Shown here: one piece after another, positions 1 through 64,000 of the stretch
How the letters are laid out: every line of letters starts with the position of its first letter
How positions within the stretch are numbered: the stretch's first letter is position 1
NCBI GenBank assembly: GCA_041389425.1
Contig: JAWKRX010000021.1
Location: forward strand, 16,075 to 80,074
Direction: 5' to 3'
DNA length: 64,000 bases
DNA from: Myxococcota bacterium
Lineage (GTDB): Bacteria > Myxococcota_A > UBA9160 > UBA4427
Notes under the pieces: generated by a model
The model's database searches: none
Seen by the model: the letters and a program-made list of their open reading frames with translations, nothing else
Told to the model about the DNA's origin: nothing
Position numbers and translations under genes: made by a program

Positions 1-1164
1 GCCCGCCGCGGCCATTCGGTCGAGCTCTTCGATCGCCATGAAGAGGCGGTCTCCCAGGCGACCTTCGCCAACGAGGGCAAGATCCACCTCGGCCTGATCT
101 ACGCCAAGGACACGACCCTCGCGACCGCCCGCCAGATGATCGAGGGCGCGATCGCCTTCGAATCCCTGATGCAGCGCTGGCTCCCCTTCCGCGCCGCCGA
201 CCTGCGCTCGACGCCCTTCTACTACGGGGTCCACCGCGGCTCGCTGATGCGCCCCGACGCGCTCGAGCATCACTACCACCGCTGCGGCGACTACCACGAC
301 GAGCGCGCGCGCGCCCTCGGCCTCGACTATCTCGGCCTCGGAGTCGGATGCCGTGCGCGCCGGCTCGCCGAGGCCGAGTATCCGGACGGCGTCGACCCGG
401 CTCCGCTCGAGGCGCTCTTCGAGACGACCGAGCACGCAATCGATCCGCGCGCGTTCGCCGCCTGCGTGCGCGCGGCGCTCGCGGCGGAGCCGCGCATCCA
501 GCTGCGACGCTCGCAGCGCGTGACGGCCGTCGAGCCGCTGCCGCGGGGCGGCTACCGCGTCGCCTTCGAGCACGGCGGTCGGCGCGAAGCCGAGACCTTC
601 AGCGACGTCGCCAACACGAGCTGGCACGAACGCCTGCCCCTCGACCGGCCGCTCGGCATCCGCCCGCCCGGCCCCTACAGCCATCGCTACAAATTCGGGC
701 ACCGCATCGCGATTCCCGTCGCGCCGGGCCGCATCCCCTCGCTCACCTACGTGCAGGGCCCCTTCGGCGACGTCGTGAACTTCCGCGCGAACGGCCTCTT
801 CCTCTCGTGGTACCCGACCGGCCGGACCGGCATGTCGACCGCCGAAACACCACCCGATTGGCACGCCCTCTATTCCCGCGACGAGCGCATGGCCGTCTTC
901 GACCGCAGCTTCGACGCCTGGCGCAAGCGCTGCCCCGCGCTCGCAACGCTGCCCTTCACGAGCGAGCAGGTCGATCCCTACGGCGGCGTGATCTACGCGC
1001 TCGGGACGACCGACGTCGACGACGCGGCGAGCCGCCTCCACGAGCGGCGCGAGATCGGCCTGCAGAGTGTCGGCCGCTACCACTCGCTCGATCCGGGCAA
1101 GTTCACGCTCGTGCCCTGGTGGGCCGTCCGCCTCGCGGATCGGATCGAGGCGGCCGCGGGATGA
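1..1164 (+). CDS. FAD-dependent oxidoreductase (N-terminus upstream of window)
   Basis: Frame 1 is open from nt 1 (ARRGHSVELFDRHEEAVSQATFANEGKIHLGLIYAKD...). Composition is protein-like to TGA 1162-1164. The family assignment (DAO-type FAD oxidoreductase) is by eye only. The stop overlaps the next start (ATGA). Confidence 0.6.
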   Translation, partial: ARRGHSVELFDRHEEAVSQATFANEGKIHLGLIYAKDTTLATARQMIEGAIAFESLMQRWLPFRAADLRSTPFYYGVHRGSLMRPDALEHHYHRCGDYHDERARALGLDYLGLGVGCRARRLAEAEYPDGVDPAPLEALFETTEHAIDPRAFAACVRAALAAEPRIQLRRSQRVTAVEPLPRGGYRVAFEHGGRREAETFSDVANTSWHERLPLDRPLGIRPPGPYSHRYKFGHRIAIPVAPGRIPSLTYVQGPFGDVVNFRANGLFLSWYPTGRTGMSTAETPPDWHALYSRDERMAVFDRSFDAWRKRCPALATLPFTSEQVDPYGGVIYALGTTDVDDAASRLHERREIGLQSVGRYHSLDPGKFTLVPWWAVRLADRIEAAAG

Positions 1165-2165
1165 GCCGACCGCGGGTCAGCGTCGTCGTGGCGACCTACG
1201 ACGCGAGCCATCTGCTTCGCTTTGCGCTGCAGAGTCTCCTGCTCGGGAAGTGGACGGACTGGGAGGCCATCGTCGTCGGCGACGCCTGCACCGACGACAC
1301 GGAAGACGTCGTTCGCGCCCTCGGCGACGACCGCATCCGATTCCGCAATCTCGAGCGCAACAGCGGCCAGCAGGCGACGCCGACCAACGTCGCGCTCGGT
1401 CTCGTCCGCGGCGATTTCGTCGCCTTTCTGAATCAGGACGATCTCTACCTCGAGCACCATCTCGCCGTGAACGTCGAGCGGATGCGAACGAGCGACGCGG
1501 GCTGGATCTGCTGCCCCTACGCCGAGATCCCGCCGGAGCAGCTCGAGCGGATCGAGCGCCGCGAGGTGGTCGCGCGCGTTCGCGGCTTCGCGCCGTCGGG
1601 CCGCTTCGACCCGCGCCGGTTCCACGTCGCCTCGTCCTGGTTCGTGCGGCGGGAGGTCGTGGAGCGCGTCGGCCCCTGGCGGGTCGAGCGGCAGACTTTC
1701 GTGACGCCCTCGCAGGACTGGCTCTTTCGCGCCCATCGCAAGGGGATCGCGATCGCGTGTCCGCAGGAGGTCTCGCTGATCGCGATCTACAGCGGCGAGC
1801 GCCGCGGCTTCCTGCGGCGGCGGGACTCGCCGGAGCACGAATTCGTCTTCCGCGAGATCGTGGCAGGGCGGGCCCTGCGACCCGAATTCGAGCGGGCGAT
1901 CGCGGCTTCGATCGAAGAGAAGCGGGGCGGGCAGCGGGTGGCCGCCGCCGCGGGGGCGGCGCCGCTGCGCGGGCGGCGCCGCGGGCCGCGCTGGGCCCTG
2001 CGCAAGCTCGAGCGCGGCGTCGAGGCGGTCGCGATCCGCTTCGGGGTGCATCCCAATGCCCTGCGCATGATGCTCCGCTACGGCGGGCGCGGCGGTTATG
2101 TGCGCGAGATCGTGAAGAGGACCGGGGCGCTCGAGAAGCGATCGAACGGGTCGCCGCCCGCCTGA
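1161..2165 (+). CDS. Family 2 (GT-A) glycosyltransferase
   Basis: The real start is ATG 1161 inside track ORF 348..2165. The sequence 'MSRPRVSVVVATYDASHLLRFALQSLL...AIVVGDACTDDT...FLNQDDLY' shows the typical GT2 N-terminal beta-strand and a DxD-like motif. The upstream 270 aa of the track ORF is Arg/Pro junk. Confidence 0.85.
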   Translation: MSRPRVSVVVATYDASHLLRFALQSLLLGKWTDWEAIVVGDACTDDTEDVVRALGDDRIRFRNLERNSGQQATPTNVALGLVRGDFVAFLNQDDLYLEHHLAVNVERMRTSDAGWICCPYAEIPPEQLERIERREVVARVRGFAPSGRFDPRRFHVASSWFVRREVVERVGPWRVERQTFVTPSQDWLFRAHRKGIAIACPQEVSLIAIYSGERRGFLRRRDSPEHEFVFREIVAGRALRPEFERAIAASIEEKRGGQRVAAAAGAAPLRGRRRGPRWALRKLERGVEAVAIRFGVHPNALRMMLRYGGRGGYVREIVKRTGALEKRSNGSPPA

Positions 2166-2249
2166 GCAAAAGTCGACTGCCAGTGTCGAGCGCGATCCGA
2201 TCGTCGGATCTAGGCTGGCCCGTCGACGCGCGCCAGAGAAGACCCGTCC

Positions 2250-3494
2250 ATGGAATCCACGTCCGGCCCCCTCGATCCCGACCGACTCGACGTGATCTCG
2301 CCCGAGAAATACGAGCGCGAGGGCTATCCCCACGCCGAGTGGACCTGGCTGCGCAAGCACGATCCGGTGCGGCGCTTCGCGCCCGAGGGCTGCGATCCCT
2401 TCTGGGCCGTGACCCGCCACCACGACATCGTCGAGATCGGCAAGAACCCCCGCGACTGGATCATCGAGCCGAGGCTCGCCGTCTTCACCGATCTCGACAT
2501 GCCCGACGAGCGCAAGACCCGTCATCTGCTCACGATGGATCCGCCCGACCACGGCCGCTTCCGCAACCTGACCGCCAAGGCGTTCACGCCGCGCTCCGTG
2601 CAGATCTGGGCGCCGAAGGTCGCGCGCATCACGCGGAGCGTGCTCGATCGGGCCGCGGCGAAGCAGACGATCGACTTCGTCGCGGACGTCTCCGCGCCGA
2701 TCACGATCGAGGTCATCGCGCTGATGCTCGGCGTTCCCGAAGCGGACTGGCCCCTGCTCTTCCGCTGGACGAACGAGATCATCGCGCCCTCGGATCCCGA
2801 GTTCCAGCGCGGCGCCACGACCGACGAGACCTTCGAGCGCGCGCGCAACGAGCTCTTCGCCTACTTCCACCAGCTCTCCGAGGAGCGGCGCGCGCGCCCG
2901 GCGGACGACATCCTCTCGCTCGTCGTCCAGGGCCGGATCGACGGCCAGCCGCTCCCGCCGCTCGAGCTCCTCTCCTACTACTTCCTGCTGGTCGTCGCCG
3001 GCAACGAGACGACGCGCAACGCCATGACCGGCGGCGTCCAGGCCTTCCTCGACCATCCCGACGCGTGGGTCGCGCTCGTCCGCGAGCCCGGCCTCGTCGA
3101 CGGCGCCGTCGAGGAGACGGTGCGCTGGACGACGCCCGTCATCCAGTTCGCGCGCACGGCGACGCGCGACCTGCGCCTGCGCGACCAATCGATCCGCGCG
3201 GGCGAATCCGTCTGTCTCTTCTACGCGTCGGGCAATCGCGACGAGGCGATCTTCGACGATCCCTTCCGCTTCCGGATCGACCGCCGGCCGAACGACCACG
3301 TCGGCTTCGGCCGCGGCGAGCACGTCTGCCTCGGCGCCCACCTCGCCCGACTCGAGCTGCGCACGATGTTCGCGCAGCTGCGCGAGCGCCTCGTCGAGAT
3401 GGAGCGCACGGGCCCGGTCGCACGCGTCCGCTCGAGCTTCGTCGGCGGCATCAAGCGTGCGCCGATGCGCTGGCGGCTGCGCGAGGCGTCCTGA
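2250..3494 (+). CDS. Cytochrome P450 monooxygenase
   Basis: 414 aa. Carries the heme-thiolate signature 'FGRGEHVCLGAHLARLE', an I-helix-like 'VVAGNETTRNA' and an ExxR motif ('VEETVRW'). Confidence 0.95.
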   Translation: MESTSGPLDPDRLDVISPEKYEREGYPHAEWTWLRKHDPVRRFAPEGCDPFWAVTRHHDIVEIGKNPRDWIIEPRLAVFTDLDMPDERKTRHLLTMDPPDHGRFRNLTAKAFTPRSVQIWAPKVARITRSVLDRAAAKQTIDFVADVSAPITIEVIALMLGVPEADWPLLFRWTNEIIAPSDPEFQRGATTDETFERARNELFAYFHQLSEERRARPADDILSLVVQGRIDGQPLPPLELLSYYFLLVVAGNETTRNAMTGGVQAFLDHPDAWVALVREPGLVDGAVEETVRWTTPVIQFARTATRDLRLRDQSIRAGESVCLFYASGNRDEAIFDDPFRFRIDRRPNDHVGFGRGEHVCLGAHLARLELRTMFAQLRERLVEMERTGPVARVRSSFVGGIKRAPMRWRLREAS

Positions 3495-3551
3495 GCGAAC
3501 ACGTCGAGCTGTTCCGACTCGACGACGCGAATGGCCGCGTCACCCGCTGGC

Positions 3552-3578
3552 CCTCAGAGGTGGACCGATGAATGCACC
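3552..3578. repeat. Left terminal inverted repeat of IS relic
   Basis: Manual reverse-complement comparison with 4752-4778: 24/27 identical. Confidence 0.75.
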
Positions 3579-3606
3579 CGGCACGAACCCTGCGTAGTCG
3601 GGGTTC

Positions 3607-4702
3607 ATGTCGAACCTCACCTTCCTCCGCCGGCCCCCCTTCTGCCCCAACCCCGACTGCGATTCCCGAACGAATCCAGCCACCTGGCGCTTCCAGCGCA
3701 AAGGCTTCTACCCACGCAGCCAGCCCCCGCATCGCATCCAGCGCTACCGCTGTTCACACTGCAGCCGCTACTTCAGTTCACAGACCTTCGCGGCCACCTA
3801 CTGGCTCAAGCGCCCTCGGCTCCTCGAGTCCGTCTTCCACCGCCTCGTCGCCTGCTCTGCTCTGCGCCAGATCGCCCGAGAACACCAGGTCTCCCACTCG
3901 ACCATCCGGACCCTCTCGGACCGATTGAGTCGCCACTGCCTCCTCTTCCACGAGCGCCTCCGCCCCAAGACCACACCGACTGAGCCCCTCGTCCTCGACG
4001 GGTTCCGGACCTTCGAACACAGCCAGTACTGGCCCATGGACGTGAACCTCGTCGTCGGGACGTCGCTCTTCTTCGTCTACGGCTTCAACGACGTCGAGCT
4101 GCGGCGAAGCGGGGCGATGCGGCCCGCCCAGCGGACGAGGCGCGCCGTGCTCGAGAGGCGACACGGCCGGCCCGATCCCGATGCGACCCGCAAGCGAGTC
4201 GAGGCCTTGCTGCGGCGGGTGATTCCAGCGCGGGCGAGGCCGTGCTTCGAAGCGACGAGCACCCGGCCTACGTCCGGGCCATCGCGCGGTGCTGGGACCG
4301 GACATCCTGCACGAGCGGACCAGCTCGAAGGCGCGTACGACACGCAATCCGCTCTTCCCGGTGAACCTTGTCGGACCTGCTGATCCGGCACAGCAGTGCG
4401 AATCATAAGCGGGAGACGATCGCGTTTTTCGAAGCGGCGTCAGTCGGCGCTGTACCGGCTGGCGGCATGGGTCGTGTGTGGCGCAACTACATGAAGGGGC
4501 GGTCGGAGAATCGGCGTCTCGGTCCGCCGGCGATGGCGTTGGGCTGATCGGCGAGGCGCTCACGGTTCGGGAAGTTCTTCAGAAGAGGCTGTTTCCGGAG
4601 CGGGTTCTACCCGAACGGCTACTTCGGGAGTGTTATTTCGGGCGGATCCCGACGCGGGCGATCGTGCGTTGTGCGTCGCATCGGGCGAGGTACGCGGTCT
4701 AG
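3607..4702 (+). pseudogene. Transposase pseudogene (multiple frameshifts)
   Basis: The N-terminus 'CPNPDCDS...RYRCSHCSRYFSSQTF' is a zinc ribbon. Protein-like sequence then jumps between all three frames: '...EAVLRSDEHPAYVRAIA', 'ILHERTSSKARTTRNPLFPVNL', 'LLIRHSSANHKRETIAF', 'SKRRQSALYRLAAWVV', 'WRNYMKGRSENRRLGPPAMALG', 'LIGEALTVREVLQKRLFPERV...'. At least 4 frameshifts are needed to join them. Confidence 0.7.
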
Positions 4703-4751
4703 GTCAAACGGAGAATCGATCAGCCGACGGGCGAAGGGTTTCGTTGGAAGA

Positions 4752-4778
4752 GGTGCATTCTTCGGTCCACGTCTCAGG
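4752..4778. repeat. Right terminal inverted repeat of IS relic
   Basis: Reverse complement of 3552-3578 (24/27). Overlaps the stop codon (4774-4776, minus strand) of the neighbouring CoA-transferase gene. Confidence 0.75.
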
Positions 4779-7257
4779 CCCCGCGGCGCGACTCGATCGC
4801 CCCCGTCCGAAGGCCTTCTTCCCATTCGACCGCCGTCAGCCCCGCGACCTCTCGCAACACCGCTTCGTTGTCGTGACCGATCGACGAGCCCGAGTGCGTC
4901 GTGCGCCCCGGCGTCGCCGTCAAGCCGAGCGGGATGCCCGAGGCAGAGACCTCGCCGCGCTTGTAATGCGGGATCGTCTCGAAGAACGCCCGCGCCGCGA
5001 GCTGCGCATCGCGCTGGTACATGTCCTCCGCGCTCTGCACGACCCCCGCCGCGATCCCCGCGCGCTGACAGCGCTCCATGACGGCGTAGTCTTCCTGCGC
5101 GCGCGTCCAGTCCGCGATCTTCTCCTCGAGGGCCTCCCGATGGGTCACCCGCGCCGCCATCGTCGCGAAGCGCGTGTCCTGCACCCATTCCGGGTCGCCC
5201 ATCGCCTCGCAGAGCTTCCGCCAATCCGCCTCGTCTTCGACCGCGAGGACGCACCAGCGATCGTCGCCGCGACAGGGAAAGGCGGCGTGGGGCGCGAGGT
5301 CGCGCTCGCCGTTGCCGAGCCGCGGCGGCTCGCGGCCCGTCACGGCGCTCTCGAGCAGAAGTGGCCCGATCGCCGCGACCGCCGTCTCGAACTGCGACAT
5401 GCGGATCACCTGCCCGCGTCCGCTGCGCGTCCGCTCGTGCAGCGCCGCCATCAGCGCGACGAGCCCATGCAGGGCCGAGAGCGGATCGGGGTACGCGAAA
5501 TGCGAGATCGTGCAGTCGCGATGGGCGAAGCCCGTGAAGCTGCCGAGCCCGGAGAGCGCCTCGATGTTCGGTCCCCAGGTCACGTACTTCGCGAACGGCC
5601 CCGACTCGCCGTAGCCGTTCGACTCGAGCATCACGAGGCGGGGATTGCGCGCCGAGAGCGCCGCCCAGCCGACGCCGAGCTTGTCGAGCACACCCGTCGA
5701 GTAGTTCGCGATCACGGCGTCGCTCGCGTCGACGATCCGCCGCGCGAGCTCGGCGCCCTCGGGCTTCCGCAGATCGAGGGCGACGAAGCGCTTGCCGGCG
5801 CTCCAATCGGTGAACCAGGGCGAGCACTCGGGCTGCGTACCCTGCTCGGGGCTGCGGGGCGGGACGAAGAGCCGCGGGACGTCGGGATGCGCGTGGGACT
5901 CGATCTTGATCACGTCCGCACCGGCCCAGGCGAGGATCCGCCCGATCCAGGGCGCGGCGAGGCCGGTTCCGAACTCGACGACGCGCAGGCCCGCGAGGGC
6001 GAGCGCGGGTGCGCCGATCGATTCGCGCGTGATCTCGCGCGGCGACGCATCGGACGTCCGTTTGGCCGGATCCGAACCCCGACCCGGGTCGGTCGCGACG
6101 CTCGCATCGGTTGCCGCGAGGACCTCGTCCCGATGGGCACCCGCAGCCGGAACCGGCCGCTCGATCCGCCAGGGCGTCCGCGAAAGACGGTAGGGCGCCC
6201 CCGGAGCGCGGAGCGTGCGGCCATCCTCGAGCGCGAGCGGCACGAAGAAATCGCGTGCGGCGAGATGTTCGTCGGCCAGGATCCGCGCCGCGGTGTTCAC
6301 CGGGGTGAAGGCGATGTGTCGTCGCTGGCCTTCGTGATAGGCCTCCGAGACGGTGAGCTGCTCGGTCAGATCGCCGATGAAGACGTCGAGCAGCTCGCGA
6401 TAGGGCAGGCGATTCGAAGACGGCCCGCGAAACTCGGGCAGCAGGACCTCCTCGTTGCCCGTCCGCTCGTGGATCCAGCTCGCGAGTGCTTCCCAATGCG
6501 CCGGCCGGTTCACCATCAGGTAGACGAGGCCGTCCTTGCAGCGATAGGCGCCGGAGGGCACGGAGGCGACGAGGCCCGTTCCGACGCGTTTCGGGACGAT
6601 GCCGTCCTCGAGCCATTTTCCGACGCCCGCGATGTGGGTGATCGCGGCCATCGCCTCGAGGCTCGCGACGTCGACGTGCTGGCCGCGGCCGGTGCGATCG
6701 CGATGCGACAGGGCGACGAGGCTGCTGCCGGCGGCGAGCGTCGCGGTGATGACGTCGGCCTGGTGGCTCGCGAGGCGCACCGGCGGATCCTCGGGATCGC
6801 CGATCGAGATCATCGCGCCGCCGAGGGCACTCGCGACGAGATCGTTCGAGCGCCAATGCGCCCGCGGCCCCGTCTGGCCGAAGCCCGAGATCGAGGTGAG
6901 CACGAGTCCCGGATTCCGCGCCGCGAGCGCGCTCCAATCGAGTCCGCGATCCGCGAGCTGGCCGGGCGGGAAATTCTCGATCACGAGATCCGCGGTCGAA
7001 GCGAGCGCCCGGAACGTCTCGCGATCGGCTTCGGCGTCGAGGTCGAGCACGATGCCCCGCTTGTTCGCATTGGCGTAGGCGAATGCGAGCCGCTCGAACT
7101 CGCCGCGATGGCGCGCCGGCTCGCCGCCCGGCGGCTCGATCTTGACGACGTCGGCGCCGAGATCCGCGAGCAGCTTCCCGCAGTAGGCGGCGCCGCCGAT
7201 CGCGAGATCCAGCACCCGGATGTCCGAGAGCGCGCCGTCTTCGATCGCCGTCGTCAT
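4774..7257 (-). CDS. Tandem-fused family III (CaiB/BaiF-type) CoA-transferase, two complete domains in one chain
   Basis: 827 aa. Domain 1 reads 'IRVLDLAIGGAAYCGKLLADLGADVVKIEPPGG'. Domain 2 reads 'LRVVEFGTGLAAPWIGRILAWAGADVIKIESH'. Each is followed by a 'SGFG/NGYG...GP' segment and an Asp-containing segment typical of the family. Confidence 0.9.
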   Translation of the reverse strand: MTTAIEDGALSDIRVLDLAIGGAAYCGKLLADLGADVVKIEPPGGEPARHRGEFERLAFAYANANKRGIVLDLDAEADRETFRALASTADLVIENFPPGQLADRGLDWSALAARNPGLVLTSISGFGQTGPRAHWRSNDLVASALGGAMISIGDPEDPPVRLASHQADVITATLAAGSSLVALSHRDRTGRGQHVDVASLEAMAAITHIAGVGKWLEDGIVPKRVGTGLVASVPSGAYRCKDGLVYLMVNRPAHWEALASWIHERTGNEEVLLPEFRGPSSNRLPYRELLDVFIGDLTEQLTVSEAYHEGQRRHIAFTPVNTAARILADEHLAARDFFVPLALEDGRTLRAPGAPYRLSRTPWRIERPVPAAGAHRDEVLAATDASVATDPGRGSDPAKRTSDASPREITRESIGAPALALAGLRVVEFGTGLAAPWIGRILAWAGADVIKIESHAHPDVPRLFVPPRSPEQGTQPECSPWFTDWSAGKRFVALDLRKPEGAELARRIVDASDAVIANYSTGVLDKLGVGWAALSARNPRLVMLESNGYGESGPFAKYVTWGPNIEALSGLGSFTGFAHRDCTISHFAYPDPLSALHGLVALMAALHERTRSGRGQVIRMSQFETAVAAIGPLLLESAVTGREPPRLGNGERDLAPHAAFPCRGDDRWCVLAVEDEADWRKLCEAMGDPEWVQDTRFATMAARVTHREALEEKIADWTRAQEDYAVMERCQRAGIAAGVVQSAEDMYQRDAQLAARAFFETIPHYKRGEVSASGIPLGLTATPGRTTHSGSSIGHDNEAVLREVAGLTAVEWEEGLRTGAIESRRGA

Positions 7258-7792
7258 GCCGTCGCCCGCCCCCTCGCCTCGTGTCCGACAGGGATCACGG
7301 GCGCCCGTCCCATTTCCGCCTCTCGAACCTTTTCACCCCGCTCGCCTTCCCACCCGACCTTCGCCCGGATTTCTCCCTTCCTTCTCCGCCATTGCGCCCT
7401 TCTCCGGGTTTCACCGCAAGACCGGTCGGAAACGATCCACCTCCCGACAAAGAAATCTGTAGGGCGATCGGGGTTCTTCCCGATGGCGACGCCGAGAAAT
7501 TCCTTAGCGTCCATTCGATCGCGTTCGAGGCAACCAACGGAGGATTCTGCATGCCCATCCGAGAGTCGGCCTTCGATGCTCCCAGACCGTCGCAAGATTC
7601 GAGGCCCCAGTCGAGCGGGGCGAGCCGCCGCCCGCCCGGCCATCGTCGCTCTGCCCGCCGCCGCTTCCACCCCGTGGTCGAGCGGCCCTCGCCGACGACG
7701 CCGCGCGGCTTCGGCCTCGCGATCCTGCCCCTCGCCGGGCTCTGAGGCGGCTGGGCGGCCTCGGGCGGAGGGCGGAGGATGAAGGGCGGAGT

Positions 7793-8275
7793 TCAGCCGT
7801 TCTGCAAAGCCTGCAGCGCCTTCATCGCGCGCCAGTCCGAGAGCGCGATGATCGGCCGCTGCCCGCCCGCCGGCGCGCCTGCGGCCGGCTCGCCGTAGGC
7901 GCCCGCGGCCGGCTCGCCGTAGGCGCCTGCGGCCGGCTCGCCGTAAAAGGCGATCGCGCCGTGGACGTTCGCGAGGTAGACCGTCTCCTCGGGATGATGG
8001 GTCGCTTCGTGTTCGGCGCCGTTGGGCTCGTAGATCCAATCACCCGCGCGCGAGACGCCGCCGCGATATTCCATCACGCCCGACAAGACGTAGAAGTCGG
8101 CCGGGCCGAGATGAATGTGCGGCGGGTTCGTCGTTCCCTTCGCTGCCCGGAAGAGCGCGCTCCAGGAGCCCGTCTCTTCGGAGACGCGCAGGATCTTGAG
8201 CGAGTTGCCACCCGGCGTCTCGATCCATTTCAGGGCGTTCGTATCGACGAGGGTTCCGAATCCTTCGATTTCCAT
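7793..8275 (-). CDS. Cupin-domain protein (ChrR-like cupin fold) with C-terminal YGEPAAGA x3 repeat
   Basis: The real start is ATG at 8275 (MEIEGFGTLVDTNALKWIE...), inside track ORF 7793..9340. It has a cupin metal motif region 'PPHIHLGPADFYVLSG...GAEHEATH'. The upstream part of the track ORF is junk. Confidence 0.75.
   Translation of the reverse strand: MEIEGFGTLVDTNALKWIETPGGNSLKILRVSEETGSWSALFRAAKGTTNPPHIHLGPADFYVLSGVMEYRGGVSRAGDWIYEPNGAEHEATHHPEETVYLANVHGAIAFYGEPAAGAYGEPAAGAYGEPAAGAPAGGQRPIIALSDWRAMKALQALQNG
7875..7946. repeat. 3 x 24-bp in-frame tandem repeat inside the cupin gene
   Basis: The units 7875-7898, 7899-7922 and 7923-7946 ('gcgcc[t/c]gcggccggctcgccgta[g/a]') encode YGEPAAGA three times on the minus strand. 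Confidence 0.9.
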
Positions 8276-8404
8276 GGGGGCTCCGCGTGGTCGTTCGAGT
8301 CCGACTCTACCATCGGCACGGCCGTCGCCAGCCCGCGAATCCGGGGCCTTCGGCGGATCGGGGCGCGATGCCGGAGGCCGAATCGGTGTGATAGCGTCGG
8401 GGCC

Positions 8405-9274
8405 ATGCCGATGCCCCAGAATGCACCGATCGTCGATCTGATGTTGTCCTTCCCGATCCTCGACCTCGAGGCGACCTACGGCAATCTCCGCCGGGCCGCC
8501 AACGACGCGGAGTCGAAGGAGGGATTCAAGTTCCCCGCCCAGTACATGTTCAAGGGCGTGCCCCACGGCTGGGGCGAGGGCCGCGATCCGATCGAGGTCA
8601 CCCTCGAAGAGATGGATAAATGGAGCGTCAAGACGGCGCTCGTCGGCGTCGGACGCCCGGAGGCGGATGCCGCGATCAAGAAGCATCCGGATCGCTTCGT
8701 CGGCAACGTCCACGTCGATCCCAACGACATCATGGGCGCGGTGCGCCGGATCGAGCAGGCCCACAAGGAGCTGAACGTGCGCATGGCGAGCACGTTTCCG
8801 GCGGGCAACGTTCCGCAGATCCCCGTCGACGGCCCGCAGATGTATCCGCTCTACGCCAAATGCGTCGAGCTCGACATCGCCGTCGGCCTCAACATGGGCG
8901 TCCCCGGCCCGCGCGTGCCCATGGATCCCCAGCGCGTCGAGCGCCTCGATCGCATCTGCTACGACTTCCCGGAGCTGCGGCTCGTGACCTTCCACGGATG
9001 CGAGCCGTGGGAGGCGCTGATGGTCAAGCTGATGCTGAAATGGCCCGGCCTCTACTACTGCACGAGCGCCTTCGCCCCCAAGCACTATCCCAAGGCGATC
9101 ATCGACTACGCGAACACGCGCGGCGCCGACAAGGTCCTCTACGCCGGTTATTTCCCGATGGGCCTCTCGCTCGAGCGCATCATGACCGAGATGAAGTCGG
9201 TGCCCTTCCGCGATCACGTCTGGCCGAAGTTCCTCTACGAAAACGCGCGACGGGTGCTGAAGCTCGACGCATGA
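8405..9274 (+). CDS. Amidohydrolase-2 family (ACMSD-like metal-dependent hydrolase/decarboxylase)
   Basis: Start ATG 8405 (MPMPQNAPIVDLMLSFP...). The TIM-barrel amidohydrolase resemblance rests on '...RFVGNVHVDPND...', 'FHGCEPW' and 'VLYAGYFP'. The stop overlaps the next start (ATGA 9271-9274). Confidence 0.8.
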   Translation: MPMPQNAPIVDLMLSFPILDLEATYGNLRRAANDAESKEGFKFPAQYMFKGVPHGWGEGRDPIEVTLEEMDKWSVKTALVGVGRPEADAAIKKHPDRFVGNVHVDPNDIMGAVRRIEQAHKELNVRMASTFPAGNVPQIPVDGPQMYPLYAKCVELDIAVGLNMGVPGPRVPMDPQRVERLDRICYDFPELRLVTFHGCEPWEALMVKLMLKWPGLYYCTSAFAPKHYPKAIIDYANTRGADKVLYAGYFPMGLSLERIMTEMKSVPFRDHVWPKFLYENARRVLKLDA

Positions 9275-10296
9275 CCGGGGCCGCCGGGAGCCCCGGGGCC
9301 ACCGCATCCGGAAGACGGCGCGCAGCGATCGCGGGCGCATTCCTTCCCTGGCTCATCGCGGGCGCGTGCCTCGCCTATGCATTCGAGGTCGTTCCGTTCG
9401 AGGAATGCCTCGCGGCGCTGCGGCAGGTCCGTCTCCCGATCTTCCTGCCCCTCGTCGCCGGCGCCGTACTCGCCTGGTTCGGCCTCGAGTCCGCCACCTT
9501 CGCCTATACGTTTTCGCGCTTCAACGGTCCGCTCTCCTGGCGCGATGCGCGCTCGCTCCGGGCGCTCACCTATCTGCTCACCGTGATCCATTGGCATCTC
9601 GCGAAGGCCGCCATCGTCCTCCGCCTGAACACGGCCCACGGCGTCGGGCTCGTCGCGGCGACCAGCACGCTGCTGCTCTACCAGATGATCGGCGTGCTGG
9701 TTCTCGCGCTCTTCGCGAGCGTGGGCGCGGCGTTCCTGCCGGGGCCGGCGGGACTCGGCTCCGTCGCGCTCGCCTCCCTCGCCGGCGCCGGGCTCGTACT
9801 CGCTGCGTTCGCGGTGATCCGGATCGATCGGCCGCGGATGCGGCTGCTCGACGAGATCCGGGCGCTCTCGCTGCTGCAGGCGCATCGAAAGCTCGAGGTC
9901 CGCGACGTCGCGATCATCGGCGGGCTCAAGCTCGTCTATCAGCTGCTCTTCGTGCTCGTGTACTACTTCGGGCTGCGGGCGTTCGGCCTCTCGCCCGCCT
10001 TCTCCCTCGTCCTGCTCGCGACGCCGATCCTCCAGGCCATCGGCAGCCTCCCGATCGCGCCGGCGGGATTCGGGACCCAGCAGGCGGCGATGCTCTTCCT
10101 GTTCGCGGATCCGTCGGCCGACGGCGCCGACGGTGCAGCGATCCTCGCCTTCGGATTCAGCCTGCCGATCACGACGCTCGCGATCCGCGGACTGATCGGA
10201 CTCGCCTATCTGCCCGATCTCTCGCGCCCCGCCGCGGGCGATGCGAGCGCATCGAGTGCGACCGGCTCGAGCAGCTCGGCGACGACACGCGTATAG
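9271..10296 (+). CDS. Flippase-like polytopic membrane protein (lysyl-phosphatidylglycerol-synthase TM-region / UPF0104-like)
   Basis: 341 aa with about 8 hydrophobic helices and 'PIAPAGFGTQQAAMLFLF'. Family call is by resemblance only. The low-complexity C-terminus overlaps the convergent SGNH gene by 91 nt. Confidence 0.65.
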   Translation: MTGAAGSPGATASGRRRAAIAGAFLPWLIAGACLAYAFEVVPFEECLAALRQVRLPIFLPLVAGAVLAWFGLESATFAYTFSRFNGPLSWRDARSLRALTYLLTVIHWHLAKAAIVLRLNTAHGVGLVAATSTLLLYQMIGVLVLALFASVGAAFLPGPAGLGSVALASLAGAGLVLAAFAVIRIDRPRMRLLDEIRALSLLQAHRKLEVRDVAIIGGLKLVYQLLFVLVYYFGLRAFGLSPAFSLVLLATPILQAIGSLPIAPAGFGTQQAAMLFLFADPSADGADGAAILAFGFSLPITTLAIRGLIGLAYLPDLSRPAAGDASASSATGSSSSATTRV

Positions 10297-11375
10297 AGCG
10301 GGCTCGGATGGCGGTCGCGTGGATGCAGGCGCAGGGCGTCGTCCGGATGCCGCGCCAGCGCGGGGAGTGCGTCGACGACTTCGACGCCCGCGGCCTCCGC
10401 CGAGGCCCGCATCGCGCGGTGGGCCTCGGCAAAGGGCGAGTCCGCGATCTCGAAGGGCAGCGGCAGCAGCAGCAGGACGAAACGCCCGCCGCTGTCGCGC
10501 GTGCGCTCCGCGAGGGCCGCGATCCGCTCGAGCGTCGGCTGCCAGGCGGCGGGTTCATGGAGCGCGCGATACCAGGCGATCGTCGCGTTCGTGACGCTTC
10601 GATCCGCGAAGAAGCGCTTCACCAGATCGACGATCCGGAGCCGGCCGCGCACGCTCTGCCCGATGCGCGTCGAAGTCGGCGACCGTTCGAGCCGGGTCCA
10701 GCCCTCGTCGAGCATGTCGTGGATCGGCGATTCGGGCCGGGGCGCGGCGCCCGGGATCGGATCGTTCATGAAATAGCCGTAGATCAGGAGATCCGGGGCG
10801 AGCTGGCGCAGAGCCCACCGCGCGGACCGTTCGATGCCGGGCAGATCCGTATCGCCGCGGCCCAGGTTCAGGACCTCGACGGAACTCGCGGCGAGACCGG
10901 AACGGGGCGTGCCCCGTTCATGCTCGAACGCGCGCTGCAGACGGGCTTCGAGCAGCCGGGGATAGGCCAGGGCTTCGGGCAGGCCGTGGCCAGCGGTGAA
11001 GCTGTCGCCCACGACGACGACGCGGCGGACGCCGGACCGTTTCGGCCCGATCTTGCGTTCGCGAAAGCCCGAACGGTCGAGCTCGGCGGTGACGGCCCAG
11101 GGTGTCTCGCGCCATCGCTCGCGGAGCTCGTCGGGATTCTCGAGACGCGCCGCGAGACGCTCGCGCAGCGCGTCGTCCGAGAGATCGAGATCGAAGGCAC
11201 CGGTCGGATTCGTGTCGTAGGCCATCAATCGGAAGCCGGGCCCGCGGAACTCCTGGAGGAAGGGCCCGCTCTTCGGCAAGGAGAGCACGCGCAGCCCGAT
11301 CTCGCCGGCGGCGAGACCCACGAGAGCACCGATCGAGACGAGGAGGGCACGCGCGGCGACCGTTCGCGCCCTCAT
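10206..11375 (-). CDS. SGNH/GDSL-family hydrolase with N-terminal membrane anchor
   Basis: Start ATG at 11375 (MRARTVAARALLVSIGALVGLAAG). Block I is 'VVVVGDSFTAGHG' and the block V-like end is 'DRHPSP'. The start overlaps the upstream stop (ATGA 11372-11375). Confidence 0.75.
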   Translation of the reverse strand: MRARTVAARALLVSIGALVGLAAGEIGLRVLSLPKSGPFLQEFRGPGFRLMAYDTNPTGAFDLDLSDDALRERLAARLENPDELRERWRETPWAVTAELDRSGFRERKIGPKRSGVRRVVVVGDSFTAGHGLPEALAYPRLLEARLQRAFEHERGTPRSGLAASSVEVLNLGRGDTDLPGIERSARWALRQLAPDLLIYGYFMNDPIPGAAPRPESPIHDMLDEGWTRLERSPTSTRIGQSVRGRLRIVDLVKRFFADRSVTNATIAWYRALHEPAAWQPTLERIAALAERTRDSGGRFVLLLLPLPFEIADSPFAEAHRAMRASAEAAGVEVVDALPALARHPDDALRLHPRDRHPSPLYTRVVAELLEPVALDALASPAAGRERSGR

Positions 11376-13033
11376 GTCCCCGCCGATTCTTCGAGCGCAG
11401 GTGCGCCCGACCGGGGCGGCCTCTCGCCAGGCGGTGCCGCTCGCACCTCCGTCTCCGGAGCGCTTCTTCGCGTCATGACCCAGAACTGCCCGTACCGCTT
11501 CACCGGCGCGAAACGTCGCTTCAGGAAGCGATCGATCTCCGGGGCGAAGGCCGCGAGCGAGCGGTCCGGCAGGGCGTCGATCGAGACCGGGGAGTACACG
11601 GCGACGCGCGCGGGGGATCGATCGATCTCGTCGATGAATTCCGCAACCTCGGCGTCGGTCGTGAGGTAGCCCGGAAAGAGCCAGTCGAAGCGCGTCGGAT
11701 TGGGGCGATCCGCCAGGAAATAGACGATCGGGTACCACGGCAGCACGACGATCGGCTCGCCGGGCGCGGTGCGCCGGCGCAGATCGGCGATCAGATCGTC
11801 GAGGGCCTGCGATCGCGCGACGAGGGGCCCGCCGGGCATGATCTCGAGCTTGTCTCCTGAATCGCGATGGCGGCGCAGCGCGCGGTCGAATTCGTGGATG
11901 CCGAGCGAGGCGACCAGTGCGAGCAGGACGAGGGGATGGGCGATCCAGGCGGTCCGCGCCGGAGCCCATCGCCGCCAGCCCCGGGCGAGCCAGTCCGCGC
12001 CGAGGACATAGGCGGGGAAGAGGACGGGCGCGAGGTGGTAGTAGTCGGAGCGGCCGGTCGCTCGCAGATAGAGAACGGCGCCGAAGAGCGCGAGCGCGAG
12101 CCGCTCGAGCGTCGCCGGAGCCAGCGGCTCCGCGGATCGCGATCGGCGCCGATGCCACTGTGCGCGGGCGAACTCGAAGAGCGCCGCGAGATAGAGCACG
12201 AGCGGGATCCGGAACTCCCAGCTCACGAACCATCGGCGGATGCCGCGCCGGCTCCACTCGCCGGGCCAGAGCTCGAAGCCCGGCATGGGGAGGTTGAACT
12301 CGCCGCCCTCGAGATACTGGCCGAAGGATGTCCAGAAGACCGCCAGCAGGAGATCGCCGAGCGCACCCTGCATGGCGTAGAAGAAGCCGATCGGAACGAC
12401 GACGGCCGACACCCCGAGCGCGATCCAGGCGAGCTGCCCGAACAGCTTCGAGCCGAGCCCCGAGCGCGCGAGCAGCACCGCGGTTCCCGCGAGCCCGAGT
12501 CCGACCGCCGGCGCGAGCCGGAACGCGAGAGCGAGCGCCGAGAGCACGCCGAGCCCGAACAGCGCACCGCGCCCGATCGAGCCGCGCTCGTCCGCGCGCG
12601 CGAGCAGCAGCAGCGCCGCCATCGGAACGGCGCCGTACAGATGGGCGTAATGACAGCCCTCGAGGATCACGTGCCAGCCGGTCCCCGCCACGAGCGCCGC
12701 GGCGAGCAGCGCGAACGGCGTCTCCATCCAGCGCCGGCTCGCGACGAAGACGATCACGGCGAGAGCCAGCGTCATCGCGACGTGGAAGGCACGCACGACG
12801 AGCAGGCTCACGCCGAAGAGGTCGAAGAGCCAGGCGACGAGCTGGAAGCTCGCCGGGGGATAGACGGTATAGACGTCGCGATAGAGGATCTCGCCGGCGG
12901 CGAGGCGGCGTGCCCCGTTCGCGAGATGGCCTTCGTCGATCAGCCCCACGCCTTCCCGGAACAGCACCGCCTGATAGGCGATCCCGAACCCGAGCAGGAC
13001 GAGCAGGGCCCATCGATCGAATCGGCGCTCCAT
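11372..13033 (-). CDS. GT-C-type polytopic membrane glycosyltransferase (ArnT/PMT-like, tentative)
   Basis: 553 aa. About 10 TM helices in the first 370 aa are followed by a soluble C-terminal domain. The family call rests on architecture and resemblance. Confidence 0.6.
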   Translation of the reverse strand: MERRFDRWALLVLLGFGIAYQAVLFREGVGLIDEGHLANGARRLAAGEILYRDVYTVYPPASFQLVAWLFDLFGVSLLVVRAFHVAMTLALAVIVFVASRRWMETPFALLAAALVAGTGWHVILEGCHYAHLYGAVPMAALLLLARADERGSIGRGALFGLGVLSALALAFRLAPAVGLGLAGTAVLLARSGLGSKLFGQLAWIALGVSAVVVPIGFFYAMQGALGDLLLAVFWTSFGQYLEGGEFNLPMPGFELWPGEWSRRGIRRWFVSWEFRIPLVLYLAALFEFARAQWHRRRSRSAEPLAPATLERLALALFGAVLYLRATGRSDYYHLAPVLFPAYVLGADWLARGWRRWAPARTAWIAHPLVLLALVASLGIHEFDRALRRHRDSGDKLEIMPGGPLVARSQALDDLIADLRRRTAPGEPIVVLPWYPIVYFLADRPNPTRFDWLFPGYLTTDAEVAEFIDEIDRSPARVAVYSPVSIDALPDRSLAAFAPEIDRFLKRRFAPVKRYGQFWVMTRRSAPETEVRAAPPGERPPRSGAPALEESAGT

Positions 13034-13170
13034 CGACCTCCCCGGCGTCGCGATCGCGTCGACCCATCCCTCCGCCGGGCGACTCGCCGCCCGATACTAA
13101 CCCAGCCCGTCGTGCCTCCTCGGGCTGAAATGCTCACGATCCACGATCGGATCGGGCTATCGTCGCCGCG

Positions 13171-15039
13171 ATGCCCGCGACCGAACCGGCAACGAGCCTT
13201 CCGCGCGCGCCCGCCGAGCCGATCGCGCCGGGTCGCCGTCGGGTCCTCTTCGGCGCGATCTTCCTCGTCGCCCTCGCCCTGCGCGTCGCCTACGTCTTCG
13301 AGGTCTGGCCGCATCCGGCGGCGCGGCTTCCCATCCTCGACGCGGAGGCCTATCGACGGATCGCCCTCGGAATCCGCGCCGGGGACTGGCTCGGCGATTC
13401 GGTCTACTACCTCGATCCGCTCTATCCCTTCTTCCTGGCCGCGATCTACGGCTTCGTCGAGCCCGACTCCCGCGGCGTACTCCTCGTTCAGGCGCTGCTC
13501 GATTCGCTCTCGGTCCTGATCCTGATGGGCCTCACCCGGCGGATCTTCGGGGATCCCGCCGCGCTCGCGGCCGGCGGGATCGCGGCGCTCTATTCGCTCT
13601 TCTTCTTCTACGACGGCCTCCTCCAGAAGGAGGCGCTGATGATCTTCCTCACTTCGTCGGCGCTGCTGCTCTGCCTGCGGGCCGCGGAGCGCGATGGCGC
13701 GCTCGCCTGGCTGCCGGCGGGTGGGCTGATCGGCCTCGCGGCGCTGACGCGCGGCAACTCGCTTCTCTTCGTGCCGGCGCTGCTGCTCTGGATCGCCGTC
13801 GCCGGCAACGGGCCGTTCGCGCGGCGGGCACTCGCCGGATTCTGTCTGGCGCTCGGTGTCGCGACGATCCTCGTACCGGTCGGCCTGCGCAACCGGATCG
13901 TCGGCGGCGATTTCGTGCTGCTGAACAGCCAGGCCGGCCAGAACTTCTACATCGGGAACTTCCGGGGGAATGCGACCGGCGCCTATCTCGCGCCGCCCTT
14001 CCTGCGGCCGAATCCGGAGGTCGAAGAGCAGGACTTCGCGGCGGAAGCCCGCCGACGGACCGGCCGCGACGATCTCCGCCCCTCCGAGATCTCGAATTTC
14101 TGGCTGCGCGAGGGCCTCGGCGAGATCGCCGCCGACCCGGCGCATTTCGTCCGCCACCTCGGCCGCAAGCTCCTCGTCTTCGCCAATCGCTACGAGATCC
14201 CCGACAACGCCAGCTTCGAATACTTCCAGCAGGACGTGTCGCGGATGCTGAGGCTGCCGTTCCCGGGCTGGGGCGTCGTCCTTCCCCTCGCCGCCGCAGG
14301 CGCGTGGATGGCGCGCGCCCGCCGTTTCGCCTGGATCCCGATGCTCTATTTCGCGAGCTACACCGCGGGCATCCTGCTCTTCTTCAACCTCTCGCGGATG
14401 CGCCTGCCGGTCGTTCCGGTGGCGATCGCGTTCGCCGGGTTCGCCGTCGTCGAGCTCTTCGAGCGCTGTCGCACGCGGCGGCTGCGGAGCGTCGCGATCC
14501 CCGTCCTGCTGCTCCTCGCCCTCGCCGCCACGGCGCGCATCGAGCTGCCGCACCAGCCGCTCAACATCCGCTACTTCAATCTCGGATCCGCGTTCCTGCG
14601 CCGAAGCGAAGCCGCCTGGAGCGAAGGGCTCGCCCTCCGCGAAGCGGGCGACGAGACCGGCGCACGCGCGGCCTTCGATCGGGCCCTCGAGGAGAGGAGC
14701 CACGCCGAGCACGAGTTCGTCCGCGGGCTCGAGGCCCATCCGGATTTCGAGCGTCTGCGCTCCGCGCTGCGGGTCTCGCTGCGCAATCGGGTCGTCGCGC
14801 TCGAATTCCTCGAGGAGGACCGGGCCGCGCTCGATGCTGCGCTCGAGCTGACGCGCCGATTCGATCGCTTCCCGCCGGGCTTCGTCGAGCTCGGCCAGGC
14901 GTGGGAACGTCTCGAACGCCCGCAGCTCGCCGCGGCTGCCTTCGAGCGTGCGCTGCGGCTGGCACCCGGAAATGCGGAGGCCGCCGCCGGGCTCGCCCGC
15001 GCGAAAACGGCGCTGGAGTCCGGTCCTCCGAAGGATTAA
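13171..15039 (+). CDS. GT-C-type membrane glycosyltransferase (family 39/ArnT-like) with C-terminal TPR-like region
   Basis: 622 aa. The N-terminus 'RVLFGAIFLVALALRVAYVFE...DAEAYRRIALGI' resembles ArnT/PMT_2 proteins. It has multiple TM helices. The C-terminal 150 aa is helical-repeat like ('AFERALRLAPGNAEAAAGLA'). Confidence 0.7.
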   Translation: MPATEPATSLPRAPAEPIAPGRRRVLFGAIFLVALALRVAYVFEVWPHPAARLPILDAEAYRRIALGIRAGDWLGDSVYYLDPLYPFFLAAIYGFVEPDSRGVLLVQALLDSLSVLILMGLTRRIFGDPAALAAGGIAALYSLFFFYDGLLQKEALMIFLTSSALLLCLRAAERDGALAWLPAGGLIGLAALTRGNSLLFVPALLLWIAVAGNGPFARRALAGFCLALGVATILVPVGLRNRIVGGDFVLLNSQAGQNFYIGNFRGNATGAYLAPPFLRPNPEVEEQDFAAEARRRTGRDDLRPSEISNFWLREGLGEIAADPAHFVRHLGRKLLVFANRYEIPDNASFEYFQQDVSRMLRLPFPGWGVVLPLAAAGAWMARARRFAWIPMLYFASYTAGILLFFNLSRMRLPVVPVAIAFAGFAVVELFERCRTRRLRSVAIPVLLLLALAATARIELPHQPLNIRYFNLGSAFLRRSEAAWSEGLALREAGDETGARAAFDRALEERSHAEHEFVRGLEAHPDFERLRSALRVSLRNRVVALEFLEEDRAALDAALELTRRFDRFPPGFVELGQAWERLERPQLAAAAFERALRLAPGNAEAAAGLARAKTALESGPPKD

Positions 15040-15113
15040 CGTCGATCCGATCCCGGACGTCTCCGAACGCGAAGGCGCCCCTGCCCTCTCAGCGACTCGA
15101 AGGAATCAGTGCC

Positions 15114-16007
15114 ATGAAGCTCGGATACATCCCCCCCATGACGAAGGGCCTGACCCTCGATCGCGATTACGTGATCCGCCTCGCCGAGATGCTCGAGAGC
15201 CAGGGCGTCGAATCGCTCTGGACGGTCGAGCACGTCGTCATGGCCCGGAACTACGATCCGCTCTACCCCTACTCGAAGGACGGCATGGCGCCGACTGCGC
15301 CCGACACGCTCATGCCCGATCCCCTCGAATGGCATGCCTTCGTCGCCGCACGGACCGACCGCATCCTTCTCGGCACCTCCGTCGTCATCGCCTCGCAGCA
15401 CAGCGCCGCGATCCTCGCCAAACGTGTCGCGACGCTCGATGCGCTCTCGGGCGGCCGCCTCCGGCTCGGTGTCGGCATCGGCTGGCAGCGCGAGGAGTAC
15501 GAAGCGGTCGGCGTTCCCTATCGCGACCGGGGCCGAAGGCTCGACGAGACCATCGAGGCCATGCGCATCCTCTGGCGCGACGAATGGGCGACCTATCACG
15601 GCAAGCACGTGAACTTCGAGAACGTCCACATGGACACGAAGCCCTTCCATCCGGAGGGCGTCCCGATCCTGATCGGCGGGAGCACCGACGTCGCCGCCCG
15701 CCGCGCCGGCCGCCTCGGCGACGGCTGGTATCCCTACGTGATCTCGCCCGAGGATTTCGGGACGGGCGTCGAGACGATCCGCGAGGTCGCGAAGGCCGCG
15801 GGACGCGATCCGAGCCGGATCGAGATCACGGTCTGGCCCGCGAGCTTCGATTTCACGAAGACCTTCGATCTGCCGTTCGTGAAGAGCTACGTCGACCGCG
15901 GCGCCGAGCGCCTCGTCGTCAGCCAGGGCGAATCGATGACGACCGACATCCAGGGACAGCGGGATTTCGTCCGCCGCTATCAGGATCAGGTCGTCGCGAA
16001 GCTGTAG
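15114..16007 (+). CDS. LLM-class (luciferase-like) flavin/F420-dependent oxidoreductase
   Basis: Start ATG 15114 (MKLGYIPPMTKGL...). Supporting segments are 'ESLWTVEHVV', 'LGTSVVIASQH' and 'SGGRLRLGVGIGWQREEYEAVGVPYRDRGRRLDETIEAMRILW'. Confidence 0.85.
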   Translation: MKLGYIPPMTKGLTLDRDYVIRLAEMLESQGVESLWTVEHVVMARNYDPLYPYSKDGMAPTAPDTLMPDPLEWHAFVAARTDRILLGTSVVIASQHSAAILAKRVATLDALSGGRLRLGVGIGWQREEYEAVGVPYRDRGRRLDETIEAMRILWRDEWATYHGKHVNFENVHMDTKPFHPEGVPILIGGSTDVAARRAGRLGDGWYPYVISPEDFGTGVETIREVAKAAGRDPSRIEITVWPASFDFTKTFDLPFVKSYVDRGAERLVVSQGESMTTDIQGQRDFVRRYQDQVVAKL

Positions 16008-16050
16008 CCGGCGCGGGCGGGCGGGCGGGCGGCCCATCGATCTCCCGCGC

Positions 16051-17472
16051 TCAGCGAAGGAGCGCGCGGACCTCCGCTTCGACGACGGTCCCGTCGAAGA
16101 AGTCCGGATCCGCTTCCGCCCACATCGTCGCCGCGTTCTCGAAGACGAACTCGCGGAAGTCCTCTTCCTCGATGAGCCCGTCGTCGACGAGCTCCCAGGC
16201 CTCGGCGACCGTCTCGCTCATGTCGGTCACGTCCCAATGGCCGATGTCGGAGCTGAAGATCGCCCGCATGCGGGCTCCGAGCGGCAGGATGCCGCGATCG
16301 AAGCCGACGGCGTTCATCGGGTCGTCGGCCTCGCAGCCGAAGCGGAAGTTGCGCTCGAAGATCGCTTTGACGTCCGAAGCCTTCTCGATGCCCGTGCCCG
16401 CGAAGTCGTCGCGGAAGAGCCCGGGCCCGGAGAGATGGAGCAGGCCGGCCTCGAATTCGTCGAGGTGCTTCTTGAAGCGCTCGGAGCCGTGGCTCTCGAA
16501 GAGCTGGCGGATCCGCTTGCGATCCATCGAATCGGGATCGTAGGCGTGGATGCCCGGCAGGCCGCGCTTTTCGAAATGGCCGATCAGATCCGAATAGAGG
16601 TTCGAGGCCCAGCCGACGCCGCCTTCGAGGAAGCCGCAGCGCAGCTCCGGGAAACGATGGGGCACGCCGTGCATCACCATCTGCCGGCAGGTCGCCTCGC
16701 CGGCCGCCGCGAAGTTCCCGATGTGGTTGAAGACGTAGTTCGAGGGCGATAGCCGGCTGCCGAAGCCCATCGCGCTGGAATGGAAGTTCGGCGCGACCCC
16801 GAGCTCGACGCATTTCGCCCAGACCGGATCGTAGTCGTACGGGCTCTCCGGCCCGAAGGCATCGACCCAGCGGGCGCCGCGCACCTGGTCCCGGCCGAGC
16901 GGCCGGTAGACCAGACCGTTCAGCAGCACGACCTTGAGCCCGAGGACGTTCCGGCAATGCTCGAGCTCGGCGATCGCCTCCTCCGGGTCGTACATCGGGA
17001 TCATCGCGGCGGGCGTCATGCGATCCGCGAAGGGCGCGAACATCTCCGCCGCGCAGCGGTTGAAGGCGCGGATCGAGGCGTTCCGGAGCTCCTTCTGATC
17101 GAGGCTCATCGCGGTGAGCCCCATCGTCGGGTAGAGGACGCAGTAGTCGATGCCGAACTCGTCGAGGCGTTCGTAGAGCAGCTTCGGGAGCATCCCCGTC
17201 GCGCGATCGAGCGAGTTCTTCGCGGGATAGGGCCACCAGGTCAGCTTGAAGACCCCGAGCGCCCGCTGCTCGTCGAGGGGGAGCGACTCGAGCCGGCGGC
17301 CCGCTTCGACGACGGCGTCGAACTCCTCGGCGAGCTTGCGCCCGCCCTCCTCGACGAGGAAGTCGCGCACGGCGGGCAGGAACTCGATGATGTGGCCGTC
17401 GGCGTCGATCACCGGGTGATCGAGCCGCGCGCGGACCGCGCGCGAGCTCGCGGAATCGCCCTGGGACATCAT
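16051..17472 (-). CDS. Amidohydrolase-2 family protein (second paralog)
   Basis: Start ATG at 17472 (MMSQGDS...RLDHPVIDADGHIIEF). Supporting segments are 'YPTMG', 'APNFHSSAMG' and 'FSSDIGHWD'. The C-terminal 473 aa of track ORF 16051..18873. Confidence 0.85.
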   Translation of the reverse strand: MMSQGDSASSRAVRARLDHPVIDADGHIIEFLPAVRDFLVEEGGRKLAEEFDAVVEAGRRLESLPLDEQRALGVFKLTWWPYPAKNSLDRATGMLPKLLYERLDEFGIDYCVLYPTMGLTAMSLDQKELRNASIRAFNRCAAEMFAPFADRMTPAAMIPMYDPEEAIAELEHCRNVLGLKVVLLNGLVYRPLGRDQVRGARWVDAFGPESPYDYDPVWAKCVELGVAPNFHSSAMGFGSRLSPSNYVFNHIGNFAAAGEATCRQMVMHGVPHRFPELRCGFLEGGVGWASNLYSDLIGHFEKRGLPGIHAYDPDSMDRKRIRQLFESHGSERFKKHLDEFEAGLLHLSGPGLFRDDFAGTGIEKASDVKAIFERNFRFGCEADDPMNAVGFDRGILPLGARMRAIFSSDIGHWDVTDMSETVAEAWELVDDGLIEEEDFREFVFENAATMWAEADPDFFDGTVVEAEVRALLR

Positions 17473-17510
17473 CGCCTCCTTCCCGCCGGGCCTCCCGCCC
17501 GGCCTCTCGC

Positions 17511-18779
17511 CTAGCGCAGAGAATCGACCTTCACGACCTTCGTCTTCGGCTTGCCCGGCGCGGAGATCGGAAAGAGGTAGCGCCAGTACATGTGGCCCTT
17601 CGCCCGCCCTTCCGTGTCCAGCCAGTTCGGGACGCCGGGATCGCGATGGGCGACGACGATCCGGTAGCTGCCGTCCTTCTCGTACTCGACCTGGTTGCGG
17701 TTCAGCGAGATGCGGCGATTCGCGTAGTCGTAGCTCTGCATGAAGGCGTTCCAGAGCACGACGTTCGCGAAGCGACACTCCGGGAAGCGGCCCGTGATGA
17801 CGAGCGCCTCGTCGGGCGCGAGCTCGTAGTTGGCCGAGGCGTACCAGGCATGCGTATTGCCGTAGGCGTTCTGGCCGGAGGCCGAGCGCCACTGGCCGGC
17901 GGGGTTGAACTGGTTGGGGACGAGCGAGGTCCAGCCGAGCTGCTTCGCCATCTCGGGGGACGTCTTGCGAAACGTCATCGCGCTGTGGTCGCGCACGAAG
18001 TTCGCGACCCATTGCAGCCGGGCGGCGTTGCGGGCATCGCCGCCGTTCGGCGCGAGCGGCTCGGGATCGAGGACCTCGATCGCGATCGGGATGACGCGCC
18101 CGGGGATCGTCGCGACGCTCTGGCGGGACTCGTGATAGTGGCGCGTGGTGATCTGGCTGGAGTTGGGGCCCAGCCGCAGCCAGTTGCCGGAGGCGGGCTT
18201 CGTCTGGCTCACGATGATCTCGTAGGAGCCGTCGCTGTTGATCTCCATCTCGTCGTCGCCGAGCGCCGCCGACGAGCCGCGCGCCGCATGGCCCTCGGCC
18301 GAGCCGTCCTCGATGGTGAACGACGTGAAGGTCGCGGCGCCGACGTTGCCCGTGACGCGATAGGTCTTGTCGGGGCGGATCGCGGCGAAGTAGTAGAGCG
18401 AGTCGGGATTGCAGCCGAGGAGCTTGCGCGTCGGCGTCACGTAGGGCTTGAAGACGGGCCGGTCGAGATCGGCCTCGAGCCAGAACTCGAGCCCGGTATG
18501 CAGGATGTGGGCGATCGCGCGCTCGGCCTCGGCGAGCTCGGCCGGATCGGTGAAGCCGGCTTCCGGGGTCAGCAGCTTCGACTCGACTTCGCGGATCACG
18601 TCGAAGATCGCGTGCATCGCCTCGCGGGATGCGATTCCGCCCGAGGCCGAGCCCGAGGCGGAGGCCGCGCCGTGGCTGTCGGCCCGCGCCGTGCCCGCGG
18701 CGAGGCCGCCGAAGCTCGCGAGCCCTGTCGCCATGCCGCCCGCCACGCCCACGCTCCGGATGAATTCGCGCCGATCCAT
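17511..18779 (-). CDS. Tat-exported DUF1214-like protein
   Basis: I chose ATG at 18779 (MDRREFIRSVGVAGGMATGLASFGG, a twin-arginine signal). It is preceded by GGAGG 6-7 nt upstream. The C-terminus 'FANVVLWNAFMQSYDY...DGSYRIVVAHRDPGVPNWLDTEG...YWRYLFP' matches the DUF1214 pattern. Confidence 0.75.
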   Translation of the reverse strand: MDRREFIRSVGVAGGMATGLASFGGLAAGTARADSHGAASASGSASGGIASREAMHAIFDVIREVESKLLTPEAGFTDPAELAEAERAIAHILHTGLEFWLEADLDRPVFKPYVTPTRKLLGCNPDSLYYFAAIRPDKTYRVTGNVGAATFTSFTIEDGSAEGHAARGSSAALGDDEMEINSDGSYEIIVSQTKPASGNWLRLGPNSSQITTRHYHESRQSVATIPGRVIPIAIEVLDPEPLAPNGGDARNAARLQWVANFVRDHSAMTFRKTSPEMAKQLGWTSLVPNQFNPAGQWRSASGQNAYGNTHAWYASANYELAPDEALVITGRFPECRFANVVLWNAFMQSYDYANRRISLNRNQVEYEKDGSYRIVVAHRDPGVPNWLDTEGRAKGHMYWRYLFPISAPGKPKTKVVKVDSLR

Positions 18780-18847
18780 TCTTCGATCCTCCTTCGATTT
18801 CGGTCTTCGAGTCCGACCGCCAACGATGGACGGCCGGAGAGCGGAAT

Positions 18848-19789
18848 TCAATGGGGTCCGGGCGATGGAGCATGGACCGTGAGCACCGGGCACGGCGCGT
18901 ATTCGACGACGCGGAGCGTCGTGCTCCCGAGGAGGAAGCGGCGCAGCGGCGAGCGGGTGTGGGTCGCGATCGCGATCACGTCGACGGATCGCTCGGCGGC
19001 GAGGGCGAGCACGACCTCCGAGGGATCGCCGCGCTCGATGATGGCCTCCACCTGGAAGCCACGACGGCGGAGGCGCTCGACCACCGGCCGCGCCGCGGCC
19101 TCGGCGAGCTCGCGGGCGTTCTCCACGAAATAGGGCGGCATCGCGTCGCCGAAGCCGGTGAAGGGAACGACGCTCGCGGCGAGGTGAAAGGCGTGGACCA
19201 GCAGGATCCGGCTCTCGGGGCTGCGCGCGAGGAGGTGGATCGCCGAGAAGAGCGCGCTCTCGGCCTCGTCCGTCAGGTCGGTGGGAAAGAGCAGCGTTCC
19301 GACGGGCTCGACCGGGCGGCGATCCTCGGGATGGATCGTGAGGACCGGCTGCTGCGCCGTGCGGACGACGGATTCGACGACGCTGCCGAGCAGCAGATGC
19401 TCGAAGCGCGTATGGCCCCGGGCGCCGATCGCGATCAGGTCCGCGCCGAGCGCATTCGCGCGCTCGGTGATGCGCTGGGCCGGAATGCCGTGCTCGAGAT
19501 GCGTCGACACGGCGATGCCGGCGGCGCGGACGCGCTCGGCCTCGCGCTGGAGCGCCTCGCTGGAGAGGTCGCTGAGGCGGCTCTCGTAGTCGGGCGGGAC
19601 GACCATCATCTCCGGCGAAGCGAGGGTCGGCAAATCGGGCTGGACGACGTGGACGAGCGCGATCTCGCTCTCGTGTCGGCGCGCGAGGTCGATCGCACGA
19701 TCGAGGACCTGCGATGCGGTCGGCGAGAAATCGGTCGCGACGACGATCCGCGCCAGGGGATCGTGGGCAAGGTCGACGGCGGTCGCCAT
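18848..19789 (-). CDS. Tandem universal stress protein (two UspA domains)
   Basis: 313 aa. The pattern 'IVVATDFS...', 'LIAIGARGHT..LLGSV', then 'LLFPTDLT...', 'VIAIATHTRS..LLGST' shows two Usp ATP-binding-type domains. Confidence 0.9.
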   Translation of the reverse strand: MATAVDLAHDPLARIVVATDFSPTASQVLDRAIDLARRHESEIALVHVVQPDLPTLASPEMMVVPPDYESRLSDLSSEALQREAERVRAAGIAVSTHLEHGIPAQRITERANALGADLIAIGARGHTRFEHLLLGSVVESVVRTAQQPVLTIHPEDRRPVEPVGTLLFPTDLTDEAESALFSAIHLLARSPESRILLVHAFHLAASVVPFTGFGDAMPPYFVENARELAEAAARPVVERLRRRGFQVEAIIERGDPSEVVLALAAERSVDVIAIATHTRSPLRRFLLGSTTLRVVEYAPCPVLTVHAPSPGPH

Positions 19790-19871
19790 GGCGGGCTCCT
19801 CTTCGATGCGGCCCCGGCGCGGGACCGAACCGGACGATCGATGCGGTGCGGCCCCTGCGGCTGCAGCCGTC

Positions 19872-20651
19872 TCAGCGCATCCCCACCCCGAGCGTTCCCC
19901 CGCGCGCCGCGCCGAAGACGCGGCGCAGGAGCGCGGTCGTCCGCGCCGCCGGATCCGCTCGGATGCGCCCCTCCTCTTCGGCGAGGCGGCCGAACAGCGC
20001 GGCGAGCGTCCGCTCGGAGACGTAGGCCTCGAGATCGACCGAAGCGGGCTTCACGAGCGGGATCCGATCGTAGGCCGCGCGCAGATCGTCGTAGATCGCG
20101 TAGAGCCCCACCTCGCGCATGGCGCCGGCCGCGACGGGCTCGAAGCGGCGCTGCAGCTCCGCCGAAGTCCGCACCTCGAAATAACGCGTCGCGGCATCGT
20201 TCTCGCCGTTCAGGATCGCGAAGGCATCCGCGATCGTCATCGATCCGATCGCCGACGCGAAGACTGGAACGGCCTCGCCCGCGGCCGTTTCCGCCGCCCG
20301 GTTCATCGCGTCCTCGAGCGCGTCGACCTGGCCGCCGAGTCCGACGCCGCGCAGCGTCTGGGCGAAGCGCCCGAGCTCACCGGGCAACCGCAGGCGCAGC
20401 GCGGGATTCGCGCCGAAGGCCCCGGCGGCCGAGAGGCTCGTCGTCGTGCGCTGGATGCCGACGTCGAGGGCCTGTCGCAGGCCGCTCGCGACCGTCGCCT
20501 CGTCGAGGGGGCCCGCCACGCCCGCCGGAAAGGCCGAGCCGAGATCGATGCCCTCGAATCCGGCGCAGCCGGGAACGAGCGAGAAGACGAGCATCGCGAA
20601 GCAGACGGCGAGCGGTCGCGGCGCGGCGGAACGGGAGGACGGGGCGATCAT
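19872..20651 (-). CDS. DUF4197-like lipoprotein
   Basis: 259 aa with signal peptide and lipobox 'FSLVPGC'. The helical body resembles DUF4197 periplasmic proteins ('ATVASGLRQALDVG', 'DAATRYF'). Confidence 0.65.
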   Translation of the reverse strand: MIAPSSRSAAPRPLAVCFAMLVFSLVPGCAGFEGIDLGSAFPAGVAGPLDEATVASGLRQALDVGIQRTTTSLSAAGAFGANPALRLRLPGELGRFAQTLRGVGLGGQVDALEDAMNRAAETAAGEAVPVFASAIGSMTIADAFAILNGENDAATRYFEVRTSAELQRRFEPVAAGAMREVGLYAIYDDLRAAYDRIPLVKPASVDLEAYVSERTLAALFGRLAEEEGRIRADPAARTTALLRRVFGAARGGTLGVGMR

Positions 20652-20824
20652 CGAGACCTCCGATGCGGGACCGACCGCGCGACTCTAGCGGATGCCGCTG
20701 CCGCACCGATCCGCGCCGCGCATGCCCCGATTCCGATCATCGCCCAACGCCCGGCGGGCCGTGGTCTGACGAACCCCGCCCGTGAGCCTTGTGGCCGCGC
20801 CGGAATCCCGGATCCTCCGGCCCC

Positions 20825-21724
20825 ATGCAGCAGCCGACCCATCCGAAGCCCATCCGCACCGCCCTCGTCACCGGCGCCTCCTCCGGCATCGGTGAGGCCA
20901 CGGCGCGCGCCCTCGCCCGAGAGGGTTATGCGCTCGCGCTGATCGCGCGCCGCAAGGACCGCCTCGATCTGCTCGTGAAGGAGATCGAGGCCGCCGGCGG
21001 CCGGGCGCTCGCGATCGCCGCAGACCTCGCCGAGGGCGACGCGACGGACCGGGCCGCCCGGGAGGCGCTCGCCTTTCTCGGCCGGCTCGACCTGCTCGTC
21101 AACAACGCGGGCTACAGCCCGGGCGCCGCGATCGAGCAGGTCTCGCGCCAGGATCTGCGTCACATCTTCGACGTCAACCTGCTCTCGGCGCTCCAGCTGA
21201 TCGGCGCGGTGACCCCGCCCATGCGCGCCCAGGGCGGCGGCCGGATCGTCAACGTCGGCTCCGTCGCGGCCCTCGTTCCGGCGCCCCTCGCGATCCCCTA
21301 CGCCGCGACCAAGATCGGCATGCACGCGGCGACCGATGCGCTCCGCCTCGAGCTCGGCCGCTTCGGGATCACCCTTTCGCTCGTCATCCCGGGCTTCGTC
21401 GATACCGCCGTCTTCGACAACGCGCGCACCGCGAGCCAGGCCCTGCGCGACGATCCCGGGAATCCCTACCGCCAGACGATGTTCGACCTCGACGAGCTCG
21501 CGATGAAGAACCTCGAGAACCCGCTGTCGCCGGACGACGTCGCGAAGGTGATCGTCCGCGCGGCGACCGACCGGCGGCCGAAGGCGCGCTACTACGCGCC
21601 GCGCTCGACGCTGCTGCAGAAGGTCTTCCTCGGGATGCTCCCGGCGCGGGGGCTCGACGCGATCCTGCGCCGGGTCTACAAGCTGCCGCGCCCGCGGCCT
21701 GCGGTGGCGCCGCCGCCGCTCTGA
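20825..21724 (+). CDS. Short-chain dehydrogenase/reductase (classical SDR)
   Basis: Carries 'ALVTGASSGIGEA' (TGxxxGxG), 'NNAG' and 'YAATK' (YxxxK). ATG 20825 is preferred over the upstream TTG 20789. Confidence 0.9.
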   Translation: MQQPTHPKPIRTALVTGASSGIGEATARALAREGYALALIARRKDRLDLLVKEIEAAGGRALAIAADLAEGDATDRAAREALAFLGRLDLLVNNAGYSPGAAIEQVSRQDLRHIFDVNLLSALQLIGAVTPPMRAQGGGRIVNVGSVAALVPAPLAIPYAATKIGMHAATDALRLELGRFGITLSLVIPGFVDTAVFDNARTASQALRDDPGNPYRQTMFDLDELAMKNLENPLSPDDVAKVIVRAATDRRPKARYYAPRSTLLQKVFLGMLPARGLDAILRRVYKLPRPRPAVAPPPL

Positions 21725-21772
21725 TCGGTCGGCGCGCTTCGCCGCTCGCGAAGGCGGCTCCGCGCGAACCGT

Positions 21773-23050
21773 TCAGCGCGAAGCGAACGGCTCGGCTTCG
21801 ATCCCGAAGCGCTCGCGATAGCCCTTGAACGCCGAGTCCACCTCGTCCGCGTCGAGCGAGAAATCCTCGAGGCTGTAGCGATGGGTCCCGAACTCGTCCT
21901 TCGGATGCCGGGCCAGATAGGCCTGCATGCGCTCGCGGGCGAGGGGCGTCAGCTCGAGATCGAAATGGCGGTAGATCTTCTCGACGCTCGCCATCGGCGC
22001 GCTCACGATCTCCCTCATCGAGAGATCGAGGATCTGCCGCTCCCGGTCGGGCCTGCGCGCGCGCGCTGCCATGCCCTGCTCGAGCAGCGTCGACCAGGTC
22101 CGGATCATCTGCCGTCCGACGCGCGCGGAATCGACGTCGTCGGAGGAGACCATCCGCATGGTGTACTCGAGGCTCGCGACCGAGGGCACGACACGGATCG
22201 GATCGCGGTGGGTCTGGATCAGCATCGCGTCGGGATAGACGTCGAAGAGCGCATCGATCGGCCCGAGATGGCCGGGGGATTTCAGGATCCAGCGCTCGCC
22301 CTTGTGGCGGTACTGCATGTGCTGCAGGAAGCGGCGGTGGTGTTGATAGGTCTCCGTCATGTCCTGCTGGAGCAGCCAGTCGTCGTAGGACGGGACGTCG
22401 AAGCACATCTGGAACCGGATGCTCATGAACTCCGAGGCCGTCGTCACGATGCATTCCTGGGGCATCAGCGCGCCGACGGGATGGATCGCCTGGAAGCCGG
22501 GGGCGAGGCGATTCACCTGCTCGAAGCGCTTGCGGGTCGCCTCGATGCGCGGGTCGGTCGCGTAGGTCGCGGTCTCGGCGGGGGGACACGGCGCGTCGAT
22601 CTCCCAGGAGAGCGGCGCGCGATGGGCGGGATCCTCGGCGAGCAGGCCGTAGAGCAGCGTCGTCCCGGTTCTCGGCAGACCGACGATGAAGAGCGGGCGG
22701 ACGATCTTCTCGTAGAGGACGGCGTGGTTGTGCTTGCGATAGTCGGCGAGCTGGAGCCGATGCGAGAGCAGCTCGAGGATCTGCCGCCGCGCGAAATAAC
22801 GCCCGAACAGATTGAGGCGCGCCTCGCTCTCGAGCGCCTCGACGAGCTTCACGAGCCCGGGGCGGAAGCTCGGAAGGCCGAGGTCGTAGAGCTTCATCTG
22901 CTTCTTCGCGGCCAGGATCAGGGCGCCCGGATCCAGATCGATCGGGACCACGCCGAATCGGGCGAGCCCGCGGCCGAGGGCGTTCATCGCCCGGATCGGG
23001 AGCGGACGGAAGGGCTTCGCCAGGTTGTTCGCGGGCTTTGCGTCGGCCAT
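21773..23050 (-). CDS. Sulfotransferase-family protein
   Basis: 425 aa. The 5'-PSB loop is 'GLPRTGTTLL' and the 3'-PB region is 'THRDPIRVVPS'. Confidence 0.85.
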   Translation of the reverse strand: MADAKPANNLAKPFRPLPIRAMNALGRGLARFGVVPIDLDPGALILAAKKQMKLYDLGLPSFRPGLVKLVEALESEARLNLFGRYFARRQILELLSHRLQLADYRKHNHAVLYEKIVRPLFIVGLPRTGTTLLYGLLAEDPAHRAPLSWEIDAPCPPAETATYATDPRIEATRKRFEQVNRLAPGFQAIHPVGALMPQECIVTTASEFMSIRFQMCFDVPSYDDWLLQQDMTETYQHHRRFLQHMQYRHKGERWILKSPGHLGPIDALFDVYPDAMLIQTHRDPIRVVPSVASLEYTMRMVSSDDVDSARVGRQMIRTWSTLLEQGMAARARRPDRERQILDLSMREIVSAPMASVEKIYRHFDLELTPLARERMQAYLARHPKDEFGTHRYSLEDFSLDADEVDSAFKGYRERFGIEAEPFASR

Positions 23051-23147
23051 CGACGGGCTTTCCAGTCTCGACTTGCGGTCTCGCGTTCTCGTCTGCGTCG
23101 CCGGCCGGCCGCGCCGGCGGACCGTGCCGGCAGATCCGCCCGCCGGG

Positions 23148-26100
23148 TCAATCGCGCGCGGCGCCCGCCCGGGCCCCGACGAGCTCGGCTTCCGCCTGGG
23201 CGAGCGCCTTCCGGTAGCCGGCGATCCGCGCGAGCTTGATCTCTTCGTAGCCGCGAACGCGATCGGGCAGCGCGGCCAACGCTAACGCGCTCGCGCGGTT
23301 TTCGCGCGTGATCCGGGGCAGGATCCGGTCGAGCACCGCGATGTATTCGCCGGGCAGGCGCCGCTCCTCGCGGCGGACGCGCGCCCAGCCGAAGACGTCG
23401 AAGGGCGTGCCGCGCAGGAAGCGCAGACGCGCGAGCATCCGCACGAGCGGCGCGGCCGCCGTATCGATCGCGAGCTTCCGGCGAAGCCCGAGCGCTCGCA
23501 GGATCGGCGGATGCAGCCACCAGGCCATCCGGCCCCGGGCGCCGGCGACGGCCCGGGCAGCCGCCATGCCGTCCGGATCGGTCATGAGGCGCGCGACTTC
23601 GTACTCGTCCTTGTAGGCGAGGAGCTTGAAGAGCGCGGCCGCGACCGCGGCGAGCAGCGCGTCGCGATCGGGCTCCGACGGCGTGGACATCGGAGGCGAG
23701 ATCGACCGTTCGGCGTGGGCGACGCGTTCGAGCACGTCGAGCCAGATCCCGATCGCCCGTTCGCCCGCACCCGATCCCCGGAACACACCGCCCCAGGCTT
23801 CGAGCTCCGCCGCATAACGCTCGAGCTCGGCGGCGAGGGGCGTGCCCGCCGGGGCGAGCGTTTCGATCCGAGCCGCACAGGCGCGCGACGGCCGGCGCGC
23901 CTCGGCGAGGATCGGCGATTCGCCGATGGCATCCTGCAGCGCCGCCCGCCGCGCGCGCTCGAGCGCCTCGGGCTCCGCGATCCGCGCGCGCCCCCAGCGG
24001 AAGGCCGCGACGTTCGCGTCGACGGAGACGCCGTTCAGCCGGATCGCCTCTTCAACCTTCGCCGGATCGATCGGCAGACAGCCGGCCTGCACCGCCATGC
24101 CGACCACGAAGATGTTGGCCGTCGTCGTCGAGCCGAAGAGATCCTGCGTCGCTGCCGCCGCATCGGCCCAGAAGCCCGCCTGGCTCCGGGTCCGTTCCGC
24201 GATGCGCTTGATCAGCCGGTCGGCGCTCGGCATCTCCAGCTCGGGGTGGGTGATCATGTCGCCGGTCGGCGTCGCGCTCGTCGAGCCGACGACGGTCGTG
24301 CGGCCGGGGTCGGCGGTGAGCAGGCCCTTCTCCGAGGCGGCGACGAGCTGATCGAAGGCGAGCAGCAGGTCGGCCTGTCCTTCGCCGATCCGGTTCGTCG
24401 CGGTCGGTGCGCTGCGCGAGAGGCGCAGATCGCTGACGACCGGGCCCGCCTTCTGGGAGAGGCCGATCTGATCGAGTCCGCGGACGTGAAATCCGTCGAG
24501 CATCGCCGCGGTGCCGAGGACCTGGGCGACGGTCACGACGCCGGTCCCGCCGATGCCGGTGATGCGAACGGCGAACTCGTCTTCGGGCACGATCCGCTCG
24601 ATCGGCGCGAAGGCTTCGGGCGCGGCGGGGAACGCGCGGCGCGGGCGGGCGGCCGGAGCGGCGGCGGGCGCCTCGGGCAGGGTGATGGTCACGAACGAAG
24701 GGCAGTCGCCCTCGAGGCAGGAGTAGTCGAGGTTGCAGCTCGTCTGATCGATCGTCGTCTTGCGGCCGAAGGGCGTCATGACGGGCTCGACCGAGAGGCA
24801 ATTGCTCACGCGGCCGCAATCGCCGCAGCCCTCGCAAAGGCGGTGATTGATGACGACGCGCTGGCGCGGCGTCTCGATCAGGCCGCGCTTGCGGGCGCGG
24901 CGCGCCTCGGCGGCGCAGGCCTGGTCGTGGATCAGGACCGTCGTACCCGGGATCTTCGCGAGCAGCTCCTGCGCCTCGAGCAGGCGATCCCGGCCCCAGA
25001 CGAGGGTGCCCGGCGGGAGGACGGAATCCGCATAGCGCGCGACGTCGTCGGTCGTGATCAGGATCCGCGCGACACCCTGACTGGCGAGGGTCGCGGCGAC
25101 CGCCGGAACCGGGAGCTGCCCCTCCGGATGCTGTCCGCCCGTCATCGCGACCGCCCCGTTGTAGAGGAGCTTGTAGGTCACGTTCACGCCGGCGGCGATC
25201 GAGGCCTGGATCGCGAGCTGGCCGGAATGGAAGTAGGTGCCGTCGCCGAGATTCTGGAAGAAATGTTCGCGCCCGACGAACGCCGACATGCCGATCCACT
25301 GCACGCCCTCGTTGCCCATGCAGCCGAGCCCGCCGATGTCGCCGACGCGCCGCTCGTCCATCAGCAGCGCCATCGTATGACAGCCGATGCCGGCGCCGAC
25401 CAGCGATCCCTTCGGAACCTCGGTGCTGCGGTTGTGCGGGCAGCCCGAGCAGAAGAAGGGCTTGCGCGCGACGGGCAGCTGGATGGGTGCCGGCGGCGCA
25501 TCCGGGCGCTCGGGCACGAGCCGGTCGCGCAGGCGCGCCCCGAGCCGGCGACGCAGCCGCGGAATCAGCAGATCGGCGTCGAGAGCGCCGTATCCGGGCA
25601 CGAGCCCGGCGCCGCTCTCGTCGAAGCGGCCGACGACGAGCGGGCGTTCGGCGACGTTGTAGAGCGCATCCTTCACGAGCGCTTCGAGGCCCGGGCGCTT
25701 CTCCTCGATCACGAAGACCTCGGAGAGACCGCGCGCGAACTCCCGGACCGTCTCCGGCTCGAACGGCATCGGCATGTTCATCTTCAACATGCGGATGCCG
25801 CAGGCGGCGATCTGCGCGTCCGTCGCGAGCCCGAGGCGCGCAAGGGCCTCGCGCACCTCCCGATAGGTGATCCCCGACGAGACCAGCCCGATCCAGGCTT
25901 CGCCGGGATCGACGACGGCGCGATTCAGGCGATTGAGCCGCGCATAACGGCGCGCGAGCTCGTAGCGGACCTCGATGATCTCGCGCTCGACCTCGAGGGT
26001 CCGCGGCGTCAGGAGCTCGCCATCGGCGCGATGCAGGTAGGGACGACCTTCCCGCTGCGGCAGCACGGGGACGATCCGCTCGGGATGCAGCTCGACGGTC

Positions 26101-26732
26101 GCCGTCGCATCCGCGACGTCGGCGACGATCTTGAGCGCGGCCCAGAGGCCCGTGACCCGCGAAAGCGCGATCGCATGACGGCCGAGATCGAGCGCCTCCG
26201 CGGGATCGCCGGGATAGAGCAGCGGGACGTGCATGTCGGTCAGGCTGCCCGCGGACGACGACGGGACCGTCGAGCTCTTCGCCGCGGGATCGTCCCCGAC
26301 GATCGCGACGGCACCGCCGTGCATCGAGGTCCCGGCGTAGACCGCATGGCGGAGCGCATCGCTGGCCCGATCGACGCCCGGCGCCTTGCCGTACCAGAGC
26401 CCGACGATCCCGTCGAAGCGGCAATCGGGCTGGGCCGCGGCGAGCTGCGAACCCATCACGGCGCTCGCGGCGAACTCCTCGTTCATGGCCGGCCGACAGA
26501 CGATCGGCAGCTCGGGCGCGAGGCGCGCAGCGTCGGCGATCGCGCGGTCGTAGCCCCCGAGCGGCGATCCGGGATAGCCCGAGACGAACGCCGCCGTGTT
26601 CAGGCCGCTGCGCCGGTCGACCCGCAGCTGCTCGAGGGGCAGGCGCGCGAGGGCCTGGATCCCCGTCAGGAAGACACGCCCCTCGTCGGCGAGATAGCGA
26701 TCGTCGAGGGCATAACTCCGCTTCGTCGTCAT
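23148..26732 (-). CDS. Indolepyruvate:ferredoxin oxidoreductase family protein (fused alpha/beta)
   Basis: 1194 aa. Supporting features are 'DDRYLADEGRVFLTGIQALARLPLEQ', 'SGYPGSPLG', a 4Fe-4S cluster motif 'CEGCGDCG' and a TPP-binding region 'GDGTYFHSG'. Confidence 0.9.
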   Translation of the reverse strand: MTTKRSYALDDRYLADEGRVFLTGIQALARLPLEQLRVDRRSGLNTAAFVSGYPGSPLGGYDRAIADAARLAPELPIVCRPAMNEEFAASAVMGSQLAAAQPDCRFDGIVGLWYGKAPGVDRASDALRHAVYAGTSMHGGAVAIVGDDPAAKSSTVPSSSAGSLTDMHVPLLYPGDPAEALDLGRHAIALSRVTGLWAALKIVADVADATATVELHPERIVPVLPQREGRPYLHRADGELLTPRTLEVEREIIEVRYELARRYARLNRLNRAVVDPGEAWIGLVSSGITYREVREALARLGLATDAQIAACGIRMLKMNMPMPFEPETVREFARGLSEVFVIEEKRPGLEALVKDALYNVAERPLVVGRFDESGAGLVPGYGALDADLLIPRLRRRLGARLRDRLVPERPDAPPAPIQLPVARKPFFCSGCPHNRSTEVPKGSLVGAGIGCHTMALLMDERRVGDIGGLGCMGNEGVQWIGMSAFVGREHFFQNLGDGTYFHSGQLAIQASIAAGVNVTYKLLYNGAVAMTGGQHPEGQLPVPAVAATLASQGVARILITTDDVARYADSVLPPGTLVWGRDRLLEAQELLAKIPGTTVLIHDQACAAEARRARKRGLIETPRQRVVINHRLCEGCGDCGRVSNCLSVEPVMTPFGRKTTIDQTSCNLDYSCLEGDCPSFVTITLPEAPAAAPAARPRRAFPAAPEAFAPIERIVPEDEFAVRITGIGGTGVVTVAQVLGTAAMLDGFHVRGLDQIGLSQKAGPVVSDLRLSRSAPTATNRIGEGQADLLLAFDQLVAASEKGLLTADPGRTTVVGSTSATPTGDMITHPELEMPSADRLIKRIAERTRSQAGFWADAAAATQDLFGSTTTANIFVVGMAVQAGCLPIDPAKVEEAIRLNGVSVDANVAAFRWGRARIAEPEALERARRAALQDAIGESPILAEARRPSRACAARIETLAPAGTPLAAELERYAAELEAWGGVFRGSGAGERAIGIWLDVLERVAHAERSISPPMSTPSEPDRDALLAAVAAALFKLLAYKDEYEVARLMTDPDGMAAARAVAGARGRMAWWLHPPILRALGLRRKLAIDTAAAPLVRMLARLRFLRGTPFDVFGWARVRREERRLPGEYIAVLDRILPRITRENRASALALAALPDRVRGYEEIKLARIAGYRKALAQAEAELVGARAGAARD

Positions 26733-28201
26733 GCGCGCTGCTCCTCCGCTTCCGACGCCACCGGATCACGGGCTCCGGCGAGCTCGCTCGTCGGCTCGCT
26801 CGCGATCAGCCCCGTGCGGCGCAGCGTCCGGTCGATTCCGGCGAAGACGCTGCGCTCGAGGCGGAACGTGACGTGTCCGCCCTGGTACCAGACGATCTCG
26901 GGCTCCTCCCAATGGCGCCAGAGATCGCGCACCTGATCGGGGGTGACGAGGCGATCGGCGACCGCGCCGAAGAGCATCCGCCCGGCCTTCGGCACCTTCG
27001 GCGCGAGGGCGAGGGGCGAGACGACGCGCAGCACGTCGGCGGCGTGCTCGAGGGAATAGCCGCTCCGCAGCGCGCGCTCGAGCTGCCGGGGCACCGCGTG
27101 GCGCGCGAGCATCCGCGGGATGTCGCTGAGCGGGATGCCCGGGATCGCGCAGGCGAGACCTTCTTCGATGCTCGTGTAGACGGCCGTCGTGTAGCCGCCG
27201 AGCGAGAGGCCGAGGGCGCCGATCGCGCCGGGCTCCTGCGCGCGGATCCAGCCGATCAGGCGACGGATGTCCCAGACGGCCTGCGCTTCGGCGTGGAGCG
27301 TGTCGAGGACGTCGAGACCGAGAAAACCGGTGCCCGAGTGGCGGGCACGGCGGCGCGGGCCGTGCAGGGGAAGAACCGGGATCAGGACGTTGAGGCCGAG
27401 ACGGCCGTAGAAGCGCTCGAAGACGCGCGCGTCGATCGCGAGGTGCCCCATGCGGTAGCCGTTGGTGCAGACGAGCCAGGGGCGGCCGGCGCCGCCGCCG
27501 CGAACGACGTAGGCGAAGGCGTCGCGACAGCTGCCGTAGCCGAGCCAGCGCTCGCGGCCCGGCTCGCCCTCGCGCGGCGCATAGCCGCTCTCGAAGCGGA
27601 GGATCTCGATCGCGCGGCCCGCGATGCGGCGCGTCCGGATCTCGGGATCGACGAGCGGCGGCGGCGCGACATGATAGGTCTCGGGCGCCGCGAGGAAGCC
27701 CTGATGCGCGAACGACTCACGCGCGAGTGCGACCTCTTCGACGCAGCGGAGGAGCTCGGCGTCGCCCGCGAATCCCCGGCGCTGCGAGAGCTCGAGCCCG
27801 AGCAGGGCTTCGTCGGCGGCGATCTTGGCGGCGAGCGGCCAGCTGCGCTGGACGGTCGGGATGTCGTCTTGCGGGGCCTCGAGCTCGACCGCCCGATATC
27901 CGGCGGCGAGCGCGGCGAGCGCGGCGCTCGCTGCGAGCAGGAGGGCCGGGAGCAGACCCACCGCCAGGGCGAGCGGCAGGGCGAGAACGACGCCCGCGAG
28001 CCCCACCAGCGCGCCGACCTCCGTCCCCCGGCGATCGCCGGGCCGGAGCAGGGACGCGACGGCGGCGCCCGCCAGCAGCCCACCGATCAGGACGAGCGGA
28101 ATCGCCCCGAACACCGCCGCGTACGGAACGCGCGAGAGCCAGACGATGCCGGCTCCGATCCCGATCGCGGCTGCCGCCCATCGACCACGCGATTGCGCCA
28201 A
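26729..28201 (-). CDS. Membrane-anchored alpha/beta-fold hydrolase
   Basis: 490 aa. About 4 N-terminal TM helices. The nucleophile elbow is 'GLSLGG'. The stop overlaps the IOR start (ATGA 26729-26732). Confidence 0.75.
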   Translation of the reverse strand: MAQSRGRWAAAAIGIGAGIVWLSRVPYAAVFGAIPLVLIGGLLAGAAVASLLRPGDRRGTEVGALVGLAGVVLALPLALAVGLLPALLLAASAALAALAAGYRAVELEAPQDDIPTVQRSWPLAAKIAADEALLGLELSQRRGFAGDAELLRCVEEVALARESFAHQGFLAAPETYHVAPPPLVDPEIRTRRIAGRAIEILRFESGYAPREGEPGRERWLGYGSCRDAFAYVVRGGGAGRPWLVCTNGYRMGHLAIDARVFERFYGRLGLNVLIPVLPLHGPRRRARHSGTGFLGLDVLDTLHAEAQAVWDIRRLIGWIRAQEPGAIGALGLSLGGYTTAVYTSIEEGLACAIPGIPLSDIPRMLARHAVPRQLERALRSGYSLEHAADVLRVVSPLALAPKVPKAGRMLFGAVADRLVTPDQVRDLWRHWEEPEIVWYQGGHVTFRLERSVFAGIDRTLRRTGLIASEPTSELAGARDPVASEAEEQRA

Positions 28202-28297
28202 ACAGGCCCCCCTCGCTGGATGCGTTTTCGGAGACTACCGGATCCCCGCGGCCGGGGTCGTATCTCGGCACCGGCGTTCCCGGCGTTCATCGTCCGC

Positions 28298-28378
28298 TGA
28301 CAAAACTGTCTCAAGCATCCGGATCAGCGTGGAAATTCTGGTTTTGTCGGGCGTTTGTCCGCCCATCCCGACAAAACA
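28298..28378. promoter_or_regulatory. Candidate operator: three copies of a GTTTTGTCGG-type half-site in an AT-rich patch upstream of the hydrolase-IOR operon
   Basis: The copies are 'tgacaaaac' (28298-28306), 'gttttgtcggg' (28341-28351) and 'cccgacaaaac' (28368-28378). The last two form a perfect 11-bp inverted repeat with a 16-nt spacer. Confidence 0.35.
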
Positions 28379-28482
28379 CGGGCAACCCGCCGATTCGGCT
28401 CGCGGAATCCCGGATCCGGACCGCGCCGGGGCCTTCGAACGCCCCGCCCTGCCGAGCGGACGAACCGAAGTCGCCCGGCGCC

Positions 28483-28956
28483 CTACTCCGGTCGCCGCCA
28501 ATACGCCCGCATCAGCTCCGAGGACCAGGCCGGCTGCCGGACCGGCTCCCGCGGCAGGAACTCCTGCATCACCGGCTTCAGATCGACGACCGGCGTCCCG
28601 TCGATCGCGTCGAGCTCGGCGACGACGAGCCGTCGGCCCTCGCGGCGGACGACCCGGCAGATCGTGCTGCCGAGCCGGTTCGGCCGGTTCTTCCCGCGCT
28701 GGGCGAAGATGCCGACCGCGGGCCAGGCCTTCTCGCCCCGGGGATGGCGCGCGCCCGAGACGATCTTCGCCGGATCGACCCGGTCGAACACGAAGATCAC
28801 CTCGACGTGGGAGAAGCTCTCGATCCCGGCGAGCGCGTCTTCCCCGAAGCGCGCATCCAGCACGATCCCGGCCTCCGAGTTCCCCCAATCGTCGTCGATC
28901 GGGAGCTTGCGCTCGGCCTCGACCCGGCCGATCGCCTCGATCTCGAACTTCGCCAT
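28483..28956 (-). CDS. TsaA/YaeB (TrmO)-family SAM-dependent methyltransferase
   Basis: Start ATG at 28956 (MAKFEIEAIGRVE...). The segments 'FSHVEVIFVF', 'GIFAQRGKNRPNRLG' and 'LDAIDGTPVVDLKP' follow E. coli YaeB motif for motif. Confidence 0.85.
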   Translation of the reverse strand: MAKFEIEAIGRVEAERKLPIDDDWGNSEAGIVLDARFGEDALAGIESFSHVEVIFVFDRVDPAKIVSGARHPRGEKAWPAVGIFAQRGKNRPNRLGSTICRVVRREGRRLVVAELDAIDGTPVVDLKPVMQEFLPREPVRQPAWSSELMRAYWRRPE

Positions 28957-29065
28957 GCGCCCGCCTCCGCTGGAATGCGCGCGAGCTTGGCAGGCGGCTC
29001 GGCTCCGGGCAATCGACTCGGCGCTATCGTCCGCCCGCCGCCGATCCGGGCGGGGAGGAATCGCG

Positions 29066-29323
29066 ATGACCGAGCAGGACGACGAGCTGCGCCGGGAGCT
29101 CGAGCGGCTGCGCGCCGAGAACGAGGCCCTGAAGAACCAGGGGCGTCGCGGGCTGCGGCTCCAGGTGAGCGAGAAGGGCGGCGTCTCGCTGTACGGCATC
29201 CGCCGATTCCCGGTCACCTTCTACAAGGAGGAGTGGGAACGCATCCTCGGCATGGAGCCGGAGATCCGCGCATTCATGACCGAACATGCGACGGAGCTGA
29301 AGACGAAGGCGTCGGGGGATTGA
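29066..29323 (+). CDS. Small conserved-looking hypothetical protein (85 aa, N-terminal coiled coil)
   Basis: ATG 29066 is preceded by GGAGGA. Third-codon-position GC is very high. The sequence is 'MTEQDDELRRELERLRAENEALKNQ...LQVSEKGGVSLYGIRRFPVTFYKEEWERIL'. Its 3' end overlaps the convergent SSS gene by 50 nt. Confidence 0.65.
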   Translation: MTEQDDELRRELERLRAENEALKNQGRRGLRLQVSEKGGVSLYGIRRFPVTFYKEEWERILGMEPEIRAFMTEHATELKTKASGD

Positions 29324-30728
29324 CCGCCCGCCGGGCGAGCCGACCGGCGCCCGCCAACCCGATCGCCGTCCCCGTCACGATCCCCGGCAGCCCTTCGTAG
29401 ACGGCGTCGTGCCAGCCGAGCCAGCGCCAGAAGAGCGCGACGCCGATCGCGCCGAAGAGCATCGCGAGCGCGGTCGCTTCGTCGATCCGGCGGCCGAGCG
29501 CGTAGACGACCAGCAGCGGTGCGAACGCGCAGGCCAGCGTCGACCAGGCGAGCACGACCAGCTCGAAGACGCTGCGATTGCCCGAGAGGGCGATCACGAG
29601 CGCGAACCCCGCCGTCGCCGCCGTCGCGAGCTTCGCCTGCCAGGCCCGGTCCCAGGGCGACTTCGGCAGATCGCTCGTCAAGGTCGCCGAGCACGCCAGC
29701 ACCAGGGAGTCCGCCGTCGACATCGTCGCCGCGAAGATCCCCGCGAGCAGCACACCGACCATCGCCGGATGCAGCAGGGCCACCGACATCGTCGGCAGCG
29801 CCAGCTCCGGATCGAGCGAGGCCAGCTCCGGCAGCTCGAGCCGGGCCAGCATGCCGACCGCGGTCGCGAGCGCGTAGAACGCGATGAAATAGCTGTAGTA
29901 CCAGGCGCGCGCGGCGCGCAGATGGCGCTCGTCGTCGAGCGCCATGAAGCGCACCATCACGTGGGGTTGCCCGATCACGCTGAGACCCGCGAAGAGCCAG
30001 CCCACGATGAAGAGCAGCAGACCCGGTGCACCGGGCAGGAGCAGATCCCGCGGCATCCAGTCGAGGAAGCCCGGAATCTCGCGCATCTGGCCGACGACCT
30101 CGGCGAAGCCACCCCGAGAATCGACCGCCGCATAGCAGAGGATCCCCATGGCGCCGAGCATCACGAACGACTGCGCGGCGTCCGTCCAGATCGAAGCACG
30201 AATGCCACCGGCGGTGCTGTAGACGAGCACGACCAGCGCGACGAGCACGGCGCCGACGGCGGGATCCCAGCCGAGCACGCCGTGGAGGGCCTTCGAGCCC
30301 GCCTTGATCTGGGCCGCCGAGTAGACGCCGAGGAAGACGAGGGAGGTCACGGAGGCGATCCGTCGCCAGAGCGTGAAGTCGACGCTTCCCATCCAGCGCG
30401 AGAGCGCGCCGACGTAGGACCGCTCGTTGGCCAGCTCGGTGGCCCTGCGCAGCCGTGCATGGATCGCGAGCGAGGCCAGGAAATCGCCCAGGATCCAGCC
30501 GAACATCAGCCAGAACGCCGAGAGGCCGTTCGTGTACGTGAAGCCGATCACGCCGATGAACATGTAGCCGCTGTTGTTGGTCGCCACGGCCGACAGGCCC
30601 GAGAGCGCCGGCCCGACCGATCGGCTCGCGACATAGTAGTCGTCGACGGTGCCCCGGCTGAGATGGACCGACGCGATGCCGATCGCGAGGAAGATCCCCA
30701 TCAGCCCGAGGAAGACCCAGAGCGTCAT
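29274..30728 (-). CDS. Sodium:solute symporter (SSS) family transporter, last gene of the ect operon
   Basis: 484 aa and polytopic. 'DYYVASRSVGPALSGLSAVATNNSGYMFIGVIGFTY' is the typical SSS N-terminus. The start overlaps the ectD stop (ATGA 30725-30728). Confidence 0.9.
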   Translation of the reverse strand: MTLWVFLGLMGIFLAIGIASVHLSRGTVDDYYVASRSVGPALSGLSAVATNNSGYMFIGVIGFTYTNGLSAFWLMFGWILGDFLASLAIHARLRRATELANERSYVGALSRWMGSVDFTLWRRIASVTSLVFLGVYSAAQIKAGSKALHGVLGWDPAVGAVLVALVVLVYSTAGGIRASIWTDAAQSFVMLGAMGILCYAAVDSRGGFAEVVGQMREIPGFLDWMPRDLLLPGAPGLLLFIVGWLFAGLSVIGQPHVMVRFMALDDERHLRAARAWYYSYFIAFYALATAVGMLARLELPELASLDPELALPTMSVALLHPAMVGVLLAGIFAATMSTADSLVLACSATLTSDLPKSPWDRAWQAKLATAATAGFALVIALSGNRSVFELVVLAWSTLACAFAPLLVVYALGRRIDEATALAMLFGAIGVALFWRWLGWHDAVYEGLPGIVTGTAIGLAGAGRLARRAVNPPTPSSSAPSHVRS

Positions 30729-31615
30729 CGCCCGATGGGCTCGAACCGACGACTGGCGAGGAACTCGGGCCGGGGGCGCAGGCCATCCTGCGGATCACCC
30801 AGCTGATTCGAGACCGCGTTGTAGACGAGGAAGAGATTCGAGCGCGGCAGCGGCGTGATGTTGCCTGCGGAGGCGTGGAGCAGATTGCAGTCGAAGAAGA
30901 CGACCGTCCCGGCTTCCCCGGTCAAGGCCTCGATCCCGTAGGTCCGGGCGAGCTCCGTCAGGAGATCCGGATCCGGAACGCCATAGCGCTGACGCCGGAG
31001 CGACTCGAGGTAGTGATCTTCCGGCGTCTCGCCGGCGCAGGGAAAGAAGCGCAGATGCGAGCCGGGGATCACCATCAGGGGGCCGTTGCAGGCGGTGTTG
31101 TCGTCGAGCAGGATGGAGGCGGAGACGGCGCGCATCGCCGGCATGCCGTCCTCGACGTGCCAGGTCTCGAAATCCGAATGCCAGGGGAAGGTCTCGCCTT
31201 CGAAGCCCGGCTTGTAGTTCAGCCGCGATTGGTGGATGTAGACGTCGTCGCCGAGCAGCCAGCGCGCGACGTCGAGCAGCCGGACGTCGGCGGTGAGCTC
31301 GCGGAAGACGTCGCTCTGGCGATGCGTCTCGAAGATCGAACGGATCGAATCGCCGCCCGGCTCCCGCACGAGGGTTTCCGGATCGACGAGATCCGCCGCG
31401 CCGCTCTGCAGGCGATCGGCCTCTTCCCGCAGCCGCGCGACCTCGTTCGCGGAGAAGCGCCGGCGGAAGACGAGATAGCCGTTCTCCTCGAAGGCCAGCT
31501 TCTCGCCGATGCGCAGCGGCGAACCCGGGCGCCAGGTCGACCAGACGACCGGCTCCTGACGTTTGCGCGACGGCGCCGCCAGCGCCGATCGGCTCGCGTA
31601 GGCCTCCGCGCTCAT
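30725..31615 (-). CDS. ectD: Ectoine hydroxylase
   Basis: The real start is ATG at 31615 ([10 protein letters not shown]...). It contains the EctD signature '[17 protein letters not shown]' and belongs to the non-heme Fe(II)/2-oxoglutarate dioxygenase family. Confidence 0.95.
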
Positions 31616-32055
31616 GGCCCCTCCGGATGAGCCGCCGCGGGAGGAGGAGAAGAAGAGGCTCCATGCGACCCGGCGTCGACCGCCGGATAGCTGCCGCTGC
31701 GGTCGTGGACTTCCCGGCCATGGAGAGGCGGGTTGAACACGCAGGCGAGCACCAGCTTCGTCGTCGCATGGAGCCGATGGCGATCGTGCTGATCGAGCGC
31801 GTACACGACGCCCGGCTCGATCTCGTGGCGCTCGCCGCGGGCGAGATCTTCGATCGCGCCCTGCCCTTCGATGCAGTAGACGGACTCGAGATGGTTGAGA
31901 TACTGCATGTCGATCGAGCTGCCGGCGTCGATCGTCGTCACGTGGAACGAGAATCCCATCCCGTCCTCGGCGAGGATCAGGCGCAGGCTCCGCCACGACG
32001 TGGTTCGCACGTCCCGATCGGTCCCGGCGGCATCGGAGAGCTTGCGTACGATCAC
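31612..32055 (-). CDS. ectC: L-ectoine synthase
   Basis: GTG start at 32055, giving '(M)[15 protein letters not shown]...[15 protein letters not shown]...[13 protein letters not shown]...[11 protein letters not shown]...[15 protein letters not shown]'. This is collinear with Halomonas EctC. It overlaps both neighbours by 4 nt. Confidence 0.9.
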
Positions 32056-33389
32056 GACGAGAGTCCCTCCTTGCGGGCCGCACCGATGGCGTCGAAGAGG
32101 ATCTGCAGCCCTTCGTCGAGCTCGTCCTCCTCGATGATCAGCGGAGCGAGGATCTTGACGACCTCGCCGCGCGGACCGCTCGTCTCGATGATCAGCCCCT
32201 CGGCGAACGCGAGCTCGACGACCCGCGAAGCCATCTCGCCCGAAGGCATCTCGATGCCCTGCATCATCCCGCGTCCCTTGCGCAGCAGCTCGGGGAACTG
32301 CATCACGAGCGAATCGAGGCGCAGCCGGAGCATCTTTCCGAGCTCTCGCGTGCGAGCGGCGAACGCGTCGTCCTGCCAGAAATGCCCGAGCGCCGCCGTG
32401 GCGGTCACGAACGCGGAGCTGTTTCCGCGGAAGGTGCCGTTGTGCTCGCCGGCGGCCCAATGATCGAGATCGCGGCGGATCAGCACGGCCGCCATCGGCA
32501 GCCCGTAGCCCGAGAGCGATTTCGCCATCGTCACGATGTCCGGCCGGATCCCCGCGAACTCGAAGCTGAAGAAATGGCCCGTCCGCCCGATGCCGGCCTG
32601 GATGTCGTCGACGATGAGGAGCGCGCCCGAGCTGCGAGCGATCGCCTCGACCCGGCGCAGCCATTCGGCGCTCGCCACGTTGAGGCCGCCCTCGCCCTGC
32701 ACGGTCTCGAGGATGATCGCCGCCGGCCGATCGACGCCGCTCGACGGATCCTCGAGCATCTTCTCCAGCAGGGCGAGACCGTCGAAATCCTCTCCGAGAT
32801 AGCCCGCATACGGAATCCGGGTCACCCCTCCGAGCGGCAGCTCGCCGTCCAGGCGGTGCAGCCGATTGCCCGTGCAGGCCAGCGCGCCGAGCGTCACGCC
32901 GTGGAACCCGTTCGTGAAGGCGATGACGTTGCGTCGCCCCGTCACCTTGCGCGCCAGCTTCAGCGCCGCTTCGACCGCGTTGGTCCCCGTCGGCCCCGGA
33001 AACTGCACGATGTAGTCGAGCTGGCGGGGCCGGAGGACCCGCCCCTCGAACGCTTCGAGAAACTCGCTCTTCGCACGCGTGAAGAGATCGAGCCCGCAGC
33101 TGATCCCGTCGGATTCGATGTAGCGGATCAGGGCTTCCTTGAGGGCGGGATGATTGTGTCCGTAGTTCAGCGTCGAACAGCCGGACAGGAAGTCGAGATA
33201 GGATCGACCCCGCGCATCGAAGATCCGGGTTCCCTCCGCCCGGTCGAACAGCACGGGGAAGCTCCGCGAATAGCTGCGGACGGCCGATTCCCTGCGCTCG
33301 AAGATCGTCGACTTCGCGGGCGTCCGGACCGGCCCGCCCGGATTCCGGGACTCGTTCCGATTCCGGGCCACGTCGATTCTCGCATTCAT
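32052..33389 (-). CDS. ectB: Diaminobutyrate--2-oxoglutarate transaminase
   Basis: Start ATG at 33389 ([10 protein letters not shown]...). Supporting segments are '[20 protein letters not shown]', '[17 protein letters not shown]' and '[14 protein letters not shown]' (PLP lysine region). Confidence 0.95.
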
Positions 33390-34051
33390 GCTCTCCCCCT
33401 TTCTCGTCGACCGGCGAGGTCGACCTGGATCGGGGGCTGACGCCCCGCTTCGATACCGTCGATCCGAATGGACCATTCACTGTCGTGCCGCGATTGGAAG
33501 GCTTCGCTCTCGTCGAGCCACGGCGTGAGCTCGACCCGCGAGCCCCGGCTCTGGGCGAAGCTCTCGAAGAATCCGAGCGAGGCCACGTTGGTGGCCGTCA
33601 CCGAGGCACCGACCCGAGCGACGCCATCGCAGGCGTCCCGCGCGAGGATGTCGTCCAGCAGCGCGTGGGCGAGGCGCGTGCGCCGCGCCGCGGGTGCGAC
33701 CGCCACCTGCCAGACGAAGAGCGTCTCCGGTTCGGTCGGTGGGCGATGGGCCGAGAGCCAGCCGAGGACGGATTCGCCGTCGGTCGCGTCGATCGCGATC
33801 GCGCAGGTCGACGCGAAATGCGTGCACTGGAGCAGGTTGCAGTAGAGCGAGTTGATGTCGAGTGGCGGACAGGAGCGGATGAGATCGTGGACGGCGACGC
33901 CGTCCTGCATCGTCGGGGGCCGGATGATCCGGGCCGTCCCGACTGGCTCCACCGTCTGGCCGGAGGGTTTTTCCTTCGATTTCTGAATCTTTATCTGACC
34001 TGACCTTTCGCCGCTGCGTGCTCTAAACTGGCCGATATCAATGGTTTTCAT
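33386..34051 (-). CDS. ectA: L-2,4-diaminobutyrate acetyltransferase
   Basis: 221 aa GNAT. '[37 protein letters not shown]' is the typical EctA N-terminal block. It is the first gene of the ectABCD operon. Confidence 0.9.
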
Positions 34052-34099
34052 GGATTTTACGGCCCTTTCTGACTCATCGACCCTCTCGATGGGTCGGGC

Positions 34100-34127
34100 A
34101 GTGTATCGGATTTTATTTCGATTTCAA
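34100..34127 (-). promoter_or_regulatory. Candidate sigma-70-type ect promoter
   Basis: The minus strand reads TTGAAA (34127-34122), a 16-nt AT-rich spacer, then TACACT (34105-34100). It lies about 49 nt upstream of the ectA ATG, in the only AT-rich patch of the ectA/MarR divergent region. Confidence 0.35.
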
Positions 34128-34238
34128 AAGTATCTTCCGACACACCCCCCTGGGTGCCCGATTCGCTCCGCGCAGGAGCGCCTCCGGGACACGGCTACAC
34201 TCGTGCTCTTTTTTCGCGCGGAGAGGGCGTCGTACTTC

Positions 34239-34772
34239 ATGGTCGAGCTGGCAGAGCAGGCGCTGATCGCACTCCGGCGCATCATCCGGGTCACGGAAAC
34301 CCACTCCCGCGGACTCGCGCGCGATCTCGGGACGACGGCTTCCCAGGTCATCGTGCTGCGCATCCTCGCCCAGGCCGGCGAAGCGACGGCGGGGCAGATC
34401 GCCGAGCGGGCGAGCATGTCGCAAGCGACGATCAGCACGCTCCTCGACAGCCTCGAGTCCGCGAACCTCGCGGTCCGAAAGCGCGGCGAAGGCGATCGGC
34501 GGCAGGTCTGGGTCTCGTTGACGCAGACCGGCCGCGCATTCCTCGACTCCATGCCCGACCTGCTCCAGGAGCGCTTCGAGACCCGCTTCCAGAAGCTGCC
34601 GAGCTGGGAGCAGGGCTATCTCGTGGCCGCGCTCGAACGCATCACCTCCCTGCTGGGCGCGGAGGAGATCGACGCATCGCCGATCCTCGACGTCGGCGCG
34701 ATCGCGAGAAGTGAAGATTCAGCGAGCGCGCCGCCGCGGCGCAGCCCGACCCGCCGTCGCAGCCGCTCGTGA
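34239..34772 (+). CDS. MarR-family transcriptional regulator divergent from ectA (EctR-like position)
   Basis: Start ATG 34239 (MVELAEQALIALRRIIRV...). The winged helix is 'SQVIVLRILAQAGEATAGQIAERASMSQATISTLLDSLESANLAVRKRGEGDRRQVWVSLT'. Confidence 0.8.
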   Translation: MVELAEQALIALRRIIRVTETHSRGLARDLGTTASQVIVLRILAQAGEATAGQIAERASMSQATISTLLDSLESANLAVRKRGEGDRRQVWVSLTQTGRAFLDSMPDLLQERFETRFQKLPSWEQGYLVAALERITSLLGAEEIDASPILDVGAIARSEDSASAPPRRSPTRRRSRS

Positions 34773-34853
34773 GCGGCCCTGCGCGGGGATCGAACCGGGC
34801 TCCACGATCGATGCGCTAGGCTGGTCCTCCGCGCAACCACTGGAGCAAGCCAT

Positions 34854-36416
34854 TTGAAAGATGCGATCGACCTCACGGAATTCGAATCGAAGCTCGTCTC
34901 GCGACCGCTCCGGAAGCAGGACTACGAAGCGGTCACCGCACTCGAGGCCCGCTGCTTCCCCGGCCAGAAATCCTGGAGCCGCGCGCAGTTCGAGAGCCAG
35001 ATCACGATCTTTCCGGAAGGCCAGATCTGCCTCGAGTACGACGGTGAGATCGTCGCCTCCTCTTCGAGCCTGATCGTCGATTTCGGCGACTACGACGATT
35101 GGCACAGCTGGCATCAGATCGCCGACGAAGGCTTCATCCGGAACCACGAAGCATCGGGCGACACGCTCTACGGCATCGAAATCATGGTCGACCCCGAATT
35201 CCGGGGCTATCGCCTCTCGCGCCGCCTCTACGAGGCGCGCAAGAATCTCGCGCGCGAGAAGAACCTGCGCCGCATCATCATCGGCGGGCGCATCCCGGGC
35301 TACGGCGCCCATGCGAACGAGCTCTCCGCGACCGAATACGTCGAGCAGGTGATCGCCCGCAAGCTCTACGATCCGGTCCTGACGGCCCAGCTCTCGAACG
35401 GATTCGCGCTCCAGGGACTGATCCCCGACTATCTTCCCTCCGACGCCGAATCCCGCGGATACGCGTCCTATCTCGAGTGGAGCAATCTCGACTACCGCCC
35501 GAATCCGGGCCGCAAGCTGCGCTCGGTCTGGAACCAGCGCATCAGCCTCGTGCAGTACCTCATGCGCCGCGTCGAGTCCTTCGACGAGTTCGCGCGCCAA
35601 TGCGCCTTCTACGTCGACACGGCCGGCGACTACCATTCCGACTTCGTGCTCCTGCCCGAGCTCTTCACGACGCAGCTGCTCTCGCTCGTCGACGAGAAGC
35701 AGCCCGGCCTCGCTGCACGGCGCCTCGCCGAGTACACGCCGCGCTATCTCGAGCTCTTCTCCGACCTCGCCCTGAAATACAACGTCAACGTGATCGCGGG
35801 GTCGACCTTCGTCGAGGAGCAGGAAGATCTCTACAACGTCGCGTTCCTGTTCCGCCGCGATGGTTCGATCGACAAGCAGTACAAGATCCACGTCACGCCG
35901 AACGAGCGGCAATGGTGGGGCGTGCAGCCCGGCAGGAGCGTCAACGTGATGGACACGGATCGCGGCAAGATCGCGATCCTCATCTGCTACGACATCGAGT
36001 TCCCCGAGCTCGCGCGCGCGGCGGTGGCGCGCGGCGCGAAGTCGATCTTCGTCCCCTTCAACACGAACGATCGGCTCGGGTACCTGCGCGTGCGCAGCTG
36101 CGCCCAGGCGCGCGCGATCGAGAACCAGGTCTACGTCTCGATCGCGGGCTGCGCCGGCAACCTGCCGTCCGTCGAGAACGCCGACATCCACTACTCGCAG
36201 TGCGGCATCTTCACGCCCTCCGACGTCGGCTTCGCACGCGACGCGATCGCCGCGGAGAGCACGCCCAACATCGAGACCGTGCTGACGCACGACGTCGACA
36301 CCGAGCTGCTTCAGCGCAACCTCCACACGGGAACGGTCCGGCCCTGGGCCGATCGCCGCACGGATCTCTACCGGGTGCAGTGGCTCGGCGAGGACGATCC
36401 GGAAGGCAGCTACTGA
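34854..36416 (+). CDS. Bifunctional GNAT acetyltransferase / carbon-nitrogen hydrolase (nitrilase superfamily) fusion
   Basis: 520 aa from TTG 34854. The N-terminal GNAT segment is '[25 protein letters not shown]'. The C-terminal nitrilase triad context is 'LLPELF', 'KIHV' and '[13 protein letters not shown]' (Glu-Lys-Cys). Confidence 0.85.
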
Positions 36417-36429
36417 ATCGGCGGGGGAT

Positions 36430-37764
36430 TCAGCGGGCCGGCTCGCGGCCCGTTTCGCCGCTCTCCTCGCCGCCGGCCTCGCCCGGGCGCGCGGCTGCGC
36501 TCGCGCGGCCGCCGGGACTCGCGCTCGCGCCGTCGCGAGCCTCCGTGGCCCCTCGGAGCAGGAGCGTGAAATCCGCGCCCGAGGGCGCCTGGAAGACCCG
36601 CAGCCCGAACGCGGGCACCGTCGCCAGGATCCGATCGAAGAGATCCGATTGGAGCCGTTCGTAGGCGACCCATTCGGTGAGCCGCGAGAAGCAGTAGATC
36701 TCGATCGGAACACCCTCGGAGGTCGCCGGGAGCTGCCGGACCATCAGCGAATGGCCCGATTGGTGGATGTCCGGATGGCGCCGCAGCAGCTCGAGCACGA
36801 ATGCGCGAAAGGTCCCGAGGTTCGTCAGGCGGCGGCGATCGGCGTCGACCCCCGGCCGGACCTCCGCGGACTGCTCCGCCCGGGCGAGCTCGTCCCGCTT
36901 GCCCTCGATGTACTCGGCGAGATGGGACCAGCGGCCGAAGCGTTCGATCTCCTCGTCCGTCAGGAAGCGGATCGTCTGCAGATCGATCCAGACGCTCCGC
37001 TTGATCCGGCGCGCGCCCGAGCTGGACATGCCGCGCCAGTTCTTGAACGAGTCGCTGATCAGGCGATAGGTCGGAATCGTCGTGATCGTCTTGTCGAAGT
37101 TCTGGACCTTCACCGTGTGCAGCGCGATCTCGAGGACGTCGCCGTCGGCTCCGAGCGCCGGCATCTCGATCCAGTCGCCGACGCGGAGCATGTCGTTGCT
37201 CGCGAGCTGGACGCTGGCCGTCAGCGAGAGCAGCGTGTCGCGGAAGACGAGCATCAGCACGGCCGTCATGGCGCCGATGCCCGAGAGGAAGATCCAGGGC
37301 GAGCGGTTCATGAGGGCCGCGAGGATCAGGAGCCCCGCCGCGAAGTACACGAAGAGGGCGATGACCTGGAGGTAGCTCTTGATCGGCCGCTCGCGGTACT
37401 CGGGATGGCGGTCGTAGATCGCTTCGGCCGCCGCGAGAAAGCTCGTGAGCGCGAGCGCGCCGACGAGGATCATGACGGAGATGGCCGCACGGCGGCCGAG
37501 ATCGACGACGGGATCGGGCAGGCCCTCGATCAGCTCGAGGCCCTGGAAGACGACGAAGGCCGGGGCGATGTGCGCCAGGCGCGCGAAGAAGCGGGCCTCG
37601 AGCAGCGCGTCGTCCCAATGCGTCGAAGATCGCTCGACCAGCCGGCGAACGGCCCGCAGCAGCCCCCAGCGGACGACGAAATAGACCAGCGTCGCCGCGA
37701 GCATCACGAGGCCGATGTCGGCGAGCTGGACGAGGCCCGTGCGGCTCAGAAGCCCGGATGTCAT
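36430..37764 (-). CDS. MscS-family mechanosensitive channel
   Basis: Start ATG at 37764 (MTSGLLSRTGLVQ...). The pore and beta domain read 'LSGIGAMTAVLMLVFRDTLLSLTASVQLASNDMLRVGDWIEM...GDVLEIALHTVKVQNFDKTITTIPT'. The start overlaps the K+ channel stop (ATGA). Confidence 0.85.
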   Translation of the reverse strand: MTSGLLSRTGLVQLADIGLVMLAATLVYFVVRWGLLRAVRRLVERSSTHWDDALLEARFFARLAHIAPAFVVFQGLELIEGLPDPVVDLGRRAAISVMILVGALALTSFLAAAEAIYDRHPEYRERPIKSYLQVIALFVYFAAGLLILAALMNRSPWIFLSGIGAMTAVLMLVFRDTLLSLTASVQLASNDMLRVGDWIEMPALGADGDVLEIALHTVKVQNFDKTITTIPTYRLISDSFKNWRGMSSSGARRIKRSVWIDLQTIRFLTDEEIERFGRWSHLAEYIEGKRDELARAEQSAEVRPGVDADRRRLTNLGTFRAFVLELLRRHPDIHQSGHSLMVRQLPATSEGVPIEIYCFSRLTEWVAYERLQSDLFDRILATVPAFGLRVFQAPSGADFTLLLRGATEARDGASASPGGRASAAARPGEAGGEESGETGREPAR

Positions 37765-38669
37765 GCTGCCCCCCCATCGCTGCGCAGCAGCGGAACACCG
37801 CAGCGACGACAGAAGCGCGCCTCGGGCTCCCGGTCGACGGAGCCGCAATCGCCGCACGTCTGCACGCCCCCGGATGCGACCGAAAAGACCAGCGCGCCCG
37901 ACGCGCTTGATGCGCCGGATGCGCCCGACGAATCACGCGAGGAAGCTGCGATTTCGGCAGTGATGATGCCCGTCGGGACCGCGATGATCCCGTAGCCCAT
38001 GATCATGACGATCGAAGCGAGGGTTCGTCCGAGCGCGGTCTGGGGCGTGATGTCGCCGAAGCCGACGGTCGTCAAGGTCACGATCGCCCAGTAGATCCCG
38101 CTGGGAATGCTGGTGAATCCGTGCTCCGGCCCCTCGATCATGTACATCAGCGAACCGACCACGACGACGATGCTGACGATCGCGACGAGGAAGACCGAGA
38201 TCTTGAAGCGGGAGGCGTTCAGCGCCGAGAGCAGCACGTTCGCCTCGCTCGTGTAGCGCGCGAGCTTGAAGACCCGGAACACGCGGATCACGCGGAGGAT
38301 CCGGACGACCGTCAGGAAATGGCCTCCGGGCAGTACGAGGCTCAAATAGGCCGGGAGGACGGAGAGGACGTCGACGACGCCGAAGAAGCTCCGCGCATAG
38401 GCCCCCGGATTGCGCAGACAGGCGAGGCGCGCGACGTATTCGACCGTGAAGAGGGCCGTGAAGAGCCACTCGCAGGCGACGAGCACGCCGGCATGCCGGA
38501 GGCGGATCTCGGGCACCGATTCGAGCAGGACGGCGAGGACGCTCGCCAGGATCGCCGCGATCAGGACCGCATCGAAGACCCGGCCCCAGCCCGGCTCGCT
38601 CTCGAAGATGACGTGATAGGCACCGAATCGCAGGCTGCCCGGATCGCCCGCCGGCTCGAGTTTCGTCAT
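37761..38669 (-). CDS. Voltage-gated-type K+ channel (6TM) with C-terminal zinc-ribbon tail
   Basis: Start ATG at 38669 (MTKLEPAGD...). The S4 segment is 'VVRILRVIRVFRVFKLARY', the selectivity filter is 'TLTTVGFGD' and the C-terminus is 'CGDCGSVDREPEARFCRRCG'. Confidence 0.9.
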   Translation of the reverse strand: MTKLEPAGDPGSLRFGAYHVIFESEPGWGRVFDAVLIAAILASVLAVLLESVPEIRLRHAGVLVACEWLFTALFTVEYVARLACLRNPGAYARSFFGVVDVLSVLPAYLSLVLPGGHFLTVVRILRVIRVFRVFKLARYTSEANVLLSALNASRFKISVFLVAIVSIVVVVGSLMYMIEGPEHGFTSIPSGIYWAIVTLTTVGFGDITPQTALGRTLASIVMIMGYGIIAVPTGIITAEIAASSRDSSGASGASSASGALVFSVASGGVQTCGDCGSVDREPEARFCRRCGVPLLRSDGGAA

Positions 38670-38718
38670 GGGTCTCCGCTCGTCTCGGCCGCGCGCCGCG
38701 GCTCGGCGAAGCGCGATC

Positions 38719-38916
38719 CTAGTGTCCCATCCAGGAAATACGCTTGCATTCGAACGCGCCGTCGGGCCGCTCGCCGCGTTGCGCTCCCTCACCATGACGA
38801 CGGCCATGGCTCGGTCGCGCGCCTTGCGAGCGGCCCGACGGCACGTTCTCGGTGCACTCCGGGGTGCTTCTGTGTCCCCACGACTTCGACAGCGTATTTC
38901 CCGGATGGGACACTAG
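38719..38916. repeat. 198-bp nested inverted-repeat element (MITE-like or structured RNA) between mscS and the K+ channel gene
   Basis: The outer arms 38719-38744 'ctagtgtcccatccaggaaatacgct' and 38891-38916 match in 25/26 positions. The inner arms 38758-38774 'gccgtcgggccgctcgc' and 38826-38842 match in 17/17. Confidence 0.8.
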
Positions 38917-38926
38917 CGAACGTGCG

Positions 38927-39880
38927 TCACGCCGGCGGATCCTCGTGCGATCGCCTTCCCCGGGCGTCGGCACCGCGGCGGAGCAGGACGGCGGGGGCTT
39001 CGATCGAATGCAGGCGGAAGGCCTCGAGCACGCGCAGGTGGACGTCCGTCTCGAAGGGCTTTTCGTAGCGACAGTCGAAGACGTAGGGACGCGCCTTGAG
39101 ATGGATCGCGAAATAATCCTGGAGGATCTCCTGCTTCACCAGCACGGGGACCGGATGCTCGAGGAACACGTACGGGCTCGTGAGACAGGCCTCCCGCACG
39201 ATTTCGATCGCCTTCTGGACGTCCTGATCCACACCGACGTAGAAATCCATCGGGACCTGCATCTCGAGCAGACCGTAGTTCCCGCTCGCCGGGACGTCGG
39301 TGAAGATGCGGTTGTTCGGGATCGTGATGACGTTGTGGTCGAGGGTGTTCATGCGCACGCTGCGCAGGCCGATCTTCGTGATGTCGCCGTACTCGCCGCC
39401 GTACGACACGCGATCGCCCACCTGGAACGGGCGATCGAACATGATCGTGATGCCGGCGATGACGGAGGCGACGAGATCGCGCAGCGCGAAGCCGACGGCG
39501 AAGGCGAGCGCGCCGCCGATGACGGTCAGCGCCGTCGCGTCGAGGCGGATCGAGAGGCCGGTGACGATCACCAGCGTGACCAGATAGATCAGGAACCGGA
39601 TCGAGGTCTGGACCTTCTGGATCGTCGGACGATGGCCCGTGAACCGCTCGCCCAGCTGGTTCCCGAAGCCCTCGACGAGGCGGATCGCGAAATACGCCAG
39701 GAAGAGCACGGGGATCGAAGCCGTGACGCCTCCCCATTGGATCAGCTCCGCGATCTGTCCGATGTCGGGCGCGTCCTGCGCGTGCGCCGGGCCCGCCGCC
39801 GCGAGGGCAGCGATCGCTCCGGGCAGGAACGCGAGGCGGCTTCGCGCGGGCGTTCGTCTTCTCTTGGTTGCGCTCTTCAT
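38927..39880 (-). CDS. MscS-family mechanosensitive channel (small, signal-peptide bearing)
   Basis: Start ATG at 39880 (MKSATKRRRTPARSRLAFLPGAIAALAAAGPAHAQ). The core is 'VIGGALAFAVGFALRDLVASVIAGITIMFDRPFQVGDRVSYGGEYGDITKIGLRSVRMNTLDHNVITIPNN'. The start overlaps the upstream stop (ATGA 39877-39880). Confidence 0.9.
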   Translation of the reverse strand: MKSATKRRRTPARSRLAFLPGAIAALAAAGPAHAQDAPDIGQIAELIQWGGVTASIPVLFLAYFAIRLVEGFGNQLGERFTGHRPTIQKVQTSIRFLIYLVTLVIVTGLSIRLDATALTVIGGALAFAVGFALRDLVASVIAGITIMFDRPFQVGDRVSYGGEYGDITKIGLRSVRMNTLDHNVITIPNNRIFTDVPASGNYGLLEMQVPMDFYVGVDQDVQKAIEIVREACLTSPYVFLEHPVPVLVKQEILQDYFAIHLKARPYVFDCRYEKPFETDVHLRVLEAFRLHSIEAPAVLLRRGADARGRRSHEDPPA

Positions 39881-42800
39881 TGCGCCCTCATCAGGCGGCG
39901 GCGCTCGAGCAGGCGCATGACCGGGCGCAGCCAGCTCCAGGCGACGCGGATGCGTCCGTTCTCCGCGACGAACAGACCCTTCGCTTCGCCGAAACGGATC
40001 ATGTCGAGGACGTCCGCCGCGGGCAGTCGGGTCGTCTGCGCCAGATCCTCGGGCGTCGAGGGCGTCGACTGGACGATGGCGCGCAGGACGAACAGCGCCG
40101 CATCCGGGAGCGCTTCGAGCAACGACGCATCGGGCACCTGGAGCGAGCGGACGCGAACGCTCCCCGCGGCATCCTGGGCGAGCGACGACCGCCAGACCTC
40201 GAGCGCGATGCCCGGATTGCCGCCCGAATGATCCCAGAGCATGCGCTCGTAGCCCGCGCGCTTTGCCTGCACGGCGTCGTAGCGATCGAGCTCGTCGGCA
40301 CCGAGCGGGAGGCGATCGATCAGATCGTCGAAGACCGGCGTGATCTCCGCCCGGCTGCAGCGCTGCATCAGCAGGGCGCCGATCTGCGCTTCGTTCCAGG
40401 GCTCGAGCTCGAGGACTTCGTCGAAGAGCGGTCGCGAATCCCGCGAGCGCTCGAGGTAGGGCCAGACGGACGCATCGATCGCGAAGACCCAGAGCGTCCG
40501 CTCGTCGTTCGCGCGCGCGAACATGCTGATCTCGTCGAAGACGTGCAGGCCGCCGATGACGAGCCGGACGAGCGCGTGGGCATCGTCGAGCATCACCAGC
40601 GCCGGAAGGGCATCGGGAGCACCGGCGCCGCGAAAGGCAGCCGAATCGCTCGATCCGGACGAGCCGTCCGAGCCCCCCGATTGCTCCGATTCCGTCGCCT
40701 CTTCGCGCGCGAGCGCGGCCCGGACCACCTCGAGGGTCGTGTCCGGGCGGCAGGTGACCGTCACGCTGCCATCGATGCGCGCCCTCGCCTCGCGCACGAT
40801 CGCCGACTTCCCCATGCCCCGGCTGCCGATGACGGCGACGACGCCTCCCCTCTTCTTCAGGGCGCGGTCGACGAGGGATTTCAGCACGTCGTCCGCCGGC
40901 GACGACAGCCAGCGCTCGTGGGGCCGTTCCGGATGGAGCAGCTCGAGCGTCTCGGGCTCGATCGGACGGAGCACCGAGCCCCGGTTCGTCTCTCCCTTGC
41001 GTTCGATCTCGAGCTGGAAGAGGTAGGCGTGGACCCGCCTCGCGGTCTCGAATCCGGACATCCAGCGTGCGACGACCTTGCGCGTCTGGGTCACGACGAG
41101 ATGGACCCCGCCCACCATCGCCGCCAGGAAGCTCTGCCATCCCTCCCGGTTCGCGAGGACCCAGGCCTCCAGCTTCGACTTGCGCCGCACGCGATCGATC
41201 CGCGAGAAGATCGCCCCGCGCCACCAGCGGATGAGCACCAGGAAGACGGGAATCGCCGCGAACCAGCAGAGGGAGAAGGCCCAGCTGTAGATCGTTCCCC
41301 GTCCGACCAGCCGGTCGCTCAAGACCAGCACGAGCGCGAACACGACGATCGTCTTCCCGACGAACCCGAGCGAGCGCAAACGGAGCTCGGCGATCGCCTT
41401 GTCTTCGTAGACGGCGGTCGTCCCGGAGACGGCCGCGATCGCGTTGAGCGCGCCCACGACCAGCCGCCCGCCCAGGATCCAGCCGGCGACCGACGTCGCG
41501 ATCTGGACCTCCAGCAGGTCGAACGCCCGGTCGGGCAGCAGCCAGAGCGTGCCCGCGAAGAACAAGATCCATTCGAGCGAGCCATGGACACGGCCGAGCA
41601 CGGTCATCGCGCGCGTCTGCGGGCTCGGGAACGTTCGCCGCGCGGCGCGGTCGGCGGCGACGAGGCGAAGCTGCGCGGCCCGAGCGAGCGCGGGCGTGCG
41701 GCGCCGGAGCGAGAGGAACACGGCGGCGAAGATCGTCCAGGGAACCAGGACCCGGGCAGTGTCCCAGGCATGGGCGACGGTGGGGCCCCCGTTTCGCAGG
41801 TCCGTGACCCAGGTCCGGAAGGCGTGCTCGTGGTATCGCAGGACGAGAGAGAGGTGGCGCACCTCGGCGCGGGCCTGATCGAAGCCCGCGGCGGTGAGGC
41901 CGACGATCGCTCCGCGCTTTTCCGAAGAGAGCCCGGACAGCAGGCCGAGGCGCTCCCGATTCAACGCGTCGATCTCGAACATCAGGGCTTCGGCGCGCGC
42001 CTTCCGAAGCTCCCGCTCGGCGCGCTGCGCGGCGGCGATCTCCCCGGCGAGCGCGACCCGCCGCTGGCGGACATGGCTCGCATCGATGTCGTCGGGCACT
42101 GCGCTCAGCGCGTCTTCGCCCAGCTCGGGCGCTCCGGAATCCTGCGATCGAAGCGACGAGAGCGCAGCGTCGAAATCGTCGCGCGCGCTCCGCAGGGCAT
42201 GGCGAAGCGCATCGTAGGTCTCGTCCGCCACGGCGTGGGATCCGCCCTCGGCTTCGCGCACGCGGCGCTGCCATCCGAGCACGACGTCGCGGCGCTCGGC
42301 GAGGGCCGCGCGGCTCTTCTCGAGCTCGGCGACGAAACGCCCGACGCGCTCGCCCACGGCGATCAGCCTCGCCTCCTCCTCGCGGACCAGCCGCTCGGCC
42401 TCCGTCCGGGCGATCCGCGCCGCCTCGAGCGCCCGCTGGCGCTCTTCCTCCGCTTCACGGATGCGCCGCGCCTCCGGGCTCTCGCGCGGAATCGCCGCCT
42501 CCTGCCGATCGGCGTGGATCCGGAGGAGTTCGTCGCGCCGCTCGCGCGGGAGGGAGAGGAAGGCGAGCCTTGCGCGGTCCAGCCCGATCCGGCGCTGCCA
42601 TTCACCGGTCGCGAGCTCGGCCAGATCGCCCTGCAAGCGGATCTGCGCCGGACCCGGTGCGGGCGGCGGGGCCGCCGCGCGACCGCGACCGGCGGCGGCG
42701 GAATCGGGCTCGGGAGCGGGAGCGACCGGCTCGGCAGCGGCTTCGGCGGCCCCGACGACGAGGGCGAGCCGCGCCTTCTCGATCGCGATCTCCGACTCGT

Positions 42801-43080
42801 CTCCGAGCGCGACGTCGAAGAGCGAAGCGGGGTCGATCGCGACGTCGAGCGCGCCTTCGAGCAGGGATCGGATCTGGATCGTGCGGGGGTCGTCGCTCGC
42901 CGCGGCCTCCGCATCCGCCGGCTCGCCGCCCGCCGTCCGGACGGCTGCAGTCGCGGGGCCCGATGCCGACACGTCGACCGGCGGCTCCGTCTGGGCAGCG
43001 GCCGCGCCGGCCGTCAGGGCCCAGAGCACTCCGAGGAGGAAAGCCGGCTTCGAAATCGAGCCGAGTCGCTGGGCCTGCAT
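39877..43080 (-). CDS. Large membrane protein: signal peptide, periplasmic coiled coil, about 6 TM helices, cytoplasmic P-loop (ORC/STAND-like AAA) ATPase and C-terminal winged-helix-like domain
   Basis: 1067 aa. The N-terminus is 'MQAQRLGSISKPAFLLGVLWALTAGAAAAQ'. A heptad-rich, E/R/A-rich stretch spans about aa 150-430. A TM cluster spans about aa 455-700. Walker A is 'VIGSRGMGKSAI' and Walker B is 'ALVMLDDAHAL'. Confidence 0.8.
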   Translation of the reverse strand: MQAQRLGSISKPAFLLGVLWALTAGAAAAQTEPPVDVSASGPATAAVRTAGGEPADAEAAASDDPRTIQIRSLLEGALDVAIDPASLFDVALGDESEIAIEKARLALVVGAAEAAAEPVAPAPEPDSAAAGRGRAAAPPPAPGPAQIRLQGDLAELATGEWQRRIGLDRARLAFLSLPRERRDELLRIHADRQEAAIPRESPEARRIREAEEERQRALEAARIARTEAERLVREEEARLIAVGERVGRFVAELEKSRAALAERRDVVLGWQRRVREAEGGSHAVADETYDALRHALRSARDDFDAALSSLRSQDSGAPELGEDALSAVPDDIDASHVRQRRVALAGEIAAAQRAERELRKARAEALMFEIDALNRERLGLLSGLSSEKRGAIVGLTAAGFDQARAEVRHLSLVLRYHEHAFRTWVTDLRNGGPTVAHAWDTARVLVPWTIFAAVFLSLRRRTPALARAAQLRLVAADRAARRTFPSPQTRAMTVLGRVHGSLEWILFFAGTLWLLPDRAFDLLEVQIATSVAGWILGGRLVVGALNAIAAVSGTTAVYEDKAIAELRLRSLGFVGKTIVVFALVLVLSDRLVGRGTIYSWAFSLCWFAAIPVFLVLIRWWRGAIFSRIDRVRRKSKLEAWVLANREGWQSFLAAMVGGVHLVVTQTRKVVARWMSGFETARRVHAYLFQLEIERKGETNRGSVLRPIEPETLELLHPERPHERWLSSPADDVLKSLVDRALKKRGGVVAVIGSRGMGKSAIVREARARIDGSVTVTCRPDTTLEVVRAALAREEATESEQSGGSDGSSGSSDSAAFRGAGAPDALPALVMLDDAHALVRLVIGGLHVFDEISMFARANDERTLWVFAIDASVWPYLERSRDSRPLFDEVLELEPWNEAQIGALLMQRCSRAEITPVFDDLIDRLPLGADELDRYDAVQAKRAGYERMLWDHSGGNPGIALEVWRSSLAQDAAGSVRVRSLQVPDASLLEALPDAALFVLRAIVQSTPSTPEDLAQTTRLPAADVLDMIRFGEAKGLFVAENGRIRVAWSWLRPVMRLLERRRLMRAQ

Positions 43081-43123
43081 AGCATCAGACGCTACCTCGG
43101 TCGTCGATCGCGAACAACCGAGA

Positions 43124-44080
43124 TCACCGCTTGCTTCTCCGATCCGTTTCCACCGGCCGCAGATCCTCGGAAAAATCGCGCAGGGCCCTGTCCTGGAGCT
43201 GACTCGCCAGCTCGCGGAAGAGCGCCCTGCCCGGCGACGTCGAACGCCAGGCCATCGCGTGCGTCCGTTCGAGCACTTCGCCGTGCACGCTCGCGATCCG
43301 GAGCTCGCGCGGGCGATGGATTTCGCTCCGGATGTAGAGCGCCGGAAGGAACGCGATGCCCATGCCCATCACGATCATCTGCCGCAGGCTGTCGAGGCTC
43401 GTTCCTTCGTAGTCGCGCCGCATGTGGGCGCCGAGGCGTTCGCAGAGCTCGGCGATCTGGCGATGGAAATGATGATGCACCTCGATCGTCAGCACCGATT
43501 CGCCGACGAGATCCTTCCGGTCGATACGTTCGAGCGTCGCCAGGCGGTGGTCGGCGGGAACCACGAGCTTGAGGGTTTCCCGAAAGAGCGGGACGACGGT
43601 GAGCCGCGGCTCTTCGACGGGAAGCGCCGTCAGGATCACGTCGAAATCGCCGCTCGCGAGCCCGGCCTCGAGGGCGCGCGGGGGGCCTTCGCGCACGTAG
43701 AGGCGGAGCGCCGCATAACGCTCGTGGATCGCGGGCAGGACGTGGGGCAGGAAGTAGGGGCCGAGCGTCGGGGTGACGCCGAGGCGATAGGTACCGGAAG
43801 GCCCGCGCGACGCGGATTCCGCCTGATCGACGAGCCCGCGGAGCTCTTCGAGCACCCGGCGCGCGCCCGGCAGCAGCTCCCGACCGATCGGCGTCAGGAC
43901 CGTCCCGGCCCGGGATCGCTCGAAGAGCTGGACGCCGATCAGGGATTCGAGGGCCGCGATCTGGTTCGTCAGCGTCGGCTGGCTCGCGCGCAGCCGCTCG
44001 GCCGCGCGCCGGTAGCTCGAGAGATCGGCGACGGCGACGAAGCATTCGAGCTGGCGGATCGAGGGCGGGCTGCGGTCCAG
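43124..44080 (-). CDS. LysR-family transcriptional regulator (OxyR-like fold, no redox Cys), apparently initiated at CTG
   Basis: The effector domain is in track ORF 43124..43855. The HTH 'SIRQLECFVAVADLSSYRRAAERLRASQPTLTNQIAALESLIGVQLFER' continues in frame upstream. The only start-like codon before the in-frame TAA (44153-44155) is CTG at 44080, preceded by AAGGAG with a 7-nt spacer. Confidence 0.7.
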   Translation of the reverse strand: MDRSPPSIRQLECFVAVADLSSYRRAAERLRASQPTLTNQIAALESLIGVQLFERSRAGTVLTPIGRELLPGARRVLEELRGLVDQAESASRGPSGTYRLGVTPTLGPYFLPHVLPAIHERYAALRLYVREGPPRALEAGLASGDFDVILTALPVEEPRLTVVPLFRETLKLVVPADHRLATLERIDRKDLVGESVLTIEVHHHFHRQIAELCERLGAHMRRDYEGTSLDSLRQMIVMGMGIAFLPALYIRSEIHRPRELRIASVHGEVLERTHAMAWRSTSPGRALFRELASQLQDRALRDFSEDLRPVETDRRSKR

Positions 44081-44166
44081 GGCGGGGCTCCTTGGGAACG
44101 GGAGGCGGGGCGGCCGGGCGCGAGGTGCCTCGACGCCGGGATGCTGATTTGGTTACCGTATCAACT

Positions 44167-44183
44167 TTCGATTCTCTGTCGAA
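44167..44183. promoter_or_regulatory. Candidate LysR-type palindromic box in the divergent LysR/CoA-transferase region
   Basis: 'ttcgattctctgtcgaa' is TTCGA-N7-TCGAA dyad symmetry. It lies in the only AT-rich patch (about 44140-44200) of the 195-bp divergent intergenic region. Confidence 0.3.
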
Positions 44184-44275
44184 TTGTCGAATCAGTCGAC
44201 CCGACTAGGATCCCGCCCGCCGCCCCGCCCCGCCCGGCTGCGCGAACGGGCGTCCTCGAATCGGCCAGGAAGAAC

Positions 44276-45511
44276 ATGACCACTCCGACCAGGCTCCTCT
44301 CCGGCGTTCGCATCATCGAATCGAGCCTCCTGATTCCCGGCCTCGTCACGACCTTCCTCTCCGACCTCGGCGCCGACGTCATCAAGGTCGAGCCGCCCTC
44401 CGGCGACTACATCCGCCAGATGACCTGGCCCATCGTGAAGGGCGTCTCGCTGCTGCACCTGCACATCCATCGCGGCAAGCGCAGCGTGGGCATCGACCTG
44501 AAATCGCCCGAAGGCATCGCGCTCTACAAGGAGCTCGTGGCCACGGCCGACGTCGTCGTCGAAGCGATGCGGCCGGGCTCGCTCGCGAAGCTCGGCCTCG
44601 GTCGTGCGGACCTCGCGAAGATCAATCCGAAGCTCGTCTTCTGCACGATCTCGGGCTTCGGCGCGACCGGGCCCTATCGGGACCTGCCGAGCCACGGCAT
44701 CGCCTTCGATACCTGGTCGGGCATCGTGCAGCCGATGGAAGACGACCAGGGCTTCAAGCGGATCCCGCCGATGTTGCCCAACGTCGGCATCAACGTCGGG
44801 CCGATGGTGGGGGCGATGGCGGTGCTCGCCGGCGTCATCCGGGCGCGCGAGACCGGCGAAGGCTGCGAGGTCGAGCTCGCGCAGACCGACGCCTCGGCCT
44901 ACATGGACTGGTACCGGATCGAGACCGAGCGGGCGTATCTGCGCCCCGAGACCGAAGTGACGGGCAACCCGTCGGACGACTACGAGCGCCGGCCGCCGGG
45001 GCTCGGCGGCATGTGGGGCGGCGTCCGCTACCAGATCTACGAGGCGAAGGACGGCCACATCCTCTTCATGGCGAGCGAGCAGGCGTTCTGGAAGAACTTC
45101 TGCGAGGGCATCGGGCGCCAGGATCTGTTCGAGAAATGGCCGGGCTCGAAGTACGCGGACCACGCGCGCAACAACCTCGAGCTGCAGGCGATCCTGCGCG
45201 ACATCTTCAAGACGCGCACGGTGGCCGACTGGATCGCGTTCGCGAACGAGAAGAACACGACGATCGCGCCCTGCAATACCCAGGCTTCGCTCGCGGAGGA
45301 TCCGCAGTTCAAGGTGCGGATGGGTTTCTATCCGACGGAGCAGCTCGGCTGCGAGCAGCTGCCGCTGCCGGTGTTCGTGAACGGCGAGCGGCCGCCGTGC
45401 CCGACGATGGCGCCCGAGGTCGGGCAGCATACGGACGAGGTGCTCTCGCGCTTGCTCGGCAAGAGCGCCGCCGAGATCGAGAAGCTGCGCGCCTCAGGAA
45501 CGATCGCCTGA
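44276..45511 (+). CDS. Family III (CaiB/BaiF-type) CoA-transferase
   Basis: Start ATG 44276 (MTTPTRLLSGVRIIESSLLIPGLVTTFLSDLGADVIKVEPPSGD). Also carries 'SGFGATGPY'. Only the last 411 aa of track ORF 42461..45511 are protein-like. Confidence 0.9.
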   Translation: MTTPTRLLSGVRIIESSLLIPGLVTTFLSDLGADVIKVEPPSGDYIRQMTWPIVKGVSLLHLHIHRGKRSVGIDLKSPEGIALYKELVATADVVVEAMRPGSLAKLGLGRADLAKINPKLVFCTISGFGATGPYRDLPSHGIAFDTWSGIVQPMEDDQGFKRIPPMLPNVGINVGPMVGAMAVLAGVIRARETGEGCEVELAQTDASAYMDWYRIETERAYLRPETEVTGNPSDDYERRPPGLGGMWGGVRYQIYEAKDGHILFMASEQAFWKNFCEGIGRQDLFEKWPGSKYADHARNNLELQAILRDIFKTRTVADWIAFANEKNTTIAPCNTQASLAEDPQFKVRMGFYPTEQLGCEQLPLPVFVNGERPPCPTMAPEVGQHTDEVLSRLLGKSAAEIEKLRASGTIA

Positions 45512-47092
45512 CGGCCCGATCGGGGGGCTGGAATCCGCGATCGCGGCGGCATAACGCGCGAGCGCCCGGAAATAGGCCGCCTGCGCGAAGAGCAGCGCCC
45601 GGGCCGCATCCGCCGTCTGGATCTCGCGAATGTTGACGTCGATCAGATTGCTCGATCCGAGCTCGAACTTCCGCTCCTCGCCGAGCTGCAGCCGGGCGGC
45701 GAGCTCGTAGTTCTTCCGGGCGAGCCGGGTCTGGTCGAAGGCCGCCTCGAGCGCGGCCATCGATCGGCGGATCTCCGCCTCGACGGCATCGCGCGCATAA
45801 CGCGTCTCCTGCTCGAGCCGGATCAGCTCGGCGCGGTTGCTGGCCAGCCGACCGCGCGCGCCGCGCTGGAGTGCGGGCACCTCGAAGCGCATCGTCGCCT
45901 TGAGCTCGGTGTCGTCCTTCGGATTGTCCGAGAGGCTGCCGCTCGAATCGATCCCCGCCGAGCTCTTGCCGAGATCGCGGGAGCCCTCGACGCCGACGCG
46001 CAGGTCGGGGAGCAGGGCGTTGCGGCTGAGCGCCAGCGTCGCGAGCAGGCCGTCCCGGCGCAGCGTCAGCTCGCGCAGGATCGGATGGCGCTCGGAGGCC
46101 GCGGCGATGTCGACGGCGAGCCGATCCGCGCCCACGATCGACTCCTCGGGAAAGTCGCGCGGCAGCCGGGCCCGATCCGGGATCTGCATCTCTCCGCGCG
46201 CATCCCGGAAATAGAGCGCGAGGGTCACGGCCGCCTCGAGCGCATCCCGCTGCGCCCCGCGCAGTCGGATCTCCCGGTCGACGATCAGACGCTCGTTGTC
46301 GACCACCTGGATCGCCGGAATCGCGCCGCGCCGGGTTCGCCCCTCCAGCTGCGCGCGCCGGGCCTGGGCGGCCTGCAGCAGATGCCGCTCGACGTCGACG
46401 TTGAGGCCCATCGCGACCCAGTTCCAATAGGCTTCGCTCGCCTGGCGCACGATCTCGAGACGACGGATCTCCACGCGCGGATCGGCACTTCGGCGCTTGA
46501 TCTCGCTCGCCCGGAGATTCGTCCGGGCCGCGTCGATCGCGCCGTCCTTCAAGAGCGGGATCTCGATGCCGGCCCGCAGCTCGCCGTCCTCGTTGGTCTT
46601 GACGCCGCCGAGATAGGAGGGGAAGTCGCCGCGCCCGATGCGGTAGCCGGCGTACAACCGGCTTCCCCAGAGACGCGTCGGCTGCTCGATGCCCAGGTCC
46701 GCCGTGTAGCGATCGTAGTATCCGGTGGGTGCGGCTTCGCCGCGCGCGAAGAGGCGCGTATCGAAGCCGCCCCGGGCTGCGAGCAGGTCCCCCTCCGCGA
46801 TCTCGAGCTCCTGCCGAACGGCGATCAGCAGGGGGAACGCCTCGTCCACGGAAGCGAGGACCTCGTCGAGGCCCAGCGCAGGCCGGCGTTCGTCCACCAC
46901 GAGGTCGTCGCCGTAGGCGGGCGGGGGCGGCAGATCGCCGGAGACGACGAGCTCGTCCTCCGTCAACCCGGACGGGCTCTCGCCCCCCGTTTCAGCCTGA
47001 GGCTCCGCGAGCCCGGGCCCCCCGAAGCAGGCGAGGAGCAGGCCGATTCCGAACCCTCGAAATCGATGCGTTCGCCCGGGCATCGCCGTCAT
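45494..47092 (-). CDS. TolC-family outer-membrane efflux protein
   Basis: Start ATG at 47092 (MTAMPGRTHRFRGFGIGLLLACFGGPGLA). It has two repeated helical/beta halves ('LDEVLASVDEAFPLLIAVRQELEIAEGDLLAARG', 'YFRALARYAAAI'). The start overlaps the HlyD stop (ATGA). Confidence 0.85.
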   Translation of the reverse strand: MTAMPGRTHRFRGFGIGLLLACFGGPGLAEPQAETGGESPSGLTEDELVVSGDLPPPPAYGDDLVVDERRPALGLDEVLASVDEAFPLLIAVRQELEIAEGDLLAARGGFDTRLFARGEAAPTGYYDRYTADLGIEQPTRLWGSRLYAGYRIGRGDFPSYLGGVKTNEDGELRAGIEIPLLKDGAIDAARTNLRASEIKRRSADPRVEIRRLEIVRQASEAYWNWVAMGLNVDVERHLLQAAQARRAQLEGRTRRGAIPAIQVVDNERLIVDREIRLRGAQRDALEAAVTLALYFRDARGEMQIPDRARLPRDFPEESIVGADRLAVDIAAASERHPILRELTLRRDGLLATLALSRNALLPDLRVGVEGSRDLGKSSAGIDSSGSLSDNPKDDTELKATMRFEVPALQRGARGRLASNRAELIRLEQETRYARDAVEAEIRRSMAALEAAFDQTRLARKNYELAARLQLGEERKFELGSSNLIDVNIREIQTADAARALLFAQAAYFRALARYAAAIADSSPPIGPSGDRS

Positions 47093-48453
47093 TTCTTCGA
47101 GCCCGACTCTTCGCCGCTCACGGCGGCTTCGCTCGTTCCGCCCTTCGTCCCGGGCATCGTCTCCGTCGGAGCCATCGCGACGGTCGGCGGGAAGCCGTTC
47201 GCCTGGCGCCAGAGCTCGTACCCGAGCGAAACCTGGTCGAGCAGCACGAAGCCGTTCGCACGGGCGCCCTGCCGAAGATATTGCGGGCTCGGCCAGGGCT
47301 CGTCGTCCGGATCGGGGACCACGAGGATCCGGAACCGCCCGAGACCGTCTCCGCTCGAATCGACGACGGCCACCTTCCCACCGAACGTGCCGACCGCGAC
47401 CGAAGGCCAGCCGCCGAACTGCACACCCGGCCAGCCCTCGAACTGCAGACGCACGCTCCGGCCTTCGCGCATCAGCGGCACGTCGTTTCCGTCGACCCAG
47501 AGCTCCACCGCCTGGGACTGGGCATCCGGCAGCAGCGCGACCAGCGGGTCGCCGGCCTTCACGAGCTCCGCGCCCGGGCTCGCAAAGAGACGGAAGACGG
47601 TACCCGAGCGGGGCGCCGTGATGTGCTGCGCGTTCTGCTGCGCGATGCGGACGGAGAGGTTCGCGAGCTCCTGCTCCTTGCCCGCCGCTTCGGATTCGGC
47701 GCCCTGCTCCTCGGCGCGCGCGGATTCGATGCGCGCCTGCGCTTCGGTCTGGACGCGACCGAGCTCCGCCTTGCGCGCCTTCTCCTCTTCGAGACTCGCC
47801 TCGAGGGCCTGTCGATCCTGCGAGAGCTCGGCCTTCGCCTGCTTGTAGATGCGGTCCGCGACCTCGAACTCGAGGGCCGCGGCGAGCCCCTCGTCGACGA
47901 GCTGCTTCTGGCGCTCGTAGTTGAGTGCGGCCTGGGCGACCGCGGCTTCGGCGGCCTCGACACCGTGCTGCGCCGATCGAACCCGGGCTCCGGCCACCTC
48001 GACGAGGTTGCGAGCCGCCTGCATCGACAGCTCCTGGGCGCGGGTCAGAGCCTCGACCTGCATCTGGTAGACCCGGACCTTCTCGCGCGACGCGGAGAGC
48101 TGACTCTCGAGGGCCGCTCGCTGCTGGTCGAGTCGCTGGACGATCTCCGGATCGAGATCGACGATGTCGAGCAGCCGGTCGCCTTCCTGGACGCGCGTGC
48201 CCTCGATCACCCAGGCCTTCTGGACCCGCCCCGAGACGGGCGAGGCGACGGTCTGGATCCGATCGAAGGGATCGAGCGCCGAGACCCGCCCCGCCGCAGG
48301 CACGTTCTGCTGCCACGGCACGACGACGAGTGCGAGCAGCGTCGCGCCCATCGCGCCGTACAGGATGCGGTAGAAGATCCGCAGGGCGTCCGGCCCCTGG
48401 ACGAGCAGGAGGGAGGAGACCACGCGCGGCGATTGCCGGCCGTGCCCGCTCAT
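47089..48453 (-). CDS. HlyD-family membrane fusion protein
   Basis: Start ATG at 48453 (MSGHGRQSPRVV...). It has a single TM, a lipoyl hairpin 'SPVSGRVQKAWVIEGTRVQEGDRLLDI', a long coiled coil, and 'ITAPRSGTVFRL'. Confidence 0.9.
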   Translation of the reverse strand: MSGHGRQSPRVVSSLLLVQGPDALRIFYRILYGAMGATLLALVVVPWQQNVPAAGRVSALDPFDRIQTVASPVSGRVQKAWVIEGTRVQEGDRLLDIVDLDPEIVQRLDQQRAALESQLSASREKVRVYQMQVEALTRAQELSMQAARNLVEVAGARVRSAQHGVEAAEAAVAQAALNYERQKQLVDEGLAAALEFEVADRIYKQAKAELSQDRQALEASLEEEKARKAELGRVQTEAQARIESARAEEQGAESEAAGKEQELANLSVRIAQQNAQHITAPRSGTVFRLFASPGAELVKAGDPLVALLPDAQSQAVELWVDGNDVPLMREGRSVRLQFEGWPGVQFGGWPSVAVGTFGGKVAVVDSSGDGLGRFRILVVPDPDDEPWPSPQYLRQGARANGFVLLDQVSLGYELWRQANGFPPTVAMAPTETMPGTKGGTSEAAVSGEESGSKK

Positions 48454-50669
48454 CGGGAGCCTCCGGAATCGGCGCGGCCGTGCGGCTCGCTCGGGGGCCT
48501 GTTTCGGCCGAGGTCGATGCAGCGGGAGCAGCGGGCGAGGACGTCTTCGCGGTCGGAGACGACGATCACGGTCCACGGCGCTTCCGGCGCGAAGAGGATG
48601 TCGCCGATCCGCGCGCGCGCCGCCTGGTCGAAATCCTCGAGCACGCGATCGACGAGCAGGACGCGCGGCCGGCGCAGGATCGCGCGCGCGATCATCAGGC
48701 GGGTCAGCTGGACCTGGGAGAGCGGGCGCCCGTCCGTCGAGAGCTCGGTGTCGAGCCCCTCCGGCATCTGCCTCAGCTCTTCGAGCAGGCCGACCGCGTC
48801 GAGCACTCGCATCATCTCGGCGTCGTCGAAGCCGGTCCCGCCTACGCGGACGTTGTCGCGAACGGTCCCGGCGAAGGTCTCGCGCCCCCGCACGAGGGCG
48901 ACGACGTCACGGATCGACTCGATCGAGAGCTCGCGATAGTCGCGGCCGTCGATCGCGACGTAGCCCGCCGAGGGCTCGCGCAGGCCGAACACGAGATCGA
49001 GCAGCGAGCTCTTCCCGCTGCCCGTCGGACCCGTGATCGCGACGCGGGCGCCGGCCTCGATGCGCAGATCGAGCCCGCCGAAGACCGGATCGCCGCCGTA
49101 GCCGAAATGGACGCCGACGAGATCGATCCCCGCCGCGCCCGCCGGCCGGACGAGCTCGTCGCCGTCGTCGCGCTCGAGCGGCAGATCGAATAGCAACGAG
49201 AGCTTGTCCGTCGCGGCGAGCAGGTCGTAGAAGCGTTCGAGCTGCTTGCCGAGCTTCGCGACGGTCGAGACGATCGCGGTGATGATGAGCTCCGAGGCGA
49301 CGAGCTGCCCGAGCGTCAGCTGCCCCTGAACCACGAGCATTCCGCCCAGCGCCAGCAGCGCGGCGCTCGCCGCCACCTGGAGCGCGAGGGTGCCCGCGTG
49401 CTGACGCAGGACGATCCGGAAATGCGCCCGCCGCGCACCGACCCAGCTCGTCGCCAACGTGTCCACGTGACCGAGCGCGAAGCTGCGCTGATCGGCGTCC
49501 CGGAACGTCGAGGGATGCCGCGCGAGCTCTTCGAGCCAGCCGAAGACGTCGTATTTCGCCTTCGATTCGGCGATCGCCGTCGGCACCGCGCGCCGCCCGA
49601 GCACTGCGACGACGAGCACGATGCCCACGATCAGGAGCGCGCTGAAGGCCAGCATCAAGGGGTGGTAGAACGAGAGGATCAGGAGACCGACGGCGATCTG
49701 CAGCGCGGCCGCCGAACCCTCGAGCAGGAGCGACGAGAGCGATTTCTGGACCGTCACCACTTCGAAGATCCGGTTCACGAGCTCCGGCCCGTGCTGGCGA
49801 TCGAATGCCCGGTGCAGCACGCGCGGGATCCGCTCCGCGACGTCGCTGACGACACGGACGAACAGCCGCTGCTGGATCAGCTCGATCACGAAGGTCTGGA
49901 CCAGCGACATCGCGGCGGAGAATCCGAGCACCGCGAGCAGGAGCAGCGCGAGCACGACGACGGGCTGGATCAGGCCGCCGAAGGCGATCGAATTCACGAG
50001 CTGCTGGACGGCGATGGGCGTCGCGAGGCTGAGGCCGCCGATCGCTGCCGCGAACGCGACGATCGCCCAGAGGTCGGATCGCTCGGGTCGGATCAGGCTC
50101 GCGAGGCGCGCCGCGGGCGACATCTCGGCGGAATCGTGTCCGCCATGATCCGATCCGCCCGCATGGGATCCGGCCCCGATCCGTGCGCCCGACGCGGGAT
50201 GCCGGCATTCGACGACGAGCCAGCTGATGGGCACGTCCGGATCGACGCCGCCGAGGAATCCGACGAGGTCCGCGAACGAGAGGATCCGGCTCTTTCCGGA
50301 CTCGAGGGATGCCCGGACCTCGCGCCGCGAAGACCGGTCGAGCGCGAAGAGCTCGGGCCGCTGGCCCGTTGGATCCGGCCGGATCGACACGAACGCGCAG
50401 CCCCGGCTCGCCGCGCCAAACGCCTCCCGCACCGACCAGAGAACCCGCCGGGACCGGAGCCCGAGCGGACGACACTGCCCCTCGAGCGTCTGCTGCCAGG
50501 TCGACTCGATCACCCGGTGCTCGTCGACGGCCGAGACCGCGGCGGGATCGACGTGCGTTCCGGTCCTTTCCGCGAGGCAGAGCAGGAAGGAAAGCGGAGC
50601 GACCACCCGATCCGAGGGATCGATCGGCATGGCGCTGCTGAGGGTCGGCGAATCCGGAGCGGACGACAT
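48450..50669 (-). CDS. Type I secretion ABC transporter (N-terminal extension, 6-TM domain, degenerate NBD)
   Basis: Walker A 'GPTGSGKSS' is intact. The signature reads 'LSQVQ', Walker B reads 'VLLVDR' and the H-loop position reads 'IVVSDRED'. The start is uncertain: ATG 50669 is chosen, and TTG 50765 or ATG 50630 are possible. Confidence 0.8.
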   Translation of the reverse strand: MSSAPDSPTLSSAMPIDPSDRVVAPLSFLLCLAERTGTHVDPAAVSAVDEHRVIESTWQQTLEGQCRPLGLRSRRVLWSVREAFGAASRGCAFVSIRPDPTGQRPELFALDRSSRREVRASLESGKSRILSFADLVGFLGGVDPDVPISWLVVECRHPASGARIGAGSHAGGSDHGGHDSAEMSPAARLASLIRPERSDLWAIVAFAAAIGGLSLATPIAVQQLVNSIAFGGLIQPVVVLALLLLAVLGFSAAMSLVQTFVIELIQQRLFVRVVSDVAERIPRVLHRAFDRQHGPELVNRIFEVVTVQKSLSSLLLEGSAAALQIAVGLLILSFYHPLMLAFSALLIVGIVLVVAVLGRRAVPTAIAESKAKYDVFGWLEELARHPSTFRDADQRSFALGHVDTLATSWVGARRAHFRIVLRQHAGTLALQVAASAALLALGGMLVVQGQLTLGQLVASELIITAIVSTVAKLGKQLERFYDLLAATDKLSLLFDLPLERDDGDELVRPAGAAGIDLVGVHFGYGGDPVFGGLDLRIEAGARVAITGPTGSGKSSLLDLVFGLREPSAGYVAIDGRDYRELSIESIRDVVALVRGRETFAGTVRDNVRVGGTGFDDAEMMRVLDAVGLLEELRQMPEGLDTELSTDGRPLSQVQLTRLMIARAILRRPRVLLVDRVLEDFDQAARARIGDILFAPEAPWTVIVVSDREDVLARCSRCIDLGRNRPPSEPHGRADSGGSR

Positions 50670-50828
50670 CCGCGGCAGACAATAACCTGCCCGCCGAGCG
50701 GTGCATGCGCCCCGTCGACACGGCGGCGGGGCGAATCGCGAGTGGGGGGCGACCGATCCGATCAAGCTTCAGCCGGGGCCATCCGATCCGGACGCGGAGG
50801 GGGTGTGAACCCACCTGCGGAGGGGCCC

Positions 50829-51761
50829 ATGAACCGAATCCTCGTCTTCACGCCGCCGGAAGATCATCGCCACCGGGCCGTCGGACTCGCCGCGGCCCTC
50901 GCGAGGCGCACCGGTGCGTCGCTGATGCTCGTGCGCGTGCTCGAGGAGAATGCGAGCTGGTCGCGCGGGCCGGGCGGGAACGAATCGGAACACAAGCTCC
51001 GAACCCTGCTCGTCGACCGCGAGACCCGCGCGCTCGAGGCCATCGCAGCACCCCTTCGATCCGATGCGAATGCCCCGCTCGAGGTCGAGATCGAGGTGCG
51101 CTGGGGCGTACCCTGGGACGTCGTGATCGAGCTCGTCGATCAGCGCCGCTGCGACCTCGTCGTGAAGCCGGCACGGGGATTGAGCCATTCCGGTCGTGTC
51201 TTCTTCGGCGCCACGGCACTCCATCTCTTCCGGCGCTGCCCGTGCCCGGTCTGGGTGGTCGGGGACGACGGCAACCTCCCGCAGAAGGTCCTCATCTCGA
51301 TCGACCCCTCCGAGGACCAGACCCGGCGCGACATGGCGTCCAAGCTGCTCGAATGGGGCGACGCCGTGCGGGCCGCTTCGGGTGCGGAGGTGGAGATCGC
51401 TTCGGCCTGGCAAGCCCCCGGCGCAGACGTCTTGAAGGAAGTCTTCGAAGGCGCGGAGCTGGATGCCTTCGTGAAGGACGCGTTCGAGCGGGCGGAAAAG
51501 GGGCTCGGGACGATCATCCGGGAGAGCCGGTCGGGCCCCGCCGTCCTGCGATGCCATCTGCTCGAGGGATCGGCCCGCGAGCTGATCCCCGATTTCGCCG
51601 AGGATCGGGGCTTCGATCTGGTCGTCGTCGGAACGCTGGGCCGCACCGGCGTCGCCGCCGAGATCCTGGGCGAGACGGCCGAGCTGATCCTCCGCGGCGT
51701 CCGGTGCTCCGTCCTGACCGTCTCTCCGAATCACCGCTCGCCTCGCGAACGCGGCGACTGA
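50829..51761 (+). CDS. Tandem universal stress protein (UspE-like)
   Basis: Start ATG 50829 (MNRILVFTPPEDH...). Two Usp halves are visible ('DLVVKPARG', 'VLISIDPS', 'DLVVVGTLGRTGVAAEILGETAE'). Confidence 0.9.
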   Translation: MNRILVFTPPEDHRHRAVGLAAALARRTGASLMLVRVLEENASWSRGPGGNESEHKLRTLLVDRETRALEAIAAPLRSDANAPLEVEIEVRWGVPWDVVIELVDQRRCDLVVKPARGLSHSGRVFFGATALHLFRRCPCPVWVVGDDGNLPQKVLISIDPSEDQTRRDMASKLLEWGDAVRAASGAEVEIASAWQAPGADVLKEVFEGAELDAFVKDAFERAEKGLGTIIRESRSGPAVLRCHLLEGSARELIPDFAEDRGFDLVVVGTLGRTGVAAEILGETAELILRGVRCSVLTVSPNHRSPRERGD

Positions 51762-51788
51762 TCCCGGCGAGGGGGAGCTGCGCGGCGA

Positions 51789-52523
51789 CTACTCCTTCAC
51801 GGGCTCCTTCACCGGCCTCGATCCGAGCTTCGTCCTCGGATCCCGCGGCGTCGTCTCCTCCCAGAGGCGCTCGTAGGTGCTGAACATGATCCGCCACCGC
51901 CCGTCGAGCTTCGCGTAGGACTCGTCGTAGAGGGCGCTGCCCTGGAGCGTCGTGTCGTCCTCGAGGTTCACGAACACGTCGTGCAGGTACCACTTCCCGC
52001 GCGCGGTCTCGCCGTCGACTTCGATCTCGGGCGTGTGGGCGTGGTGCATCCCGAACTTCGCCGTCGTGAAGGCGCCCTGGTAGAACTGCTCGATCTGCGT
52101 CCAGCCGGCGGCGGTGATGTCGTAGTCGGCGCCCTTGAAGCGGATCTCGGCGCCCGGGGCGAAGACCTCGTCGCGCAGGCAGACGAGGTTCTTCGTGTCG
52201 ATGCAGCGCATGAAGCGCGCCTTCAGCCGCTCGATCTCGTGGATCGCCTCGAGACGCGCGACCTGCGCCCGGAGCTCCGCGATCGCCCGGCCCCCGTCCG
52301 CCGCGCACGATTCGCTCCCGGACGCTTCGCTGCAGCCGCGTGCGTCTCCCCGCGGACGCGAGCCGCCCGGGGCGGCGCAGCCGAGGGCGGCCACGAGGGA
52401 GAGCCCCACCGCTGCGGCGAACCGCAGGGGCGACCTGCGAACAGGCGATTCTCCAGGCCGCGCGGCAGCGGCGCCGGCGTGAAGATGTGTTCGTCGTGAC
52501 GAGAGCGGGGCGGGGCGGGCCAT
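51789..52523 (-). CDS. SnoaL/NTF2-like fold protein, probable lipoprotein
   Basis: The signal/lipobox-like segment is 'VGLSLVAALGC'. The C-terminal 150 aa read 'IHEIERLKARFMRCIDTKN...YQGAFTTAKFGMHHAHTPEIEVDGETARGKWY', as in SnoaL_4-type proteins. The start codon is uncertain. Confidence 0.6.
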   Translation of the reverse strand: MARPAPLSSRRTHLHAGAAAARPGESPVRRSPLRFAAAVGLSLVAALGCAAPGGSRPRGDARGCSEASGSESCAADGGRAIAELRAQVARLEAIHEIERLKARFMRCIDTKNLVCLRDEVFAPGAEIRFKGADYDITAAGWTQIEQFYQGAFTTAKFGMHHAHTPEIEVDGETARGKWYLHDVFVNLEDDTTLQGSALYDESYAKLDGRWRIMFSTYERLWEETTPRDPRTKLGSRPVKEPVKE

Positions 52524-52581
52524 GCGTTCCTCCTCCGAAGCGAGGCGCGCATCCTAACCAATCTGCGGATTCCGATGCCCC

Positions 52582-53631
52582 TCAGCCCTGGGACTGGGCC
52601 TGCGATTGCGTCCGGGTCTGCCGGCGCGCCGCCGCACGATCGTTCGCGTGGACGCGCGCGCGCAGGGACTCGATCGATGGCGCGAGGAACTCTTCGTGGA
52701 TGGCGTCGCAGAGGATGGCGGTCTCGTCGACGACCCAGGTCGCCACGCGATGGATGCCCTGGCGCCGGACTTCGTCGATGTCGAGCTGGAGCACCGAGCC
52801 GCGGAAGCGCTCGAGCGATTCCCAGGCCGGGCTGCGCCCGTTCGAATCGCTGCTCTGCCGCAGCCGCTCGAGCAGCCCGCGCACGCGGTCGAGGTTGTGG
52901 AGGACCGAGCGCGGGAAGGTCCGCTCGAAGAGCAGGAACTCGGTGACGGCGGCGCCCGAGAGGACGTTCGACGCGCGCTTGAAGAAGGGCTCGTAGGCCG
53001 AGCAGGAGCGCAGAATCGCGAGCCAGCGCGCCGCCATCGCGGCGGACTCCTCTTCGACCGCGGAGGATTCGGCGAGCGCGTGGTGCCGCACGTCGAGGAT
53101 GCGGGCCGTCTGTCCGACGCGCTCGAGCGCGCGGCCGAGCTTCATGAAGGTGAAGGGATCCTCGTGGAGCATCGTGCTGTAGCAGATGCCGTGGAACATC
53201 ATGCAATCGGAGCTCAGCCGCTCGTAGAACGCGTCGCGCTGGCGATCGAACAGGCGCTTGGCCGAGCGGCTCGTCAGCCAGAGCCACGACTGATTGACCG
53301 CCTCCCACATCTCGACACTCATGACCTCGCGGATCGTCCGCGCGTTCTCGCGCACGGCGCGCATCGAGCTGTAGATCGAGGCGGGATGCCGATCGTCCCA
53401 GACGAGGTAGCTCTGGACGATCTCCGCATCCTCCATGCTCGCGGCACCGATCCGATCGAGGAAGTCCTGCTCCTGTCCGACCACGATCACGAGCGGTCGC
53501 CAATGCTCCGAGCCGTCCGAGCCGACGTCGAGGCTGAAGCTCGCCGTCACGTCGAGCAGCCGCGCCCAGGTATCGACGCGCTCGAGATAGCGCGTGAGCC
53601 AGAAGCAGGAGTCGGCGACGCGCGAGATCAT
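52582..53631 (-). CDS. Alpha-E domain protein
   Basis: Start ATG at 53631. '[28 protein letters not shown]' is the canonical alpha-E N-terminus. '[19 protein letters not shown]' is the second helical repeat. The start overlaps the ATP-grasp stop (ATGA 53628-53631). Confidence 0.9.
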
Positions 53632-55109
53632 TTCTTCTTCTCTCCCACGACCCAGGTATCCTTCGAGCCGCCACCCTGACTCGAGTTGACGACGTAGGAG
53701 CCCTTGCGCAGGGCGACGCGCGTCAATCCGCCCGGCAGGACCCAGCTGCGATCGCCCGTGACGATGAAGGGCCGCAGATCGACCCGCCGCGGCTCGACGC
53801 CCTTCGGTGTCCAGGTCGGGCAGCTCGAGAGCTCGATCCGGCTCTGCGCGATGTAGTTGCGCGGATCGGCGGCGACGCGCTGCTTGAAGTCGGCGAGCTC
53901 CGCGCGCGTCGCGCTCGGGCCCATCAGCATGCCGTAGCCGCCGGCCTCGTTGACGGGCTTCACGACCAGCTCCGCGAGGTGATCGAGGACGTAGCGGCAA
54001 TCGTCCGGCCGCGCACAGACCCAGGTATCCACCTGCGCGAGCAGCGGCTCCTCCGAGAGATAGAAGCGGATCATGTCGGGCACGAAGGGATAGACGCCCT
54101 TGTCGTCGGCGACGCCGTTGCCGACCGCGTTCACGATCGCGACGTTGCCCGCGGCCCAGGCGTCGATCAGCCCGGGCACGCCGAGCATGCTGTCGGCCCG
54201 GAAGACGTCGGGATCGAGGAAATCGTCGTCGATCCGCCGGTAGATCACGTCGATCGGCGCGGGCCCCTGGGTCGTCTTCGCGAAGACGCGCCGGCGCTCG
54301 ACGAACAGATCGCTGCCCTGGACCAGCTCGCAGCCGATGCGGCGCGCGAGATAGCTGTGTTCGAAGTAGGCGGAGTTGAAGGCGCCCGGCGTCAGCACCA
54401 CCATGCGCTTCGTGCCGCCGGCGCCCGGGGCGACCGCGTTCATCGCCTCGCGCAGCTTGTGCGGATAGCTCTCGACCGCCTCCACCCGGACGTTGCGGAA
54501 GATCGCGGGGTAGGTCTTCTTCATCGTCTCGCGATTCTCGAGCACGTACGAGACGCCCGACGGGACGCGCACGTTGTCCTCGAGCACGCGGAAGCGCCCC
54601 GCTCCGTCGCGGATCAGATCGACGCCCGCGATGTGGATCCAGACGTCCTTCGGCGGCCGGATGCCCTTCAGCTGCGGCCGGTAGCCCTTCGAGCCCTCGA
54701 CGAGATGGCGCGGGATCACGTCTTCCTGGAGGATGCGCTGGTCGCCGTAGACGTCGGCGAGGAAGCAGTTCAGCGCCTTGATGCGCTGGACGAGCCCGGC
54801 TTCGATGCCCCGCCATTCCCGCGCGGCGACCACGCGCGGGATGAGGTCGAAGGGGAAGATGCGCTCGGTGCTCGAGTTGCCCTCGTAGAGGGTGAACGTG
54901 ATGCCGCCTCGGAGGAAGGTCGCGTCGGCGAGGCTCTGGAGGTGCCGGAAGTCGCGGCGCGTCAGCTCGTTGAGGCGGTCGACGACGGCGGCGACGGCGG
55001 AATGGGGCTTGCCGTCCGACTCGAAGAATTCGTCGTAGGTGCCCTCGAGGCGCTGGTAGCCGTCGAAGATCGCCTTGCCCACGCCACCTCTCGTCGGTGT
55101 CTGCGCCAT
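53628..55109 (-). CDS. Circularly permuted ATP-grasp (type 2) amidoligase-like protein
   Basis: 493 aa. '[10 protein letters not shown]', '[35 protein letters not shown]', '[18 protein letters not shown]' and 'VDLRPF' are typical of the DUF404/DUF407 CP-ATP-grasp family. Confidence 0.9.
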
Positions 55110-55244
55110 CTCCCGAGATTAACGGGAGTCCCCGAATTTCGCGCCGACAGCAGCTCTTCGTGGCATCCCCGCTCGCGCAGCGGACGGCACGAATGGGCCG
55201 GATCCGGCCGGTCGGCCGGCGGGCGCGGGATTCGATACGCTGCG

Positions 55245-57119
55245 TTGATCGTGGATGGATCCCCCTTCTCGCTGCACGAACAATTCGCGCTTTCCTTCGA
55301 CGGAAGGGCATCGCCCGCGGTCTCCTTGAGGGGCGAGGCGGAGGATCAGCCGCACCTGCTGCCCTCGACCTGGGGCTTCGGCTGGTATCCCGACAACCAG
55401 CGGGCGGCCGCCGTCCTGGGCGACGTCGGGCGTGTCCAGCCCCTGCCCCGGCCCGGATTCCGGGAGCGCCCGGAAGAGATCGTCTCGAGCCTGTTCCTCG
55501 GGCATACCCACGGCCTGCATCAGGCCTCCGGTGTCGACGAGCCCCAGCCCTGGGTCAAGTCCTATGCCGCACGCCAATGGCTGTTCTCGAGCGCGGGCGA
55601 GCTCTCGCCGGACCTGCGCACGGTGCTCTCCCTCGACGAGCAGTTCGACATCGCACCGGTCGGCCCCTCGCCCGCCGAGCACGCCTTCAGCTGGATCGTC
55701 GCCGCCATCCGGAGCGAGGGCTGCCGGACGATCGAGGAATTCGGCTGGCCCCGGCTGCAGGCGCTGCTGCTCCGGCTGAACGAGTTCGGTACCGCGAGCT
55801 TTCTGCTCTCCGACGGCATCGACCTCGTCGCCTACCGCGATCTGCACGAACGCGCGCCGCTCCACTGGGCACGCATGACGCCGCCCCATGCGACGACGCG
55901 CCTCGACGGACGCACCTTCACGATCGATTTCGACGGGCCGCTCGACGTCTCGCGCACGCTGCTGGCGATCTCGACCTATCCGATGCGGGGGGCGCAGTGG
56001 ACGCCCATGGAGCTCGGCGAGCTGCGCGTCGCGCGCCGCGGCGCCTTCGTCTGGAGCAGCCATCCGAACGGCATCGAAGAGCAGGTCTTCTCCTTCCTGC
56101 GCCTCTCGCCGCCCCGCAGCCGGCAGGCCTCTTATTCGCCCTATCCCCACGCGACCGCCGAGCAGCAGCAGCTCGCGACCGCGAACCCGCCCGTGGCTCC
56201 GCAGCCGCGCTCCGCTCCCGAAATCGCGACGCTCTCCGTCGTTCACGAGACCATCTACCGCTATTCGATGCCCGTCGAACGCAGCAGCCACCGATTCTGC
56301 CTCCGCCCCGTGCGCGACGACCGCCAGGAGGTCCTCGAGCATTCCCTCGCCGTCTCGATCGACGGCCTCTGGCGCGACTTCGAGGACGTCTTCGGCAATC
56401 GCGCGACGCTGCTCGAAGTCTCTGTGCCCTTCCAGGAGATGCGCATCGAGAGCCGCTCGACGCTGCGGGTCGCGGGCGTGCACGCCTCGCAGTTGAAGAG
56501 CCCCCTCCGCAACCAGCAGATCCCGCTGGTCTGGATGCCCTGGCAGCGGCAGATGATGCAGGCCTACCTGATGCCGCCGGAGCTCCCGGAGCCCGAGCTG
56601 CGCGAGCTCTCCGAGTTCGCGATGAGCTTCGTCGTCCGCAACGACTACGACCTCGTCGAGACCCTGCTCGACATGAATCGCACGATCTACCGCGACTTCG
56701 TCTACGTCCCCGGATCGACGAACATCGAGACGACGCCCTTCCAGGTCTACGCCCAGCGGCGCGGCGTCTGCCAGGATTTCGCGAACGTGATGATCTGCCT
56801 GGCCCGGCTGCTCGGCGTCCCGGCCCGCTACCGCGTCGGATACATCTACACCGGCGCGAGCTACGAGAACCAGATCCAGTCGGATGCGTCGCACGCCTGG
56901 GCGGAGGTGTACCTGCCGTGGACGGGCTGGTTCGGATTCGATCCGACCAACGGCTGCCTCGCCGGCTCCGACCACGTCCGCACCGCCTGCGGCCGCCAGT
57001 TCCGCGACGCGGCGCCGACGACGGGGACGATCTATCGCGGGGGTGGCAGCGAGACCCTCGAAGTGAAGGTTCGCGTCGAGCGCCTCGACGGGTACGACGT
57101 GCCTTTGCGCGGGGTCTAG
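55245..57119 (+). CDS. Fusion protein: degenerate class-II glutamine amidotransferase (Ntn, YafJ-like) domain plus Bact_transglu_N/transglutaminase-core cysteine peptidase domain
   Basis: The N-terminal half follows YafJ-type GATase blocks with catalytic positions replaced ('(M)IVDG' where MC is expected; 'WLFSSAGEL' for 'W.FaHNG'; 'GPSPAEHAF' for 'G.TDSE.F'). The C-terminal half has 'LSVVHETIYRYS', 'RGVCQDFANVMICLARLLGVPARYRVGY' and 'HAWAEVYLPWTGWFGFDPTN'. TTG 55245 is chosen as start (GTG 55251 is the alternative). Confidence 0.85.
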   Translation: MIVDGSPFSLHEQFALSFDGRASPAVSLRGEAEDQPHLLPSTWGFGWYPDNQRAAAVLGDVGRVQPLPRPGFRERPEEIVSSLFLGHTHGLHQASGVDEPQPWVKSYAARQWLFSSAGELSPDLRTVLSLDEQFDIAPVGPSPAEHAFSWIVAAIRSEGCRTIEEFGWPRLQALLLRLNEFGTASFLLSDGIDLVAYRDLHERAPLHWARMTPPHATTRLDGRTFTIDFDGPLDVSRTLLAISTYPMRGAQWTPMELGELRVARRGAFVWSSHPNGIEEQVFSFLRLSPPRSRQASYSPYPHATAEQQQLATANPPVAPQPRSAPEIATLSVVHETIYRYSMPVERSSHRFCLRPVRDDRQEVLEHSLAVSIDGLWRDFEDVFGNRATLLEVSVPFQEMRIESRSTLRVAGVHASQLKSPLRNQQIPLVWMPWQRQMMQAYLMPPELPEPELRELSEFAMSFVVRNDYDLVETLLDMNRTIYRDFVYVPGSTNIETTPFQVYAQRRGVCQDFANVMICLARLLGVPARYRVGYIYTGASYENQIQSDASHAWAEVYLPWTGWFGFDPTNGCLAGSDHVRTACGRQFRDAAPTTGTIYRGGGSETLEVKVRVERLDGYDVPLRGV

Positions 57120-57152
57120 CTCGGGCGGGCGCCTCTTCTGATCTCACAAGAC

Positions 57153-57297
57153 GCGCGCGGCGCGGGGCATCGGATGCGGATGGCTCGCCCTTGGCACGGC
57201 CGGCGTCGCTTCTCGGAAGGAGCTGCCTCGGCCATCGCCGAGCAGTGGCGAGCTTCGGCTGCGCTTTACTCCGCATCCGATGCCCCGCGCCGCGCGC
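57153..57297. repeat. Palindromic repeat element, copy A (28-bp perfect stem closing an 89-nt conserved core)
   Basis: 57153-57180 'gcgcgcggcgcggggcatcggatgcgga' is the exact reverse complement of 57270-57297. The core 57181-57269 is about 89% identical (79/89, manual alignment) to the reverse complement of 57611-57699. Confidence 0.85.
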
Positions 57298-57540
57298 TCG
57301 CCTGGGTGCTGGAGCTGCGAAGCGGCGAGCCAGTTCCGGTCGACGAGGCGAAGGCGGACGACGAGGCGCTCGCCGCTCCGAAGAGGGGGGTCTTCCGCGC
57401 GACCGCCTCGACCGATCCACTCGCCCGAATCCGCACGATCGGCGACAAGCGGACGATCCCATTCGATCCGAAGGCGCGTCGCTCTCTCGCGGAATAACAC
57501 CACGGCATGGCGCCACCCGATCCCGAGCGATCGTGCCTGC

Positions 57541-57771
57541 CCCGTCCCCCGCCCCGGCACGCCCCGTCCTCGCACCCCGCGAGCGCCCGGCGCGAGAGGG
57601 GGGATGCGAAGTCAAGCGCAGCCGAAGGTCGCCGCTGCTAGACGAACGCCGAGGCAGCTCCATCCGAGAAGCGACGATGGCCGTGCCAAGGGCGAGCCAT
57701 TCGCATCCCCCCTCTCGCGCCGGGCGCGCCTTGTACCGCGACTCGAGGCGCGTGCCGGGGCGGGGGACGGG
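57541..57771. repeat. Palindromic repeat element, copy B (inverted relative to A) with an additional outer stem
   Basis: The inner stem pairs 57586-57610 with 57700-57724 (25/25). The outer stem pairs 57541-57562 'cccgtcccccgccccggcacgc' with 57750-57771 (22/22). The right outer arm abuts the Anbu stop codon (57772-57774). Confidence 0.85.
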
Positions 57772-58572
57772 TCAGGCGTGATCCGGCCCCGTGGTGAAGT
57801 TGGCGGAAGGATCCGTCGCCGCACCCACCGTCGCGTCCTCGCTCGACTTCGGGAGGGGCTCGAGCCGCCCGAAGATCTCGACGAAGCTCTTCTGCCAGGT
57901 TTCCCGGAGCCTCTGGTAGTAGGCGGTCTCGGCGCCGATCCGGACCTGCGACGAGAGCGCGAAGGTATCGGCCGCGTAGGTCGCGAAGTCGAACGGGAGG
58001 CCGACGGTGATGTTCGATCGGATCGTCGCGTCGAGCGAGACGAGGGCGAGCTTCGCGGCGTCGCCGAGGGCGAGAGAGTGATGGACCAGGCGATCGAGGA
58101 TCGGCTTGCCGTATTTGGTCTCGCCGATCTGGAGGTAGGGCGTCTCGTCGGAGACGCCGATGTAGTTGCCCTGCGGATAGATGAGGAAGATGTCGGGGGC
58201 GCGGCCGCGGATCTGGCCGCCGAGGATCAGCGTGACCTCGCCCATCACGTTGCTGCGGACGAAGGCGGCGCCGTGACGCTCCTGGATCTGGCAGGACAAG
58301 CGGCCGACGTATTGTGCCGCCTCGAACAGGTAGGAGACGGAGAGCAGCGACTCGCCGCTCGGCGCGCGGTCGAGGTCGCGGCCGATCTCGTCGATCAGCT
58401 CGCGCGTCGTCGCGAGGTTGCCGGCCGCGAGCAGCACGAAGACGCGATCGTCCGCGGGACGGAAGACGTGCATCTTCCGATAGCTCGTGACGTAGTCGAC
58501 GCCCGCGTTCGTGCGGGTATCCGCGGCGAAGACGATGCCTTCGTCGACGCGGATCGCCAGGCAATAGGTCAT
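57772..58572 (-). CDS. Anbu-type proteasome beta-subunit homolog (Ntn peptidase)
   Basis: Start ATG at 58572. 'MTYCLAIRVDEGIVFAADTRTNAGVDYVTSYRKMHVF' has Thr right after Met, Asp 16 residues after the Thr and Lys 31 residues after it. This is close to the Thr1/Asp17/Lys33 spacing of proteasome beta subunits. There is no propeptide. Confidence 0.9.
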   Translation of the reverse strand: MTYCLAIRVDEGIVFAADTRTNAGVDYVTSYRKMHVFRPADDRVFVLLAAGNLATTRELIDEIGRDLDRAPSGESLLSVSYLFEAAQYVGRLSCQIQERHGAAFVRSNVMGEVTLILGGQIRGRAPDIFLIYPQGNYIGVSDETPYLQIGETKYGKPILDRLVHHSLALGDAAKLALVSLDATIRSNITVGLPFDFATYAADTFALSSQVRIGAETAYYQRLRETWQKSFVEIFGRLEPLPKSSEDATVGAATDPSANFTTGPDHA

Positions 58573-58660
58573 TCGAGAAGCTCCAGGCCGCGCCGAATCG
58601 ACTCGAGACCCGACGAGGGGCGCGGACCGGACCCCGACCAGGCGGCGGGGGTCGCCCGCT

Positions 58661-61600
58661 TCATCCCCACGGATGACGCGGCGAGGCCCAGCGCAGATCG
58701 AGGATATGCGGGAAATGCGGATGCGGCTCGACCGGAACCGGCCGGAACGAGCCCTGCATGTGCCCGCGATGCTCGAAGCGCGCGAGACGACGGCTCTCGG
58801 CGGCCGCGGCGTTGATCGGGCGGACCTCGGAAGCCCGGCCACCGGGATGGACGACGTGGTACGTACAGCCGGCGACGCTCCGCTCGTTCCAGACGTCGTA
58901 GAGATCGACGTGCAGCGGCGAATGGATGGGGATGCGCGGATGCAGACAATGGGGCGGCTGCCAGGCGCGGTAGCGGATGCCGGCGACGAACTCGCCGTTG
59001 GTCCCGGTCGGCCGCATCGGCACCTCGAAGCCGTTGCAGAGCACCTTGTAGCGCTCGCTCGCGAAGCCGAAGACCTTGACCTGCAGCCGCTCGACGGAGG
59101 AGTCGACGTAGCGCGCCTGCCCGGTCGAGGTCGACTCCTCGCCGAGCACGTGCCAGGGCTCGAGGGCGCCGCGCAGCTCGAGGCGCATCGTGTCGAGGGT
59201 GATCTCGCCGTAGTACGGGAAGCGGAACTCGAAATGCGGCTCGAACCAGCGCCGGTCGAACGCGTAGCCGGACTGGCCGAGCTCCGAGAGCACGTCGTCG
59301 AGATCGTGCTCGACCCAATGGGGCAGCATGAACTGGTCGTGCAGCGCCGTGCGCCATTTGATGAGCCTTCGCTCGTCGGGCGTCTTCCAGAAGCGCGCGA
59401 GCAGCGCGCGGACCAGCAGCTGCTGGACGCTGCTCATGCGCTCGTGGGGCGGCATCTCGAAGGCGCGCAGCTCGAGCAGGCCGAGACGCCCGGTCGGCCC
59501 GTCGGGCGAATAGAGCTTGTCGATGCAGAACTCGGAGCGATGGGTGTTCCCGGTCATGTCGACGAGGATGTTGCGGAGGACGCGGTCGACGACCCAGGGC
59601 GGCGCGGATTCGTTCGCCCGCGGCAGCTGCGCGAGGGCGAGCTCGAGCTCGTAGGCGGAGTCGTCGCGGGCCTCGTCGACGCGGGGCGCCTGGGAGGTCG
59701 GGCCGATGAAGCGGCCCGAGAAGAGGAACGAGAGCGCGGGGTGGTTGTGCCAGTAGCGAAGGAAGCTGCCGAGCACGTCGGGGCGGCGCAGGAACGGGCT
59801 CTGCTCCGGCGTGAGGCCACCGAGCACGACGTGATTGCCGCCGCCCGATCCGACATGGGCCCCGTCGATCTCGAACTTCTCCGCGATCAGGCGCTCGCGG
59901 CGCGTCGCGTCGTAGAGCTCTTCGTTCTGCCGCACCGCCTCGCGCCAGGACGTCGTCGGCGGGACGTTGACCTCGATGACACCGGGATCCGGCGTGATCC
60001 GGAAATCGCGCAGGCGCGGATCGCGCGGCGGCGGATAGCCCTCGAGCTGGACGGGCAGGCCCGTCTCGCGGGCCGTCGCCTCGATCGCGGCGACCAGCTC
60101 GACCCAGGGCTCGAGCTCGAAGAGCGGCGGCAGGAAGACCTTCAGCTGGCCGCCGCGCGGCTCGACGCAGAGCGCGGTCCGCACGATGCCGGGCGCCGAT
60201 ACGCCGCGGAGCGGCCGGGCGTCCGGCGAAACGTCCATGAGCGGGCGAGCGCCCTCGCCCGGCGTCGGATCACCGCCGACGAGCCCGGCGATTCCGGCGC
60301 GCTCCTTCGACTGCGGCCGGAGATCCGCGGGCTCGGCGCGCCGCCGGAGGGGGAAGACGAACTCGCTCGGGAGCGGTGCCCGGGGAGCCGCGGGATCGAC
60401 CTGGAATTCGAGCGGGAGATCGCCCGTCGCCGCCCAGGGCAGCGAGTCCATCGGCAGCCGGAAGCCCATCGGCGAGTCGCCGGGCATCAAATAACAGCGC
60501 TCGGCACGCAGGAACCAGTCGCCGTTGACCCAGCCGCTCCGCCAGGCGAGCGGCAGGACCCAGCCCACGATCCGGTCGAGGCCCCGATCGAAGATGCGAC
60601 CGAGGCGCGCGCGTTCGGTCTCGTCCGAGAGCTTCGCATCGAACGGATCGACGTTGGTCGGCAGGCGCCGCTCGCGCCAGAGGTAGTACCAGGCGTCCTC
60701 GTAGGCGTCGATCAGGCGCGGGCGCTGCAGGCCGAGGCGATCCGCCAGGCGCGCCGCGAAGCGCTTCGCGTCGGCCTCGTCGTGGCCGTAGTCGCGATCC
60801 GAGTCGGCGATGAGCGCCGGATCGCGCCAGAGCGGAAGCCCGTCCGCGCGCCAGTAGCAGGCGAAGGCCCAGCGCGGCAGCTGCTCGCCCGGATACCACT
60901 TCCCCTGGCCGTGCTGGACGACACCACCGGGCGCCCAGAGCTTCATCAGGCGCCGCGTCAATCGATCGGCGATCTCCTCCTTGCGGCCCCCGAGCGCCGC
61001 GACGTTCCATTCGGGCTCGTCGGGCTCTTCGGCGCTCACGAAGGTCGGCTCGCCTCCGACGCTGAGCTGTACGCCGGCCGCTCGCAGCTCTTCGTCGACG
61101 CGATCGCCGAGGGCGAGGACCGCGGCCCACTCCGCCTCGCCGTAGGGCTTCGTGACGCGCGCCCGATCGACGACGCGCGTCACGCTCATCTCGAAGTCGA
61201 ACTCGCATTCGACCTTCTCGACCGCGCCCGTGATCGGCGCGGCGCTGATCGGATTGGGCGTCGCCGCGAGCGGGATGTGGCCCTCGGCGGCGAGCAGGCC
61301 GGAGGTCGGATCGAGGCCGATCCAGCCGGCGCCCGGGACATAACATTCGCACCAGGCATGGAGATCGGTGAAGTCGCTCGCCGGCCCCGGCGGGCCCTCG
61401 AGCGGCTTCTGGTCGGGCATCAGCTGGATCAGATAGCCGGACACGAAACGGGCGGCGATGCCGAGGCGGCGCAGGACCTGAACCAGCAGCCAGGCCGAAT
61501 CGCGACAGGATCCGCGGCCGAGCTCGAGCGTCTCGGCGGGCGTCTGCACGCCTGGATCCATGCGCACCACGTATTCGACGGCGGCGGTGATCGCGCGATT

Positions 61601-62044
61601 CGTCTCGACGAGCAGATGGTTGGTGTCGCGCGGCCGGCGGTCGAGCTTGGCGAAGAAGGCCTCGAATGCCGGAGTCGACGGGAGGCAGACCAGATAGGGC
61701 TCGAGATCGCGCGCGACGTCCTGCGCGTACTCGAACGGCCATTCCTGGGCGGACTCCTCGAGGAAATAGTCGAAGGGGCTGTAGGCCGCGAGGTCCGCGA
61801 CGATGTCGACGTTCACCTCGAACAGATCCGTCTTGTCGGGCACGACGATCCGCGCGAGATGATTGCCGTGCGGGTCCTGCTGCCAGTTGAGGAAATGCGT
61901 CTTCGGATGGACGTCGAGGGAATAGCGGTGGATCGGCGTGCGGTTGTGGGGCGCAGGGCGCAGCCGGATCGTCTGCGGGCCGAGCAGGACGGGCCGAGCG
62001 TAGCGATAGCGGGTGCGGTGATGGAGAGCGACGCGAATCGTCAA
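58661..62044 (-). CDS. Large transglutaminase-like / DUF2126 (putative glutamine-synthetase-like amidoligase) protein
   Basis: The likely start is TTG at 62044 ('(M)[18 protein letters not shown]'), with GAGGA 7 nt upstream. The transglutaminase core is '[29 protein letters not shown]...[23 protein letters not shown]'. The long C-terminal region is 'GGEPTFVS...[14 protein letters not shown]...[10 protein letters not shown]'. Confidence 0.9.
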   Translation of the reverse strand: [1127 protein letters not shown]

Positions 62045-62403
62045 TCGGGATCCTCGGGGCCGGGGGGCGCGAACCGCGAAGATAGGCCGGTTCGCGTTCG
62101 AAAGCGCCTGATGCACTTGCTGCGCACGGGATGCGCGCGGCGCGATCCCCCTGCGTGACAGGAGTGCGCTCTCTTTGGCGCACTCCCGCAGCCGTCCGCG
62201 CACCTGGCACCACCCGGGGGCCAATCCGACGCCCGATCGTGTCCGAGAGCATCTCGACGCCACCCGCGAATTGCCGGTACCCTGGGCTCCGCCGCCCGGC
62301 ACCACCCATCCCGCACGCGCTGCGCAGCGTCGACACTTCGTGTCCGGCGACCGATCGCGACGCGTCCGGGAGGCACGAAGAACGAGCAGAATACGAGGAG
62401 CCC

Positions 62404-63093
62404 ATGAGCCGCATTCATTTCATCGGAGGAGAAAAGGGAGGCGTCGGCAAATCCGTCGTCGCGCGCCTGCTCGCGCAGTACTGGATCGACCGGGGAACGC
62501 CCTGGACGGGATTCGACACCGACCGTTCCCACGGCGCACTGCTGCGCCACTACGGCGAATTCTCCCAGCCGCTCGAAATCAGCAAGATGGAAGATCTCGA
62601 TCGCCTGATGGAGGCGGCGACGGAGGCCGATCAGCAGGTCCTCGTCGATCTCGCCGCGCAGTCCGAGCAGGATCTGCATCGCTGGATCGCGACGAGCGGC
62701 GTCCTCGAGCTCGCCTCGGAGCACGGCATCGAGGTCCTCTTCTGGCACGTCATGGACGACGGCAAGGACTCGCTCGAGCTGCTCGACCGCCTGCTCGGCC
62801 GCTACGGCTCACAGGCGCATTGCGTGATCGTGCTCAACCACGGCCGCGGCGAGAACTTCGCGACGTTCCACAAATCGCCGGTCGCGCAGAAGGTCGTCGA
62901 GATGGGCGTGCCCGTGCTCGAGCTGCCCGCGCTCTACAAACCGACCATGCGCAACATCGATCATCGCGACAAGAGCTTCTGGGCCGCGATGACCCACAAA
63001 GAGGGCCAGGGCGCGCTCGGCCTCGTCGAGCGCCATCGCGTCAAGGTCTGGATGCGGAACGCGAACGCGGAGTTCGAGAAGCTCGGAATCTGA
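62404..63093 (+). CDS. TraL/MobD-like ParA-superfamily P-loop ATPase (orphan)
   Basis: Start ATG 62404. 'MSRIHFIGGEKGGVGKSVVARLLAQYWIDRG...FDTD' carries the deviant Walker A. It is collinear by eye with RP4 TraL, including 'ELPALYKPT' and 'RHRVKVWMRNA' near the C-terminus. Confidence 0.75.
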   Translation: MSRIHFIGGEKGGVGKSVVARLLAQYWIDRGTPWTGFDTDRSHGALLRHYGEFSQPLEISKMEDLDRLMEAATEADQQVLVDLAAQSEQDLHRWIATSGVLELASEHGIEVLFWHVMDDGKDSLELLDRLLGRYGSQAHCVIVLNHGRGENFATFHKSPVAQKVVEMGVPVLELPALYKPTMRNIDHRDKSFWAAMTHKEGQGALGLVERHRVKVWMRNANAEFEKLGI

Positions 63094-63664
63094 GGCGCCG
63101 CGCGGGCCGCTCTCTGCAGCGGCCGGCGCGGCCCGCGCGACCCGGTCGGGCGCACCGCCTCCTCCTGACGTCTCATGCGTGTCGGCGAGCGACGCCGATT
63201 CCGCAGCGCTCGCGGAATCCGTCGCCGCCGCGAGCGCTCGCGGCCTCGTCGGTCTCGCTCCGCTCGGAGAGATCTTCCGGGCGCGGATCCGAAAATTGTA
63301 GAATCGGCGACGTTCGATCGACACCGCGCCGCGACGACCGTCGAGATTCGTCGTTCGCACCGTCGGGATTCGGCGTTATGCTCCGAGTCGTCCCGCCTCC
63401 CCGTCGCCTCGGCGCATCACTCCGAAAGGAGTCCCCATGCCCCGATCGGATTTCCGCCTCGAAGTAGCCAGCAGGCCTCCGCTCCCCGTCGAGTGCCCCC
63501 CTGCACCGGATGGCTCCCTCGAGTCCCTCGCTCGTACCAATGGACCCGAGATCTCCGCTCGAATCGGAGGATGGCTGCCGCAATGAGCCCGGCGCGGTCG
63601 GCACCGCGCGTCGCAGCATCGCGAGTCACCACAGCCCGCCTCGACCACTCAGGAGGAGCCGAGC

Positions 63665-64000
63665 ATGACCGCATTCTGGATCGTCGTCGCCTTCACGGCG
63701 GCCATCGGACTCGCCTTCGCGGGTCGCGGGCGCGCCGCCTGGATCGCTCCCGGTGCGGGCCTGCTCGTCGTCTGGCTGCTCTCCGGCCCCGAATCCTGGC
63801 TGCTCTTCCTGGGCGTCTCGCTCCCATTCGCAGCGGCGATCGCGCTCCTCGGCTCCCCTGCCCGTCGCGCAGCGTTCGTCACCCCCCGCCTCGCCCCCAT
63901 CGTCGCCGGCATGCTCCCGAAGCTCGGGGGCACCGAGCGTGAAGCGCTCGAGGCCGGAACGGTCTGGTGGGACCGCGAGCTCTTCTCCGGCCGGCCCGAC
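63665..64000 (+). CDS. fadE: FadE-type acyl-CoA dehydrogenase (N-terminal membrane-associated region; continues beyond window)
   Basis: ATG 63665 is preceded by GGAGGA. 'MTAFWIVVAFTAAIGL...PKLGGTEREALEAGTVWWDRELFSGRPD' matches the E. coli FadE N-terminus ('...[26 protein letters not shown]'). The frame is open to the window end, so it is absent from the ORF track. Confidence 0.8.
   Translation, partial: MTAFWIVVAFTAAIGLAFAGRGRAAWIAPGAGLLVVWLLSGPESWLLFLGVSLPFAAAIALLGSPARRAAFVTPRLAPIVAGMLPKLGGTEREALEAGTVWWDRELFSGRPD

Follow-up and report, generated by a model that had tools for sequence, protein, structure and literature searches.

The five-gene region at 52582..62044 of the 64,000-nucleotide stretch of DNA that we analyzed (the window) is an uncultured-Myxococcota form of a widespread predicted amide-ligation and cleavage neighborhood that is functionally uncharacterized. 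This neighborhood combines a circularly permuted (CP) ATP-grasp protein and Alpha-E, transglutaminase (TG) domains with a Cys-His-Asp triad, an Ntn hydrolase and a TG–DUF2126 protein. We consider the identity of the locus and its placement in this neighborhood nearly certain, and propose a generic ligate-and-cleave mechanism for it only tentatively; identity, placement and mechanism taken jointly form a best explanation that we hold to be probable.

Pfam searches placed all five genes at the coordinates and in the families given by the initial annotation, and its description of their layout held. On the minus strand lie the genes for Alpha-E (52582..53631, 349 aa; PF04168, E 8e-78) and the CP-ATP-grasp protein (53628..55109, 493 aa; CP_ATPgrasp_2, E 3.5e-164; CP_ATPgrasp_1, E 7e-141; GC3 0.93), a predicted ATP-dependent carboxylate-amine ligase. 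Their proposed ATGA coupling can be read from the sequence, with the Alpha-E ATG overlapping the ATP-grasp stop at 53631-53628, and Alpha-E adjoins CP-ATP-grasp in all related loci. The small TG gene diverges from this pair across a 135-bp intergenic region (55110..55244) and encodes, on the plus strand, a fusion of a GAT-II-like and a TG domain (55245..57119, 624 aa; GATase_4, Bact_transglu_N, Transglut_core). It converges on the Anbu gene (57772..58572, minus strand, 266 aa; Pfam Proteasome, E 1.9e-9), from which it is separated by a non-coding spacer whose size (652 bp, 57120..57771) and strong folding were both as described. The TG–DUF2126 gene (58661..62044, 1127 aa; Bact_transglu_N, Transglut_core, and DUF2126 at 1247 bits, E = 0) precedes Anbu on the same strand, 88 nt upstream, and its TTG start at 62044 has GAGGA 7 nt upstream; the two genes are likely co-transcribed. 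Neither sigma-70-like nor sigma-54-like sites were found at the locus, including the divergent region.

The Anbu assignment was upheld by matches to the PDB Anbu chains 5LOY, 5NYJ, 5NYF, 5NYW and 5LOX (E 5e-67 to 8e-54), the best being the Anbu-1 consensus design 5LOY. The N-terminus reads MTYCLAIRVDEG, with Thr directly after Met. The catalytic Thr1, Asp17 and Lys32 are all kept, and M1, T2, D18 and K33 are invariant across 12 Anbu sequences. The literature agrees with the earlier statement that no substrate or role has been demonstrated for Anbu (PMC5666114, PMC6376114, PMC8665760). In purified form Anbu was inactive as a peptidase and did not associate into a complex with the other proteins of its operon (PMC6376114); Fuchs et al. 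favor a protease over a peptide-synthesis role (PMC5666114).

Three parts make up the fusion protein: at ~aa 12-277 a degenerate Ntn domain resembling class-II GATs, at aa 280-322 a disordered linker, and at aa 327-613 a TG-fold domain in which the triad Cys509-His550-Asp566 is intact, its columns being invariant in 52 sequences. GATase_4 matches aa 14-277 (Pfam, E 2.7e-31), and a further profile match links the GAT-II-like domain to the class-II GAT amidohydrolases (E 3e-23). The AF2 model of the protein has a pLDDT of 80.8, and its Foldseek matches were 1TE5 (E 1.5e-13, target-normalized TM-score 0.75), EgtC (E 1e-8) and 3ISR (E 1.4e-19). The fold of aa 12-277 matches that of the YafJ/EgtC-type class-II GAT Ntn amidohydrolases (GATase_4; PDB 1TE5, 4ZFJ), but these have an N-terminal Cys and a His-Asn-Gly motif, whereas the window's protein has His and Ser-Ala-Gly, with a ~10-residue extension ahead of the nucleophile position. 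That the Ntn domain is dead, as had been claimed, is borne out by the alignment of His11 with Cys2 of 1TE5 and by the change of AHNG in 1TE5 to SSAG, which replaces the nucleophile Cys with His and the oxyanion His-Asn with Ser-Ala. The TTG start of the fusion gene at 55245 is uncertain by ~10 codons, and none of the candidate starts exposes a Cys, Ser or Thr. Within the window's clade the residue at the nucleophile position varies (His, Ser, Gly, Ala) and no member retains the His-Asn motif; outside it, in the wider family, that residue is Ser (36) or Thr (15), never Cys, and follows the start codon directly in 26 sequences, with His-Asn mostly retained. The dead domain of the window's protein would probably serve only in ligand or partner binding.

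Both TG domains of the window keep their catalytic triads. That of the TG–DUF2126 protein, in its N-terminal TG-fold domain, is Cys180-His229-Asp245, which is invariant in 41 sequences and aligns to the triad of the small TG. This protein has an AF2 model with a pLDDT of 74.7 and a Foldseek match to 3ISR (E 9e-13). Its C-terminal DUF2126 domain had no sequence match in the PDB; weak Foldseek matches to glutamine synthetase and gamma-glutamylmethylamide synthetase (GmaS; E 0.04-0.2) make it a putative glutamine-synthetase-like ligase. No papers naming DUF2126 or GATase_4 were found in the literature searched.

The order and orientation of the genes are retained in relatives whose fusion proteins are 56-98% identical, so the arrangement is real. 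The full layout occurs in the related loci L081, L082/L128, L121-L125 and L131, and the divergent ATP-grasp/fusion arrangement in L081, L121-L125, L127, L129, L131 and L202. Related uncultured Myxococcota share the layout, so it is not due to chance. The idea that the five genes are neighbors without a functional link, for which only their split into three orientations speaks, is extremely improbable and is refuted by our locus censuses, which covered the best 80 hits per search and neighbors within 10 kb. Among the best 80 of the 1069 matches to the GAT-like–TG fusion family (E <= 1e-5), a CP-ATP-grasp/Alpha-E partner was present in 28 of 40 fusion loci, a TG–DUF2126 partner in 29, both within 10 kb in 21, and Anbu within 10 kb in six. 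In several phyla CP-ATP-grasp, Alpha-E and TG–DUF2126 usually have the fusion as their partner, and the components are found together repeatedly in Myxococcota, Planctomycetota, Gemmatimonadota, Melainabacteria, Alpha- and Gammaproteobacteria, and others. The same censuses do not sustain the view that the locus is distinctive: the fusion family, with its extra Ntn domain, is large, and Anbu adjoins TG–DUF2126 in 8 of the 53 Anbu loci with full flanks among the best 80 hits, mostly in Gammaproteobacteria.

The distribution of the two Ntn proteins could also be read to mean that only one Ntn hydrolase is needed beside the TG, either Anbu or a fused GAT-II-like domain with an N-terminal Ser or Thr, and that in the window's lineage Anbu took over while the fused domain degenerated and was left with a binding role. 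Canonical operons comprise CP-ATP-grasp, Alpha-E, TG and Anbu, and fusion loci hold the Ntn-TG fusion in the same slot; the GAT-like domain was in none of the 53 Anbu loci (best 80 hits), and the scarcity of Anbu in fusion loci and the decay of the active site inside the window's clade also fit. However, these counts take in only the best 80 hits per search, and the absence of Anbu within 10 kb does not mean its absence from the genome. Within the clade Anbu is present in some members and absent from others: L126, L127, L129, L201 and L202 carry the degenerate domain with no Anbu at this slot or elsewhere in the locus, and Anbu is therefore not obligate in it. Conversely, a Polyangiales group (L153, L154, L158, L163 and L169) keeps His-Asn-Gly as well as a nearby Anbu. 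We consider this exchange of Ntn modules unlikely.

Among known systems, the canonical four-gene Anbu operon (P. putida PP_2685-2688, the P. aeruginosa PA1733 region, Yersinia bercovieri) is made up of CP-ATP-grasp (COG2308), Alpha-E (COG2307), a transglutaminase-like protein (COG1305) and Anbu, and all of these families are in the window. Common to both are an adjacent, coupled ATP-grasp and Alpha-E pair, and an Anbu that lacks a propeptide and has Thr1, Asp17 and Lys32. Unlike the single operon, the window has its genes in three orientations, its small TG bears the degenerate GAT-II-like domain, and its Anbu follows TG–DUF2126 instead of the small TG and has an extra C-terminal tail of ~25 aa relative to proteobacterial Anbu. 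An extended CP-ATP-grasp/Alpha-E/transglutaminase/NTN-hydrolase system with a TG-fused "COOH-NH2 ligase" was reportedly predicted by Iyer, Abhiman, Burroughs and Aravind in 2009. This prediction is the origin of the entries in Pfam on Alpha-E and CP_ATPgrasp_1, which already name [quoted passage not shown] as a component, and all listed components are in the window. The predicted logic of the extended system is peptide ligation together with cleavage by thiol and Ntn peptidases (PMC3495828). If DUF2126 is glutamine-synthetase-like, the window, like the Pup-proteasome of Actinobacteria (PafA as a ligase of glutamine-synthetase fold, Dop as deamidase, and the 20S proteasome), sets a carboxylate-amine ligase beside a proteasome-family Thr1 hydrolase. 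An analogy in logic is plausible, as a resemblance and not as membership: the window system lacks both a small Pup-like gene and an AAA+ unfoldase, no relation of DUF2126 to PafA/Dop could be detected in sequence, and Anbu forms an open split ring rather than a closed barrel (PMC5666114).

The 652-bp spacer lacks a third-position GC signal and is therefore non-coding. It is built from two ~160-nt hairpins, inverted copies of one dispersed repeat, and is not locus-specific. Module A (57147..57304, plus strand) is sense to the fusion gene, begins 28 nt past its stop (CACAAG motif at 57145), and has a perfect 28-bp stem; module B (57577..57733, minus strand) is sense to Anbu, lies ~40 nt past its stop and, reverse-complemented, is 88% identical to module A, with compensatory differences between the two. 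The center between them (57305..57576) has no coding signal and has a conserved counterpart only in the orthologous locus L107, the centers of other repeat pairs being unrelated. The 19-nt repeat core occurs in 38 stretches, ~32 of them in four or five related MAGs and the remainder stray matches, and copies typically form inverted pairs at convergent gene ends beside otherwise unrelated genes. Compensatory changes were found in 19 of 37 pairs, and 97.7% of cells were paired versus 38-46% in slid controls. The repeat resembles REP/BIME and ERIC elements in being a dispersed, multi-copy, imperfect palindrome just beyond stop codons, typically in inverted pairs between convergent genes, but differs in its ~160-nt modules, its 26-bp variable outer stem, its conserved asymmetric inner motifs and the lack of an Rfam family match.

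Conservation of the spacer stood for close relatives with 84% identity or more (L081, L121, L122 and L123), where the repeat is kept at the orthologous spot, and failed further out, the spacer of L082 being just 35 bp and L125, L128 and L131 giving no matches. The two long hairpins with their compensatory changes, and their persistence in those close relatives, might suggest a locus-specific element encoding either a regulatory RNA or the small tag or substrate that the Anbu system is missing. The ~30 other places that carry the module, the unrelated centers, the lack of a coding signal or Rfam family, and its absence from more distant orthologs bring this very improbable idea close to refutation. 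The initial annotation had recommended the locus as a good place to look for the missing tag or substrate. Since the spacer is a repeat found throughout related genomes, it offers no special route to the substrate; the other intergenic regions are unconserved and without coding signal, and no conserved small ORF able to encode a tag was found at the locus, whose source organism belongs to an uncultured MAG lineage.

Under the ligate-and-cleave mechanism, CP-ATP-grasp with Alpha-E, and the DUF2126 domain, would act as two ATP-dependent carboxylate-amine ligases making amide or isopeptide bonds, which may be of gamma-glutamyl type with a peptide or protein as acceptor. Cutting or transfer of these bonds would fall to both TG-fold thiol domains and to Anbu, the Thr1 hydrolase. 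Phosphate release from ATP has been reported for the Yersinia CP-ATP-grasp (PMC6376114); no member of the system has a known substrate, product or tag. If Pseudomonas is a guide, expression would probably be coupled to nitrogen limitation: in P. putida, PP_2685 (Anbu) and PP_2688 (CP-ATP-grasp) are higher on nitrate than on ammonium by log2 4.4 and 4.0 (PMC8050072), and the same point about nitrogen was made by Valas and Bourne in a note in proof (PMC3235984). In Bradyrhizobium, a CP_ATPgrasp gene has a predicted sigma-54 site upstream (PMC13207237).

This strong induction also suits a role in nitrogen scavenging rather than protein tagging, in which amide-rich peptides or gamma-glutamyl compounds would yield ammonia or glutamate under scarcity, the TG-fold and Ntn enzymes acting as amidases and the ligases re-capturing nitrogen. 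In marine metagenomes, domain abundance co-varies with that of domains for urea metabolism (PMC3597751). Among solved structures, the fused Ntn domain is most closely related to YafJ-like 1TE5 and to the gamma-glutamyl amidohydrolase EgtC, and DUF2126 has its weak fold matches to glutamine synthetase and GmaS. Genes for an ammonium transporter (Amt), a glutaminase and a glutamate symporter adjoin L082, L203 and L201, respectively, but this neighbor evidence is anecdotal, coming from three loci. No nitrogen-regulatory promoter was found at the window locus, and the need for two ATP-consuming ligases in a catabolic route is left unexplained. We regard scavenging as a doubtful, though real, possibility, which overlaps the ligate-and-cleave explanation more than it excludes it.

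Divergent from TG–DUF2126 is a gene for a TraL-like, ParA-superfamily P-loop ATPase (62404..63093, plus strand, 229 aa; NCBIfam TraL, E 4e-12, under the family cut-off; Pfam CbiA, E 3e-4). It occupies the same position in L081, L122, L131, L201, L126, L202 and L129, with 45-89% identity, and is a clade-conserved neighbor and an unproven candidate member of the system.

The locus belongs to a system that is already known but whose function is unsolved. Valas and Bourne (PMC3235984) gave a description of the four-gene Anbu operon, and Iyer et al. (2009) interpreted this operon as serving peptide ligation, according to passages in PMC5666114, PMC6376114 and PMC3495828. Anbu itself is a proteasome relative whose structures have been solved, but neither an activity nor a partner complex was found for it (PMC6376114), and a 2021 paper (PMC8665760) still gave its function as unknown. 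Nitrogen limitation strongly induces the operon genes of Pseudomonas (PMC8050072, PMC3235984), and after almost twenty years Anbu has no known substrate.

Because long spurious ORFs are common in the window, which has a G+C content of ~70%, our gene calls rest on third-position GC together with profile matches. A Pfam search bore out the families and positions of all five genes proposed in the initial annotation. The Alpha-E gene (52582-53631, minus strand) matched its profile over positions 1-294 of 294 (E 8e-78, 262.5 bits) and lies directly downstream of the CP ATP-grasp gene (53628-55109, minus strand), the two overlapping in the ATGA from which their coupling had been proposed. The ATP-grasp product matched two profiles over their full length, CP_ATPgrasp_2 (E 3.5e-164; 546.6 bits, cut-off 32) and CP_ATPgrasp_1 (E 7e-141; 469.4 bits, cut-off 23.1). 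A gap of 135 bp separates this pair from the divergent gene (55245-57119, plus strand) for a fusion of a GAT-II-like Ntn domain to a small transglutaminase (TG) domain, with matches to GATase_4, Bact_transglu_N and Transglut_core. Convergent to the fusion gene is that for Anbu (57772-58572, minus strand; Pfam Proteasome, E 1.9e-9), followed in coordinate order by the gene for a large protein, TG-DUF2126 (58661-62044, minus strand; Bact_transglu_N, Transglut_core and DUF2126). Anbu and the CP ATP-grasp, Alpha-E and TG-like genes all lie inside one 6-kb stretch of the window, an association also seen in related loci, and the flanking genes (an ABC transporter, a SnoaL-like protein and an outer-membrane efflux protein) are unrelated. 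No NCBIfam model covered any of the five core proteins, Anbu having only sub-threshold matches to archaeal proteasomes.

The assignment of 57772-58572 to the proteasome-beta/Anbu fold was confirmed by phmmer matches to solved Anbu chains: 5LOY (E 4.5e-67), which is the Anbu-1 consensus design and the best structural-database match, 5NYJ (2.9e-64), 5NYF (1.1e-63), 5NYW (9e-61) and 5LOX (8e-54). The alignments span residues 1-241 of chains that are 240-251 residues long, and include the C-terminal helix. The protein begins MTYC, so that Thr1 directly follows Met, as the initial annotation had it, and there is no propeptide. Thr1, Asp17 and Lys32 (D18 and K33 when numbered from Met) are invariant across 12 Anbu sequences; Thr1, Asp17 and Lys32/33 are the residues given for Anbu in PMC6376114. 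Anbu proteins of the clade, the uncultured Myxococcota lineage to which the window belongs, also carry an extra C-terminal tail of ~25-30 residues (57772-57850 in the window), in which Pro, Thr and acidic residues are abundant; proteobacterial, cyanobacterial and solved Anbu sequences lack this tail.

The fusion protein is 624 residues long, and its AF2 model (pLDDT 80.8) has two domains joined by a disordered linker (residues 280-322). The N-terminal domain (GATase_4, E 2.7e-31) has a profile match to 1TE5 (E 2.8e-23), and a Foldseek search with its model returned 1TE5 (E 1.5e-13), EgtC (E 1e-8), PurF and GFAT. By these matches, it has the four-layer Ntn fold of class-II GATs, GATase_4 type. 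In the window protein, His11 aligns with the nucleophile Cys2 of 1TE5, and the oxyanion motif AHNG of 1TE5 is represented by SSAG. As both the N-terminal Cys and the oxyanion Asn have been lost, the domain should not be filed as an amidotransferase, and its earlier description as an extra, dead Ntn domain on the small TG is correct. The C-terminal domain resembles the Cytophaga TG-like cysteine protease 3ISR (Foldseek E 1.4e-19), as does the TG domain of TG-DUF2126 (E 9e-13). The two TG domains align triad to triad (Cys-His-Asp) and both triads are intact, that of the fusion (C509, H550, D566) being invariant in 52 sequences and that of the large protein (C180, H229, D245) in 41.

The DUF2126 portion of the large protein matched PF09899 over profile positions 1-826 of 826 (1246.9 bits) and has more than 8000 homologs. 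The AF2 model of TG-DUF2126 has a pLDDT of 74.7 and several disordered stretches. Neither sequence nor profile searches gave a PDB match for DUF2126, and Foldseek returned only weak matches to glutamine synthetase (GlnA), gamma-glutamylmethylamide synthetase (GmaS) and related chains (E 0.04-0.2, probability 0.5-0.96, ~280-300 columns). Consequently, we consider the label "amidoligase" plausible for DUF2126 rather than established. Our literature search found no published ATP-dependent ligase assay for DUF2126, and the papers searched contained no mention of DUF2126 or GATase_4. A TG-fused ligase is already named as a component of the system in the Pfam family notes for Alpha-E and CP_ATPgrasp_1. 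In eight fusion loci from other genomes (L203, L130, L133, L140, L156, L170, L171 and L190) TG-DUF2126 is adjoined by a second DUF2126 protein that has no TG domain.

The nearest homologs of the fusion protein (96-98% identity) are from uncultured Myxococcota, such as MAG KLAP59. In related locus L081 (84% identity) gene order and orientation are identical to those of the window, with a spacer of ~590 bp between the convergent fusion and Anbu genes. L082/L128 (62% identity) has the fusion, Anbu and TG-DUF2126 in the same convergent layout, with a spacer of 35 bp and no adjacent ATP-grasp gene, and the layouts of L121-L125 and L131 agree with this picture. Since these loci keep the order and orientation of the genes, the split layout is a conserved feature of the clade; together with the co-location of the components across phyla, this argues against a chance neighborhood. 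Several individual loci have further genes in the vicinity. In L082 (16327-17846), TG-DUF2126 has an ammonium transporter gene and an ORF of 82 aa just upstream of it on the same strand, and a glutamate symporter is two genes away in L201. In L203, where the second DUF2126 protein and a glutaminase (PF04960) gene are found in 671-6134 and 10939-12867, the glutaminase gene is directly downstream of the fusion gene.

Two censuses each covered the 80 top-ranking hits in GTDB species representatives (tblastn with window queries, E ≤ 1e-5, partners within ≤10 kb); counting only loci whose flanks reach 8 kb or more left 53 Anbu loci and 40 fusion loci. Among these best hits, CP ATP-grasp and Alpha-E accompany Anbu in 35 of the 53 loci; TG-DUF2126 does so in eight, no partner was present in 16, and a GAT-like domain in none. 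The closest matches to the window's Anbu within this set (53-60% identity) are gammaproteobacterial, and several directly adjoin TG-DUF2126. The pairing of Anbu with DUF2126 that had been singled out as special to this copy is therefore a frequent one elsewhere. The fusion-seeded census, likewise of the best 80 hits, found CP ATP-grasp and Alpha-E in 28/40 loci, usually co-directional and immediately upstream, TG-DUF2126 in 29/40, both in 21/40, and Anbu in only 6/40. These fusion loci span Myxococcota, Planctomycetota, Gemmatimonadota, Melainabacteria, Eremiobacterota and Alpha- and Gammaproteobacteria. The proposed interpretation is supported in part: the locus is real and conserved in its clade, but its supposed distinctiveness did not hold, the features regarded as special being either common elsewhere, as in these censuses, or, like the dispersed repeat in the spacer, unrelated.

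The most useful new point is that a large family of Ser/Thr-type GAT-II-like-TG fusions takes the place in the operon that TG plus Anbu have elsewhere. In the 51 fusion sequences scored outside the clade, the nucleophile position is occupied by Ser (36) or Thr (15) and never by Cys, and the His-Asn of the oxyanion motif, or a close variant, is mostly kept. From these residues, the family at large resembles Ser/Thr Ntn amidohydrolases more than amidotransferases, and the clade carries a decayed copy: His-Asn is lost from all clade members, whose nucleophile position is His in six sequences, Ser in two and otherwise Gly or Ala, with Cys in one database homolog (P0012). The Ser or Thr comes straight after a possible start codon in 26 of the sequences outside the clade; in others it is preceded by a conserved REHQ-x extension that is propeptide-like in appearance. 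A subgroup (L134, L136, L137, L141, L144, L151, L156 and L174) has a conserved REHQ-x-T directly ahead of the nucleophile-position Thr. As the codon preceding this Thr is not a start codon in several members, the stretch may be a propeptide that is cleaved as in proteasome beta subunits.

These patterns raise the idea that the Ntn-hydrolase position is interchangeable, being filled in most lineages by a monomeric GAT-II-like domain that has an N-terminal Ser/Thr nucleophile and is fused to TG, and in others by Anbu. We consider this unlikely at present. If it were true, Anbu would be an amide or isopeptide hydrolase acting on what the two ligases produce, as opposed to a processive protease of general kind, the fused dead domain of the Myxococcota clade would be a binding or docking module that has been kept, and the fusion family would offer a tractable monomeric proxy for finding the Anbu substrate. 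The narrower proposal that Anbu replaced the decayed fused Ntn domain in the clade is weakly supported. Compensation by Anbu for the dead domain is made less credible by clade members that have no Anbu in the slot (L126, L127, L129, L201 and L202), and by a Polyangiales group, which keeps His-Asn-Gly and also has Anbu nearby. Inside the clade, Anbu identities track those of TG-DUF2126, a pattern consistent with vertical descent and repeated loss.

The expectation that this locus would be a good place to find the missing tag or substrate was not realized. The window leaves the Anbu question unchanged, as it presents a conserved, lineage-specific layout of a known neighborhood in an uncultured organism, with no candidate tag. 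Three comparative by-products could be useful to the field, namely TG-DUF2126 beside Anbu, the unstudied Ser/Thr fusion family, and the decay of the fused domain in a clade with patchy Anbu; these yield specific, cheap predictions for those working on the Pseudomonas or Yersinia operons.

The spacer between the convergent genes (57120-57771) is 652 bp long, as first described, and has no coding signal by third-position GC, which speaks against a small ORF or tag gene within it. It contains two hairpin modules of ~160 nt, each with a perfect 28-bp stem, at 57147-57304 (plus strand) and 57577-57733 (minus strand), and the stems of the two differ by compensatory changes. The modules belong to a repeat family (the window and loci L081-L120) whose outer stem, of 26 bp, is variable and covarying and whose inner motifs, GCGAATGGCTCGCCCTTGGCACGG ... 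GGCTGCGCTTGACTTCGC, are conserved and asymmetric. We located the 19-nt core of the repeat, ATGGCTCGCCCTTGGCACG, in 38 stretches of GTDB genomes, almost all of which belong to four or five related MAGs: STL-MYXA1, KLAP59, Fred_18-Q3-R57-64, SRP072547_co1_164 (labeled "Spirochaetaceae", probably wrongly) and one further (L112). Copies occur as pairs, plus then minus, 400-600 bp apart, with unrelated centers between them, and the pairs are typically flanked by convergent gene ends, a module starting ~2-70 nt from the stop codon. In the orthologous spacer, the repeat pair is found solely in relatives of at least 84% identity. The hairpin pair is a lineage-wide intergenic repeat that lies outside the Anbu system. 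In L125, the site of the window's repeat pair, between the fusion gene and Anbu, is taken up by ~2.4 kb of additional DNA (4731-7170) that contains long ORFs.

An alignment of 43 repeat copies has 37 consensus pairs, of which 19 show double compensatory changes, and 97.7% of its cells are paired, versus 86.9% when shuffled and 38-46% when slid. On the gene-sense strand of the outer helix, G·U is nearly absent (2 cells) while there are ~16 A·C mismatches, which correspond to G-U on the opposite strand; this suggests that selection acts on that strand or on the DNA itself, with the complementary strand or single-stranded DNA folding. The repeat resembles REP/BIME elements in being multi-copy, dispersed, palindromic and located at 3' gene ends, but its unit is ~160 nt rather than 20-40 nt. 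A reading of the repeat pair as a MITE with a conserved core was rejected, as the centers differ between loci and visual inspection showed no obvious target-site duplication. Rfam searches of the whole window and the spacer gave only sub-threshold matches to plant miRNA hairpins and no family. The repeat sequence TTGGCACG was considered as a sigma-54 site and rejected, as it lacks a -12 element; no match to the sigma-54 consensus with ≤1 mismatch occurs in the 64-kb window. A sigma-70 scan gave no promoter-like site in the region, and a terminator scan gave two terminator-like sites, a number below that expected from shuffled sequence.

Divergent from TG-DUF2126 is a gene (62404-63093, plus strand) for a 229-aa TraL-like P-loop ATPase of the ParA superfamily, which begins MSRIHFIGGEKGGVGKS. 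It occupies the same position in seven related loci (45-89% identity) and is absent in L082/L128; it may be a sixth, clade-specific component. PADLOC matched none of the six proteins to a defense system. The DNA between the TraL-like gene and TG-DUF2126 (62045-62403) is not conserved and has no coding signal, so that a small ORF or tag gene was rejected here also. This region, upstream of TG-DUF2126, includes a perfect 9-bp inverted repeat at 62161-62186 (GGAGTGCGC, 8 nt, GCGCACTCC), which is situated inside an insertion of ~125 bp that L081 and L122 do not have.
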